From: Mobula hypostoma
Taxonomy: Eukaryota
DNA: 64,000 nt
Assembly: GCF_963921235.1 (NCBI RefSeq)
Contig: NC_086097.1
Span: 4,898,001 to 4,962,000 of the forward strand
Reading direction: 5' to 3'
Each line of letters opens with the position of its first letter. Positions within the stretch are counted from its first letter, which is position 1. The notes beneath the pieces were generated by a model, which worked only from the letters and a program-made list of their open reading frames with translations, was not told the DNA's origin and ran no database searches. Positions 1 through 64,000 of this stretch are shown here, one piece after another. A program made the position numbers and the translations under genes.

Positions 1-1180
1 TTGGATTTTCAGAAGGCATTTGATAAGGTGCCACACATGAGGCTGCTTAACAAGATAATATCCTATGATGTTACAAGAAAGATACTGGCATGGATAGTGG
101 AATGGCTGACAGGCAGGAGGCAGTGAGTGGGAATAAAGAAGGCCTTTTCTGGTTGGCTGTCAGTGACTAGTGGTGTTCCTTAGGAGTCTGTATTGAGACT
201 GCTACCTTTTACATTGTTTATCAGTGATTTAGATAATGGAATTGATAGCTTTGTAGATGATATGAAGTTATTTGCAGATGATATGAAGTTATGTGGAGGG
301 GTAGGTAGTACTGTGAAAGCTATACAATTGCAGCAGGACTTAGATAAACTGGAAAAATGGGCAAAACTTGGTGAATGGAATACAGTGCTGAGAAATGTAT
401 GATAATGCATTTTGGTAAAAGGAACAAGAGTGCAGACTATTACCGAAATGGGGAAAAAATTCAAACATCAGAGGTGCAAAGGGACTTGTGAGTTCTCATG
501 TAAGACTCCCAGCAGATTAATTTACAGGTTGAGTCTGTGGTAAAGAAGGCAAATGCAATGTTGGCATTTATTTCAAGAGGAATAGAATATAAAAGCAAGG
601 AGATAATGCTGTGGGTTTATAAGACACTAGTCAGGCCACACTTTTGGGCCCCATATCTCGGAAAGGTTGTGTTGTCATTGGAGAGAGTCCAGAGTATGTT
701 CATGAGGATGATTCTGGGAATGAAGGGGTTAACAAATGAGGAGCATTTGGTAGCTTTGGACCTGTTCTCACTGAAATTTAGATGAATGCAGTGGGATCTC
801 ACTGAATGTTGAAAGGACTAGCTAGGGTGGATGTGGACAGCATGTTTCTTATGGTGGGGGTATTCAGAACTAGAAGGCAGAGACTCAAAATTGGGGGGGT
901 GGTATTTTAGAACAGAAATAAGGAGGGATTTTTTTTCAGTCAAAGAGTAGTGAATCTGTGGAATGCTCTGCCATAGACTGCAGAAGAGGCCAAGCCCATA
1001 GGTAGATTTAAAGCAGAAGTTGACAGTTTCCTGATCAGTCTGGGCATCAAAGGCAATGGTGAGAAGGCAAGTGTATGAGGTTGAGTGGGATCCGGGATCA
1101 GCCATGATGAAATAGCAGAGCAGATTTGATGGGCTGAATAGCCTAATTCTGTTCCTATGTCTTACGGTTTTATGGTCTTA
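1..1180 (+). mobile_element. CR1 LINE, degenerate 3' part (RT C-terminus and 3' UTR)
   Basis: Broken frames give [18 protein letters not shown] and KKANAMLAFISRGIEYKS; ends in a CR1-type tail (gggctgaatagcctaattctgttcctatgtcttac...). Confidence 0.9.
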
Positions 1181-1434
1181 CGACATCTAAAACTTTGACA
1201 GCATCTGTAGATTTGTGGTGGAGAGTATATTGACTGGCTGCATCAGTGGAAACACCACTGGCCTTGAATAGAGAGTGTAGTGGATACAGTCCAGTCCATC
1301 ACTGAACATATCTACATGAGATGTTGTTATTGGAAAGCAGCATCCATCATCACGGACCCCCACCACTCAGGAAATGCTTTCCACACTGCCGCCGTCAGGA
1401 GGGAACCACGTCACCTAGTAATTCCTCCATTTAG

Positions 1435-1660
1435 TCTGAGCCCAATCACAGGACAATTTACAATGACAATGTAACTATTTACAATGACCACGTAACTACC
1501 AACCAGTACGTCTTTGGACTATGTGAGGAACCAGAGCACCCGGAGGAAACCCACGCAGTCACGGGAGGAACATAGAAGCTCTTTACAGACCGTAGTGGGA
1601 ACTGAACCTGGTTCGCTCGTTGTGTAAAGTGTTATGCTAAGCTCTATACTACCGTGCCGT
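1435..1660 (-). mobile_element. tRNA-derived SINE with V-SINE/HE1-like core
   Basis: Reverse complement contains gggtttcctccgggtgctctggttcctcacatagtccaaagac and a B-box-like ggttcagttcc; the same core recurs many times in the window. Confidence 0.75.
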
Positions 1661-3011
1661 CCCTGATGGCAGAGGGAAAGAAACTGTTCCTAAAATGCTG
1701 AGTGTGCGTCTTCAAGCTTCTGAACTTCCTCCTTGACGGCAGCAATGAGAAAGGGGGCAGCAATGAGAAAGGGTAACTGCAGGTTAATGATGATGGATAC
1801 AGAGGCCAGTGTCGATGATGGAGTTGGCTGAGTGTTCAACCTACTGCAGCTGACGTTACCATACACATGAATGTAGCCAAACAGGACAGCATTACTCCGG
1901 GGTCAAGGTGAAAAACACAGTATTAACAGTCACACACAGCACAAATCACACATAGCATGTCGAAGATAGAAGATTACACCCACGCAATAAAAGAGTCCAA
2001 ACTCGAGCCTTTCAACACCACCAAAATGTGCAGATGACCACAACAGGGTTTGTCTTCTGCAGAGAAAACACTGGGGGGTGGGCGAGGGGGTGTACCCCAG
2101 TGGAGTGCACTGGCTCCAGTGCATTCAGGTGTGTGAGCTGGCAAGACGAGTTCTTGAACTGAGTTTCTTGCTGGGCCATTTAAGTCAGCAATTAGGAGTG
2201 GACCACATTTCTCTGGGGCTGAACCAGCCTGGACAGGGTGCTCCCTTTCCTTAAGCAATGTGAATAATTTTATGATAATCCAGTAGTTTCACGACAACTA
2301 TTACAAATATTGTACCTTCTTTTCAGTGATTTACCTTCTATGATCTTTCTTGCAGCCTAAACAAAAGTCCTCCAGGAAGGAAATAAATATTTGTCAGACT
2401 ATTCGATCATTAACGAAAAGTTCTTCCCAGAACACATCATTGAGTCTTTCAAGATTCAAGATTAGCAAAACCCTCAGCTTATGGAAAATGCTGGAAAAAT
2501 GTAAGTTCATCTTTCAAATAACTTTGAGAGCAGATGAGATTCAAGATTGTTTAATGTCATTTCCAGTACTCAAGTGTAAAGGAGAATGAAATAATTGTTA
2601 CTCTGAGTCTGATGCAGCACAAAAAACACAATAAGATTAGGAAAACAATAATAGAAAATAACAACAAATATAAGTATGTAGATATCTTGTATACGTACAG
2701 TCATTGAATTTCCATAAAGTGACGCCAGGCACAGGAGTGTCTGTACATAAGGTGACTGACAGGAGATGATAAAGTAGTGGTGGAGGGGTGGATTAGTGGT
2801 GGAGGGGTTGATCAGCCTTACTGCTTGGGGCTGGCTATGTTATAGCGATCAAACTGGAGACACTGAAGGCTGTGATAGAATAAAGGACCCCACGGAAAAT
2901 CCTGGTAATTCTGGATAATATTTCTCACTCTCTACATGTCACTTTGGCTAAACAGAGGACCACTTTTAATAATAGACTAAGACAACTGAAAAGTAGAAAA
3001 ATAGAGGGCTA

Positions 3012-3106
3012 CACACATAAAAGTTGCTGGTGAACGCAGCAGGCCAGGCAGCATCTCTAGGAAGAGGTGCAGTCGACGTTTCAGGCCGAGACCCTTCGTC
3101 AGGACT
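3012..3106 (-). mobile_element. Penelope-like element terminal fragment
   Basis: Near-identical to the arms of the 52 kb inverted element; related to the end of the Penelope RT fragment at 55.8 kb. Confidence 0.75.
3071..3106 (-). ncRNA. Minimal type I hammerhead ribozyme motif
   Basis: Minus strand reads AGTC-CTGACGA-AGG-gtctcgg-CCT-GAAAC-GTC-GACT: stem I, CUGANGA core, stem II, GAAA, GUC cleavage triplet. Confidence 0.75.
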
Positions 3107-3737
3107 ATGTGGTCGGGAACTTCTAGGCAGCTTTTAGAGAAGGTTGCATGGTTGGCACACATTGTGGGCCAAAGGCCTATAATGTGCTGTAGATTTTCCA
3201 CGTTCTATGTTTGATGTAACTGTGCTGCTCCAAAGAGTGCAATATGGGGTCATTCTTACCCTTGGCCATTAGGCCCCATAATGAGTCAACCTCGAGCTGG
3301 GGAAGTGATAATCCTCCTGTTAGACTGTGAAGTAACTTTTTATTCTTTTCTTACTTCTCATCTAATATTTATATATTTGTGTATTGATGCACTTGTCATG
3401 CTACTGTGACACTGTAGTTTCCTTTGGGATCAATAAAGTGTCTGTCTATCTACCTACCTAACTGTTTTTGAGTCTGGTGGTCCTGGCGTGGATGCTACAG
3501 TGTTTCCTCCCTGATGGGAGTGGGACAAACAGTCCATGAGCAGGGTGTGTGGGATCCTTCATGATGCTACTAGCCTTTTTCCAGCATCTTTCTGTATGCA
3601 GTGGTGCTAAAACGTTTGTGAACCCTGTATTTTTGCATAAATATGACCTAGATAATGATCAGATCTTCTCTTAAGTCCTAAAACTGGATAAAAAGAACCC
3701 AATTAAATAAATAATACAAAAACATTATACTTGACCA

Positions 3738-3757
3738 TTTATTTATTTATTTATTTA

Positions 3758-3789
<32 letters not shown>

Positions 3790-3796
3790 TTTATTT
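3738..3796 (+). repeat. (TTTA)n/(CTTA)n microsatellite
   Basis: Direct reading; lies in the Tc1 left TIR next to the LINE insertion. Confidence 0.95.
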
Positions 3797-5097
3797 CCCA
3801 ACCGTTCAACAGACGATGCCATTGTCATTACCCTCCACCTGGCCTTAACCCACCCCAACAAAAAAGACACGTTTGTTCGAGTGCTGTTCATAGACTTCAG
3901 TTCAGCATTCAACACAATCATTCCTCAGAAACTGACTGGAAAGCTGAACCTACTGGGCCTGAACACCTCCCTCTGCAACTGGATTCTAGACTTCCTGAAT
4001 GGGAGACCTCAGTCAGTCCGGATTGGAAGCAGCATCTCCAACACCATCACACTGAGCATGGGGGCTCCCCAGGGCTGTGTGCTCAGTCCACTGCTGTTCA
4101 CTCTGCTGACCCACGACTGCTGCAACACACAGCTCGAACCACATCATCAAGTTTGCCGATGACACGACCGTGGTGGGTCTCATCAGCGAGAACGAGAGGA
4201 GGTGCAGTAGCTAATGGACTGGTGCAGAGCCAACAACCTGTCTCTGAATGTGAAGAAAACAAAAGAGATGGTTGTTGACTTCAGGAGGACACGGAACGAC
4301 CACTCTCCGCTGAACATCGACGACTCCTCCGTAGAGATCATTAAGAGCACCAAATTTCTTGGTGTTCACCTGGCGGAGAATCTCACCTGGTCCCTCAACA
4401 CCAGCTCCATAGCAAAGAAAGCCCAGCAGCGTCTCTACTTTCTGCGAAGGCTGAGAAAAGTCCATCTCCCACCCCCCATCCTCACCACGTTCTACAGAGG
4501 TGGTATTGAGAGCATCCTGAGCAGCTGCATCATGGCCTGGTTCGGAAATTGCACCATCTCGGATCGCAAGACCCTGCAGTGGATAGCGAGGTCAGCTGAG
4601 AAGATCACTGGGGTCTTTCTTCCCGCCATTACAGACATTTACACCACACGCTGCATCCGCAAAGCAAACAGCATTATGAAGGACCCCACGCACCCCTCAT
4701 ATAAACTGTTCTCCCTCCTGCCATCTGGAAAAAGGCATCGAAGCATTCGGGCTCTCATGACCAGAGTATGTAACAGTTTCTTCCCCCAAGTCATCAGACT
4801 CCTCAATACCCAGAGCCTGGCTTGACACCGACCTACTGCCCTCTACTGTGCCTATTGTCTTGTTTATTATTTATTATTATTTATTGTAGTGCCTGCACTG
4901 TTTTATGCACTTTATGCAGTCCTGGATAGGTCTGTAGTCTAGTGTAGTTTTTGTGTTTTTTTCTTACATAGTTCAGTGTAGTTTTTATATTGTTTCATGT
5001 CACACCATGGTGCTGGAAAATGTTGTCTCATTTTTACTATGTTCTGTACCAGCAGTTATGGTTGAAATGACAATAAAAAGTGACTTGACTTGACTTG
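3797..5097 (+). mobile_element. Rex1/Babar-like LINE, 5'-truncated RT plus 3' UTR
   Basis: [37 protein letters not shown] and [12 protein letters not shown] in ORFs 3731-4162 and 4214-4825; AATAAA then (TGACT)n tail. Confidence 0.88.
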
Positions 5098-5301
5098 AAA
5101 AATGATCCAACATTACATGTATTTGTTGGAAAAAGTTTGTGAACCTCTGAGGTAATACCTTCTACAAAAGCTATTTGGAGTCAGGCGTTTCAATCAATGA
5201 GATGAGATTGGAGGTGTGGGTTGTAGAGGTTCCCTGCCCTATAAAAAAGACGCACAAAGTTCGATTACTGACAGAGCTGGCTCTTCTCAAGAGCCTGCAC
5301 T

Positions 5302-6310
5302 ATGCCTTGATCAAAACAACTTTCAGAGGACCTTAGAAGAAGAATTGCAGAGATGCATGGAGTTGTAAAGGCTACAAAAGCATTTCTAAATACCTGAGTG
5401 TTCATCAGTCCACAGTAAGAGAAATTGTCTACTAATGGAGGAAACTCAGTACTGTTGCCACTCTCCCTAGGAGTGGGCATCCTGCAAAGATCACACCAAG
5501 AGCACAACATGCAATGCTTAAGGAGGTGAGAAAGAACCCAAGTATAACAGCATAAATACCGCAGAAATCTCCAGAACTTGCTAAAGTATCTGTACATGTG
5601 TCTATATTAAAAAAAACACTGAACAAAAAGGGTGTTCATGGATGGACACCACAGTCACCAATGTTCTCCAAAAAAACATTTCTGCATGTTGCAAAAGACC
5701 ACCTGGATGTTCTACAATGCTCTGGCGCAATGTTCTGTGGACAGATGAGACTAAAGCTGAACTTTTTGGCAGAAATGCCACGCTAGTTTGGAGGGAAAAG
5801 GGCATTGCCTTTTTCTCATCCCAAACCCTCATCCCAACTGTGAAGCACGGTGGAAGGAGCATCATGGTTTGGGGCTGCATTGCTGCCTCAGGGCCTGGAC
5901 AGCTTGCAATCGTTGAGGGAACAATGAATTCAACATTGTATCACGACATTTTACAGGAGAATATCTAGATAGCAGTCTATTAACTGAAGCTTAATAAAAG
6001 TTTGATAATGCAACAAGACAATGATCCAAAAGACAAGAGTAAATCAACAACAAAATGGAAATCAACAATGAAAATTTGTGTTTTGGAATGGCCGAGTCAA
6101 AGTCCTGATCTTAATCGAAGAGAAATGTTGTGGAAGGTCCAGAAGCCAGTAGTTCATGCAAGGAAGCCCACCAACATCCCAGAGCTAAAGCAGTTTTGTA
6201 AGGAGGAATAGCCTAAAATTCCTCTAAGCTGATCAGCAAAACCAATAAACAGTTTCTGGAAATGTATGGTTGAAGTTATTGCTGTACAAGGGGGTCACTC
6301 CTGTTACTCA
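5302..6310 (+). pseudogene. Tc1-family DDE transposase, disrupted
   Basis: WTDETK, TVKHGGRSIMVWGC, QQDNDPK and WPSQSPDLN motifs across frameshifts and stops. Confidence 0.92.
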
Positions 6311-7059
6311 AAGCAAAGGTTCACATACTTTTTCTAAAAATTCCCTGTAATATTGGATCATTTTTCTCATTAAATAAATGAACAAGTGTAATGTTTTTGT
6401 GATATTTATTTAATTGTGTTCCATTAATCTAGTTTTAGGACTTACATGAAGATCTAATCACATTTTAGACCATATTTATGTAGAAATAGAGAAATAAGGT
6501 TCACGAACTTTCTAGCACCACTGTATATTTCCTCGCTAGCAGACAGGCGCTGCCGTATTGCAATATGTATCAAATTGCTGAATTGCCACAGCAGCCTTCT
6601 CAATACATATGGCCTGAAGGATGAAAATTACAAGGTTCCAAAAGTAGTATTTTCCCACTTATACGAAGAGTTAATTGCACAGTATTAAAACTGAACTCTC
6701 AATGGTGTTGCACATAATTTTATTTCTAAAGTTTCTGTTCAATTCAAGTCCATTACCAAAAGTGAAAGTAAGCTAGCCAAACTATAACATTGCCATTTTC
6801 ACACTCATCGAGTAACTAAATTGGCGTGTAATTGAAATAAGTGGTGATTATTCTCGCCAGCCAGCTGTAACACACATGCAAAGTTTATCAGAGGTGGTGC
6901 AGCGAGGAGTGAGTAAATCCTGGTTATAAACCTGGCTTATTGGTGATTCGGTTGGTTAACACCATCACAAGGTATATGAAACTGATAAGGATGTGTATGA
7001 GTGTTGGTGCTGCAGTTTGAACCTCGGACCTGGAGGAAAGTGGTTTTGTTTGGCTGTGT

Positions 7060-7515
7060 TTATGAGTATTCTGGGAATTAAAGGCTTATCGTATGAGGAG
7101 CGATTGATAGCTCTGTGGCTTTATTCATTGGAATTTAGAAGACTGACAGGGGATCTTATTGAAACCTATCACATGTTGAAAAATGTGGCTAGATTGAATA
7201 TGGAAAGAATGTTTCCTATGCTGGGGAGTCCAGGACCAGAGGGCACAGCTTCACAATAGTGGGACATCCATTTAGAATGGAGATGAAAAGGAGCTTCTTT
7301 AGCCTGAGAGTGGTAAATCCGTGGACTTTATTGCCAGAGTTGGCTGTGAAGGCCAAGGTGGAGGTTAATAAATTCTTGATTAGTCAAGGCATGAAAGGAT
7401 ACAAGGAGAAGGCCGGAAAATAGGGTTGAGAGGGAAATAAATCAGCCATGATTGAACGGCAGAGCAGACTCGATGGGCTGAATGGCCTAATTCTATGCCT
7501 GTGTCTTATGGTTGA
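7060..7515 (+). mobile_element. CR1 LINE 3' fragment
   Basis: [27 protein letters not shown]1 3' UTR. Confidence 0.85.
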
Positions 7516-7890
7516 ATAATAATTAAACTTGAACTTGAAATTGATCTTGATGGCAACAAATAATGCTAGATTCATGATCTATACAGCTATATTTCCATTT
7601 TAATCTAGCTGTAGCTGATAACTCCAATCCTACCAGCAGCCTAATCAATTTTATTGAGCTTAACAATGATTTACTATTTTGTCTCATTAGTCTATCATCC
7701 CAGCTTGTGGTTGTTGGTTGTCCATCGTATCCAGCAATGACAGGAGACCTCTGTGGGAGAGTTAAAGCAGAAAAGCCATTCCACGCGGAGGTCTGGCTCC
7801 AGTGGTATGAATAGTCGTCACGAGCTGGGGTCCTCCTTGGTTGCATTCGATGCCCACGATATCTCTGTGCCTCATTACACCCTTCGCTCT

Positions 7891-8732
7891 TGTTACGTAC
7901 CCCGTAACTGGGTTGCCAAACCAGCAGAAATGGATCACTCAGTTGGAGTCTGGAGTACTAGAACTAAGAAAGTTTTATTAAAGAAACAAGCAACACAGTA
8001 ATCGAAAGGATAATAAATGCAACAGTTCAGCGATGATAAACACACATGTGCACAGAATTAAGGTAACAGCATCAATCAAGCTCTATCGTTGTCTAGGGGT
8101 AAATGACCAAATTTCAAAGTGACTCAACGTTCAGTTCGCAGTAATCATTGCCATGGCGATGGACAACGTGGGGGAAGAGAGAGATAGAACAGGAACAACT
8201 GATCATTCAGAACGGCTTCACTCACAGACCGGCGAGATTGCTCACAAGCAACTTTTGGGCGGGTCCTTGGTGATGTCACCTGAGGTCACCGACTGTGACC
8301 CCTCCTCCAGATGCGGTCGATCCTCTGCAGTGAACCTGGCACCCAGGCAAGGGCGGACACACACCAGGTTCCCGCTGATCGTACCTTTCCACCCTGGTCG
8401 TTGTCTGGTACTTCTCACCCACTCGTGAGAGGCGCACCGCTTCCAGGGTCTCGTTACCTCGGGTGGCGTGTGTGTCGCCTTAGCAAACTGGTCCCTTTTT
8501 ATCCCCCTGCTGGGGTATCGCCTGTCCATCACTTCAAACAGTTCAAGGTTCAAAGGGGGGAGCCGCTCCAGACAGCTCTCTCTCCCACGTCCCTTCATTA
8601 CACATCTCCAGACGCTGCTCCATTGTTCCTTATCTCTCCTTCCCCTGAGGGCAGGTGGCAGACCAACTGCTGATGCCACTGATGCTAGCCCAGGCCAGCA
8701 AACATCTTAATTTTATGTGTATTCTCGTCACA
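7891..8732 (-). repeat. 3' LTR
   Basis: tgttacgtac...tcgtcaca; direct repeat of 11870-12714 with few differences; PPT adjacent. Confidence 0.95.
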
Positions 8733-8745
8733 CTTCCCCCCTTTT
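8733..8745 (-). other. Polypurine tract
   Basis: Minus strand AAAAGGGGGGAAG immediately before the 3' LTR. Confidence 0.85.
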
Positions 8746-8859
8746 AAGGATTTTTACCGGGAGGTAAAAATTACAAACATGAATACATTATTTGATACAT
8801 ACACAAATATACATCTTTATCAGTTATTTGGCTAATACAAAGAATTTGAAATTGTCAAC

Positions 8860-9700
8860 ACCTTGACAGACAGTCATCACATTTTCTATTCCTTTTATAT
8901 GTGTTATTAATAATCCCTTAGACCAGGCTCCAACTCAGCAAACTTCATAGTGGCCAAAAACACTGATGAGTTGCGATCAATGTAACCTCTCATTTGGTTT
9001 TGTCCTGGACCACAACAACAAAGGTCGTCCCATTCCGACTCAGTTTTCTCTCGCAAGGGCTTAGTAGGAGGGGGACGGGTATTGACCACAGAGTTATTGC
9101 AAAACTTCCTGCAGTACCCCACCATCTCCAAGAGCCTTCTGAGGGCCCTCTTGTCTGTCGGGGTTGGGAGGTCAGCGATAGCCTGCACTGTAGCTTGCAT
9201 CACTGCAAGCTACACTGCCCCTGTGTCACCACAATTCCCAGGTAAGTGACCCTCGTGTGGCCGAATTCATTTTTTTCAAGGCTCACTATCAAACTGGCTT
9301 CAGACAGCCGTATTAAATTGCCAATACACACCTCTGTGTTCATCAGCCCTTTAGTCACTGAATTACTCAAAAAATATGGGTGTTGTTTACTAGGCCGCCC
9401 TATTGTAACAGACATCACCCAACGTCCCAGTTCTTTGCATTTCCTCGGGACAATCAAACCTACGGGCGCGAGTCGTTTAATTACTTCTGCTAAAGATTCG
9501 CTTTGTTCGGGGATTAAGAGAGAGACCTTATCAGTAGACCTGGCCAAAACAATAGCCTTCTCCCATCTGACCGATCCCATCCTAATCTTTTCAAAATGGT
9601 TTTTTCCTCTTATCAGGGGGCCCCTAGCCTCATTGATTTCCACGCTAACACCGACTAGGTTTGTTAGCATATCAAAAGCCGGTGACCGTCTCAGTTCGCG
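8860..9700 (-). pseudogene. Remnants of RT/RNase H
   Basis: Short patches only: KQHPY, LEKNEFGHTRVTYLGIVV, LPTPTDKRALRRLLEMVGYCRKF; catalytic core missing. Confidence 0.75.
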
Positions 9701-11770
9701 TCAGTCATGATCAATAACATTTTTTATCCTGGGCAGCCGGTAAATCTCTTTCATGATTCCACCAACTGTTTCCTCCAGCACCGCAAAATGTCCACCGGGG
9801 GGTACCTCATGGGCCATGTTAAAAACCCCATCCCCATAACTCTTTTGCACCACCCCCCATTCCTCATCTGCGGATACTGTCCTTGATTTCCCTTTCTTCC
9901 TTAGCACTTCCTCCTCCGCACAATAGCTTGTCAAGGCTGTGTCAGAGAGAGCAGTCTCTGCCAAAACCATCAGCCCCTCGTCTCGCTCCTGCGTCTGCAC
10001 AAATTCTTTCCTGGCTACTGCTACGTCCATCCCAGCTCCCTCACTACCTCTTATCTCACTACACCCTGTCTCATACAAGGTTGGCAAAAATGTTTCAGCT
10101 AAATTCACTATCGCGGGCCCGCGATGAACCTGTGAGTCCATGGGCGGGGCCTCAATGCTGGCAGGCTGACCTGTCAATCTCACGACTGGGAACACGATTC
10201 CTCCGGCGATGTCATTACCGAGCAAGACTTCCACGTCTTTCATCGGTAATTCGGACCTCACCCCGATCGTGACTAGTCCAGAGACCAGGTTGCTTTGTAA
10301 GTGTATCTGGTGCAAAGGGACTGACTCTGTCCCTTCCCCAACACCTTTGACCTCTACCTCCCCAGTCTGGGTCTCTGAGCTAAACTCTAATACACTCTTC
10401 AATATCAATGACTGACACGCTCCCGTGTCTCTCCAGATCCGCACTGGAACTGGTTTTAACCTCTCCTTCACTGACACCAGTCCGGCCGAGATAAACCTCT
10501 CGCACCCTTCCTGGACTTTTTCAGACCTGTCCTTCCCTAGCGGTTCGCTTAACAGCTCGATACAGCCATTCAAAATTTCCGCTTTTCCTTTCCCCGTCTC
10601 CTTCCTTGGGGCAAAGCACCTGGACGCAAAGTGTCCGACTTTCCCACAATTATAACAGACGACCCCAGGAGACTTCCTACCAGACTGCTCCCGGTCTACC
10701 TTATCCTTTTCACTAGTCCCCGGCTTACTTTCTGACTTTTCCGGTGGACTCTCCCCGCCGTCCTGACTACCCTTCTGGTAGCCTTTACTCGGGGCAAACT
10801 TCATTTTATGCGTCAACGCATACGCATCCACTAACTTAGCAGTTGCGGCTAACGTGGCTGCCTCTTTCTCATCGAGGTAGGGTCTCATATCCTCAGGGAC
10901 ACAACCTTTAAATTGCTCAATCAGGATCAGTTGTAGCAGTCTGTCATAATCCCCCTCTACCCCCTTCGAGGCGCACCAACGCTCACAATATGTCTGCATC
11001 TCACGGCAAACTCCAAATACATGCGGTCCAACTGCTTCCTCGCATTCCGGAACCTCTGCCGGTATGCCTCCGGGACCAACTCATAAATCCTGAGGATGGC
11101 CTCTTTCACCACGTCACACCTCTGGGCATCTTCCGCGGACAAAGCTGAGTAAGCTTCTTGGGCCTTCCCTTTCAGTACACTCTGAAGTAAAACAACCCAC
11201 TTATCCCTCGGCCAGTCCTGACTTATAGCCACTTTTTCGAAGTGGAGGAAGTACCGATCCATGTCGGTATCGTCAAATGGGGGAACCAGCCTAACCTCCT
11301 GGGTCGCCTGGAACCCTCCACCTTGGTTCGGCACGAGCCCCTGCTCGGCCCTTATCCTTAACTTATCCAGCTCAAATTCCCTTTACTCTGTTTCTCCTCT
11401 CTCTCCAACTGTCTGTCCCTCTCTCTCTCTTCTCTCTCCAACTGTCTTTCTCTCTCTCCTGCCTTTCTAACTGCTTCTCTTCGTGTTCTAACTGCCATAC
11501 CCGGAACTCGTGCTCGAGTCTCAGTTTTTCAAGCTGTACCTGTACCGCGTCTCCAGCAGGTTTTTCAATAGACACCACCCCCAGCTCACCTTGGGGAAAC
11601 ACACCTTTAGATACATAGTGCTCTACAATAGCTCTGTGTATCTCCTCTCTCCTCATTGTCGACTTCACCTTAGCAAGATTCAACCATTTTGCCACAGCTA
11701 TCAATTCCGATTTCCTGGCATCCTCTAATGCCTCCAAGGTCGGCGCCTTTATAAATTCCTCAGCCTCCAT
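9701..11770 (-). pseudogene. gag (SCAN-like domain, CCHC knuckle) plus aspartic protease, in three frames (11372-11770, 10957-11334, 9701-10999)
   Basis: PEAYRQRFR...LILIEQF...P SCAN-like motif; CYNCGKVGHFASRC; WRDTGACQS protease; C-terminal AHEVPPGGHF integrase H2C2 remnant; two frameshifts. Confidence 0.88.
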
Positions 11771-11846
11771 TTCTGCTGTTTGTCTTTTCTTTCTTTCGGG
11801 TATTTTAACCCAATCAATTTACTCCGTCCCAAATTTAGCGTTCAAA

Positions 11847-11865
11847 ATCGCGGACGAGAACCCCA
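11847..11865 (-). promoter_or_regulatory. Primer binding site, tRNA-Pro-like
   Basis: Minus strand TGGGGTTCTCGTCCGCGAT 4 nt after the 5' LTR; resembles the tRNA-Pro PBS TGGGGGCTCGTCCGGGAT with deviations. Confidence 0.7.
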
Positions 11866-11869
11866 CTTA

Positions 11870-12714
11870 TGTTACGTACCCCGTAACTGGGTTGCCAAAC
11901 CAGCAGAAATGGATCACTCAGTTGGAGTCTGGAGTACTAGAACTAAGAAAGTTTTATTAAAGAAAAAAGCAACACAGTAATCGAAAGGATAATAAATGCA
12001 ACAGTTCAGCGATGATAAACACACATGTGCACAGAATTAAGATAACAGCATCAATCAAGCTCTATCGTTGTCTAGGGGTAAATGACCAAATTTCAAAGTG
12101 ACTCAAAGTTCAGTTCGCAGTAATCATTGCCATGGCGATGGACAACGTGGGGGAAGAGAGAGGGAGAACAGGAACAACTGATCATTCAGACACGGCTTCA
12201 CTCACAGACCGACGAGATTGCTCACAAGCAACTTTTGGGCGGGTCCTTGGTGATGTCACCTGAGGTCACCGACTGTGACCCCTCCTCCAGATGCGGTCGA
12301 TCCTCTGCAGTGAACCCGGCACCCAGGCAAGGGCGGACACACACCGGGTTCCCGCTGATCGTACCTTTCCACCCTGGTCGTTGTCTGATACTTCTCACCC
12401 ACTCGTGAGAGGCGCACCGCTTCCAGGGTCTCGTTACCTCGGGTGGCGTGTGTGTCGCCTTAGCGAACTGGTCCCTTTTTATCCCCCTGCTGGGGTATCG
12501 CCTGTCCATCACTTCAAACAGTTCAAGGTTCAAAGGGGGGATCCGGTCCAGACAGCTCTCTCTCCCCTACGTCCCTTCATTACACATCTCCAGACGCTGC
12601 TCCATTGTTCCTTATCTCTCCTTCCCCTGAGGGCAGGTGGCAGACCAACTGCTGATGCCACTGATGCTAGCCCAGGCCAGCAAACATCTTAATTTTATGA
12701 ATATTCTCGTCACA
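11870..12714 (-). repeat. 5' LTR
   Basis: Direct repeat of 7891-8732; PBS adjacent. Confidence 0.95.
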
Positions 12715-12718
12715 CTCT

Positions 12719-13020
12719 CAATGAAGCGTTTGTTATTGCCTTCCTGGCCGTTGGATCTCACTGTAGATCTCATCCGCCCAGTCTGCAGGATTTGACTTCA
12801 TTCCCTGGGACAGGCATGACCCTATCTGGGCTGCCCTCACCTTGTTCAGCCTCCTGTGGAAGCGATGTACTGGGATGTGGCTGCTGTCACATGCAAGCAG
12901 CTACTTGGGAGCCGTAGGTGAGAGCTGCGCGTCCGGTGGGGACTAAAGGTGAGTGAGCTGCCCCAGAATGGACATGGTAAGCCCCTTCACCAGAGGTGCT
13001 ACCCCTCCCTAGTCACCCCA
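12719..13020 (-). mobile_element. Short non-coding interspersed element (RTE-related?), split by the LTR element; other half at ~7700-7890
   Basis: Joined halves align in reverse with 25017-25530. Confidence 0.65.
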
Positions 13021-13639
13021 TATACACCCATTATAGCTTGTACTAACTGGTTAATTATGTATATCAGCCTTGCAGTTTTGACTAATGACCTTACCCAGAC
13101 ATTTCATTAAACATTAGACACAAAACATGAAATACCCCAGCATGCAGCGTTCTAACCCTGACATCGATACTGTTTCCTTAATTCTTGTGGAATTATTGCA
13201 AGCTGATGACCTGGTCCTTGGATGTGGAGATTGAAGGTTATTTCCATATCTAGTGGAACACAGATATTTCACCGGATCCATTCTAATGAATAGCAAGGGA
13301 AAGGAAGCGGAGATACTACTGTATTTTTGCAGCTAATTGTCTACTGTTCATTTGTAAATTGTTCAACTTGATGTCGTTTAGATAGTCAGGTAAAACCTAT
13401 GTAGCTGCGGGGTCGTAACTATTAGAGAGGCAGCAATTGATGTTGTCGGAATGGAAATGAGATTCTTCTTGCTCCTGTGCTTTATACAGTCATTTCAAAT
13501 GAGTGAGGGAAGGGAGAAATTCAAGGCTGGAACATTACAACTGCTCATCGGTTGAGACCTTCGTCTCCTAGGTTTTGTAAGAGAAAGGCATGGCAGGGGA
13601 ACTTGGACTACTTTATTTTACTTGTTTATTTGCTGATGT

Positions 13640-14120
13640 AGTGCGGAGTGAGTCCTTCCGGCCTTTTCAGACATGCCGCCCACCAACCCCTGATAGACTT
13701 GATTCACCCTAACCTAATTACAGGACAATTTATAGTGACTAATTAACCTACTAACCAGAAACAAATGAGAAAATCTACAGAAGCTAGAAATCTGAGCAAC
13801 TCACACAAGTGCTGAAGGAACTGGGCAGGCCCGGCACCGTCTATGGAAAAAAAAGTACAGTTGTACAGTCGAGTAAAGAGGTCAGCAGTCCTGCCGGAGG
13901 GTCTCGGCCCGAATCGTCGACTGCACTCTTCTCCCTAGATGCTGCCTGGCCTGCTGAGCTCCTTGAGCATTTTGTGTGTGTAACCTAGTAGCTGTGGGAG
14001 GAATCCAGAGCACCTGGAGAAAACCCATGCGTTCCACTGGGAGAACACACAAACTCCTTGCGCAGAGAGACACTCTGAATTCCGGAATACCTCAGGCTAA
14101 CCGCCACACTACCACGTTGT
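13640..14120 (-). mobile_element. V-SINE-like SINE interrupted by an inverted pair of Penelope termini (~13757-13980)
   Basis: SINE core on both sides; inner segment has ctgcctggcctgctgag and a degenerate hammerhead at ~13886-13922. Confidence 0.6.
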
Positions 14121-14236
14121 ATGCAGTCATGGGCTATCATTAAGGAAAGAAACAAATCTGACTGCTGGAACCACACTCTGGTCTCCTGCTCTCTGCCGCA
14201 AGTGAGATCATTTCCTGGCTCCCCCTTACCTACGTA

Positions 14237-14375
14237 ACGCACACAAAATGCTGGAGGAACTCAGCAGGTCTGGCAGCATCTATGGCAATGAATAAACAGA
14301 CGACATTTTGGGCCAAAACCCTTCACCGGGACTGGAAAGGAAGGAGGAAGAAGTTAGAATAACAAGATGGGGGTC
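14237..14375 (-). mobile_element. Penelope-like terminal fragment
   Basis: acacaaaatgctggaggaactcagcagg...cccttcaccgggactgg, same family as the other termini. Confidence 0.65.
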
Positions 14376-15490
14376 ATTGATAATGGCTGGGGGGGGGCAG
14401 GGGGTCAAACATTTGTGAAGCCCTTGCCCAGAAGAAGCCAATTGGCAAACTACTTCTGTAGAAACATTTTCCAAGAGCAATCATGGTCATGGAAAGGGGG
14501 AAGACCATGGTCACCCATATCATACGACACAGCACATAACCAATGAGTGGAGGAGATTGCAGTGATCTATACTGTTGGAAAATGCACACAATTGCATCAG
14601 TAATTTCACAGATTATAAATTCCTTGTCATTCATTGTCAATGACAAAGAGATGCTGACTGAGACAAGTAACCTTCCCACAGTGAAAGGAAAAAAGGGGAA
14701 AAAATTAGAAAATAAATTCATTTGCACTTATTGAATGAGCCATCTGTTTGACAAGTCTCAACTGACAGCTGAGATATAATGGTAAAACTTAAAACAGAAA
14801 TGTGTTGATTTAGCAAAAATATACCAATATTTCTTTGAAATTTATTTCTGGTACAAAGTGACTAAAATTTTATAACTCTTTCTTAGCATAGATTTCACAC
14901 CACTAAGGTTTTTATTACCTGAATACTGCCTTAGTATTTCTCAAGTAGTTAATAAAAACATTTAGAACACGGTATAACGGACAAGGTCAAAATACAATAC
15001 TGAGTCTATTTAAAGAGGCAGATGCCGAGCTCAACACACATAAACCGCAGGAGGAACTCAGCAGGCCAGGCAGTGTCTATGAAAATGAATAAACAATCAA
15101 TGTTTTGGGTCGAGACCTTTTTGGGTTGTTCTAGATTTCCAGCAGTTACAGAATCTCTTGTGTTTATAAGATGCCAAACTCAGATTTTTAAAATCTGTTT
15201 GAAATTCTTATTAAGTTTTCTGTACAGGTTTTTCCCATTTTCTAAGATTCACACAGTGAAATCTCATTTCAATTTTTTCCATGTTGTAACTAAAATATAT
15301 GGATATTCTGCCTTAATTTCATGAGAAGATGAGCCCAGCTATAAAACTATTTGACGTTGATGTAGATAACCAAATGGTTTGCAGAACATCCATTCAAATT
15401 TGATGTCAGCAAGTGGTTTAAGTACATCGATGACTTGCAAATGCTGCTGTTTCTAATTCCCAGAATCTTCTTTATACTGAGGGATTATTA

Positions 15491-16363
15491 TTGGAGTCTC
15501 CAAGCCTCCCGGACGTCTACATCTGCACCAAGTGCATCGAGATGCAGCTCCTAAGGGACCGCGTTACGGAACTGGAGCTGCAGCTCGATGACCTTTGTCT
15601 GGTCAGGGAGAGCGAGGAGTTGATAGAGAGGAGTTGCAGGCAGGTGGTCACGCCGGGGACACGGGAGGCAGACAAGTGGGTCACGGTTAGGAGGGGGAAG
15701 GGGAAAAGTCAGGTGATGGGGAGTACCCCGGTGGCTGTGCCCCTTAACAACAGGTACTCCTGTTTGAGTACTGTTGGGGGGGACAGCTTACCCGGGGGAA
15801 GCGACAGTGGCCGTGCCTCCGGCACAGAGTCTGGCCCTGTAGCTCAGAAGGGTAGGGCAAGGAAGAGGAGGGCAGTTGTGATAGGGGACTCGATAGTAAG
15901 GGGGTCAGATAGGCGATTCTGTGGACGCAGTCCAGCGACCCGGATGGTAGTTTGCCTCCCTGGTGCCAGGGTCCGGGATATTTCCGATCGTGTCCAAGAT
16001 ATCCTGAAGTGGGAGGGTGAGGAGCCAGAGGTCGTGGTACATATAGGTACCAATGACATAGGTAGGAAAAGGGATGAGGTCCTGAAAGGAGAATATAGGG
16101 AGCTAGGAAGGGAGTTGAGAAAAAGGACCGCAAAGGTAGTAATCTCGGGATTACTGCCTGTGCCACGCGACAGTGAGAGTAGGAATGCGATGAGGTGAAG
16201 GATAAATGCGTGGCTGAGGGATTGGAGCAGGGGGCAGGGATTCAAGTTTTTGGATCATTGGGACCTCTTTTGGCGCAGGTGTGCCCTGTACAAAATGAAT
16301 CCTAGGGGGACCAATATCCTGGCAGGGAGATTAGCGAGGGCTACTGAGGTGACTTTAAACTAG
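15491..16363 (+). pseudogene. CR1 ORF1 (Cys motif, leucine zipper, SGNH/GDSL esterase)
   Basis: CTKC, LRDRVTELELQL, VIGDSIVRG, HIGTND; premature TGA at 16196; frame continues to TTA AAC TAG at 16355-16363. Confidence 0.9.
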
Positions 16364-16366
16364 AAT

Positions 16367-17016
16367 AGAAACATAGAAACATAGAAAATAGGTGCAGGAG
16401 TAGGCCATTCGGCCCTTCGAGCCTGCACCACCATTTATTATGATCATGGCTGATCATCCAACTCAGAACCCCGCCCCAGCCTTCCCTCCATACCCCCTGA
16501 CCCCCGTAGCCACAAGGGCCATATCTAACTCCCTCTTAAATATAGCCAATGAACTGGCCTCAACAGTTTCCTGTGGCAGAGAATTCCACAGATTCACCAC
16601 TCTCTGTGTGAAGAAGTTTTTCCTAATCTCGGTCCTAAAAGGCTTCCCCTCTATCCTCAAACTGTGGCCCCTCGTTCTGGACTTCCCCAACATCGGGAAC
16701 AATCTTCCTGCATCTAGCCTGTCCAATCCCTTTAGGATCTTATACGTTTCAATCAGATCCCCCCTCAATCTTCTAAATTCCAACTAGTACAAGCCCAGTT
16801 CATCCAGTCTTTCTTCATATGAAAGTCCTGCCATCCCAGGAATCAATCTGGTGAACCTTCTTTGTACTCCCTCTATGGCAAAGATGTCTTTCCTCAGATT
16901 AGGGGACCAAAACTGCACACAATACTCCAGGTGTGGTCTCACCAAGGCCTTGTACAACTGCAGTAGTACCTCCCTGCTCCTGTACTCGAATTCTCTCGCT
17001 ATAAATGCCAGCATAA
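16367..17016 (-). mobile_element. CR1 3' fragment inserted antisense at the host ORF1/ORF2 junction
   Basis: Reverse complement of ~19505-20145; (TTTCTATG)n tail; TAGAAT on both sides (16361-16366, 17017-17022). Confidence 0.93.
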
Positions 17017-17018
17017 TA

Positions 17019-20000
17019 GAATGGTTGGGGGGTGGGAATCAAATTAAAGAGGCTAGGCGTGAGGAGGTTAGTTCACAACAGGGGGATGGGAACCAGTGCA
17101 GAGAGACAGAGGGGTGTAAAGTGAGGGTAGAAGCAAAAAGTACTAAGGAGAAAAGTAAAAGTTGCAGGCCGACAAATCCAGGGCAAGCATTAAAAAGGGC
17201 CACTTTTCAACATAATTGTATAAGGGCTAAGAGAGTTGTAAAAGAGCGCCTGAAGGCTTTGTGCGTCAATGCAAGGAGCATTCGTAGTAAGGTGGATGAA
17301 TTGAAAGTGCAGATTGTTATTAATGATTATGATATAGTTGGGATCACAGAGACATGGCTCCAGGGTGACCAGGGATGGGAGCTCAACGTTCAGGGATATT
17401 CAATATTCAGGAGGGATAGACATGAAGGAAGGGGAGGTGGGGTGGCGTTGCTGGTTAAAGAAGAGATTAACGCAATAGAAAGGAAGGACATAAGCCGGGA
17501 AGATGTGGAATCGATATGGGTAGAGCTGCGTAACACTAAGGGGCAGAAGGCACTGGTGGGAGTTGTGTACAGGCCACCTAACAGTAGTAGTGAGGTCGGA
17601 GATGGTATTAAACAGGAAATTAAAAATGTGTGCAATAAAGGAACAGCAGTTATAATGGGTGACTTCAATCTACATGTAGATTGGGTAAACCAAATTGGTA
17701 AAGGTGCTGAGGAAGAGAATTTCTTGGAATGTATGCGGGATGGTTTTTTTAACCAACATGTCGAGGAACCAACTAGAGAGCAGGCTATTCTGGACTGGGT
17801 TTTGAGCAATGAGGAAGGGTTAATTAGCGATCTTGTCGTGAGAGGCCCCTTGTGTAAGAGTGACCATAATATGGTGGAATTCTTCATTAAGATGGAGAGT
17901 GACATAGTTAATTCAGAAACAAAGGTTCTGAACTTAAAGAGGGGTAACTTTGAAGGTATGAGACATGAATTAGCTGAGATAGACTGGCAAATGACACTTA
18001 AAGGATTGACGGTGGATATGCAATGGCAAGCATTTAAAGGTTGCATGGATGAACTACAACAATTGTTCATCCCAGTTTGGCAAAAGAATAAATCAAGGAA
18101 GGTAGTGCACCCGTGGCTGACAAGAGAAATTAGGGATAGTATCAATTCCAAAGAAGAAGCATACAAATTAGCCAGAGAAAGTGGCTCACCTGAGGACTGG
18201 GAGAAATTCAGAGTTCAGCAGAGGAGGACAAAGGGCTTAATTAGGAAGGGGAAAAAAGATTATGAGAGAAAACTGGCAGGGAACATAAAAACGGACTGTA
18301 AAAGCTTTTATAGATATGTAAAAAGGAAAAAACTGGTAAAGACAAATGTAGGTCCCCTGCAGACAGAAACAGGTGAATTGATTATGGGGAGCAAGGACAT
18401 GGCAGACCAATTGAATAATTACTTTGGTTCTGTCTTCACTAAGGAGGACATAAATAATCTTCTAGAAATAGTAAGGGACAGAGGGTCCCGTGAGATGGAG
18501 GAACTGAGCGAAATACATGTTAGTAGGGAAGTGGTGTTAGGTAAATTGAAGGGATTGAAGGCAGATAAATCCCCAGGGCCAGATGGTCTGCATCCTAGAG
18601 TGCTTAAGGAAGTAGCCCAAGAAATAGTGGATGCATTAGTGGTAATTTTTCAAAACTCGTTAGATTCTGGACTAGTTCCTGAGGATTGGAGGGTGGCTAA
18701 TGTAACTCCACTTTTTAAAAAGGGAGGGAGAGAGAAACCGGGGAATTATAGACCAGTTAGCCTGACGTCGGTGGTGGGGAAACTGCTGGAGTCAGTTATC
18801 AAGGATGTGATAACAGCACATTTGAAAAGCAGTGAGATGATTGGACAAAGTCAGCACGGATTTGTGAAAGGAAAATCATGTCTGACGAATCTCATAGAAT
18901 TTTTTGAGGATGTAACTAGTAGAGTGGATAGGGGAGAACCAGTGGATGTGGTATATTTGGATTTTCAAAAGGCTTTTGACAAGGTCCCACACAGGAGATT
19001 AGTGTGGAAACTTAAAGCACACGGTATTGGGGGTAAGGTATTGGTGTGGGTGGAGAATTGGTTAGCAGACAGGAAGCGAAGAGTGGGAATAAACGGGACC
19101 TTTTCAGAATGGCAGGCGGTGACTAGTGGGGTACCGCAAGGCTCAGTGCTGGGACCCCAGTTGTTTACAATATATATTAATGACTTGGATGAGGGAATTA
19201 AATGCAGCATCTCCAAGTTTGCGGATGACACGAAGCTGGGTGGCAGTGTTAGCTGTGAGGAGGATGCTAAGAGGATGCAGGGTGACTTGGATAGGTTGGG
19301 TGAGTGGGCAAATTCATGGCAGATGCAATTTAATGTGGATAAATGTGAAGTTATCCACTTTGGTGGCAAAAATAGGAAAACAGATTATTATCTGAATGGT
19401 GGCCGATTAGGAAAAGGGGAGATGCAACAAGACCTGGGTGTCATTATACACCAGTCATTGAAAGTGTGCATGCAGGTACAGCAGGCGGTGAAAAAGGTGA
19501 ATGGTATGCTGGCATTTATAGCGAGAGGATTCGAGTACAGGAGCAGGAAAGTACTACTGCAGTTGTACAAGGCCTTGGTGAGACCACACCCGGAGTATTG
19601 TGTGCAGTTTTGGTCCCCTAATCTGAGGAAAGACATCCTTGCCATAGAAGGAGTACAAAGAAGGTTCACCAGATTGATTCCTGGGATGGCAGGACTTTCA
19701 TATGAAGAAAGACTGGATGAACTGGGCTTGTATTCTTTGGAATTTAGAAGATTGATGGGGGATCTGATTGAAACGTATAAGATCCTAAAGGGATTGGACA
19801 GGCTAGATGCAGGAAGATTGTTCCCGATGTTGGGGAAGTCCAGAACGAGGGGCCACAGTTTGAGGATAGAGGGGAAGCCTTTTAGGACCGAGATTAGGAA
19901 AAACTTCTTCACACAGAGAGTGGTGAATCTGTGGAATTCTCTGCCACAGGAAACAATTGAGGCCAGTTCATTGGCTATATTTAAGAGGGAGTTAGATATG

Positions 20001-20057
20001 GTCCTTGTGGCTACGGGGGTCAGGGGGTATGGAGGGAAGGCTGGGGCAGGGTTCTGA
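17019..20057 (+). CDS. CR1 ORF2: AP-like endonuclease plus reverse transcriptase (uninterrupted frame)
   Basis: NARSI, GITETW, YRPP, MGDFN, SDH (APE); [38 protein letters not shown] (RT); about 1010 codons without a stop. Confidence 0.95.
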
Positions 20058-20959
20058 GTTGGATGATCAGCCATGATCATAATAAATGGCGGTGCAGGCT
20101 TGAAGGGCCGAATGACCTACTCCTGCACCTATTTTCTATGTTTTCTAAAGCCTCTTCTTGAGTCTGAGGAGTGTGATATTGTATCTTGAATCTGGTGCCA
20201 GTCCGTTGGTCAGGGATGACCCTAGAAGTTACGTCCTAGCTGTCTCTCTCATAGTCGACATGCAAGGCAATGGATATGGAGAACAAGCTGTTGCCCATGC
20301 AGCAGGCTGCCCCTCGTCATGCAGCCGGTGAATCCAAAGGAACAGTAGAGACCGATACAGTTTGGCACCAGCAGCATCACAGAAGTTGCCGGTCGGCGTT
20401 GAACACAAGGTCAAGCAGGACTGACGTGAGCTCCAAAGCCTTCTCCATGAGTGGGGTAGCAGAGGTTTCAGATCAGAGTGTTCCTTCTCCTAGATGAGCT
20501 GCCAACAATGACTGACCCACCCACTGGTCAGAATGAAATCTGAATTAAATAATTAATCATTGGGAAGCTTAGTCAGAAATCTTCAGTGAGAAATGCTTTA
20601 CCTGGCAAACCACAATGGACAAAATACTGACTGAAAATTATTTTCCATTATAATATGAGGCACCCAGATAATTTGCTCCGATCTCTTCAAAAGGGATGCA
20701 AACTGAAAGTATATCATGAAGAATTTGTTTATACAACTAAAATCTTTTCTCTGTGGAACTCCTGCAATGAGGCTGTCACTAAAGATTGATAAGTCAAATG
20801 ATAAATACTGATGATAATGCCAGGATGTACTGAATAGACTTTTGAAAATAGTAGACATCAGAATAGAACCTATTAACCAACTTTTCAGAATGCTGATTGT
20901 TGTGTCTGTGCACAACTACATATCAATTAAAAAAAAACACACGTGGGAGATGGCTTTAA

Positions 20960-23210
20960 TGGGTGTATTCACCTTGCAATAAGAGAGAGAGAGAGCAAGA
21001 GAACACGGTGCATGCGCACACAACAGGTCAATACATAGTGCTAAGGTGGGGCAGGGGTCATTGCTCTAAAACCATACATTACACGTCCTCCCCCTTTGGA
21101 ACCATGCAGCATAAACTGTTCATGTATAAAACATTCAATTTCCCTTTCATAATCCCATAGGTAAACACGCTTTCATAGTAACAGTCAATAACTAACTTCA
21201 CAGTTCTAAAGATTCAGTCTTTTGGGTGGTGCTCCGTTCCTTTCAGGATAGTGTCTCTGAACCTGTGTAGTGGCATTAAGTTTGGTCGGTGTCTTGTTGA
21301 CGTCACAGTTTCTGGTGTCACGTTGCTGTCAGTGACATCATCACTGAGAGGTAAGTCCGGAGATTGTAATGCGTCTGTCTTTTGGATGAAGTCGACTCAG
21401 ATGTGTTCTTCAGCTGAGCATCCAAATGACGTCTCCATATCTGATCTCTAACGTCCACTGTGTACGTCAGTGGTCCAGTTCTTCTAGTTATCCTACTGGG
21501 TGTCCACTTGTCTTCCTTGTAATCATAAACTGGAACTTCCTGTCCAATCTTGAAGGTCCCTGCTGCTTCACTTGGCAACTGGCTGGACTCTTCATTCTGC
21601 CCTTCCCTCTGTAGATCTGGTTTCAGGAGGTCTATGCGAGATCTCAGATTCCTGCTCATAAACAGTATTGCAGGTGTTTGATTTGTCATTGCATGCACAG
21701 AGTTCTGATACACAAAAACTAAGTTGTCTACCTTGTCCTGTAGAGAAATGTCCTCCTTGTCCATCATTTTAATGGTCTTCTTGAAGATTCGGGTAAACCT
21801 TCCAGCTAACCCATTTATTGCTGGGTGGTGAGAAGCTGACTTGTAATGTCTGATGCCATTTTTCTTCATGAACTGTTGGAATTCTTCGGATGAGTATTGT
21901 GGTCTGTTATCACTCACAACTTGTTCAAGTAAGCTGTGTCTGACAAAGATATCCTCAGAACGGAGACAGTCTTTGCTGATGTGGTTGACTTCATTGGTAT
22001 AAACTCTGGCCACTTCGAATGAGCATCCACAGCAATCAGGAACATGGAGTCCATGAATGGCCCAGCAAAGGCAATATATACTCTTTGCCATGTTGAAGAT
22101 GGCCACTGCTACAGGTGTAACAGTGCCTATAAGGGTACATTTGATTTTTTTTGACAGCCCAAACAACTTTTCTCCACGTCTTCCATCTGTCTATCTATTT
22201 CCGTTTCAAACACCTTCTGTGCCAGTCTCTGGTTAGTGCTACCATTTGGGCTGCAGTTGCCTGTTGATGCCACACTGAGAGTTTTTATTGAGTGCCAGTC
22301 CAGTTGGATCTTTTTCAACCATTCACATCCAAAAAGTGCTGGCCTTCCTCTTTTCAATGCATAAAGCTCTAACTGTTGTGTTTGGCCTCCAACGTCACAT
22401 TCACTTTCAGTTTGCTTTTGGGATGCACTTTTTCACCTGTGTAGGTCTTTAGAATCACTGAGGTATTTTCTATTGGTATCTTAGAAATCAATCTGTTGTA
22501 ATCAGCCTCTGAAATTATGGACAAAGCTGACATTGTTTACCGTGCCATTTTCAGCTTTACACCAGACAAATCTATTGTGATCCAGATGATTTTGTGATCT
22601 GCTTCAGTTATACTATGCAGTCTGAGGCATGAAAATTCACCCTTGTCAGACTCTGTGTTGTCTGATTCTGTTTTACATTCAGTAACTTTATGCATTTACT
22701 TAGTTTTGTGTTTGAAACTTTTCACTCGGTTGTGCTTTTTGCCTGCCTTGTGAATGTACATCTGACATTGTCTGTAATTTTTATTTTGAACTAACAGTCA
22801 TTTTGCATCATGAGAGGATCTGCCGCATCAATAACATTTTTGGCTTTTTGCACCATTCATGGACATTTTGTGCATTTCACATTCTAACCTTTTCTGTAGT
22901 ACTGCTTCATCCTTTGCTGCAGTCGCTATCAATATTGCAATGGGCAATGGCAGTTCCAAGGCAAGCTCTCATTCAGATAGCAGCCTCTTTTGAGGGCTTT
23001 GACTACGTACGTCACATATAAGCCTGTACCTTAATGCATCAGAAAGTCCATCTCTAAAATCAAGAACTGGGAAAGTTTGCGCAGCTCTGCAATGTATTCA
23101 GGAATGCTTTGACTGGTTCTTTTTGTAAAATCTAAATCTCTCAGCTATTACCAGTGGCTTAGGGCTCAAGTGATTTTGTAAAATTGTAATAATTTCATCT
23201 AACGCCTTCA
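20960..23210 (-). mobile_element. Degenerate Gypsy LTR retrotransposon (gag/protease/integrase remnants, PPT, partial 3' LTR)
   Basis: VVSDNRPQYSSEEF..HPAINGLAGRF integrase in ORF 21318-22166; GRPALFGCEWL; purine tract ~21085-21096 before TGTAAT. Confidence 0.82.
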
Positions 23211-23479
23211 ATAATTTCATGCATTACCTTATGTGATATTAGCTGCAGTGGTTGTATTTTTAGTTTTAGTGGTGTTTTAGTGGCAATTATTTTAAAGGTT
23301 ACACTGCACTGTGAACCTTGGTGAGTCTTACCTCACCCAGATAATAAGTGTGAGACAAAATTACTCACAGGATAAGAAATAAGAGACAATAATTACGATG
23401 GTCCAATGTATTGTAAAGCTTACAAAAATCTAAGTTTGCTTTTGGATCTCAACCGCAGTTGCTATTGAGCACCACAGTA

Positions 23480-24495
23480 GCTCGGGTCTTCAGAATTCAC
23501 AGCTCAGTTCTGGCATCCTCTGTAAGCAGGTTATTTATGTTCTTCCCATGAGTTTGTGGCTTTCTTCCATGTGTTCTGGTTTCCTCCCACAGTCCAAAGA
23601 CATGTGAGTTAGTAGGTTAATTGATCATTGTAAATTGTCCCATGATTACTGGTGTGAAATAGACATCACCCTGACACAGTGGTGTCAAGAAAACAACCTC
23701 TCCCTCAATGTCGCAAAAACAAAGGAGCTGGTTGTGGATTACATGGCGAATGGGAACATCAATGGATCTGGGGTTGTGAGGGTGAACAGCTTTAAGTTCC
23801 TCAGCATAAACATCACCGAAGATCTCACGTGGCCTGTACGTACCGGCTGTGTGGTGAAAAAGGCACAACAGCGCCTCTTTCACCTCAGACGGTTGAAGAA
23901 GTTTGGCATTAGTCCCCAAATCCTAAGAACTTTCTACAGGGGCACAATTGAGAGCATCCTGACTGGCTGCATCACTCTTGGTATGGGAACTGTACCTCCC
24001 TCAATCGCAGGACTCTGCAGAGAGTGGTGCGGACAACCCAGCGCATCTGTAGATGTGAACTTCCCACTATTCAGGATGTTTACAAAGACAAGTGCATAAG
24101 AAGGGCCCAAAGGATCATTGGGGACCTGAGTCACCCCAATCACAAACTGTTCCAGCTGCTACCATCTGGGAAACGATACCACAGCATAAATTCCAGAACC
24201 AACAGACTCCGGGACAGCTTCTTCCACCAGGCCATCAGATTGATTAATTCATACTAACACAACTGTATTTCTATGTTATATTGACTGTCCAGTTGTACAT
24301 ACTATTTATTATAAATTCCTATAAGTTGCACATTGCACATTTAGGTGGAGACATAACGTAAAGATTTTTACTCCTCACATATATGAAGGACATAAGTAAT
24401 AAAGTCAATGCAATTCAATGGGTTGCTAGGCAGTGTGGCTTGTAGGGCTGGAAGGGTCTATTCTGTGCTGTATCTTTAAATGAAATAAAAATAAA
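23480..24495 (+). mobile_element. V-SINE-like SINE split by a Rex1/Babar-like 3' fragment (~23657-24419)
   Basis: SINE core to ~23655 and SINE tail from ~24420; insert encodes WCQENNLSLNVAKTKELVVD and KAQQRLFHLRRL. Confidence 0.8.
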
Positions 24496-25016
24496 TCTGC
24501 CTATATACTGAATAAAAACAGATTGTTTGGACTCTACAGGTACGGTGGTCAGTCAGAAATTGGAAAGGAGCCTGAAGCTGCTACTTAAACAACCATTAGC
24601 GTTATCATTCATGCAGGAAGTCAAGAACCCAAGGAAGCTGCAATGGAAAGGAGAAGTAGGACTCTCTCTTTAACAATTCTGGCAGGGTAATGAATGTAAT
24701 TTGTTAACTGTATGTTTAAAATGAAATGGTAAGCTGTTATGTTTCAGAACAGTACAAGAGAGAGTAAGGACCATATTTGGAAGTAGCAGGTTTATTAAAA
24801 TTTTGAACCATGATAATCGAACTTGTCATTTGACTAAAATAATTAAAAAGAACCCCAGAGCAAGACAAAGATAATTGTCACTGGGGGAAATGATGTTGCT
24901 CAGAAGGTATCAGCTCAAGTTTTACCAGAAATTATGGCCCAGACTTGATGTAGAAATGTTGGTACTTTGATATTTTTGTGACTGTTTTTTGTTCTGGCTC
25001 TATCGAGTAACTGTAT

Positions 25017-25530
25017 GGGGTATCCAGGGAGGGCTAGCTCTTCTGGTGAAGTGGCTTGTGTCCAACCTGGGCAGCTCACTCACCTTTGGGCCCCACCAGA
25101 CACTCAGCTCTCACCTGAGGCTCCAACTATCTAATTGTATGCTACTGTGGCCATACCCAGTACACAGCTTCGATAGGCAGGCTAAGCCATGAGAGGGTAG
25201 CTGAGTGTCTCGTATCCCGGTGAGGTATGTTCACGTCTGTCCTAGCACATGAAGTCAACTCTGGCGGACTGGGTGGATGAGATTTGCAGAGAGATCCAAC
25301 GGGCAGGAAGGCAGTTCTGCAACACTCTGTGGAGAGAAAAGGCCATGACATGGCAGCGAAGATGTCATGGACATCCACTCCAATCGAAGAGGACTACTCA
25401 TACCACTGGACCTGAAGTTCTGAGGTCAAGAGAGTGGAACTACCCCAGCACAATGACTTTTCCACTCTAAAAACTGTCCTGCACAGCTCTCCAGTCATTG
25501 TTGGGTACAATGGACAACCACAACTACTTA
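25017..25530 (+). mobile_element. Short non-coding interspersed element (RTE-related?)
   Basis: Second diverged copy at 7700-7890 plus 12719-13020; its ctggtgaaggggctt start resembles RTE-clade 5' UTRs. Confidence 0.6.
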
Positions 25531-25544
25531 CTGCTTCAATAGGT

Positions 25545-26350
25545 TTCAAAGATACATTTAATGTCAGAGAAATGTATACAATATACATCCTGAAATTCTT
25601 TTTGTTTGCAAACAGCTACGAAAACAGAGGAGTGCCCCAAAGAATGTATGACAGTTAAATGTTAGAATCCCAAAGCTCCCCGCAGCCCCCTTCCTATGCA
25701 TAAGCAGCAGCAAGGCAACAATCCCCCACTCCCCCACCAGCAAAAAAGCATTAGCACCCCCACCAAGCACTCAAGCGTGCAGCAAAGCATCAATAAGGAC
25801 ACCGACTTGCAGTACTCCAATGACTACTCGTTCACCCTATAACTCCACATACCACAGGCTCTCTCTCTCCCTAATAAGGGGAAAAGAGGTGTCCCTGTTT
25901 CACAGCAGGAGGGGAGACGTAACAGAACAATTCATTGATTTCTGGTGTTAAAAGTCTGTTGCATCGCTTTTTCCGAGCTCTGTGCCTCTGGGCACACAGC
26001 CAGCAGCCAGCCTGCTGCTTCCGATCTTCCTCATTCTCCTGTGACACATCAGTCGTCATCGGTGGTGGCACCGGCCTTGAATCAGCCCGTCTCCAGAGCC
26101 ACAAAGATCCGGCACCCCGGAGGTGCGCTAGGCCTCTCGGCCACATCATTGACATATCGAAAAGGGCCAGTCGTGAAGCCCTGAGAGCGGGTCCCATTCC
26201 CACAAAGAACCGAAGTCAGAGTGTAACTCCAGGTCAGGGTCTTCAAAAGAACTCTGAAAGGGGGAAAAAGACATATCAAAGATAGAAATAAAGCTGTTTC
26301 TGAAGATGCAAGGAAAAGAGTCGCTGGTCAGTGCTATCATCACTCAGTCC
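25545..26350 (-). mobile_element. Unclassified non-coding retroposon-like element
   Basis: GC-richer block; minus-strand end gacattaaatgtatctttga resembles other LINE-type tails in the window. Confidence 0.4.
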
Positions 26351-26579
26351 GCCTCTTCCTTATTATGGAAGATGTTGCCTTTGTGCTGGACTTTGCTAAT
26401 GAAGGTCACTAAGGCATTATTTCAGAAACTGCTTTGGGGAAATTCGCTTGACATTGATCTGAAAACTTAACCTGTTAATTTGTTTGAACATTGAAACTAA
26501 CAAAATGGAAAAAAAAACTTAATATATCAAGAATAAACAAGAGAAAATCTGCAGATGCTGGAAATCCAAGTAACACACG

Positions 26580-28820
26580 TCAAGTTCAATCTCCTTTACC
26601 AGAGCATTGGAGAGGGATAGGAGCGGACCAGTTAGGAAAACGTTTAGTTGGAGTAGGGGGAAATATGAAGCTATCAGGCAGGACCTTGGAAGTATAAATT
26701 GGGAGCAGATGTTCTCAGGGAAATGTATGGCAGAAATATGGCAGATGTTCAGGGGATATTTGCATGGCGTTCTGCATGGGTACATTCCAATGAGACAGGG
26801 AAAGGATGCTAGGGTACAGGAACCATGGTGTAAAAGGCTGTTGAAAATCTAGTCAAGAAGAAAGGAAAAGCTTAGGAAAGGTTAAAAAAACTAGGTAATG
26901 ACAGAGATCTAGAGGATTATAAGTCTAGCAGAAGGGAGCTTAAGAATGAAATTAGGAGGGCCAGAAAGGGCCATGGGAAGGTCGTGGTGAGCTGTATTAA
27001 GGAAAACCCCAAGGCATTCTACAAGTATGTGAAGAGAAAGAGGATAAGATGTGAGAGAATAGAACCATCAAGTGTGACAGTGGAAAAGTGTGTATGGAAC
27101 CGGAAGAGCTAGCAGGGGTACCTAGTGAATGATTTGCTTCCGTATTCACTACAGAAAAGGACTTTGACTATTGTGGAGATGACTTTCAGTGGACTGAAAA
27201 GCTTGAGCATATAAACATTATGAAAGAGGAAGTGCTGGAGCTTTTAGAAAGTATCAAGTTGGATAAGTCACTGGGACTGGGCAAGATAGACCCTAGGCTA
27301 CTGTGGGAGGCGAGGGAGGAGATTGCTGAGTCTCTGGCAATGATCTTTGCATCATCAATGGAGACAGGAGAGGTTCCGGAGGATTGGAGGGTTGCAAATG
27401 TTGTTCCCTTCTTCCAGAAAGGGAGTAGAGATAGCCCTGGAAATTATAGACCAATGTATTTTAATTCAGTGGTTTGTAATTTGATGGAGAAGATCTTGAG
27501 AGGCAAGATTTATAAACATTTAGAGAGGCATAATATGATTAGGAATAGTCAGCATGGCTTTGTCAAAGGCAGGTTGAGCCTTACAAGCCTGATTGAATTT
27601 TTTGAGGATGTGACTAAATCATTGATGAAAGTACACCAGTAGATGTAGTGTATATGGATTTCAGCAAGGCATTTGATAAGGTACCCCATGCAAGGCTTAT
27701 TGAGAAAGTAAGGAGGTGTGGGATCCAAGGGAAACTTGTTATGTGGATCCAAAACTGGCTTGCTCACAGAAGGCAAAGAGTGGTTTAGATGGGCCCTATT
27801 CTGCATGGAGGTTGGTGACCAGTGGTGTGCCTCAGGGATCTGTTCTGGGACCTCTACTCTTCATGATTTTAGTAAATGACTTGGATGAGGAAGTGGAGGG
27901 ATGGGTGAGTAAGTTTGCTAATGACACAAAGGTTGGAGGTGTCATGGATAGTGTGGAGGGCTGTCAGAGGTTACAGTGGGACATCGATAGAATGCAAAAC
28001 TGGGCTGAGAGGTGGCTCATGGAGTTCAACCCAGATAAGTGTGAGGTGGTTTATTTTGGTAGGTCAAACATGATAGCAGAATTTAGTGTAAATGGCAAGA
28101 CTCTTGACAGTGTGGAGGATCAGAGGGATCTTGGGGTCTGAGTCTATAGGACACTCAAAGCTGCTGCACAGTTTGACTCTGTGGTTAAGAAGGCATATGG
28201 TGTCTTCATCAACCATGGGACTGAGTTCAAAAGCTGAGAGGTAATGTTACAGCTATATAGGACCCTGGTCAGACCCCACTTGGAGTACTGTGATCAGTTC
28301 TGGTCACCTCACTAAAGGAAGGATGTGGAAACAATAGAAAAGGTGCAGAGGAGATTTACAAGGACGTTGCCTGGATTGGGGAGCATACCTTATAAAAACA
28401 GTTTGCGTGAACTTGGCCTTTTCTCCTTGGAGCAACGGAGGATGAGAGGTGACCTAATTGAGGTATATAAGATGATGAGAGGCATTTATCATGTGGATAG
28501 TCAGAGGCTTTTTCCCAGGTCTGAAATGGCTAACACGAGAGGGCACAGTTTTAAGGTGTTTGGAAGTAGGGTCAGAGGAGATGTCAGGGGTAAGATTTTT
28601 ATGCAGAGAATGGTGAATGCATGGAATGGGCTGCCAGCGACGGTGGTGGAGGATACAATAGGGTCTTTTAAGAGTCTCTTTAATAGGTACAGAGATCTTA
28701 GAAAAATAGAGAGCTATGTGTAACCCTAGGTAATTTCTAAAGTAAGTACATGTTTGGCACAGCATTGTGGGCTGAAGGGCCTGTATTGTGCTGCAGGTTT
28801 TCTATGTTTCTATGTTTCTA
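26580..28820 (+). mobile_element. CR1 LINE (second family), 5'-truncated, disrupted ORF2
   Basis: [33 protein letters not shown]; tail gggctgaagggcctgtattgtgctgcaggttttctatgtttctatg. Confidence 0.92.
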
Positions 28821-29064
28821 AATGCTGGAGGAACTAGTTTATCATGTTTAAGTTCAAGTTTAGTTGTCATTCAACCAGTCAAATGAAACAGAGTTACTCC
28901 AGGGCAAAGGTGCAAAGCCCAGTACCAACAGCACACTGCACATACAGCAACTTTAATCATGATAGCAGAAAGTCATACAGTTGGAACAAGTATGTAGTCC
29001 AACTCCCTGAGTATCATGGCCCGTAAATTGATGTTGGCCTGGATCCAAGTTTCTGTGCGTTTGG

Positions 29065-29325
29065 GAGGCACGCGTTACGGTACCGGCGGCCCAGGTTCAA
29101 TTCCCGCCACTGCCTATGAAGAGTTTGTATCTTCTCCTCGTGTCCGCGTGGGTTTCCTCCGGGTGCTCTGCTTTCTTCCCACAGTCCAAAGACGTACCAG
29201 ACGGTCGGTTAATTAGTCATTGGATACTGTTCCGTGATGAGGCTCAGATTAAATCAGGGGATTACAGGGGGGCGTGGCTTGAAGGACCAGAAGAGCCTAT
29301 TCCGTGCTGTATTTCAATAAAAATT
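29065..29325 (+). mobile_element. V-SINE/HE1-like SINE
   Basis: B box GGTTCAATTCC, core gggtttcctccgggtgctc..cccacagtccaaagac, CR1-like tail with AATAAA. Confidence 0.82.
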
Positions 29326-30057
29326 TAAACATATATTGTTTTTATATTCCTAGAATACAGGTGAAGGCTTTATTTTTGGCCCAGCATGCCTGTTCCATGC
29401 TGTATCCCAATAAATCAATAACAAGGAAGCTGCAGTGTGATCTCACACCAGTGCAACTGCAGACGAATGCACTACTTGTCTTTTCTTAGCGTTCTAGGAA
29501 AAGTTCACAAGCTAAAAGCTTATGACCGATTTTCTGTGCATGAACGCTGGCTGACCCACTTTGTATATCCAGTATTTTCCGCGTTGGCTTCAGTTTTCCA
29601 GTACCAGCTGCATTAATTTTTTATTGGATAAACATCTAGGAACTGATTTAATTTGGCCTGGAGAATGCCATGGGACCAATGAGCTTTAAACTACTGTGAG
29701 AACTCCAAGGTAGTTTACTAACAAAGAGAATGTTTATTTCACCCAACTGCTTTGGGGACAATAGTCCTCAGCAAAGTTCCTTGAATAGGGAATGTGATTG
29801 GAAGCATGGGATGTAACTAGAGAAGAAGGCAACTGATCAAAGCACATCTTCAAGTGATTGAGAAGGAAATTTCTGAAAGGAGTGGAATGGCAAGGAATGA
29901 GGAGTTAAGCAGCTGTAAGAGAAGAAGGGAACCCACAGAAGGCAATAACGTTTTGCCTTATACATTTGTTAGTCTCCAACAAATATTTTAGAATATTTTT
30001 ATGTGAAACTGTATATTCCAAAATTAAAGCAGCCACCCCGGTCTGGCTTCTTTTCAG

Positions 30058-30260
30058 AAACACAGGAGATTCTGCAGATGCTGGAAATCCACACACAAGA
30101 TGCTGGAGGAATTCAGTGAGTCAGGCAACATCTATAGAAATGAATAAACAGTCAACGTTTCAGGTCAAGACCCTTAATCAGGACTCAAGAGTTGACTGTT
30201 TATTCCTTTCCTTAGAAGCTGCCTGACCTACAGAATTCCTCCTTCATTTTGTGTGTGTTT
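30058..30260 (-). mobile_element. Penelope-like terminus with degenerate hammerhead (30150-30185) and short inverted partner
   Basis: gattctgcagatgctggaaatcc...cccttaatcaggact followed by reverse-orientation gctgcctgacct..ttttgtgtgtg. Confidence 0.65.
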
Positions 30261-30499
30261 CTTTGGCTTCTTTTCAGGCTTCCCAATTTTGAACTCAGAA
30301 CTTCAAGCAAGAATGAAGCCCAACATTTTCCTTTTTGAATGGACATTGTCAGGCATGGCGCCATGATGTCATTCAACTGCATTTATCCAATGGTGGACAG
30401 CTAACTGAGTTACCTTGAGTGCAACATTAGATGCTTAAGGTCTTGCATTTAAAGCAACTCCATTCACATACAATACTATGCAAAAGTCTTAGGCACATA

Positions 30500-31905
30500 A
30501 AATGAATCAGACCCTTTGGCCCATCTAGTCCATGCCAAACCATTAAAACTGCCTACCCCAGTTGATCTGTGCCAGGACCAAAGCTCTCCATACCCCTATC
30601 ATCCGTGTACCTATTCAAATTGGAATTTTGTATACCTATATCAAATCACCTTTTAATTTTCTATGTTCTAAGGAACAAAGTCTTAACTTATTCAATCTCT
30701 CCTTATAACTCAGGTCCTCCAGACCTGGCAACATCCTTGTAAATTTTCTCTGTACTCTTTGGATGTTATTTACATCTTTCTATTCTTCTGCTTTTACCCC
30801 ATAACCTTTGATGACTAATGAAGAACCTATCAACCTTTGCTTTGAGGCCTTTCAACATTTGATAGGTTTCAATGAGGTCACCTCCTCATTCTTTTAACTT
30901 CCAGTGAGTAGAGGCCCAGACCATCAAACATTTCTTATATAATAAACCTTTCAATCTGGAATCATATGTAATTGGCAGGAGGAGAAGATGGCGGCACGCC
31001 GCGCATACGTAGCTCTCCGGTGAAAAATGATATTGTATCTGTTAAATAGAGGTCGTGGACAATTCTGATTTGATGGAGAATGGACATGAAAGCACAGAGG
31101 AACATCTGGAGAAATTTCTGAAACGCCCGTTCGCGGCTGTCGTTACTGTGTGGTCGGGAATCTTTCGGAGAGTAGGCCTCAAAATCCCCGGCCTTGCCTG
31201 CTTTTGGCAACCGAGAAGGAGGTCGAATCATTCGGACAGAGATGGTGCTCAGTACTCGGTGTCAGAGAGCTGATCAGAGCTCGAAGTTTTCGGATGACTC
31301 AGAGTGGGATTGTGGTCGGCATGGCAGGGAGAGTTTTTCTTCCTTCTCCCATCTGCATGAGATGTGGGACATTTGAGAAACTTCAAACTTTACTGTGCTC
31401 ATGGACTTCTTCATCAAGTTATGGTATTGTTACACTGCTTGTAACTATATGTTATAATTATGTGGTTTTATTAGTTCTTTCAGTCTTGGTTTGTCCTGTG
31501 TTTTGTGATATTACGCCGGAGGAAATAATGTATCATTTCTTAATGCATGCATTACTAAATGACAATAAAAGAGGACTGTGTATCTTCATAACCATATTTG
31601 TGAACCTCCTTTGAACCCCCTCCAATGTCAACACATTCTTTCTTAGATCAGGGTCCTAAAACTGCTCACAATACTTCAAGTGAGGCCTCTCTAATGCTTT
31701 ATAAAGCCTCAATATTCTATCCTGGCTTTTATATTTTAGTCCTCTTGAAATGATTGCAATTGACTTCCCCAACACAGACTCAACCTGCAAGTTAACCTTC
31801 AGAAAATCCTGCACTAAGACTCTCTTTGCACTTGACAATTTTTGTATTTTCTCTCCATTTAGAAAATAGTCTACGCTTTTATTTCTTCTACCAAAGTGCA
31901 TGACT
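30500..31905 (-). mobile_element. Degenerate CR1 3' fragments, interrupted at ~30976-31590
   Basis: MHFGRRNK..LYKALERPHLKYC in ORF 31656-31901. Confidence 0.75.
30976..31590 (+). mobile_element. ~600-bp non-coding retroposon inserted in CR1
   Basis: Begins near aagatggcgg, ends aaatgacaataaaa like the Rex tail at ~5070; host CR1 resumes on both sides. Confidence 0.55.
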
Positions 31906-32661
31906 ATCTGTAAATCTCTCCACTCTTCCCTTAAACCAATCCTGCTCGTTTTGATTCCCCAATGATGGGGAAAACAAACTCAAGGTCTCACTGCTTGCAA
32001 GCACAGGGTGCTTCATTTGCTGAGGAGCTGCGACTGCAATCAGACATTTGTGCAATCAACAAACAGCAAACAGATTGGGCGCAGGAAGTAGGTGACTTTG
32101 TCCTTTGAGTCAGAACAGCTGTGATTGAAACTGAGCACATTACAATTACGAGTGACCATCCCACTTCTGACCTTGCATTGAAAGAATGATCATCGATAAA
32201 GTACCTCCCAGCAAAAGATCAGATGTGGGGCTGTTGGCGGTGGGCCGCAGTATTTTCAATTCTATCTGCAATACTTCCGGCTCAAGGAGCAGAACTGGTT
32301 CTTTCTGCTCCAGATTGTACGTTTGTGACCTTGCCTGCTGACTGCACAGGGAATCAGAGTCACTGACACACAGTACGTTGTAAAACCTATTGTTTTGCTG
32401 AAGTAGTACAGAGAAATATTATCATAAGTGACAACACGGAATTCATTAAAATAGCACTAAAAGAAAGCAAACTACTGAGGAAGTGTTCATGAGGTCATGA
32501 ACCATTCAGAAATCTGATGGTGGAGTGGAAGAAATGATCAGAATCAGAACCAGTTTTAATATCACTGACATAAGTCAAATTAAATGAGTAAGGCAAAAAG
32601 AGGGAAAAATACTAAGGAGGTGCACGTGAGTTCATCGTCCATTCAGAAATCTGGTGCTGGA

Positions 32662-33323
32662 GGGGGAAAGCTAATGGCATGCTGGCCTTCATAACAAGGG
32701 GAATTGAGTATAAGAGCAAAGAGGTCCTTCTGCAGCTGTACAGGGCCCTGGTGAGACCACACCTGGAGTACTGTGTGCAGTTTTGGTCTCCAAATTTGAG
32801 GAAGGACATTCTTGCTATTGAGGGAGTACAGCGTAGGTTCACAAGGTTAATTCCCAGGATGGTGGGACTGTCATATGTTGAAAGATTGGAGCGACTGGGC
32901 TTGTATACTCTGGAATTTAGAAGGCTAAGAGGGGATCTTATTGAAACACATAAGATTATTAAGGGATTGGACACACTGGAGGCAGGAAGCATGTTCTTGC
33001 TGATGGGTGAGTCCAGAACCAGAGGCCACAGTTTAAGAATAAGGGGTAGGCCATTTAGAACGGAGTTGAGGAAAAACTTTTTCACCCAGAGAGTGGTGGA
33101 TATACGGAATGCTCTGCCCCAGAAGGCTGTGGAGGCCAAGTCTTCGGATGCTTTCAAGAAAGAGATGGATAAAGCTCTTAAAGATAGCAGAATCAAAGGT
33201 TATGGGGATAAGGCAGGAACTGGATACTGATTGTGGATGATCAGCCATGATCACAGTGAATGGCGGTGCTGGCTCAAAGGGCCGAAAGGCCTACTCCTGC
33301 ACCTATTGTCTATTGTCTATTGA
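32662..33323 (+). mobile_element. CR1 LINE 3' fragment
   Basis: Open 183-aa RT C-terminus; (CTATTGT)n tail. Confidence 0.92.
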
Positions 33324-33435
33324 AATCCATTCAGAAATCAGATGGCAGAGGCGAAGATGCTGATTCTGAATCATTGACTGTGTGTCTCCAGGCTCCTTTA
33401 CCTCCTCCCTGATGGTAACAATGAGAAGAGGTGCT

Positions 33436-34425
33436 TTGGCAGGATAGATTAGAAGACTCATCTAGGGAGGCTATTTGGGTGGAATTGAGGAATGGGAAAG
33501 GTGTAGTAACGCTTATAGATGTGTATTATAGACCACCTAAAGGGGAGCGAGAATTGGAGGAGCAAATTTGTAAGGAGGTAGCAGATGTTTGTAGTAAGCA
33601 CAAGGTTGTGATTGTGGGAGATTTTAATTTTCCACACATAGACTGGGAAGCCCATTCTGGAAAAGGGCTGGATGGTTTGGAGTTTGTAAAATGTGTGCAA
33701 GATAGTTTTTTGCTGCAATACACAGAGGTACCAACTAGAGAAGGGGCAGTGTTGGATCTCCTGTTAGAGAATGAGATAGGTCAGGTGACGGAGGTATGTG
33801 TTGGGGAGCACAGTTTCAATATAATTATGGAGAAGGATGGGACTGGACCCAGGGCTCAGATTTTTTATTGGAAAAAGGCTAACTTTGAGGAGATGCGAAA
33901 GGATTTAGAAGGAATGGATTGGGACAATTTGTTTTATGGGAAGGATGTAATAGAGAAATAGAGGTCATTTAAAGGTGAAATTTTGAGGGTACGGAATCTT
34001 TATGTTCCTGTTAGGTTGAGAGGAAAGGTTAAAAGTTTGAGAGAGCCATGGTTTTCAAGGGATATTGGAAACTTGATTCGGAAAAAGAGAGAGATCTACA
34101 ATAAATATAGGCAGCTTGGAGTATATGAGATGCTCAAGGAAGATAAAGAATGTAAAAAGAATCTTAAGACTTTTCCACTTTTGTATTCCTTAAAAGCACC
34201 AGTACTTCCACTTCTTTAATCACTATACTTTCCATAACTCCCCTTCTTGTTTCCCTTACCTTACACAATTCAATATCCTTCTCCTTAGTGAATACCGAAG
34301 AAAAGAAATTGTTCAAAATCTCCCCCATCTTATATGGCTCCGCACATAGCCATCCACTCTGATTCTCTAAGGGACCAGTTTTATTCCTCACTATCCTTCT
34401 GCTATTAATATAACTGTAGAAACCC
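33436..34425 (+). mobile_element. CR1 ORF2 fragment (endonuclease), distal part inverted (~34170-34425)
   Basis: YRPP and VGDFNFP on +; GFYSYINSRR..LNNFFSSVFTKE on -. Confidence 0.85.
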
Positions 34426-34426
34426 A

Positions 34427-34517
34427 TATCAAAGTTGCTGGTGAACGCAGCAGGCCAGGCAGCATCGCTAGGAAAAGGTACAGTTGACGTTTCGGGCCGA
34501 GACCCTTCGTCAGGACT
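34427..34517 (-). mobile_element. Penelope-like terminus with hammerhead motif (34482-34517)
   Basis: Minus strand AGTC-CTGACGA-AGGGTCTCGGCCC-GAAAC-GTC-AACT. Confidence 0.72.
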
Positions 34518-35465
34518 TCCACCTCCTCTAGAATGGTAATAATGAGAAGAGGGGATATCCTGGATGGCAAAGGTCCTTAATGCCTTCTTGAGATACTCCC
34601 TTCTGAAGATATCCCTAGAGCCCACTTGGGGTATCCCAAACTCACACTGCAGCTGGGTATTCCAGGTGACAGGCAAATGGTAATGATATTCTCCTGATGA
34701 AGGGTCTCAGCCCAAAATGTCAATCATTTGTTCATTTCCATGAATGCCTCCAGACCTGTAGAATTCCTCGAACACTTTGTGTGTGTTCCTCTGGACTTCT
34801 AGCACCGGCACAATCTCTTATGTATATTCTTTGCGATGCTACAGAAACGTAATGGTTAGTGCAAAGCTATTCCATCCCAGGGCGTCAGAGTTTGGAATTC
34901 AATTCTGATGCCTTCTGTAAGAAGTTTGTACGTTCTTCCCCTGACCACTTCAGTTTTCTGTGGGTTCTCTGGTTTCCTCCCACGGGATAGTAGGTTAATT
35001 GGACATTGTAAGTTGTCATACACAGCACAAGGCATATATAGCACATACATGATTGTAGTAAATATGCAGTCACACAAAAAATATATATAATATGTACGTC
35101 CCTAAGTCCATAGCTGTTGTTGGCAAGAACAAACCCACAGCAGTCTGCAAATAAGCACAATCCAGCTTGTCGAACACCACTAGGGGCAGCACATTGCCTC
35201 TGAAGTCACCTCTCCTGGGCAGCTGTGACAGATGACACCATGGCATGAGGCCTAGTCTGGCCTGCAACTAACACCATACAGCTCCTCCGTGTAGGTTCCA
35301 CCTCCAAACCAGTGAACCAGATTTGCAGCATGCACTTTACCAATGTCCAACAGGGTCCTAAAGGTCACAAGAAAAATGTCTAAGGCAATCACTGAATCAG
35401 AATCAGGTTTATTATCACTGGCATGTGATGTGATATTTGTTAATTTAGCAGCAGCAGTTCAGTGC

Positions 35466-36486
35466 AGTGACTAGTGGGGTACCGCAAGGCTCCGTGCTGG
35501 GACCCCAGTTGTTTACAATATATATCAAAGACTTAGACGAGGGAATTAAATGCAGCATCTCCAAGTTCGCAGATGACATGAAGCTGGGTGGCAGTGTTAG
35601 CTGTGAGGAGGATGCTAAGAGGATGCAGGGTGACTTGGATAGGTTATTTGAGTGGGCAAATTCATGGCAGATGCAATTTAATATGAATAAATGTGAGGTT
35701 ATGCACTTTGGTGGCAAGAACAGGAAAACAAATTATTATCTGAATGGTGGCCGATTAAGAAAAGGGGAGGTGCAACGAGACTTGGGTGTCATTATACACC
35801 AGTCATTGAAAGTGGGCATGCAGGTACAGCAGGCGGTGAAAAAGGCGAATGGTATGCTGGCATTCATAGCAAGAGGATTCGAGTACAGGAGCAGGGAGGT
35901 ACTACTGCAGTTGTACAAGGCCTTGGTGAGACCACACCTGGAATATTGTGTGCAGTTTTGGTCCCCTAATCTGAGGAAGGACATTCTTGCCATAGAGAGA
36001 GTACAAAGAAGGTTTACCAGATTGATTCCTGGGATGGCAAGACTTTCATATGATGAAAGACTAGATCGACTAAGCTTATACTCTCTGGAATTTAGAGGAT
36101 TAAGGGGGGATCTGACTGAAACGTATAAAATTCTAAAGGGATTGGACAGACTAGATGTAAGAAGATTGTTCAGAACGAAGGGTCACAGTTTGAGGATAAA
36201 GGGGAAGACTTTTAGGACCGAGACGAGGAAAAACTTCTTCACACAGAGAGTGGTGAATCTGTGGAATTCTCTGCCACAGGAAACAGTTGAGGCTAGTTCA
36301 TTGGCTATACTTAAGAGGGAGTTAGATATGGCCCTTATGGCTAACGGGATCAGGGGGTATGGAGGGAAGGCTGGTACAGGGCTCTGAGTTGGATGATCAG
36401 CCATGATCATACTGAATGGTGGTGCAGGCTCGAAAGGCCGAATGGCCTTCTCCTGCACCTATTTTCTATGTTTCTATGTTTCTATA
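35466..36486 (+). mobile_element. CR1 LINE 3' fragment, same family as the 15.5-20.1 kb copy
   Basis: 306-aa open RT C-terminus with FADD; (TTTCTATG)n tail. Confidence 0.94.
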
Positions 36487-38184
36487 ATCTAGCAGAGAGA
36501 GAAAAACATAATAATAAATAAAACAAAAATAATAACAAATAAATAAATAAATACATAAATTACAGTATACATATATTGAATAGATTTTTAAAAACGTGCA
36601 AAAACAGAAATACTATATATTAACAAAAGTGAGGTAGTGTCTAAGGGTTCAACGTCCATTTAGGAATCGGATGACAGAGGGGAAGAAGCTGGTCCTGAAT
36701 CACTGAGTGTGTGCCTTCAGGCTTCTGTACCTCCTACCTGATGGTAACAGTGAGAAAAGGGCATACCCTGGGTGCTGGAGGTCTTTAATAATGGACACTG
36801 CCTTTCTAAGACACTGGCTGTTAGACTGCACACCACGTTCGCTCACCGACTCCAATGCCTCTCTGTAACAGGCAGCAACAGGGTCTGCACCAAGGCAACT
36901 TCTCCAGCTTTCCACTATCGAGTAACTCACTGAAGGGGTAGACCTGGAGTACTCGAAGTTCTTAATGTCCAACACTGCCTTGTAATCATAAAAAACGTTT
37001 AAAAAAGACAATAACAACTTTGGCTGGCCCTGTAGAGGCCGCTGTGTCTGAGCACTCCACCATCTTACAGGATTAAGGTGAGGCATACCGATCGACCTGG
37101 GTCCAGTGTTTTCACTGGCTGCATTACATGCCCTACCCACAGGCAGAGATGTCATTTGTCAGCAGTCCCACCTCTGGTCCTATCCACTTGGCAGTGAACC
37201 CTGCCTTTCCAGGCAGCTCCCTCACCATGACTTGGTTAGCCGGCTGTGGCAGGACTATCTGTTTTCCCTCTGGGTCAGTCCAGTCAGCAATAACTTGCTG
37301 TTCTCTTTCCCCTCCCTATTCTGGCATCTTCTCTCTTCCTTTCCTGTCCTGAAGAAGGGTCTTGGCCCGAACCGTCGCCTGCTTGTTATTTTCCATAGAT
37401 GCTGCCTGGCGTGCTGAGCACCTCCAGCAGTTTGTGTGAGTTGCTCTGGATTCCCAGCACCTGCAGACTTTGTCGTGTTTATTATAAGTTTCTGCTGTCT
37501 GGCTTGGTCCCTCGAAGTTTTATCCTGGTTACAGTAGCCCTTCATAGTCCACTAATGTAGCTTTAATCGACACGGTTTGTGTAGTGGACTCTAATTCACA
37601 TATGAAGTGTTTCTAGTGTTTCTGGACTCTCCCTTTTTGTTGCTATTTTTGGGCGACTTGGAGTCGGGGTGCCCTGCAGATAGGGAACACTGTGCTGAAC
37701 TGAAATAAACCTTTCGATTTTGTGTTTTATGTTCTGTTTTTTCACTCTTTTTTTTGTTGCTGTTTGCGCACTTTGTTTTTTTTTGCACGTAGAGGGCATG
37801 GGGTGGGGGGGTGCAGGTTGATGCTTTTTCATTGAATGGGTTCCACGATTCTTCTTTGTTTTGTGACTGTCCGTGGGAAGACGAACCTCAGGGTTGTACA
37901 TGGCATACATACTTTGATCAAAAATGTACTTTGAATACTTTGATACACTTTCTCTACACTTCCAGTTTCTCTGGTCTCCTGTTCTTCTGTGATCTACCTG
38001 CTCATCCTCTTTCTGCTATGCCTTTACTTCAATCCCTGTTACCTCTGCAAGCATCTGCCCCACTTCTAACACTTCTAGCTTGAGTTTGACTCCCACCCCG
38101 TGGGGTCTCCTGACATGATATACACACTTTGTCCTATGTCTGTGTGTTGCTCATGTTTGCTGACTATAACTTATTGATATCACC

Positions 38185-39070
38185 TACCTACAGGAAAGAT
38201 GTAAATAAGGTTGAAAGAGTACAGAAAAAATTTACAAGGACGTTGCCAGGTTTGGAGGACTGAGTTTAAGGGAAGATTGAATAGGTTAGGAGTTTATTCC
38301 CAAAATGTCGAAGATTGAGAGAAGATTTGATAGAAAATTACGAGGGGTATAGATAGGATAAATGCAAGTAGGCTTTTTCCACTGTGTTTGGTTGGGACTA
38401 CAACCAAAGATCATGGGTTAAGGGTAAAAGCTGAAATGTTTAAGGGGAGCATGAGGGGGAACTTCTTCTCTCAGAGGGTGGTGAGAGTGTGGAATGAGCT
38501 GCCAGTGCAAGTGGTGCCTGTGAGCTCAATTTCAATGCTTAAGGAAGGTTGGGATGAGTACATGGATGGTAGGGATATGGAGGACTATGGTCCTGGTGCA
38601 GGTCATTGGGTGGGAGTAAGCAGCTTAAATGGTTTCAGCATTGTCTAGGTGATCTGAAGGGCCTGTTTCTGTGCTGTACTTTTATATGACAGCATAATCT
38701 GCCCGATGACTAAGTTAATTGTAGTAGCTGCCTTAGCTTAGTGTCTCGGTCTCTCGGACAGTACTGCATACCACACACGAGGCTGCTTAACAAGGTAAGA
38801 GCCCATGGTATTACAGGAAAGGTACTAGCATGCATAGAAGATTGGCTGATTGGCAGGAGGCAAAAAATGTGAATAAAGGTGCCCTCTTCTGGCTGGTTGT
38901 GGGTGACTAGTAGTGTTCCGCAGTGGTCGGTGTTGGGACCGCTTCTTTTTACATTACATGTTGATGATTTGGACGACAGGATTGATGGCTTTGTGGCCAA
39001 GTTTGCTGACTTTACGAAGATACTGTAGGTAGGGGGGCAGGTAGTGTTGAGGAAGCAGGGAGTATGCAGA
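38185..39070 (+). mobile_element. Two degenerate CR1 fragments (~38185-38690, ~38765-39070)
   Basis: NFFSQRVVRVWNELP; gtgactagtagtgttccgcag RT segment. Confidence 0.8.
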
Positions 39071-39559
39071 AGGGTACCCTGGATGTGCCCCTATCAAATG
39101 GCCCAATTTACATCACAGTTCAGCAGGAAGCACAAATAACTTGCCACTAGCAAGAAATTGTACAATATTGTCAGTAAATGGCTTTCCAAAAAAGTTAGCC
39201 AATAAATTTAAAAATAATCTCACTTTAAATCTTTTAATATGCATAATTGTAACAGAGGGTGGTATTGTAAATCACTCTTTTGGTGAGCCTCATTTTAATC
39301 TCTTTATATATCAATCTTTTGTCCATGTCTCAAAGAAATGCTCACTGTTTAAATGGTAATTATGGTAAGTAACAAATGATTTTGAAATGATTAGATGATC
39401 CTGATTTGTGTTAACTTAAAAACTCTACGTGCTGTTCAGATTTATCCAGTAGAGGGCAAGAGATCCCAATTTTTAGTATGGTCATTCAGAAAATCACATC
39501 AAGATCTTTTTACATTTACACAGTCCTGCCAAAAACGACCACCTCTTACTCAAAGTCAC

Positions 39560-40330
39560 TGTCCAAGGAGCTGATTATTGACTTCAGGAGGAGGAAACCG
39601 GAGGTCCATGAGCCAGTCCGCATTGGGGGGATCAGAGGTGGACAGGGTCAGTAATTTTAAATTCCTCGGTGCTATTATTTCTGAGGACCTGTCTTGGGTC
39701 CAGCACATAAGTGCTTACTTGGGCCTAATCTCCCAGTGGAACATAGGTCATTGATGATTTCCCATCACCGTTGTCCTAAGTCAATGGTATGGTTGGAGTT
39801 CATCAATGTTTCTGTAATCCATTGTACCCACTGTACAGGGATTTGGTCTATACAGCTTCACCAGAGCCCTCTCGGTTGGCCTTACCCATTTTCACCACTC
39901 ACGATGGGGACGTTGGGTTACAAACTTGCCCTTGGATGGAAAATCCTACAAAAAGTAGTGGATGCGGCCCAGTCCATCATGGATAAAACACTGCCCATGA
40001 CTGAACACATCTACCCGAAGCCTTTTTTCAGGAAAGCAACATCCATCATCAGGGACCCCCCACTCAGGACATGCTCTCTTCTCACTGTTGCCTTTATAGA
40101 GAAGGTACAGAAGTCTCAGGACTCACACCAGCAGGTTCTGAAACAGTTATCAGCCCTCAACCATCAGATTCTTGAACCAGAGGAGTTAACTCCATTTAAC
40201 TTCACTCACCCCATCACTGAACTGTTTCCAAAACCTATGGAGTCACTTTCAAGGACTCTATATTTCATGTTCTGGATATTTATTCTTATTAATTAAATCA
40301 TTCATTCATTATTGTTATTATTATTATTTA
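39560..40330 (+). mobile_element. Degenerate Rex1/Babar-like 3' fragment
   Basis: KELIIDFRR and LQKVVDAAQSI..RKATSIIRDP motifs. Confidence 0.65.
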
Positions 40331-40369
40331 TTTATTTTTTCATTTGCCCAGTTTATTGTCTTTTATTGT

Positions 40370-42365
40370 CATAAGGCTTGGGATCAGTGGAACCTTGGCT
40401 GTTTGGATAAAAAATTGGCTTACAGGAAGAAAGCAGAGGGTAGTAGTGGAAGGAAAGTATTCTGCTTGGAGGTCAGTGACTAGTGGAGTGCTGCAAGGAT
40501 CTGTTCTGGGACCCCTGCTCTTTGTGATTTTTATAAATGACCTGGATGAAGAGGTGGGTGAGTAAGTTTGCGGATGACATGAATACTGGAGGAGTTGTGG
40601 ATGGAGCTGTAGGTTGTTGAAGGTTACAAGAGGATATAGACAGGATGCAGAGTTGGGCAGAAAAGTGGCAGATGGAGCTCAATCCAGATAAGTGTGAGGT
40701 GATGCATTTTGGAAGGACAAATCAGAAGGCTGAGTACAGGGTTAATGGTCAGTTACTTAAGAGTGTGGATGAACAGAGGGACCTTGGGGTTCAAATCCAT
40801 ACATCCCTCAAGGTCACTGCACAGGTTGATAGGATAGTTAAGAGGGCTTATGGGATGTTAGGCTTCATTAATAAGAGGAATAGATAGAGTGGATAGCCAG
40901 CGCCTCTTCCCCAGGGCACCACTGCTCAATACAAGAGGGCATGGCTTTAAGGTAAGGGGAGGGAAGTTCAAGGGGGATAGTAGAGGAAGGTTTTTTACTC
41001 AGAGAGCGGTTGATGCGTGGAATGCACTGCCTGAGTCAGTGGTGGAGGCAGATACACTAGTGAAGTTTAAGAGACTACTAGACAGGTATATGGAGGAATC
41101 TAAGGTGGGGGCTTATATGGGAGGCAGGGTTTGAGGGTTGGCACAACATTGTGGGCCGAAGGGCCTGTACTGTGCTGTACTATTCTATGTTTCTATATTT
41201 CTATTAATAAGGGGATTGAGTTCAAGAGTAGAGAGGTCATATTGCAACTCTACAAATCTCTGGTGAGACCACACTTAGAGTATTGTGTTCTTTTCTGGTC
41301 ACCTCATTATAGGAAGGGTGTGGAAGCTATGGAGAGGGTGCAGAGGAGATTTACCAGGATGTTGCCTGGATTGGAAAACAAGTCTTACGAGGCAAGGTTA
41401 GCAGAGCTGGGACTTTTCTCTTTGGAGCGTAGAAGGATGAGAGGGGATTTGATAGAGGTCTACAAGATTATGAGAGGCATAGATAGGGTGGATAGCCAGT
41501 ACCTGTTTCCCAGGGCATGAATAGCAAACACCAGAGGGCATATGTACAAAGTTAAGGGAGGGAAGTTTAGGGGAGACATTGTCATAGTCATAGTCATACT
41601 TTATTGATCCCGAGGGAAATTGGGTTTCGTTACAGTTGCACCAACTAAGAACTTACGATCATGGGTAAGTTTTTTACACAGAGGGTTGTGGGAGCCTGGA
41701 ATGACTTGCCAGGGATGGTGGTGGAGGCTAAAACATTAGAGGTATTTAAGAGTCTCTTGGACAGGCATGTGGATATTGGGTTATTGGGGTTATTGGGGTC
41801 CCCCTACCTTCTGTCCAAGACCTCTTTCAGAGTCGATGCCTCCAGAAGACACAGTACATCATCAAAGACCCCTCACACCCTCTCCATGAACTGTTTGTTC
41901 TTCTGCCATCAGGCAAACGTTACAGGAGCATCAAAACTAAAACCACAAGGCTACTAAACAGCTTCCTCCCACAGGCAGTCAGACTGCTAAATAGCTGCTC
42001 CACCTGACTCTGCTTTGGACACTTTTATCTTGCACTGGACACTTATAACTGATTTAACTGACATGTGGCTGTTGTGTTTTACTATTTATTGTTATGTTTA
42101 TTATTTAGTGTTGCGTTTGTTATGTTATGATTGCACTGCCCCTGAGGAACGCTGTCTCATTCTGCCCTGCAGAGCTGATGTATGGTTAGAATGAAAATAA
42201 AGTTTTTTGAATCTTTAAATCTTGAATCTTGAATGGATGAAAGAAAAATAGAGGGTTACGGGGTAGTGTTGGTTGAGTAAATTTTCTTAGGAATATGTGG
42301 GTCGGCACAACATTGAAGGTCGAAGGGCCTGTACTGTGCTGTAGTATTCTAGTGTCTAGTGTCTA
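40370..42365 (+). mobile_element. CR1 3' part carrying three nested insertions (CR1 40876-41202; Rex tail ~41581-41660 on -; Rex 3' ~41775-42233)
   Basis: Host RT resumes after each insert; ATTAATAAG duplicated at 40867-40875 and 41203-41211. Confidence 0.82.
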
Positions 42366-45300
42366 CACACTGATGGTACACCCTATTGGTGTGGTCTTTC
42401 ACTGATCCTATTATTGTTATTGGATTTATTGAGTATGCCCACAGGAAAATGAATCTCTGGGCTGTATCCGATGACACATATGTATTCGATAATAAATTTA
42501 CTTTGAACTTTGACCCAGTGTAATGCTCTTCCATGCCAGTAACGGGGATTCAATTCCCTCTGCTGTCTGCAGTGAGTCTGTATATCCTTACTGTAATTGT
42601 GTGTGTTTCCTATCGACGCTCTGATCTGTTCACACATTCCAACACTGTTCAGTTAGCGTTAGTACCGTGTGGATATATTACGTTAGCACAGGCATCAATG
42701 TAACACTTGCTGGCAGCCTGCAGCACGTCCTCGGACTGTGTCTGTTAACTCAAATAGCACATTTTACTGTACGTACATATGACATAAAGTTAATCTTTTA
42801 AATCATGGCAAATAAAGATCACCTTTTAAACCTTGTCTTTAAAAATGAGAATAAAAACAGAGAATAACTGTAAACAGTCAGAGGGTTGGAAGAAAAGAAA
42901 ATCAAAATTTTTTGTCAAAGGCCATTTCAGATCTCTGACAAAGTATTCTTGATCTGAAATATTAAATCTGTTTCTCTTTCCACAAATTCTAACTGATTTG
43001 CACTACTGACTGTTTCTAGAATTTTCTGTTTTCACTTGATTCTTGCTGAAATCTCATTTTTACATGTGATTTTCACGTTCTTACAGATATATTGCAGAAG
43101 CCATTACTGGTCAGGCATTCAGCCGCAGACTTGTTCTAAACATTTAGTTTTCGTTCATTAAAATAGATAGAACGAATCTGAGACGCACCTGTGACCTACT
43201 TCACAGTGAATCCTGAGAACAACAAAGGCCCAAAGTGGCTTTCCCACATCAGGCAGAAGCCTCTAATTCCACAGAGGGGATGGAGAATTTTTATTTCATT
43301 TAATTCCTGACTGACCACTCTACCTGCAGTGTCCAAACATTCTTCTTTTGTTAAGTGTTTGGGCAGATTTGTTGATATTTTTATTCAGTGATAACAGCAC
43401 AGAACAGGTGCTTCCTGCCCACTGCACTGTGCCAGTCAGCAGCCCTCCGATTCAACACTAGCCTAATCACAGGACAATTTTCAATGGCTGATTAACCTAC
43501 AGAAGTGGTCTGTCTTTGGACTGGGGAGGAAAGCACAGTGCGTGAAGGAAACCCACGTGCTCACAGGAAGAATGAACACATTTTCTCACGGGAATTGAAC
43601 TCCGAACTCCACCAACCCCAATCTGTAAAAATACTAACTTTAAAGAGAGACTGTAAAGTCCCACATGCAGAAAACATTATCCAAGTCTTTCTTCTTTCTT
43701 TCCCCCTAATAAAAAATACAATGTTCGTTGGTAGTGGGCAGCACTGTAAAAGGTTGAGTAATTTGATGTTGAATGGTGTTAAACAGACTGAGCTGTATGT
43801 GGAATGCCTGCCTGCAGTGACTAATATGAGTTCTGGTTTAAGAAGGCATTAAAGCTATGTGTGTAAAATAGTCTTCAGCTGTTACCTTGCCAAGAGAATG
43901 AGATGAATATTGCTTACTGCTGTTAATCCACCCATCGAGTGCACGTTCCAGATGCCGATGTTACTGGCTGGGTCCGTGCCTTTCTGTTGCTAGTTTTGTG
44001 AAATGGAAGCTTGCTTTCAGCCTCCCACTACTCCCATTTGCACATTTGTTGGTGATGAAATACATTACACAGAGCTAGGCTTGCATAAATATCTTTTTAA
44101 TTTCTGCAGAGCCTCATCCTTAATGAGCTGTTCCTGCCTGAGTGCAATCTGCAGCCCCAGCGGAGAGTCATTCTGAGGGAGTGCTGCTCATTGGTGGTGC
44201 TGAGAGAGACCTCTACGGTTCTCTCAGGACAGAAAAAAAATCCTCAGGATCAGAAGCAGGTTTAATCTCACTGCCATATGTTGTGAAATTTGTTGTTATG
44301 TGGCAGCAGTGCAATGCAAAACTTAATAATAAAACTGAATTACAGGAAGAAGTATATATATGCTTTTGTGGGATAACGGTGGGATGTTCAAGTTCATTTA
44401 TGGTTACATTTTAGCTTGGGCTATACAGTTATTCGTTTGTGAATTCACTGTGACCAGTGTGTGGTAAAATCACATTCCCTGTCTGTGTGTGACTGAGGGG
44501 CTTCTCTCCATGGGTTACAGGGCCCGGTCTGCTCTTGTGCTTGTCACAATAAAAACTGATATTTGAGATAAACGAGCTGTTCTCGCCTGTGATCCATGGA
44601 CCAAATGTATCAGAGTGGGATAAGAAATTAATGGCAAGATTGAAGAGCAATGACATTGGATGGAGAGCTTTAAGAACCAGGGAATAAGTGAGGGACTGAA
44701 TAGTATGCCTCTCCTGCATCCCTAGGTCGGGATCCTGACCCAGAGGGAGGAACCGGGAACCAAGCATCGTGCCTTCCCAGGGATCCCTGATGGGACGAGT
44801 GTACCCAGGACCCCCAAGCTGGGGGACACGGCGGTGTACATCACCAAACTCCCTCATTGCCCTCACCACCACACTGTAGCCATGGGTGGACAGGGAATAA
44901 GGCAGGCACCAGCAGTGCCGCTGGAGCAAGACTAATGGGCCTCAATAATTCACACCGCAAAGCCTGCCCTGAAGCTCCCCAGATGCCAGCCGCCTGGAGC
45001 CTTACCTGGTACATGCCAAACTTACCGCATGGCACAACGGGTGGAGCCTTACAGAGATGGCGGTGCACCTCCTCCTGGCGCTGGAGGGGGACGACCTGCA
45101 GGTCCTCCTCAACCTCACGCTGGCTGAGCAGTGCAAATGCAGGGCCCTGGTGGTGGGGCTGGAGCGGTGCTTCGAGCAGAGGCCATTGGAGAAAGCAATG
45201 AGGGAAGAACTAGACAGCAGGCAGCACCATGTGGGAGAAAGCCTGGGGTGTTCACAGCAGATCTCTGCCACTCTGCTTGTCAGTTCCCTCCTGTGGCCCA

Positions 45301-45762
45301 GGAAGTGTTTGCCCTCCACACCTTTGTAAAGACGCTGATACCGGAGCGTCTTTGGCAGCGTGTTTGCCTGACGTCACCATCATTGCTCGTCGGGACACCG
45401 GCAGAGGTGGAAAGGCAAAATCAATATGCTCTAGGGTCACCCCACAAGCTGCAAGCCCGGGCTTGTGTCACAGAGGGGGAGGAAGAAACTGACGAGGAGG
45501 AGCCCGTGAGACTGGTCCGACCAGCACCGCGCCGGCCCTGCCTCGTGCCACAGAGCAGTATCTACTACCGGTGTGGTGAAGCAGTCCACGTGGCCCAGAA
45601 GAGTTCCACCACACCAGCACCACATGACAGCCCAGCGCAGCCATCAGGAAACACCGAGCTGACAGCACCACCTGAGACTGCCAGCAGAATCCTCTCACTG
45701 TCCCTCTCCGGGTGGCTTGTTTGGGTGAAGAGCAAGGCTTATATGTGGACTGCGTAGTGAAG

Positions 45763-47495
45763 CATAGAAACATAGAAAACCTGCAGCACAATACAGGCCC
45801 TTCGGCCCACAAAGCTGTGCTGAACATGACCTTACCCTAGAACTACCTAGGCTTACCCGTAGCCCTCTATTTGACGAAGTTCCATGTACCTATCCAGGAG
45901 TCTCTTAAAAGACCCTATCATTCCTGCCTCCACCACTGCTGCCGGTAGCCCATTCCACACTCTCACCACTCTCTGCATAAAAAACTTACCCCTGACATCT
46001 CCTCTGTACCTCCTTCCAAGCACCTTAAAACTATGCCTCTCGTGCTAGCTATTTCAGCCCTGGGAAAAAGCCTCTGACTATCCACACGATCAATGCCTCT
46101 CATTATCTTGTACACCTCTATCAGGTCACCTCTCATCCTCCGTCACTCCAAGGAGAAAAGGCTGAGTTCACTCAACCTGTTCTCATAAGATATACTTCCC
46201 AATTCAGGCAACATTCTTGTAAATCTCCTCTGCACCCTTTCTATGGTTTCCACATCCTTCCTGTAGTGAAGTGACCAGAACTGAGCACAATACTCCAAGT
46301 GGAGTCTGACCAGGGTCCTATAGAGCTGCAACATTACCTCTTGCCGCTTAAACTCAATCCCCGGTTGATGAAGGCCAATGCACCGTATACCTTCTTAACC
46401 ACAGAGTCAACCTGCACAGCTGCTTTGAGTGTCCTATGGATTCAGACTCCAAGATCTCTCTGATCCTCCACACTGCCAAGAGTCTTACCATTAATACTAT
46501 AGTCTGCCTCAGCCACGCATTTATCCTCCACCTCATTCTATTCCTATACTCACTATCACGTGGCACAGGCAGTAATCCCGAGGTTACTACTTTTGAGGTC
46601 CTGCTTCTCAACTTCCTTCCTAACTCCCTGTAGTCTGTTTTCAGGACCTCCTCCCTTTTCCTACCTATGTCATTAGTACCAATATGTACCACGACCTCTG
46701 GCCGTTCTCCTTCCCACTTCGAGATATTGTGGACATGATCAGAAATATCCCGGACCCTGGCACCTGGGAGGCAAACTACCATCAGTGTTTCTTTCCTGCG
46801 TCCACAGAATTACCTGTCTGACCCCCTAACTATCGAGTCCCCTATCACTATTGCCATCCTCTTCCTTTCCCTACCCTTCTGAGCCACAGGGCCAGACTCT
46901 GTGCCAGAGGAATGGCCACTGTTGCTTCCCCCAGGTAGGACATTTCTGCCCCCCCCCCAACAGTACTCAAACAGGAGTACTTATTGTTAAGGGGTACAGC
47001 CACAGGGATACTCTCTAGTATTTGCCTCTTGCCCTTCCCTCTCCTGACTGTTACCCACTTCTCTGTCTCCCGTGGCCCCGGAGTGACTAACTGTCCATAG
47101 CTCCTCTCTATCACCTCCTCACTCTCCCTGACCAGACAAAGGTGATCAAGCTGCATCTCCAGTTCCCTAACACGGTCCCCAAGGAGCTGCAGCTTGATGT
47201 ACCTGGTGCAGATGTGGCCGTCCAGGAGGCTGGGAGTCTCCCGGACCTCCCACATCTGACACTGAACACAGAAAACCGGTCTCACACACACACATACTTT
47301 CTGTCTGTATTCTACACAGATAACCTACCCTGCCTCGACCTGTTATCGCTGAATCCCCATTGAGCCAAAGCCTTCCTACTCTGTCTCCCTCTATTCCGAT
47401 GCCCGCTGTATAAACCTGTTTTCTTTTTAAACTCTTTTCGCTGTTCTCACTGGCTGATGCCCACGCGCTTGCGCAGTCGTGCTCCGTTCAAACTA
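45763..47495 (-). mobile_element. Internally deleted/chimeric CR1: 5' region and ORF1 joined at ~46500 to an RT end and 3' tail
   Basis: ORF1 motifs (CVQC..CTRY, HIGTND) at 46500-47291; LQLYRTLVRLHLEYC at 46143-46334; tail at ~45763. Confidence 0.88.
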
Positions 47496-48954
47496 CTGGA
47501 GGGCATCAGATGCCGTGGGTTGGTGGGCACAGGGTCAACAATAACTAACATCCGTCCTGGTGTTCTCCCTGTCGCGGAGTGGTCATCCCCGCCTGGGTGG
47601 GCAACGATGGCAGTGCAACTGTCTGTGCGGAGATGAAAGGGAAGAGGAGGCAGTGGGGGAAGAACACAGTGGAACACAAGACGGGCCAGCCGACGTCCAG
47701 GAGCCCTGTATTATTGGGCTGGACCTACTGTCCCACTGGGGGGCCCATGTAGATGTGCTGGGGGCAACACTCTACTTTGGCACTGAAGCCTTGGCTCTCT
47801 GGTAGGGCAGCTCCAGGAAATGGACCCAGCAGCTCAGCAACACCCGCCACCAGAAGCACAGCGAGCCGCCGCAGTGCAGCACACCAACGCAAAACAGCAG
47901 GAACAGGGGCAAGCGGTGGTGCAGGTGATTCAGACGACGGCTGGCGGTAGCGAGATCAACCTCCCCACCATTGTCTAGCAGCTGCACAGTGAGCAGGCGA
48001 GCGATCCTGTGCTGTCCCGGCTGAGGGGGTGGCTGAGCGTGGGACGGCAGAGGTCTCGCCCTGGATTCAGAGACCACACACTCAGCGAGGTGCACGATAG
48101 GTTGCTGTTCCGGCGATGGCAGTTTTCTGATGAGGACAGGTATCTCCTGCAGCTGGTAGTTCCCCGGGGGCTTGGTGCTGCGGTCGGTGCACGGGCTGGT
48201 GGGGGCCACCCAGTTCGGGTTCGCAAAGACTTTGGGCAGGCTGTGCAAGTGCTTCTGTCAGCATGCGTACAGGCAGGCCTGAGCTTCTCATGCACTGCTG
48301 CAGGGCCCGTACGTCCCAGAAGGGGCCGGGTCACCAGTCTACGCACCAATGCAGTGGAGTACCCAGTGGGGACCCCAGTATGGGTCTACTGCCCCACACA
48401 GAAGAAGGGGTAATCTCCAAATCTTGGAAGCTATTGGAAGGGGCTGGGAGAGGTGCTGGATCACATCTCCGGTGGTATACAGGCCGTGGTTGCCTGAGCG
48501 GCGGAAGGCAGTGATGCTATAGCTCAGACCAGCGAGTACCATATTGGCCCTCAGTCATCACCGACCCAACAAGGCTCAAGTAAGAAAGTTACACTCCAGG
48601 TGTCCTGCCTCACCTCACCAAACAGTGCCTCCCATGGAGGTCTTTAGACACCCCACACAACGTCCCAGGTGGCAGTGTCAACCACAACCGGGACTTTTGT
48701 TGTGGACACTAGAGTTGCCAGGGACAGTTGACCTCTCAGGAGGGGCAGTGTAGCACTACAACGGGTGAGGAGGTATGGTCGACACCTCACCCCAGGTTTC
48801 CTAGTGGCCAGTGCTATCTATTGCTCCTGTTTTAAAATGCTTTTGTAGGATTATGGTGGGATGTTCAAGTTCTTTTATTCTTACATTTTAGCTTGGTTTA
48901 TACAGTTATTCACAGGTGTGTTTGTGTGTCATCATGACTGTAACCAGTGTGTGT

Positions 48955-49110
48955 GATCATCACCTCCCCCATCTGTATGTGACAGAGGGGGTTCTCTCCC
49001 CGGGTCATCACCTCCCCCCGTCTGTATGTGACCGAGGGGGTTCTCTCCCCGAGTCATCACCTCCCCCCGTCTGTAGTCTGTGACCGAGGGAGTTCTGTCC
49101 CCGGGTCATA
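48955..49110 (+). repeat. ~49-bp tandem repeat, three copies, within the 3' LTR
   Basis: tcatcacctccccc..tctgtatgtgac.gagggggttctctcccc.gg repeated. Confidence 0.85.
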
Positions 49111-49199
49111 GCGCCCGGACTGTTTTAGTGCGTGTCGTAATAATACCGACAGTTGAGATAAATGAGCTTCTCTCACCTGTCATCATGGACTGAATGCTC

Positions 49200-51320
49200 A
49201 TAGAAATCTATTCAGAAATCTGATGGCTGAGGGAAGAAGCTGTTCCTGAAAAGCTGAATGTGTGTCTTCAGGCTATTGTACCCTGCCCCCCTCATGGTAG
49301 AATGAGAAGAGGGCATGTCCTGGGTGATGGGGATCTTTAATGAAAGATGCCGGCTTTTTGAGAACCCACTCCTTGAAGGTGTCCTGGACGCTGGCGAGGT
49401 TAGTGCTCATGATGGAGCAGACTGACTCTACAACGCTCTGCAGCTTATTTCGATCCCGTGTAGTAGCCCACCACCCAACCCCCACACCAGACGGTGATGC
49501 AGCCAGATAGAATGCTCTCCACAGTACATCTAGAACATAACACAGAGCATAGACCATAGAACACAGAAATCTGCAGCACATTACAGGCCCTTCGGCCCAC
49601 AACGTGGTGCTGACCATGTAATCTACTCTAGAAACTGCCTAGAATTTCCCGATCGCATAACCCACTATTTTCCTAAATTCCAAGTACCTATCTAAGTATC
49701 TCCTAAAAGACACTATTGTATCCACTTCCATATACACTACATCCACTACTTCCACTGATAATCCCTAATCAGATTATGCCTCTCAAAATGCCTTGTCTCT
49801 CAGGATCTTCTCCAACAACTTGCCCACCACTGAAGTCAGACTCACGAGTCTATAATTTCCTGGGTTACCTCCACTCCCTTTCTTAAACAAGGGAACAACA
49901 TTTGCAACCTCCAATCCTCCGGTACTTCTCCCATCCCTGTCGATGACGCAAAGATCATCACCGGAGGCTCAGCAATCTCCTCTCTCACTTCCCACTGTAG
50001 CCTGGGATACATCTCATCCGGACCTGGTGACTTATTTAACTTACTGTTTATCAAAACCTCCAGCACATCCTCTTTCTTAATGTGTATATGCTCAAGCACT
50101 TCAGTTGTTGCAAGTCATCCCCACAATTGCCAATGTCGTTTTCACTGGTGGATACTGAAGTTAAGTATTCATTGAGTTCCTCCGCTACCTCCTCCGACTC
50201 CATGCACACGTTTTAACTATTGCAACTGATTGGCCCTATTCTCACACAGCTCATCCTCTTGCTCTTCACATACTTGTAGAATGCCTTGGGGTTTCCTTAA
50301 TCCTGCTTGCCATGGCCTTCTCATGGCCCCTTCTAGCTCTCCTAATTTTATTCTTATGCTCCTTCCTGGCAACCTTGTAATTTTCTAGAGCTCTCACAGT
50401 ACCTTGTTTCTTGAACCTTTTGGAAGCTTTTCTTTTCTTCTTAACTAGATTTTCTATACCCTTTGTACACCATGGTTCTTTTACCCTACCATCCTTTCCC
50501 TGCCTCAATGGGACATACCAATGTAGGACACGATGTAAATGTTCCCTGAACATTTGCCATATTTTTGCCATGCATTTCCTTGAGAACAATAGCTGCTGGC
50601 GTGCCTTCTTTGTAACTGCTTCAATGTGTTGGGCCCAGGATGATCCTCAGAAATGTTGACACTGACGAACATGAAATTGCTCACTCCTTCCACTTCTGAT
50701 CCCTCTATGAGGACTGGTGTGTGTTCTGTCATCTTACTCTTCCTGAAGTCCACAGTCAACTCTTTGGTCTTACTGACATTGAGTGCAAGGTTGTTGCTCT
50801 AACACCACTCATCGAGCTGATATATCTCACTCCTGTACGCCCTCTTGTCACCATCTGAAATTCACCTGCATAATTTAGAAGAATTGCCTTCTTCCAACTG
50901 AGTATTATCTTCAGAAATCAAAGCTAAAGTTGTTTTTCTAGTAATTGTCACATTGCTTGGAGAGCACTTACTTTGCACAAGCTCTCAAGTTTATTCCCAT
51001 CTGACTCTACATCTATAAAACCAAATGAAACCACATTCCTCTGGGCCACTGTACACCCACAAAACAAATATATCATACATAGCACATAAAACAAAATATT
51101 ACCATAAAGAAGTTAATAAGATATAATGCAAGGTCCGTGTAGTGCTCAGCACAGGTAAACAGCTTGCTGTCCAAGTGATGAGACCTCAGTGGTGGTAGGA
51201 TATTCATTCGTTTCACAGCCTGACGGAAGAAGCTGTTACACAGCTTGGCAGTCCTAGTCCTGATGTTCCTGTACCTCCTTACAGATGGCAATGGGACAAA
51301 GAGATTGAGGGATGGGTGTA
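49200..51320 (-). mobile_element. Cluster of minus-strand LINE fragments: Rex-like (~49200-49540, ~50585-50860, ~51000-51320) and CR1 (~49555-49730, ~49790-50585)
   Basis: IKDPHHPGHALF; KSPGPDEMYPRL; VKEPWCTK; SFFRQAVK. Confidence 0.78.
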
Positions 51321-52045
51321 ATATCTTATATTACAATGATATTTCATTCACTGTGAAGTGTTTTGCCTGACAAATCCTGGCTTATGAAAAGTTCTACAGG
51401 AGCATAAAGCTCTCTTGCTAAGTCTTATATAATAGCATTCCCAATCAATCCCTCCTGTTCAAAATGGTATGAGTTTATCAGAGATTTTTAACATTTAAAT
51501 TCAGTTTTCTTTTCTTCCTCTTTTGAGCTAATCTTTCCTTTTGCATTTTTCTTTCCATGTGAAATCTCACTCTAATCTGGCTTTAACTCATCCTATTTCC
51601 TTTTTTTGTGTTTCACTCTTCCTTTCTGAAAACCCTGAATTTCAGCAGCTAAGTATAACGTTGACCCTGTTATTCTGCAAGTATCCAGGTGGCCTCTCTA
51701 TTGTAGCCTGGAGAAAAGCAGACACTCAGGACAACCAATACTTTTTTGGGTTTTAATCCCTTTATCTGTTTTAGATGTTTAAGTGCCAGAAGAGGGTCGC
51801 GAAACAAAACAAACAAATTTACAACCAGTTCTTGCCCTTACAATCTCAGTTTAGCTTTCGATCCACACCCTTGTGTATGGACAGAATTGCATATACAGTA
51901 TAAAAATACCAGAACTAATACGGTACTAATACAGTAGTGGCAATCCTGAAGAAACACAATACAAACAATATTAGAATTCCACCCAACACTCATCAAAGTT
52001 GCTGGTGAACGCAGCAGGCCAGGCAGCATCTCTAGGAAGAGGTAC

Positions 52046-52081
52046 AGTCGACGTTTCAGGCCGAGACCTTTCGTCAGGATT
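52046..52081 (-). ncRNA. Hammerhead motif, left arm
   Basis: Minus strand AATC-CTGACGA-AAGGTCTCGGCCT-GAAAC-GTC-GACT; core intact, stem mismatches. Confidence 0.6.
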
Positions 52082-52718
52082 AACTGGAGGAAGAGCTAGT
52101 AAGAGATTTGAAAGTGGGAGGGGGAGGGGGAGATCCAAAATGATAAGAGAAGACAGGAGGGATGGAGCCAAGAGCTGGACAGTTGATTGGCAAAAGGGAT
52201 ATGAGAGGATCATGGGACAGGAGGCCCAGGGAGGAAGAAATGGGGGAGGGGGGGAACCCAGAGGATGGGCAAGGGGTATAGTCAGAGGGACAGAGGGAGA
52301 AAAAGGAGAGAGAGAAAAAGAATGTGTGTATATAAATAAATAACGGATGGGGTACGAGGGGGAGATGGGGCATTAGCGGAAGTTAGAGAAGTGAACATTG
52401 ACTTCTCTAGCTTCCGCTATTGCCCCATCTCCCCCTCGTACCCCATCCGTTATTTATTTATATACACACATTCTTTTTCTCTCTCTCCTTTTTCTCCCTC
52501 TGTCCCTCTGACTATAACCCTTGCCCATCCTCTGGGTTCCCCCGCCCCCCCTTTTTCCTTCTCCCTGGAACTCCTGTCCCATGATCCTCTCGTATCCCTT
52601 TTGCCAATCAACTGTCCAGCTCTTGGCTCCATCCTTCCCCCTCCTGTCTTCTCCTATCATTTTGGATCTCCCCCTCCCCCTCCCACTTTCAAATCCCTTA
52701 CTCACTCTTCCTTCAGTT

Positions 52719-52754
52719 AGTCCTGACGAAGGGTCTCGGCCTGAAATGTCGACT
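52719..52754 (+). ncRNA. Hammerhead motif, right arm
   Basis: AGTC-CTGACGA-AGG-gtctcgg-CCT-GAAAT-GTC-GACT. Confidence 0.65.
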
Positions 52755-53609
52755 GTACCTCTTCCTAGAAATGCTGTCTGGCCTGCTGCGTTCACCAGCA
52801 ACTTTGATGTGTGTTGCTTGAATTTCCAGCATCTGCAGAATTCCTTGTGTTTAGAATTCCACCCACCCTGCATCTTATACATAGCAACGAAAAATGTAAG
52901 CGAATACGTTTCATCTAAGACGTCTCCTACTTTTTGGTACTCACGTCCTGAACTTCTGAACGGAGACTGAACATTCACATTACGCAGTTACATGCACAAT
53001 CAGTCCTGATACAATAAAGTTAGACAAAAGGTACACTTTGGCACAACTTTTACAGGGTATTGCCTGGTAGTAAATTACAAGAAGGCTGACCTACTTGGAT
53101 GGTGAGGAACTTTGTATAAGCCGCGCTATCAAGCGTTGATTTCCTCACTCGTGGAAATCTATAGCATCCACATGTAAAACATGTCAAATTACCGATATTC
53201 TCAATCCGCCAACAAGCATAAATGAATTCACATGGATATTGTCAACTAATGCTCACCTTTCCTCACCATGCCCAGCACACTCTGGGAGGAACCCAATTCC
53301 AATGCCCTACCACGTCTTCAGCAAAAAGCAAAATGGTCTCCCCACTATCCCGCAAGTGCGTAATGACATCACCGACTCCCTTAAAGGCACAGACAACTAT
53401 TCTAGCATTACCTGGATGGATTCCTAAGTCCACTTTTAACAATACTGAATAAAATCTGATGGTCACCCGGTTACACTATGGTTTTGTCTTTTCACCCCTC
53501 TGACCTCTCTGAACTCAGAAAGATTCAACCTAACACAAACATGCTGAGATATCTTGTTCTAGCAAAGCCTGGACCACAATCTGCCCAGAGTACTTACTTT
53601 CACAGCGAG

Positions 53610-53985
53610 CATATTGGAACACAGAAACAGGCCCTTCGACCCACAATGCCATGCCAAACCAATTAAATTAGTAATCAAATGGCTAACGAAACTAACTTCT
53701 TCTGCCTACACAATGTCCATATCCCTCCATTTCCCTCACATTCACGTACCTATGTAAACGTCGCTTAAAAATCTCCAATGTATCTGCCTCTACCACCACC
53801 CCAGGCAGCACATTCTAGTCACCCACCACTCTCTCTGTATAAACTTGCCCCTCACTTCTCCTTTCAAATTGCCCCCTCTCAAGTTAAATTCATGCCCTCA
53901 GACATTTGACATTTCAGCACTGGGAAAAAGATACTGTCTGTCTATGCTATCTATGCCTCTCATAATCTTATGAACCTCTATCAGA
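53610..53985 (-). mobile_element. Degenerate CR1 3' fragment
   Basis: Reverse-complement CR1 RT end and gggtcgaagggcctgtttctgt tail. Confidence 0.75.
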
Positions 53986-54049
53986 TGATGGGAACAGTGC
54001 TTCACTATTAACCAACAACTAAGAAGATGGAACTGAGAACAAAAACTGG

Positions 54050-54355
54050 GCACTACGGGAGTGTAGTGGTTAGTGTGACGCCACTACAACTCAAAGCGTT
54101 CCAGAGATTGGAGTTCAATTCCAACACTGTTCTGTAAGGAGACTCTGTACGTCCACCTCACGGAATGCCGGGGTTTTCCCCGGGCACTCCAGCTTCCTCC
54201 CAGAGTCCAAAGCCATACAGGTAGATTAATTGGCCATTGTAAATTATCCCATGATTATGATAGGGTTAAATCAGGGATGTTGGGGTTTCTGGGGCAACGT
54301 AGCTCAAAGGACTGAAAGGCCCAACTCCATGCTGTATTGCCAAATAAATAAATGA
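54050..54355 (+). mobile_element. V-SINE/HE1-like SINE
   Basis: A-box-like gtgtagtggttag, B box gagttcaattcc, V core, AATAAA tail. Confidence 0.78.
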
Positions 54356-54477
54356 ATAACATTAACATTAATTCAAAATCTTCAAACTCCTGTGATACTG
54401 CAGTATGTCTGCTTAAATTATGCCTGTAGATAGTAATTTAGAGATTGAAAACACTAAATTATTATCTGTCCACGATC

Positions 54478-55087
54478 GAGCAGGGAGGTACTACTGCAGT
54501 TGTACAAGGCCTTGGTGAGACCACACCTGGAGTATTGTGTGCAGTTTTGGTCCCCTAATCTGAGGAAAGACATCTTTGCCATAGAGGGAGTACAAAGAAG
54601 GTTCACCAGATTGATTCCTGGGATGGCAGGTCCTTCATATGAAGAAAGACTGGATGAACTGGGCTTGTACTCGTTGGAATTTAGAAGATTGAGGGGGGAT
54701 CTGATTGAAACGTATAAGATCCTAAAGGGATTGGACAGGCTAGATGCGGGAAGATTGTTCCCGATGTTGGGGAGGTCTAGAACGAGGGGTCACAGTTTGA
54801 GGATAGAGGGGAAGCCTTTTAGGACCGAGGTTAGGAAAAACTTCTTCACACAGAGAGTGGTGAATCTGTGGAATTCTCTGCCACAGGAAACTGTTGAGGC
54901 CAGTTCATTAGCTATGTTTAAAAGGAAGTTAGATATGGCCCTTGTGGCTACAGGGGTCAGGGGATATGGAGGGAAGGCTGGGTTCTGAGTTGGATGATCA
55001 GCCATGATCATAATAAATGGCGGTGCAGGCTCGAAGGGCCGAATGGCCTACTCCTGCACCTATTTTCTATGTTTCTATGTTTCTATG
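54478..55087 (+). mobile_element. Young CR1 3' fragment
   Basis: Nearly identical to ~19540-20145; (TTTCTATG)x3 tail. Confidence 0.94.
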
Positions 55088-55769
55088 ACATCATCAGTGT
55101 CATTTCAGAATGTAAGTATCTGCACTGCATTCAAATGTTCTGGGTAATGTCCAAGACAGGACCGAAAGCGAGTCAGAACTGGTAAATGTTCTCAGCAAGC
55201 ACTCAGCAGCAGATACATTTCCTGACCTGAGGAAAATAATTGAATGAAACAGCAGGCCCGCTTTGCCTCTCCTGCTTCTCGTCCACTCCTTCTGAAGCTT
55301 CCAAGGCCATTGCAAAGTGCCGGAAAGAAGAGGAATCTCACCAGGATGAGCGGAACCTAAAGCTCCAGGTCAGACAGGAACGCTCAATTCTATCAGCTGT
55401 CTGAAAACTCTTCTGAATCGTACCCTGCAGTCATGAGGGAGGTGATGTGGGATTTGTACAGCAGTTAAAAAAACGAAATAATGTTAGGAAGTGTCTTTCA
55501 CAACAACATAAATCAGAAGCATGAACCCAAGTCCCCCAGCTAACACACAAGCTGAAGGGTGAACAAGTGACTTCACATCAGATAACTGGAGGTCTCCTCT
55601 GCAACTTGTGGTCTTGAAACTACATGAATACCAGAGTGCTTTTAAAAGGGCAATGTCACATGGAATTTGGAAGCTTAAAAAGCAGACCCTATCCCAGCCA
55701 CTGATCATGTTACACTTTTAGTCTCTCCAACAATGAATTGGAAATAGGAATCGCTAAAGGACAGATTTA

Positions 55770-56895
55770 TAAACACCAGAGATTCTGCAGATGCTGGAAA
55801 CCCAGAGCAACACACACAAAATACTGGAGGAGCTCAACAGGTCAGGCAGCATCCAGACAAAGGAACTGAGAAAAAGGATTAGTGTTTTTACAAGAGACAA
55901 TGTGGGAAACGGTATAGTCAAGATAACCATGGGAATTGGTAAGTTTATAAAAGATGTAGGTCGACAATTTGAGTCCATAGATGGAGACAAAGAGATCGAA
56001 ATAAGGAAGGGAGGTGTCAGAAATGGACCAAGTGAATTTAATAGCAGGATGGAAGTTGGAGGCAAAGTTGATGAATTTGACGTGCTCAGCGTGGGTACAG
56101 GAAGCAGCACCAATGCAGTCATCCATGTGGCAGAGGGAGAGTTGGAGAGCATTACCAGGGAAGACTGGGAACATGGACTGTTCTATGTAGCCAAGCCAAG
56201 TGGCAGACATAGCTGGGGCCCATGTGAGTGCCCATGGCTACCCTTCGAGTCTGGAGAAAGTGGAAGATGATGGAAAAATTGTTGAGGGTGAGGACCAGTT
56301 CTGCCAGATTGTGGAGGGGAACTGGCTGGTTCTTTTATTGAGAAAGAAGTGGAGAACTTTAAAGCCTTCTTGATAGGAGAATAGAAGTGTACAAGGATTG
56401 AACATCTATGGTGAAGACGAAGCTGTCAGAGCCAAGGAATTGAAAGTTACTGAGGAGATTGAGAGCATAGAAGGTGTCGCTGAGGTGGGTGGAAAGGGAC
56501 TGAATCAAGGAGGATAGAATGGAGTCGAGGTTTGAGGACCTGAGTTCAGTGGTGCAAGAGCAGGCAGCGAAAAAAGGCCTTCCTGGACAATCAGGTCTGC
56601 CTGTCTTGGAAGGGAGGTAGAAGTGAGCAGTGCGCTGTAGGGGAACAATGAGTTTGGTGGCAGTGGATGGGAGTTCGCCAGAGCTGACGAGATCGGTGAT
56701 GAAGTTGGAGACAGGTTTATGATAGTCTGGGATGGGATCGGTATGAGGAGGTGTCTGAGAATTGCTGCCTGGCCTCAGCAAGGTAGAGGTCAGTCCACCA
56801 CACGACAACAGCACCCCTTTGTCTGCATGTTTGATGGTGAGGTCGGGATTGACACAGAGAGTGGGGAGGGCAGTGCATTCAGAGCAGGCAAGGTT
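55770..56895 (-). mobile_element. Penelope-like element: degenerate RT plus terminus
   Basis: RPDCPGRP, DVQSLYTSI, MDDCIGA, HPAIKFT and YKLTNSHGYLDY are Penelope RT-type motifs; same terminal family as the short fragments. Confidence 0.82.
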
Positions 56896-56899
56896 GGAA

Positions 56900-56900
<1 letters not shown>

Positions 56901-56930
<30 letters not shown>

Positions 56931-57740
56931 TACTTTATTGATCCCGAGGGAAATTGGGTTTCGTTACAGCCGCACCAACCAAGAATAGAGCATAAATATA
57001 GCAATACAAAAACCACAAACAATCAAACAACAAAATACAAACTATGCCAGATGGAAATAAGTCCAGGACCAGCCAATTGGCTCAGGGTGTCTGACCCTCC
57101 ACAGGAGGAGCTGCAAAGTTCGATGGCCACAGGCAGGAACAACCTCCCGTGCCCCCCAGTGTTGTATCTCGGTGGAATATGGCCAGAGTCCAACAGCAAA
57201 AAGTTCAATATCCGGTCTACAAACACGTTCCTCGATTGTAATATTACCCGGATTGCACTATCCGTTGCTAACCAGAACACTAAGCCCCCAACTCCTTTAC
57301 GCTTACCGCTCTCAGTGCACTTCCGGTCAGCCAGAATGGTCTGGAAGCCGTCCATGGAAAAGTTTTGATCGGGTATGTCCTCGTGCAGCCCCGTTCCAGT
57401 AAAACACATAACACTGCACTCCCGAAATGTTCTCTGACACCTGGCTAGCGCCGTGAACTCGTCCATTTTATTACCCACCGAACTCCTCTTCTCCATAAGT
57501 CTCTGTTGTCTCGACCCGACTTTGTGATCCCCCTCTGCATCCTCTGCGTGTTTTCCTCCAGATTTCAGCAGGGGGTGTCCACCGCTCTGCTCGCTAAACC
57601 GGCCGCCATAAGCGCAATCAGCTGGTCCCTGGAATGAACAATGTGACCATGCTTCTGCCCCGCTAATGAGATGTGTTGGGATGTAACTATTTCCAGCACT
57701 AAAAACCCGAATAAAACTCTCTCTACCAGCACGTTAGAGA
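56901..57740 (-). mobile_element. Internally deleted Rex1/Babar-like element with (TATC)n tail
   Basis: Endonuclease N-terminus (NKMDEF..CSVMCFT..ADR..SGKRKG) fused to the ORF end (LFLPVAIEL); tail matches 41581-41650. Confidence 0.72.
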
Positions 57741-59162
57741 AGGAGGAGGAGAGGACCTGCTGAAGCTGAGCCAGTTAATATTTCATCAGCAATTCAAGAC
57801 AACTGATAATAAACTTGAATTTGAACTTGAACTTGAACGTGCGACTAAAATATTCATGTCTGTGAACACAGCACCTCTGGTGTATGCCCGGGATGGTGGT
57901 GGGGGTTTCTCTCTGCAGTCCTCACAAACCATTGTATGGTCATGCTGTCAGACGCCTTGCAATTCCCATAGCAGATGGTGATAGCCGGCCTGCTGAGTTC
58001 CTCCAGCATTTAGTGTGTGTTGGTGACAAGGGACTGCATTGAAATGCCTCAGGACATCATGCTCTATTTCTTTGGTTGTTTCACATTTTTATTATTCTGT
58101 CATTGGCAATAGAAACATTCCCAAGGCTTTCCTTTGTCCCACTGTGGAAAGCTGCACCATGGCATCTAAGTGCCTGTTTATAGTCACTCTCTCGTTCCAC
58201 ATAAAGGCCGTCAACGAACATTCTCAGCATTCACGGAATAAATGCGACTCTGTACTCCCATGTCCCTCTCTTCTTTCTTCGTCACTTGTATGGTAGCTCA
58301 GCAAGTAATCCCTGCTTCTGAGACCTGTAGGGATTACCTTGTCAAACAAGAGAAAATCTGAAGATGCCGGATGAAGGGTCTGAAACATTGAAAGCTTACT
58401 CTTTTCTATAGAGGCTGCCTGGCCTGCTGAGTTCATCCAGCATTTTGTGTGTGTTGCAGGGATCACCTTCTCTATTGGCTGCAAGCTACCGTAATTGAGG
58501 AATTTGAAAGGACTGGGCCTCATGCCGCGGACTTGCCTGTTTCAGTCGTCCAGATGGGAGACACACCGGAGGCAAGGTAGTGCGGTGTCCTTACTGGATT
58601 GAGGGCTGTTCCCTCCCATTAGTGCTGGTCCCCAGTGTTAGTTCAGTGGAAGACAAGTGAGATTGCATGCAGCTGTGCGTGCATTCATCTGCAGACTAGT
58701 GAGGGTTTTTCTTGCCAACAACGTTCATTCTCCATCATTCTATCGGACATGTCACTTACGGACTTGGGCCATGTATTTTTTTTTGCATGACTATATGTTT
58801 ACTGCTATCTTATATGTTTTATTTGTGCCTTGTGCTGTGTATGACTGTTAGTACCATGTTTTGGATCTTAGCCCCAGAGTAACGCTGTTTCATTTGGCTG
58901 TCTTTTTAATGTTGTTTTATCTGGGGATGGGTATGGGGATATCATTGTGGAAGTGTGGCCGTTAGCCTGACATTATACTGCTCAGGATGTTAGAGTTTAG
59001 AGTTCAGTTTGGGCGCTGCCTGTAAGGGGTTTGTACATTTTCCCTGTGACTGCATGGGTTTCCTCCGAGTGCTCTGCATTCCTCTCACAAACCAAAGACC
59101 AGTCGGTCCTTTAATTGGTCATTGTAAATTGTCCTGTGATTAGGCCAGTGTTAAATCTGTGG

Positions 59163-59345
59163 AACACACACTCAACGCTGAAGGAACTCAGCAGGCCAGG
59201 AAACATCTAGGGAAAAGAATACAGTCAACGTTCTGGGCTGAGACCCTTCAGCAGGACTGGAGAAAACCTTCTAGCTCTGACTCCTCATCCTTTCTCCCCC
59301 AGTCCTGCTGAAGGGTCTCGGCCTGAAATGTTGACTCTACTCATT
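59163..59345. mobile_element. Inverted pair of Penelope termini
   Basis: 59223-59258 and 59301-59336 are reverse-complement hammerhead-like motifs. Confidence 0.7.
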
Positions 59346-59791
59346 TCTAGCTTGGAAAAATAGAGGGCTACGCTGTCACGTAATTCCAGGCAGTTTCTAG
59401 AGTAGGTTAAACAGTCGGCGCAACATTGTGGGCCGAAGGGCCTGTAATGTGCTGTAGATTTCTATGTTCTGTGATTCTATGTTCAATAGGTTGAGCAACA
59501 TGCACAAAACGCTGAAGGAACTCGACTGTCAGGCAGCATCTCCACTGGGGAATAAACAGTCAACATATCAGGCTGAGAGCCTTCCCCAGAACTGCTCAGG
59601 ATTTCCAGATCTGCAGTGTTTATGTTCAATACAAGCTTCATTTAATGACTTTAATTTTAACTAATAATCTACGTCAATGTTTGTATTAAATTGGATCAGT
59701 GTGGCATTGCTGCAGTTTCCTGACCCTCAGAATCAGGTTTAATATTATTGGCATACATTATGTAGATCTACACACATATAGATGGCCAGCT

Positions 59792-60050
59792 TTACTTACT
59801 TACTTCAGCCCACCAACCCTGCTGGGACATAGGTCACCGACAGCAGCTCCCCAGAGCCCTCTGCTCTGAGCCAGTCTTTCAAGTTGTTCCCAGGTGTAAA
59901 CCATTGAAGATCCTCCCTCTCCCAGGGGTGAGGTCTTTGGAGCTTCTGTTGGTTTTTCTGTAGGTCTGGGTTGTGAATAGATGGGGGCGCTAGCCCCGTG
60001 CCCAACATTCCTCCCTTCAGTGCTGAGCTTGGGACCATCCATGGTCAAGT
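59792..60050 (-). mobile_element. RTE-clade 3' end
   Basis: TWEQLERLAQSRGLW..V.DLC C-terminal motif and (AAGT)n tail. Confidence 0.7.
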
Positions 60051-60164
60051 TCCATTTTACTCTCCTTTTCCCAATCTCCCATCTACTCCTCAGATTCTAC
60101 CACTCACCTGAGCAAGGGACAATTTACAGAACCCAATGAACCACCATGTTACATATCAAAGACA

Positions 60165-60608
60165 TACTGTATGTACATAAAGGCGCTGGAAAAGGGCCAG
60201 GAATATCAGGAAGGATTCCACCCACCCTGCTCATGGACTGTATGTCCCACTCCCATCGGGGAGGAAGCTGTGTAGCATCCACACCAGGACCACCAGACTC
60301 AAAAACAGTTACTTTCCCCAGGCAGTAAGGCTGATCAACACCTCCACCCACTAACCCACCCACCAACACTGCTTTATCATTTCCGGTCAGAGTCATGTTA
60401 TGTACAGACACTCCTGTGCCTAGTGTCGCTTCATGAACATACAATCAATCCATGTATATAAGCTATCTTATATATTTATATTTATTATCTTTTTATTATT
60501 ATTGTGTTCTTTATCTTACTGTTTCTTGTGCTGCTTTGGATCTGGAGTAACAAATAATTCATTGTCCTTTACAATTGTGTACGGGAAATGACATTAAACA
60601 GTCTTGAA
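60165..60608 (+). mobile_element. Rex1/Babar-like 3' end
   Basis: accagactcaaaaacagttactttccccaggcagtaaggctgatcaac (TRLKNSYFPQAVRLIN); AT-rich 3' UTR. Confidence 0.72.
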
Positions 60609-60639
60609 TACTAGACAAAACAGAACTTCCGGAGAAAAG

Positions 60640-61755
60640 CCCCACCTGGGGTCAGGAATGTACTTGGGAGAACGTCCCATCTGGGGTCAGGAATGTATCT
60701 GGGGGAAACAACACACTTGGGGTAAGGAATACACTAGGGGGAAACGACACACATGGGGTCAGGAATGCACTAGGGGGAAATGACACACATGGGGTCAGGA
60801 ATGCACCTGGGGGAAACGACAAATGTGAGGTCAGGAATGAATCTGGGGAAATGACACACATGGGGTCAGGAATGTATTGGGGAAATGACTCACATGGGGT
60901 CAGGAATGTATTGGGGAGAACGACACACATGGGGTCAGGAATGTATCTGGGGGAAATGACACACATGGGGTCAGGAATGTATTGGGGAGAACGACACACA
61001 TGGGGTCAGGGATGCACCTGGGGGAAACTACCTGCCTGGGGTCAGGAATGCACCTGGGGTGAAGAATGCACTCTGGGGTAAGTCCCATTTGGGAGCAGGA
61101 GTGCACCTGGGGAAACATCCCATTTGGGATCAGGAATATACCTGGGGAAACCCCTACACCTGGAGTCAGTACAGCACTTGCAGGAAATCCCCCATCTGTG
61201 GTGAGAGAAACAACCCACTTGGGGTCAGGAATGCCCCTGGGGAAACACCCCCCACTGGGGCCAAGAATGCACTTGGAAGAAACATCCCAGCTGAGGTCTG
61301 GAATGAACCTTGGGGAAAGGCCCCACCTGGGATCAGGAATGCTCCTGAGGGAAACACCCCACGTGGAGTCAGGAATACACCTGGGAAAACTTCCCCACCT
61401 TGGGTCAGGAACACATCTGGGAAAAAATCCCATCTGGAGTCAGGAATTCATCTGGGAAAAAATCCCATCTGGAGTCAGGAATGCACCTGTGGGTAACGCC
61501 CCACCTGGGGTAAGGAATGCACCTGGAAAAAATGCCCCACCTGTGGTCACACCCCACCTGGGGTCAGGAATGCACCTGGAAGAAACGCCCTCGTTGAGTC
61601 AGGAATACACCTGGGAAAACTTACCCACCTTGGGTTGGGAATACATCTGGGAAAAAATCCCATCTGGAGTCAGGAATGAACCTGGGGGTACTGCCCCACC
61701 TGGGGTAAGGAATGTACCTGGAAAAAATGCCCTACCTGGGGTCAAGAATGTAGTG
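60640..61755 (+). repeat. Minisatellite, ~35-36-bp unit, about 30 copies
   Basis: Consensus near GGGGTCAGGAATGCACCTGGGGGAAANNCCCCACCT; T(C/A)AGG at 60652, 60687, 60723, 60759, 60795. Confidence 0.95.
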
Positions 61756-61899
61756 GGGTCGCTGGAACTGCTTTAGTAGCTGCTTCACTGTGCTGACATA
61801 CGCTTGCTGGGACAAAAATGCCTTCACCTGTATCATAGGAGTATATGGAAAACAATATTTTAATTTTTTTATTGTTATTGAAATACAGCGTGAAATTGG

Positions 61900-62150
61900 C
61901 TATTTTGGCCCTTTGATCCACGACGCCCAGCAATCACCTAATTGAATCCTAGCCTCATCAATAATTAAAAATGGCCAGTTAACCTATCAAATGGTACATC
62001 TTTGGACTGTGAGAGGAAACCGGATTACCCAGAGGAAACCCACGTGGTCACAGGGAGAACGTACAGACACTTTACAGGCAGCAGCGGGAATTGAACCCAT
62101 GTCATTGCTACTGTAAAGCAGCATGCTAACCACTAAGCTTCTGTGCTGCC
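61900..62150 (-). mobile_element. V-SINE/HE1-like SINE
   Basis: Reverse-complement B box gggttcaattccc and V core. Confidence 0.75.
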
Positions 62151-62164
62151 CCAATATTGTAACA

Positions 62165-62535
62165 GTAATTTAGTTAAAGAGCATTTTGAATACAGATGAT
62201 GAAGTTCAAAGTGCTTTACAATGGGATAAAGTGCAAACATAAAAATAAAAGACAAAACAATGTTAGTTAAAAGTAATGTTATAGAAATAGGTTTTGAACT
62301 GGTGTTTAAAAGTCTCAACTGAGTCTACATTCTTTATAGTTTTAGATATTGAATTTCACAGTTTTGGAACGTAGTTCAAAAAAGCTGACCTGCCAATTAC
62401 CTTTTGAGGGAGATTGTTTAAATTTACGAGACCGGCAGAAGAAGACTTGAGAGCTCGAGCAGGATTATAAAGCAAAAGTGATCCTGCAAAGTTCTCTGGT
62501 CCCAGACCACTGAGAGCTTTAAAAACAAGTCAGAC
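62165..62535 (-). mobile_element. L2-like LINE 3' end
   Basis: Minus strand PKL.NS..DSVETFKHQFKTYF, then gtaaagcactttgaac stem-loop-like tail. Confidence 0.6.
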
Positions 62536-63307
62536 AACTATAAATATGTTACATTTTCTACAGTGCTCATTAGTCAGGTTTCCCTAGGATAAAGTTAAAT
62601 GATTGCAACGCTAGAGATTGGTGAAGACACTGCAAAGGCGATATGGTTTACTCAAGTGAGAAATTCTTGCTGATATAAGTATTGATTCAATCTAAGGTTC
62701 ATTACAAGTAGATTCCTACACTGTTTATTTTAAGCTCCAGCATCCCTGACAGTATTGGACTATTTTCTAGTTTCGTTTATCAAAAGGGAGCACTTGTTTA
62801 TTGTACAGCTACATGGGGTGTTGTCACAGGGAAGCAGCATCCATCATCAAGGACCCCCACCATCCTGGCCATACTCTCTTCTGGCTGCTGCCTTCGGGAA
62901 GAATGTACAGGAGACTCAGAACTCACCTCACCGGGTTCAGGAACAGTTATTACACCTCAACCATCTAACTCTCGAATCAAAGGGGATAACTTCACTCAAC
63001 ATCACTGGCCCCAACACTAAACTGTTCCTTCAGCCTATGGGCTCACCTTCAAAGATGCTTCATCTCATGTTCTCCATATTTATTGCTTATTTATTTATTT
63101 ATTGTTGTTATTTATTTATTGCTATATTTTGCAGTTTGTTGTCTTTTGCACCACTGGTTGAATGTCCAGAGGGTGGACATTCTATTACAGATTTATTGAG
63201 CATGCCTGCAAGAAAACTAATCTTCTTGTGTCCGTGCACCATTACATATCAAGTAAGTAAAAGCAAGCACAGGGGACGTGGCTTTAACTCTGTATTCATA
63301 TTGCAGT

Positions 63308-63311
<4 letters not shown>

Positions 63312-63352
<41 letters not shown>
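63312..63352 (+). repeat. (GA)n microsatellite
   Basis: Direct reading. Confidence 0.97.
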
Positions 63353-63355
<3 letters not shown>

Positions 63356-63602
63356 AATGTGCATGTGTAGACAACAGATCATACATATTGTTGGGGGGTT
63401 GTGCTGCTTGCTGGAAAAGAAATAGATCCATATGTCACCCTTCCTCCCCCTTTAGGTTATAAAACTGTGTATGCACTTTTTCCCATAGATGCTGCATGGC
63501 TTGCTGAGTTCCTCCAGCGTTTTGTGTGTGTACAAAACATTCAATTTCCCTTTCATAAACTCGTATTCCAAATAAACATATTCTCACAATAACAGCACAA
63601 CA

Positions 63603-64000
63603 TCGACCCCTGCGGAACACCACTAGTCACTGGCAGCCAACCAGTACAGGATCCTTTTATTCCCACTTGCTGCCTCCTTCCAATCAGCCAATGCTCTAAC
63701 CATGTTAGTAACTTTCCTGTAATACCACGGTATCTTAACTTTGAAAGCAGCCTCGTGTGTGGCACCTTGTCAAAGGTCTTCTGAAAGTCCAAATATACAA
63801 CATCCACTGCATCTCCTTTATCTATCCTACTTGTAATCTCCTCAAAGAATTCCAACAGGTTCGTCAGGCAGGATTTTCCCTGAAGGAAAACATGCTGACT
63901 TTGTACTATCTTGTCCTGTGTCACCAATTATTCCATCACCTCATCCTTAACAATTGGCTCTAACATCTTTCTAACAACTGAGGTCAGGCTAACTTATCTA
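63603..64000 (-). mobile_element. CR1 RT fragment
   Basis: [36 protein letters not shown]. Confidence 0.9.

Follow-up and report, generated by a model that had tools for sequence, protein, structure and literature searches.

The junction between ORF1 and ORF2 of CR1 LINEs has a compact sequence anatomy that is deeply conserved, and it makes -1 ribosomal frameshifting the probable route by which these elements produce an ORF1-ORF2 fusion. The putative frameshift cassette would consist of the slippery heptamer U_UUA_AAC, the ORF1 stop codon abutting it, then 7 nt of spacer, and a run of five or six G residues. The slip, the fusion protein and the parts played by the stop and the G-run are what we infer from this arrangement and its conservation.

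The excerpts of the reviews that we use describe the way in which ORF2 is translated from bicistronic LINE RNA as an open question, the well-studied answers being limited to the AUG-independent reinitiation of L1 and the UAAUG coupling of SART1. According to the available part of PMC13343379, CR1-group elements account for 22-34% of the genome in sharks and rays, and in most vertebrates they are the principal retrotransposon. The cassette described here is compact, conserved and easily mutated, which makes the question of ORF2 translation directly testable in CR1. If the frameshift reading is true, vertebrate non-LTR elements would be added to those that use frameshifting in the manner of gag-pol, and the reverse transcriptase active in CR1 would be expected to be ORF1 and ORF2 joined in one protein. 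The known types of frameshift stimulator would then include one that needs no RNA structure, and a simple rule would become available for annotating CR1 ORF2, which is now cut to its first Met or left partial. Our literature searches did not find frameshifting described at the CR1 ORF1/ORF2 junction, an early remark in Haas 1997, Kajikawa 1997, Kapitonov and Jurka 2003 or the SART1 paper being possible; the comparative evidence for the junction cassette is new.

A dead CR1 copy interrupted at its ORF1/ORF2 junction

The window, a stretch of 64,000 nt from Mobula hypostoma (contig NC_086097.1, positions 4,898,001 to 4,962,000, forward strand), carries a dead copy of a CR1 LINE that has lost its 5' end, bears a stop codon inside ORF1 and is split by an antisense CR1 insert at the ORF1/ORF2 junction. 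Its assignment to CR1 is made from sequence features, namely the endonuclease and reverse transcriptase domains, the esterase ORF1 and the 8-nt repeat tail, such a 3' end being a defining feature of CR1. The ORF1 remnant (15492..16363, forward strand), of the coiled-coil plus SGNH/GDSL esterase type (Pfam Lipase_GDSL_2, E 3e-13), is truncated: its first base, 15492, aligns 49 nt into ORF1 of the full copy L035. A TGA interrupts it at 16196-16198, and near 16295 it lacks 15 nt (267 nt in the window copy versus 282 nt in other copies). Beyond the junction, a pre-endonuclease linker of about 80 codons (17019..17261, forward strand), open in the -1 frame and devoid of ATG, leads into ORF2 proper (17262..20057, forward strand), a single open frame through the stop TGA at 20055-20057 that encodes the AP endonuclease and the reverse transcriptase (Exo_endo_phos 6e-12; RVT_1 4.5e-33). 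The element ends with a 3' UTR and a short ATTTTCT/ATGTTTTCT-type repeat tail (20058..20147, forward strand), made of short 8-nt repeats rather than poly-A (..ATTTTCTATGTTTTCT at 20131-20146). As far as the available part of PMC13343379 goes, the esterase type is the sole ORF1 type found in vertebrate CR1/L2 elements, and chondrichthyan L2s are without ORF1.

The interruption, which the earlier note had read as an antisense insert to be removed together with one TAGAAT, is a 5'-truncated CR1 fragment on the reverse strand (16367..17016) comprising the 3' end of ORF2, the 3' UTR and the 8-nt repeat tail, with ATGTTTCT repeats terminating the nested copy. Its reverse complement is 97% identical to positions 19505-20147 of the window, and it matches ORF2 residues 830-1012 with 96% identity (tblastn). 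The target-site duplication TAGAAT lies at 16361..16366 on the left and at 17017..17022 on the right. Removal of the insert and one TAGAAT restores TTT AAA CTA GAA TGG TTG GGG GGT GGG in the ORF2 frame, as had been claimed, and this reconstructed junction exists intact elsewhere, the whole 27-nt string being carried by 31 of the genome's 52 anchored copies.

The slippery heptamer, the stop codon and the -1 frame

ORF1 ends ACT TTA AAC TAG (16352-16363), which places the heptamer T_TTA_AAC (16354..16360, forward strand) in the X_XXY_YYZ arrangement in the ORF1 register, with the stop TAG (16361..16363, forward strand) directly adjoining it. Two codons upstream of the heptamer the -1 frame, which is the ORF2 frame, is closed by a TGA (16345..16347, forward strand), and downstream it stays open across the linker of about 80 codons to the start of the endonuclease near 17262, the first ATG in this frame being that at 17655, within ..VIMGDFN... 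The G-rich tract GGTTGGGGGGTGGG occupies 17023-17036 and its G6 run 17027..17032 (forward strand), starting 11 nt past the last base of the heptamer in the uninterrupted element. The heptamer, the stop, the closing TGA, the open linker, the late ATG and the G-rich tract had been pointed out in the earlier note, and its coordinates proved correct.

The same arrangement is found across the family. Uninterrupted copies in the same genome read ..ACT TTA AAC TAG AAT GGT TGG GGG GTG GG.., with TTTAAAC present in 47 of the 52 anchored copies (the five scored as lacking it include L035, an anchoring error) and TTTAAACTAG in 45. Of the 49 junction-bearing copies, 25 have an uninterrupted -1 frame over 220 codons, and in these the first Met is codon 215 in 17 copies and codon 206 in four, both positions being within the endonuclease. 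Thus TTTAAACTAG, the -1 phase and the absence of AUG, for which a family-level comparison had been suggested, all hold across copies of the same genome. The only nearby ATG in the window family (TAGAATGG) is in the third frame, where it encodes MVGGWESN*, and is ATT in family C. An apparent linker stop in L052 and L055 was set aside as CpG decay, the codon being CGA in 15 of 21 copies, TGA in four, CAA in one and AGA in one.

The window copy is dead and is interrupted exactly at the junction, so that the pattern might be put down to chance or to an artefact of its decay. This is scarcely credible, as the uninterrupted junction is present in 45 of the 52 anchored copies and the motif recurs in lineages whose flanks are unalignable. 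By our estimate, a canonical in-register heptamer is expected by chance at about 1 per 700 codon positions, and the open window here is about 5 codons.

Conservation of the junction in diverged lineages

Three further families in the same genome, whose ORF2 N-termini are 36-40% identical to that of the window element over the first 330 residues, all keep TTTAAAC-TAG, the -1 phase and the ATG-less linker. A wider alignment covered 15 lineages, 13 of them from metagenomes with ORF1 proteins 28-37% identical to the ray-like query, and was gap-free over 100 columns. Only 16 columns are conserved in at least 13 of the 15 lineages, and 14 of these fall at positions 0-8 (TTTAAAC TA) and 17-21 (GGGGG), the other two being isolated. 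Each heptamer column is conserved in 14-15 of the 15 lineages and T_TTA_AAC itself in 14, while G is found at positions 17-21 in 14-15 of the 15, two wobble positions included.

The conserved wobble positions, three in total, are informative in themselves. The codon before UUA always ends in U (CAT, TAT, TCT, GCT, ACT, AGT), while the residue that it encodes differs between lineages (T, S, H, Y, A); in the UUUAAAC lineages only UUA is used for this Leu and only AAC for this Asn; and the G-run covers the wobble bases of one variable codon and one Gly codon. The stop abuts the heptamer in all 15 lineages, fixed in place but variable in identity (TAG, TGA, TAA). In the one lineage with a different heptamer, L096, ORF1 ends CAG GGA AAC TAG, which gives G_GGA_AAC, another canonical slippery heptamer, in the identical register and with the stop next to it; its -1 frame continues open into the endonuclease. 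From the heptamer, the -1 frame is likewise open into the endonuclease in L087, L088, L090, L091, L092, L097 and L103. These lineages share a common ancestry and did not acquire the motif separately; what carries the argument is purifying selection at sites that would otherwise be expected to be saturated. The alignment supports the conclusion that the nucleotide islands kept across 15 deeply diverged lineages are mainly the heptamer, the adjacent stop and the G-run.

This conservation could instead serve some purpose other than ORF2 expression, either a required Leu-Asn C-terminus of ORF1p or an RNA/DNA site used in packaging or in template switching from one CR1 family to another, with ORF2 being made by internal non-AUG initiation. 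ORF1p does end in ..LN, after residues that vary, in 47 of 49 near-full-length vertebrate homologues (from rays, sharks, coelacanth, frogs, turtles, a lizard and a snake), and L306 and N307 are invariant in a 20-sequence ORF1p alignment; moreover, families with very different ORF2s share an ORF1-plus-junction module, so recombination does happen near the junction. A constraint on the protein, however, would permit six Leu and two Asn codons and would leave the preceding wobble base unfixed, L096 ends in GN and not LN, and the register is fixed relative to both frames. In addition, the -1 frame opens 1-5 codons before the heptamer in seven lineages, which fits a shift window. We therefore consider a role unconnected with ORF2 improbable.

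Reinitiation as an alternative to frameshifting

A different account of the same letters is termination-reinitiation, in which the ribosome stops at the end of ORF1 and a retained subunit restarts a few nt downstream, at an AUG or at a near-cognate or indeed any codon, the conserved letters being the context for termination and reinitiation. The invariant position of the stop across lineages would suit this mechanism, and the reviews, in the excerpts that we use, describe AUG-independent initiation of L1 ORF2 and stop-start coupling in SART1. It also gains from the ATG in the ORF2 frame 3-5 codons past the heptamer in L088, L092, L103, L121 and L160, several of these lineages being reptile-like. 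The earlier note had named an in-frame ATG ahead of the endonuclease as a sign against frameshifting: it is absent from the window family, which has no start codon near the stop in the ORF2 frame, but present in several reptile-like lineages. Against reinitiation, the third codon after the heptamer, which is ATG in three lineages, is otherwise TGG, TTG, TTA, AGG, GTG, TCG, GAC, GAA or AAG, and no conserved motif was seen in the 45 nt upstream of the heptamer, where the 15 lineages share a single isolated conserved column. Reinitiation also leaves unexplained that a slippery heptamer precedes the stop, with even the wobble U of a variable codon conserved, and that L096 has another canonical slippery heptamer, and not some other sequence, in place of UUUAAAC. 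On balance we regard reinitiation as unlikely, though clearly the strongest of the competing explanations.

Downstream folding weighs against frameshifting. The fold that might have been expected to stimulate a shift did not materialise: the 120 nt after the heptamer held no stable or conserved hairpin in 13 lineages (Z-scores -1.59 to +1.79, pseudoknots not modelled), a result that suits reinitiation too. In 12 of 16 lineages, neither the 160 nt downstream of the G-run nor the 80 nt upstream of it held a C-rich partner for it. With no hairpin above shuffles and no partner for the G-run, a classical stem-loop or pseudoknot stimulator appears to be missing, and what is conserved in place of a structured 3' stimulator is the linear G5 run. 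A G-quadruplex was also considered as a general feature and dropped because several lineages have just one G-run.

The frameshift interpretation put forward in the earlier note thus comes out as the best-supported reading of the sequences, although unproven: every sequence test within the family was favourable, while the lack of a hairpin and the ATG of some reptile-like lineages weigh on the other side.

A putative slip at the ORF1 stop codon

Under the frameshift reading, most ribosomes would terminate and release ORF1p, and a minority would slip back by one base, tRNA-Leu re-pairing with UUU instead of UUA and tRNA-Asn with AAA instead of AAC. The shifted ribosomes would then read CUA or CUG in place of the stop and continue through the 80-codon linker into the endonuclease and the reverse transcriptase, yielding an ORF1p-ORF2p fusion (...TLN-LEWLGGGN...). 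The slip would most likely occur with the two tRNAs in the E and P sites and the stop codon waiting in the A site. Such a slip at the stop would account for a stop that always abuts the heptamer and for a G-run 7 nt past the stop, 7 nt being how far from the A-site codon such a stimulator usually lies. A fusion without a protease to release ORF2p counts against frameshifting, and so does the precedent of L1, a LINE whose ORF2 can be produced by other means.

A bolder version, which we put forward only tentatively, is that CR1 LINEs share one 'shifty stop' cassette (U_UUA_AAC, stop, 7 nt, G5) predating the split between cartilaginous and bony vertebrates. In it, the slip would take place while the ribosome pauses at the ORF1 stop, its tRNAs occupying the E and P sites, and the stimulator would be the linear G-run, read by a trans-acting factor, and not an RNA structure. 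An attractive candidate for the factor would be the element's own ORF1p, acting via its Cys-rich N-terminal motif, in which case the fusion would be made only from ORF1p-coated RNA and cis-preference would be built into translation.

Comparison with known systems

UUUAAAC is the frameshift site of coronaviruses. Both coronaviruses and the gag-pol of retroviruses and LTR elements resemble CR1 in having X_XXY_YYZ in the upstream frame and a polymerase ORF in the -1 frame without a start of its own; in gag-pol the structural or accessory protein is in excess over the fusion, as it would be in CR1 if the fusion predicted from its sequence is made. CR1 differs from gag-pol in being a non-LTR element with no predicted stem-loop or pseudoknot and no protease to process the fusion, in having a 0-frame stop that abuts the heptamer in every lineage, and in having as its 3' element a linear G5 run 11 nt on. 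Many animal LTR elements have pol in the -1 frame and classical heptamers, according to the available part of the Atkins 2016 review (PMC5009743). Amongst LINEs, a -1 shift is stated in the literature for Dictyostelium TRE5-A and TRE3-A, which belong to another LINE clade and another host and are likened to CR1 here by that stated shift.

L1 and SART1 resemble CR1, in the review excerpts, as bicistronic LINE RNAs in which ORF2 expression is tied to the end of ORF1. These excerpts describe L1 ORF2 as made without frameshifting and without requiring an AUG, and they give L1 an inter-ORF spacer and SART1 an overlapping AUG (UAAUG), mentioning a slippery heptamer for neither. The CR1 window family, in contrast, has no AUG, and the heptamer is its most conserved feature.

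Protein-stimulated frameshifting is known from arterivirus nsp2TF, with its C-rich motif, and from cardiovirus 2A. CR1 resembles these two in spacing only: its motif is G-rich and its factor hypothetical. Stimulators located 12-15 nt 3' and acting with trans-acting factors are described in the available part of the same review (PMC5009743).

Extent of the search for further lineages

The metagenome scan yielded 80 loci, 23 of which were without the ORF1 C-terminus, and 46 of which end other than in an in-frame heptamer plus stop. These 46 comprise five decayed copies with a recognisable motif (L088, L095, L102, L114 and L136), L096, and about 40 motif-less loci; L111, a sixth decayed copy bearing the motif, is counted amongst the 23. 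We take most of the motif-less loci, which are 23-32% identical and have no endonuclease downstream, to be bacterial lipases or contigs that are too short. Three of the loci without a motif (L106, L126 and L143) do have an endonuclease downstream. A search of genome contigs returned four bacterial GDSL loci only, and a search of viral contigs returned none.

In contigs of four of the 24 sequencing runs on record, which are not known to be RNA and are silent on expression and on correction at the RNA level, no listed variant or joint fell on the heptamer or the stop. A minority G insertion lies inside the G-run, and one contig skips 1800-2049.

Finally, the element's own genome was searched in two ways. 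A PF13472 search recovered the same abundant family only, among the 150 matches scored of 29,326 candidates, and a DNA search from another fragment of the window led to a subfamily near family C, with ORF1 being reached in two of six copies.

The CR1 copy in the window

One LINE copy, comprising ORF1 and ORF2 in a single element, occupies 15492-20147 on the forward strand. Pfam assigns ORF1 to the SGNH/GDSL esterases (Lipase_GDSL_2, E 3e-13) and finds in ORF2 both an AP endonuclease (Exo_endo_phos, 6e-12) and a reverse transcriptase (RVT_1, 4.5e-33); the 3' end consists of 8-nt short repeats in place of poly-A. Since a 2026 CR1-group survey (PMC13343379) gives the esterase ORF1 as the sole ORF1 type of vertebrate CR1 and L2, and describes chondrichthyan L2s as being without ORF1, and since the closest named ORF1p homologue among the matches listed is a devil-ray protein (95% identity), we filed the element, by sequence, as a canonical CR1 in a genome of elasmobranch type. 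This copy is dead. It begins 49 nt into ORF1, carries a premature TGA (16196-16198, forward strand) and a 15-nt deletion near 16295, and its ORF1/ORF2 junction is split exactly by an antisense, 5'-truncated insert that derives from the 3' end of this family (16367-17016, reverse strand; 97% identical to 19505-20147), with the target duplication TAGAAT on both flanks.

The earlier note had proposed that -1 programmed ribosomal frameshifting joins this ORF1 to an AUG-less ORF2, and its account of the site was accurate: ORF1 ends ACT TTA AAC TAG (16352-16363), placing T_TTA_AAC (16354-16360) in the ORF1 register, the -1 frame is shut upstream by TGA at 16345, the G-rich tract lies at 17023-17036, and the first ATG of the ORF2 frame is at 17655, in VIMGDFN. 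With the insert and one TAGAAT removed, the -1 frame continues into ORF2 as F K L E W L G G G...

The junction in the Mobula hypostoma genome

Candidates in the genome number at least 556 for the ORF1 3' end and 29,326 for the esterase domain. We anchored 52 copies, one of them mis-anchored, with seven further loci having no anchor. The full 27-nt TTTAAACTAGAATGGTTGGGGGGTGGG is present in 31 of the 52 anchored copies, so the reconstructed junction is a natural sequence; TTTAAAC is found in 47 and TTTAAACTAG in 45. The G-run differs in length among copies (G5 to G7), since an additional G at position 1786 of L004, a window-family copy, appears in a minority of the contigs from two sequencing runs.

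Start codons were counted in 49 junction-bearing copies with 220 codons downstream. The -1 frame is open throughout in 25 of these, with the first Met at codon 215 in 17 copies, at codon 206 in four and sporadically earlier in four. Since a start at codon 206 or 215 would leave ORF2 without most of its endonuclease, entry into the window-family ORF2 has to be AUG-independent. The sole ATG near the ORF1 stop (TAGAATGG) belongs to the third frame, where it opens an 8-codon ORF, MVGGWESN* (17021-17047, forward strand; L004:1781-1807). It has a good context, lies 2 nt past the stop and is limited to the window family, being ATT in sister family C; it could trap reinitiating ribosomes, or have no meaning.

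Sister families (L015 and L030; L052 and L055, plus 20 copies, L061-L080; and L081) all carry TTTAAAC-TAG in register and keep the -1 phase. At the ORF1 3' end they match the window's element at 71-88% identity, against only 36-40% over the N-terminal 330 residues of ORF2. In the L052 family AGT (Ser) precedes UUA in place of ACT (Thr), and the heptamer's first U is therefore kept, while the upstream closure of the -1 frame is provided by another stop, TAA, five codons 5' of the heptamer. The linker TGA of L052 and L055 is CpG decay (across 21 copies the codon is CGA in 15, TGA in four, CAA in one and AGA in one), and the other 20 copies have GTG where the L052 linker has an ATG.

These families should be regarded as non-independent evidence, since one ORF1-plus-junction module is common to all; they show what appears to be recombination of this module onto very different ORF2s, consistent with the reticulate ORF1 evolution described by Metcalfe and Casane (PMC4120745). 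Similarity between the window family (L004) and L015 (L015:1770-1830) stops about 35 nt past the heptamer (AAAGAG/GCTAGG versus AAAGAG/ACTAGA), and this boundary, together with the diverged ORF2s and the similar ORF1 ends, suggests that recombination just past the junction exchanges the ORF1 module.

Distant relatives

Searching with the intact 311-residue ORF1p returned 170 homologues. We examined the ends of 49 of the 120 listed, all with query coverage of about 95% or more and picked regardless of their ends, from rays, skates, sharks, sawfish, coelacanth, frogs, turtles, a lizard and a snake, as well as contigs. Leu-Asn is C-terminal in 47, the other two being one ..TIN and one truncated model, and the preceding residues are free to vary (..ATEVTLN, ..ALREGLN, ..VEESLN, ..LEECLN, ..IKRALN, ..GIGNLN). 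L306 and N307 are invariant in a 20-sequence alignment whose mean column identity is 39%.

Scanning metagenome contigs with this alignment gave 80 loci, all scored alike. ORF1 ends in TTTAAAC and an in-frame stop in 11 (L087, L090-L094, L097, L103, L108, L121, L160), six are decayed with the motif still visible (L088, L095, L102, L111, L114, L136), and 23 contigs, L111 included, stop short of the ORF1 C-terminus. One locus, L096, reads CAG GGA AAC TAG, placing another canonical slippery heptamer, G_GGA_AAC, in the same register before the stop, with GGG beginning 11 nt past the heptamer and the -1 frame open into the endonuclease. About 40 loci have no motif; most of them are 23-32% identical, have no downstream endonuclease and are probably bacterial lipases. 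A same-strand downstream endonuclease is present in 16 loci: the motif, intact or decayed, is seen in 12 of them, the alternative heptamer in one, and neither in three (L106, L126, L143). In L126 (49-2903) and L143 (1270-2730) the esterase-like ORF and the AP endonuclease share a frame, 100-210 codons apart; a single in-frame stop separates them, and a slippery heptamer is lacking. These loci may represent a single-ORF or readthrough lineage, or merely a decayed copy.

The -1 frame is open from heptamer to endonuclease in L087, L088, L090, L091, L092, L097 and L103, and in L087, L090 and L091 this interval contains no ATG. The AUG-less ORF2 of the earlier note holds for the window family but not everywhere: since L088, L092, L103, L121 and L160 have an ATG in the ORF2 frame 3-5 codons past the heptamer, ORF2 may be made in some lineages by reinitiation just past the ORF1 stop. 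The ORF1p of the first four is closest to a snake match. Other lineages hold TGG, TTG, TTA, AGG, GTG, TCG, GAC, GAA or AAG at these positions, although reinitiation is also possible for them, since L1 ORF2, according to reviews, can do without its AUG.

Conservation of the candidate cassette

We aligned 15 lineages on the heptamer without gaps, taking in the 45 nt before it and the 48 nt after it. At least 13 lineages agree in 16 of 100 columns, 14 of which form two islands: positions 0-8 (TTTAAAC TA; 14-15 of 15, the second stop letter 13) and positions 17-21 (GGGGG; 14-15). The remaining two are isolated, and all other columns are unconserved. Three conserved columns are wobble positions: the codon preceding UUA always ends in U, encoding T, S, H, Y or A; the first G of the G-run takes the wobble place in an ORF2-frame codon that varies (TTG, AAG, CAG, AGG, TCG, CTG); and the Gly codon that follows is GGG without exception. 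UUA encodes Leu throughout, and AAC encodes Asn; the ORF1 stop may be TAG, TGA or TAA, its position never shifting. This sharply bounded pattern, about 30 nt long, is what a frameshift cassette would be expected to show. It is not what one would expect if the letters were conserved as the C-terminal motif of a protein, or because a factor binds UUUAAAC sequence-specifically.

A candidate mechanism

The anatomy of the cassette and its conservation are demonstrated, and from them we infer the slip: it is reasonably likely that -1 frameshifting at U_UUA_AAC yields ORF2 as a low-rate ORF1p-ORF2p fusion. The comparative sequence evidence supports this interpretation, which the earlier note had offered and which remains unproven. 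Since the stop always adjoins the heptamer and the distance from heptamer to G-run is fixed (10 nt), we favour a stop-paused variant, in which the ribosome would pause once the stop has entered the A site, while AAC is paired with tRNA-Asn in the P site and UUA with tRNA-Leu in the E site. The two tRNAs would then each re-pair one base back (AAA, UUU), and CUA or CUG, both Leu codons, would take the stop's place. The G-run would then lie 7 nt past the A-site codon, the usual spacing of a frameshift stimulator.

Folding of the 120 nt past the heptamer in 13 lineages was no better than in shuffles (z -1.59 to +1.79), with no common hairpin; the sequence here is rich in purines. In 12 of 16 lineages no C-rich stretch that could pair with the G-run occurs within 160 nt downstream or 80 nt upstream. 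On both grounds a classical stem-loop or pseudoknot appears absent, as far as nested folding tells, and since it has no pairing partner the G-run might act as linear RNA, via the ribosome or a bound protein. Reptile-like CR1 contigs have a short hairpin about 27-30 nt past the heptamer (L092:1263-1288, L108, L097, L103), with changes on both arms (CCAGGC..GCCTGG in L092, CCAGGCT..AGCCTGG in L108, GGCTC..GAGCC in L097); it is missing from the ray families and seems too distant for a classical stimulator.

Relation to known systems

The candidate cassette resembles gag-pol frameshifting as it occurs in retroviruses and LTR retrotransposons, and many such elements have pol in the -1 frame and classical heptamers (Atkins 2016, PMC5009743). 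It differs in that its stop adjoins the heptamer, it has a linear G-run and no predicted structure, and the element encodes no protease. Frameshifting in a LINE is not a new idea, since there is a Dictyostelium precedent. Among non-LTR elements, Atkins 2016 names HeT-A gag, TART (unknown) and L1 (novel initiation), and no others. A 2013 review of non-LTR protein biogenesis (PMC3894237) treats ORF2 initiation as an open question, and the word frameshift is absent from both that review and the 2026 CR1-group survey (PMC13343379). Neither a slippery-site cassette where CR1 ORF1 meets ORF2 nor conservation of one across vertebrates was found in print, although an early CR1 remark is possible. If confirmed, the cassette would make CR1 the second major LINE group, after L1, with a mechanistic account of how its reverse transcriptase is produced.

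Other elements in the window

The window is dense with CR1 fragments of several lineages, 23-94% identical in protein to the ORFs of the element studied here. They lie at 1-1069, 7068-7417, 26583-28699, 32667-34457, 35455-36384, 38180-41762 and 53704-54982, and on the reverse strand at 30624-31904, 45856-47240, 49795-50589 and 63598-63999. A second ORF1 fragment (46504-47240, reverse strand) is fused directly to the 3' part of an ORF2. Open frames at 21318-22432 on the reverse strand contain a putative LTR-retroelement integrase core, recognised by eye in the ORF list from ..HSKWPEFIPMKSTTSAKTV.. and ..NRPQYSSEEFQQFMKKNGIRHYKSASHHPAINGLAGRF...
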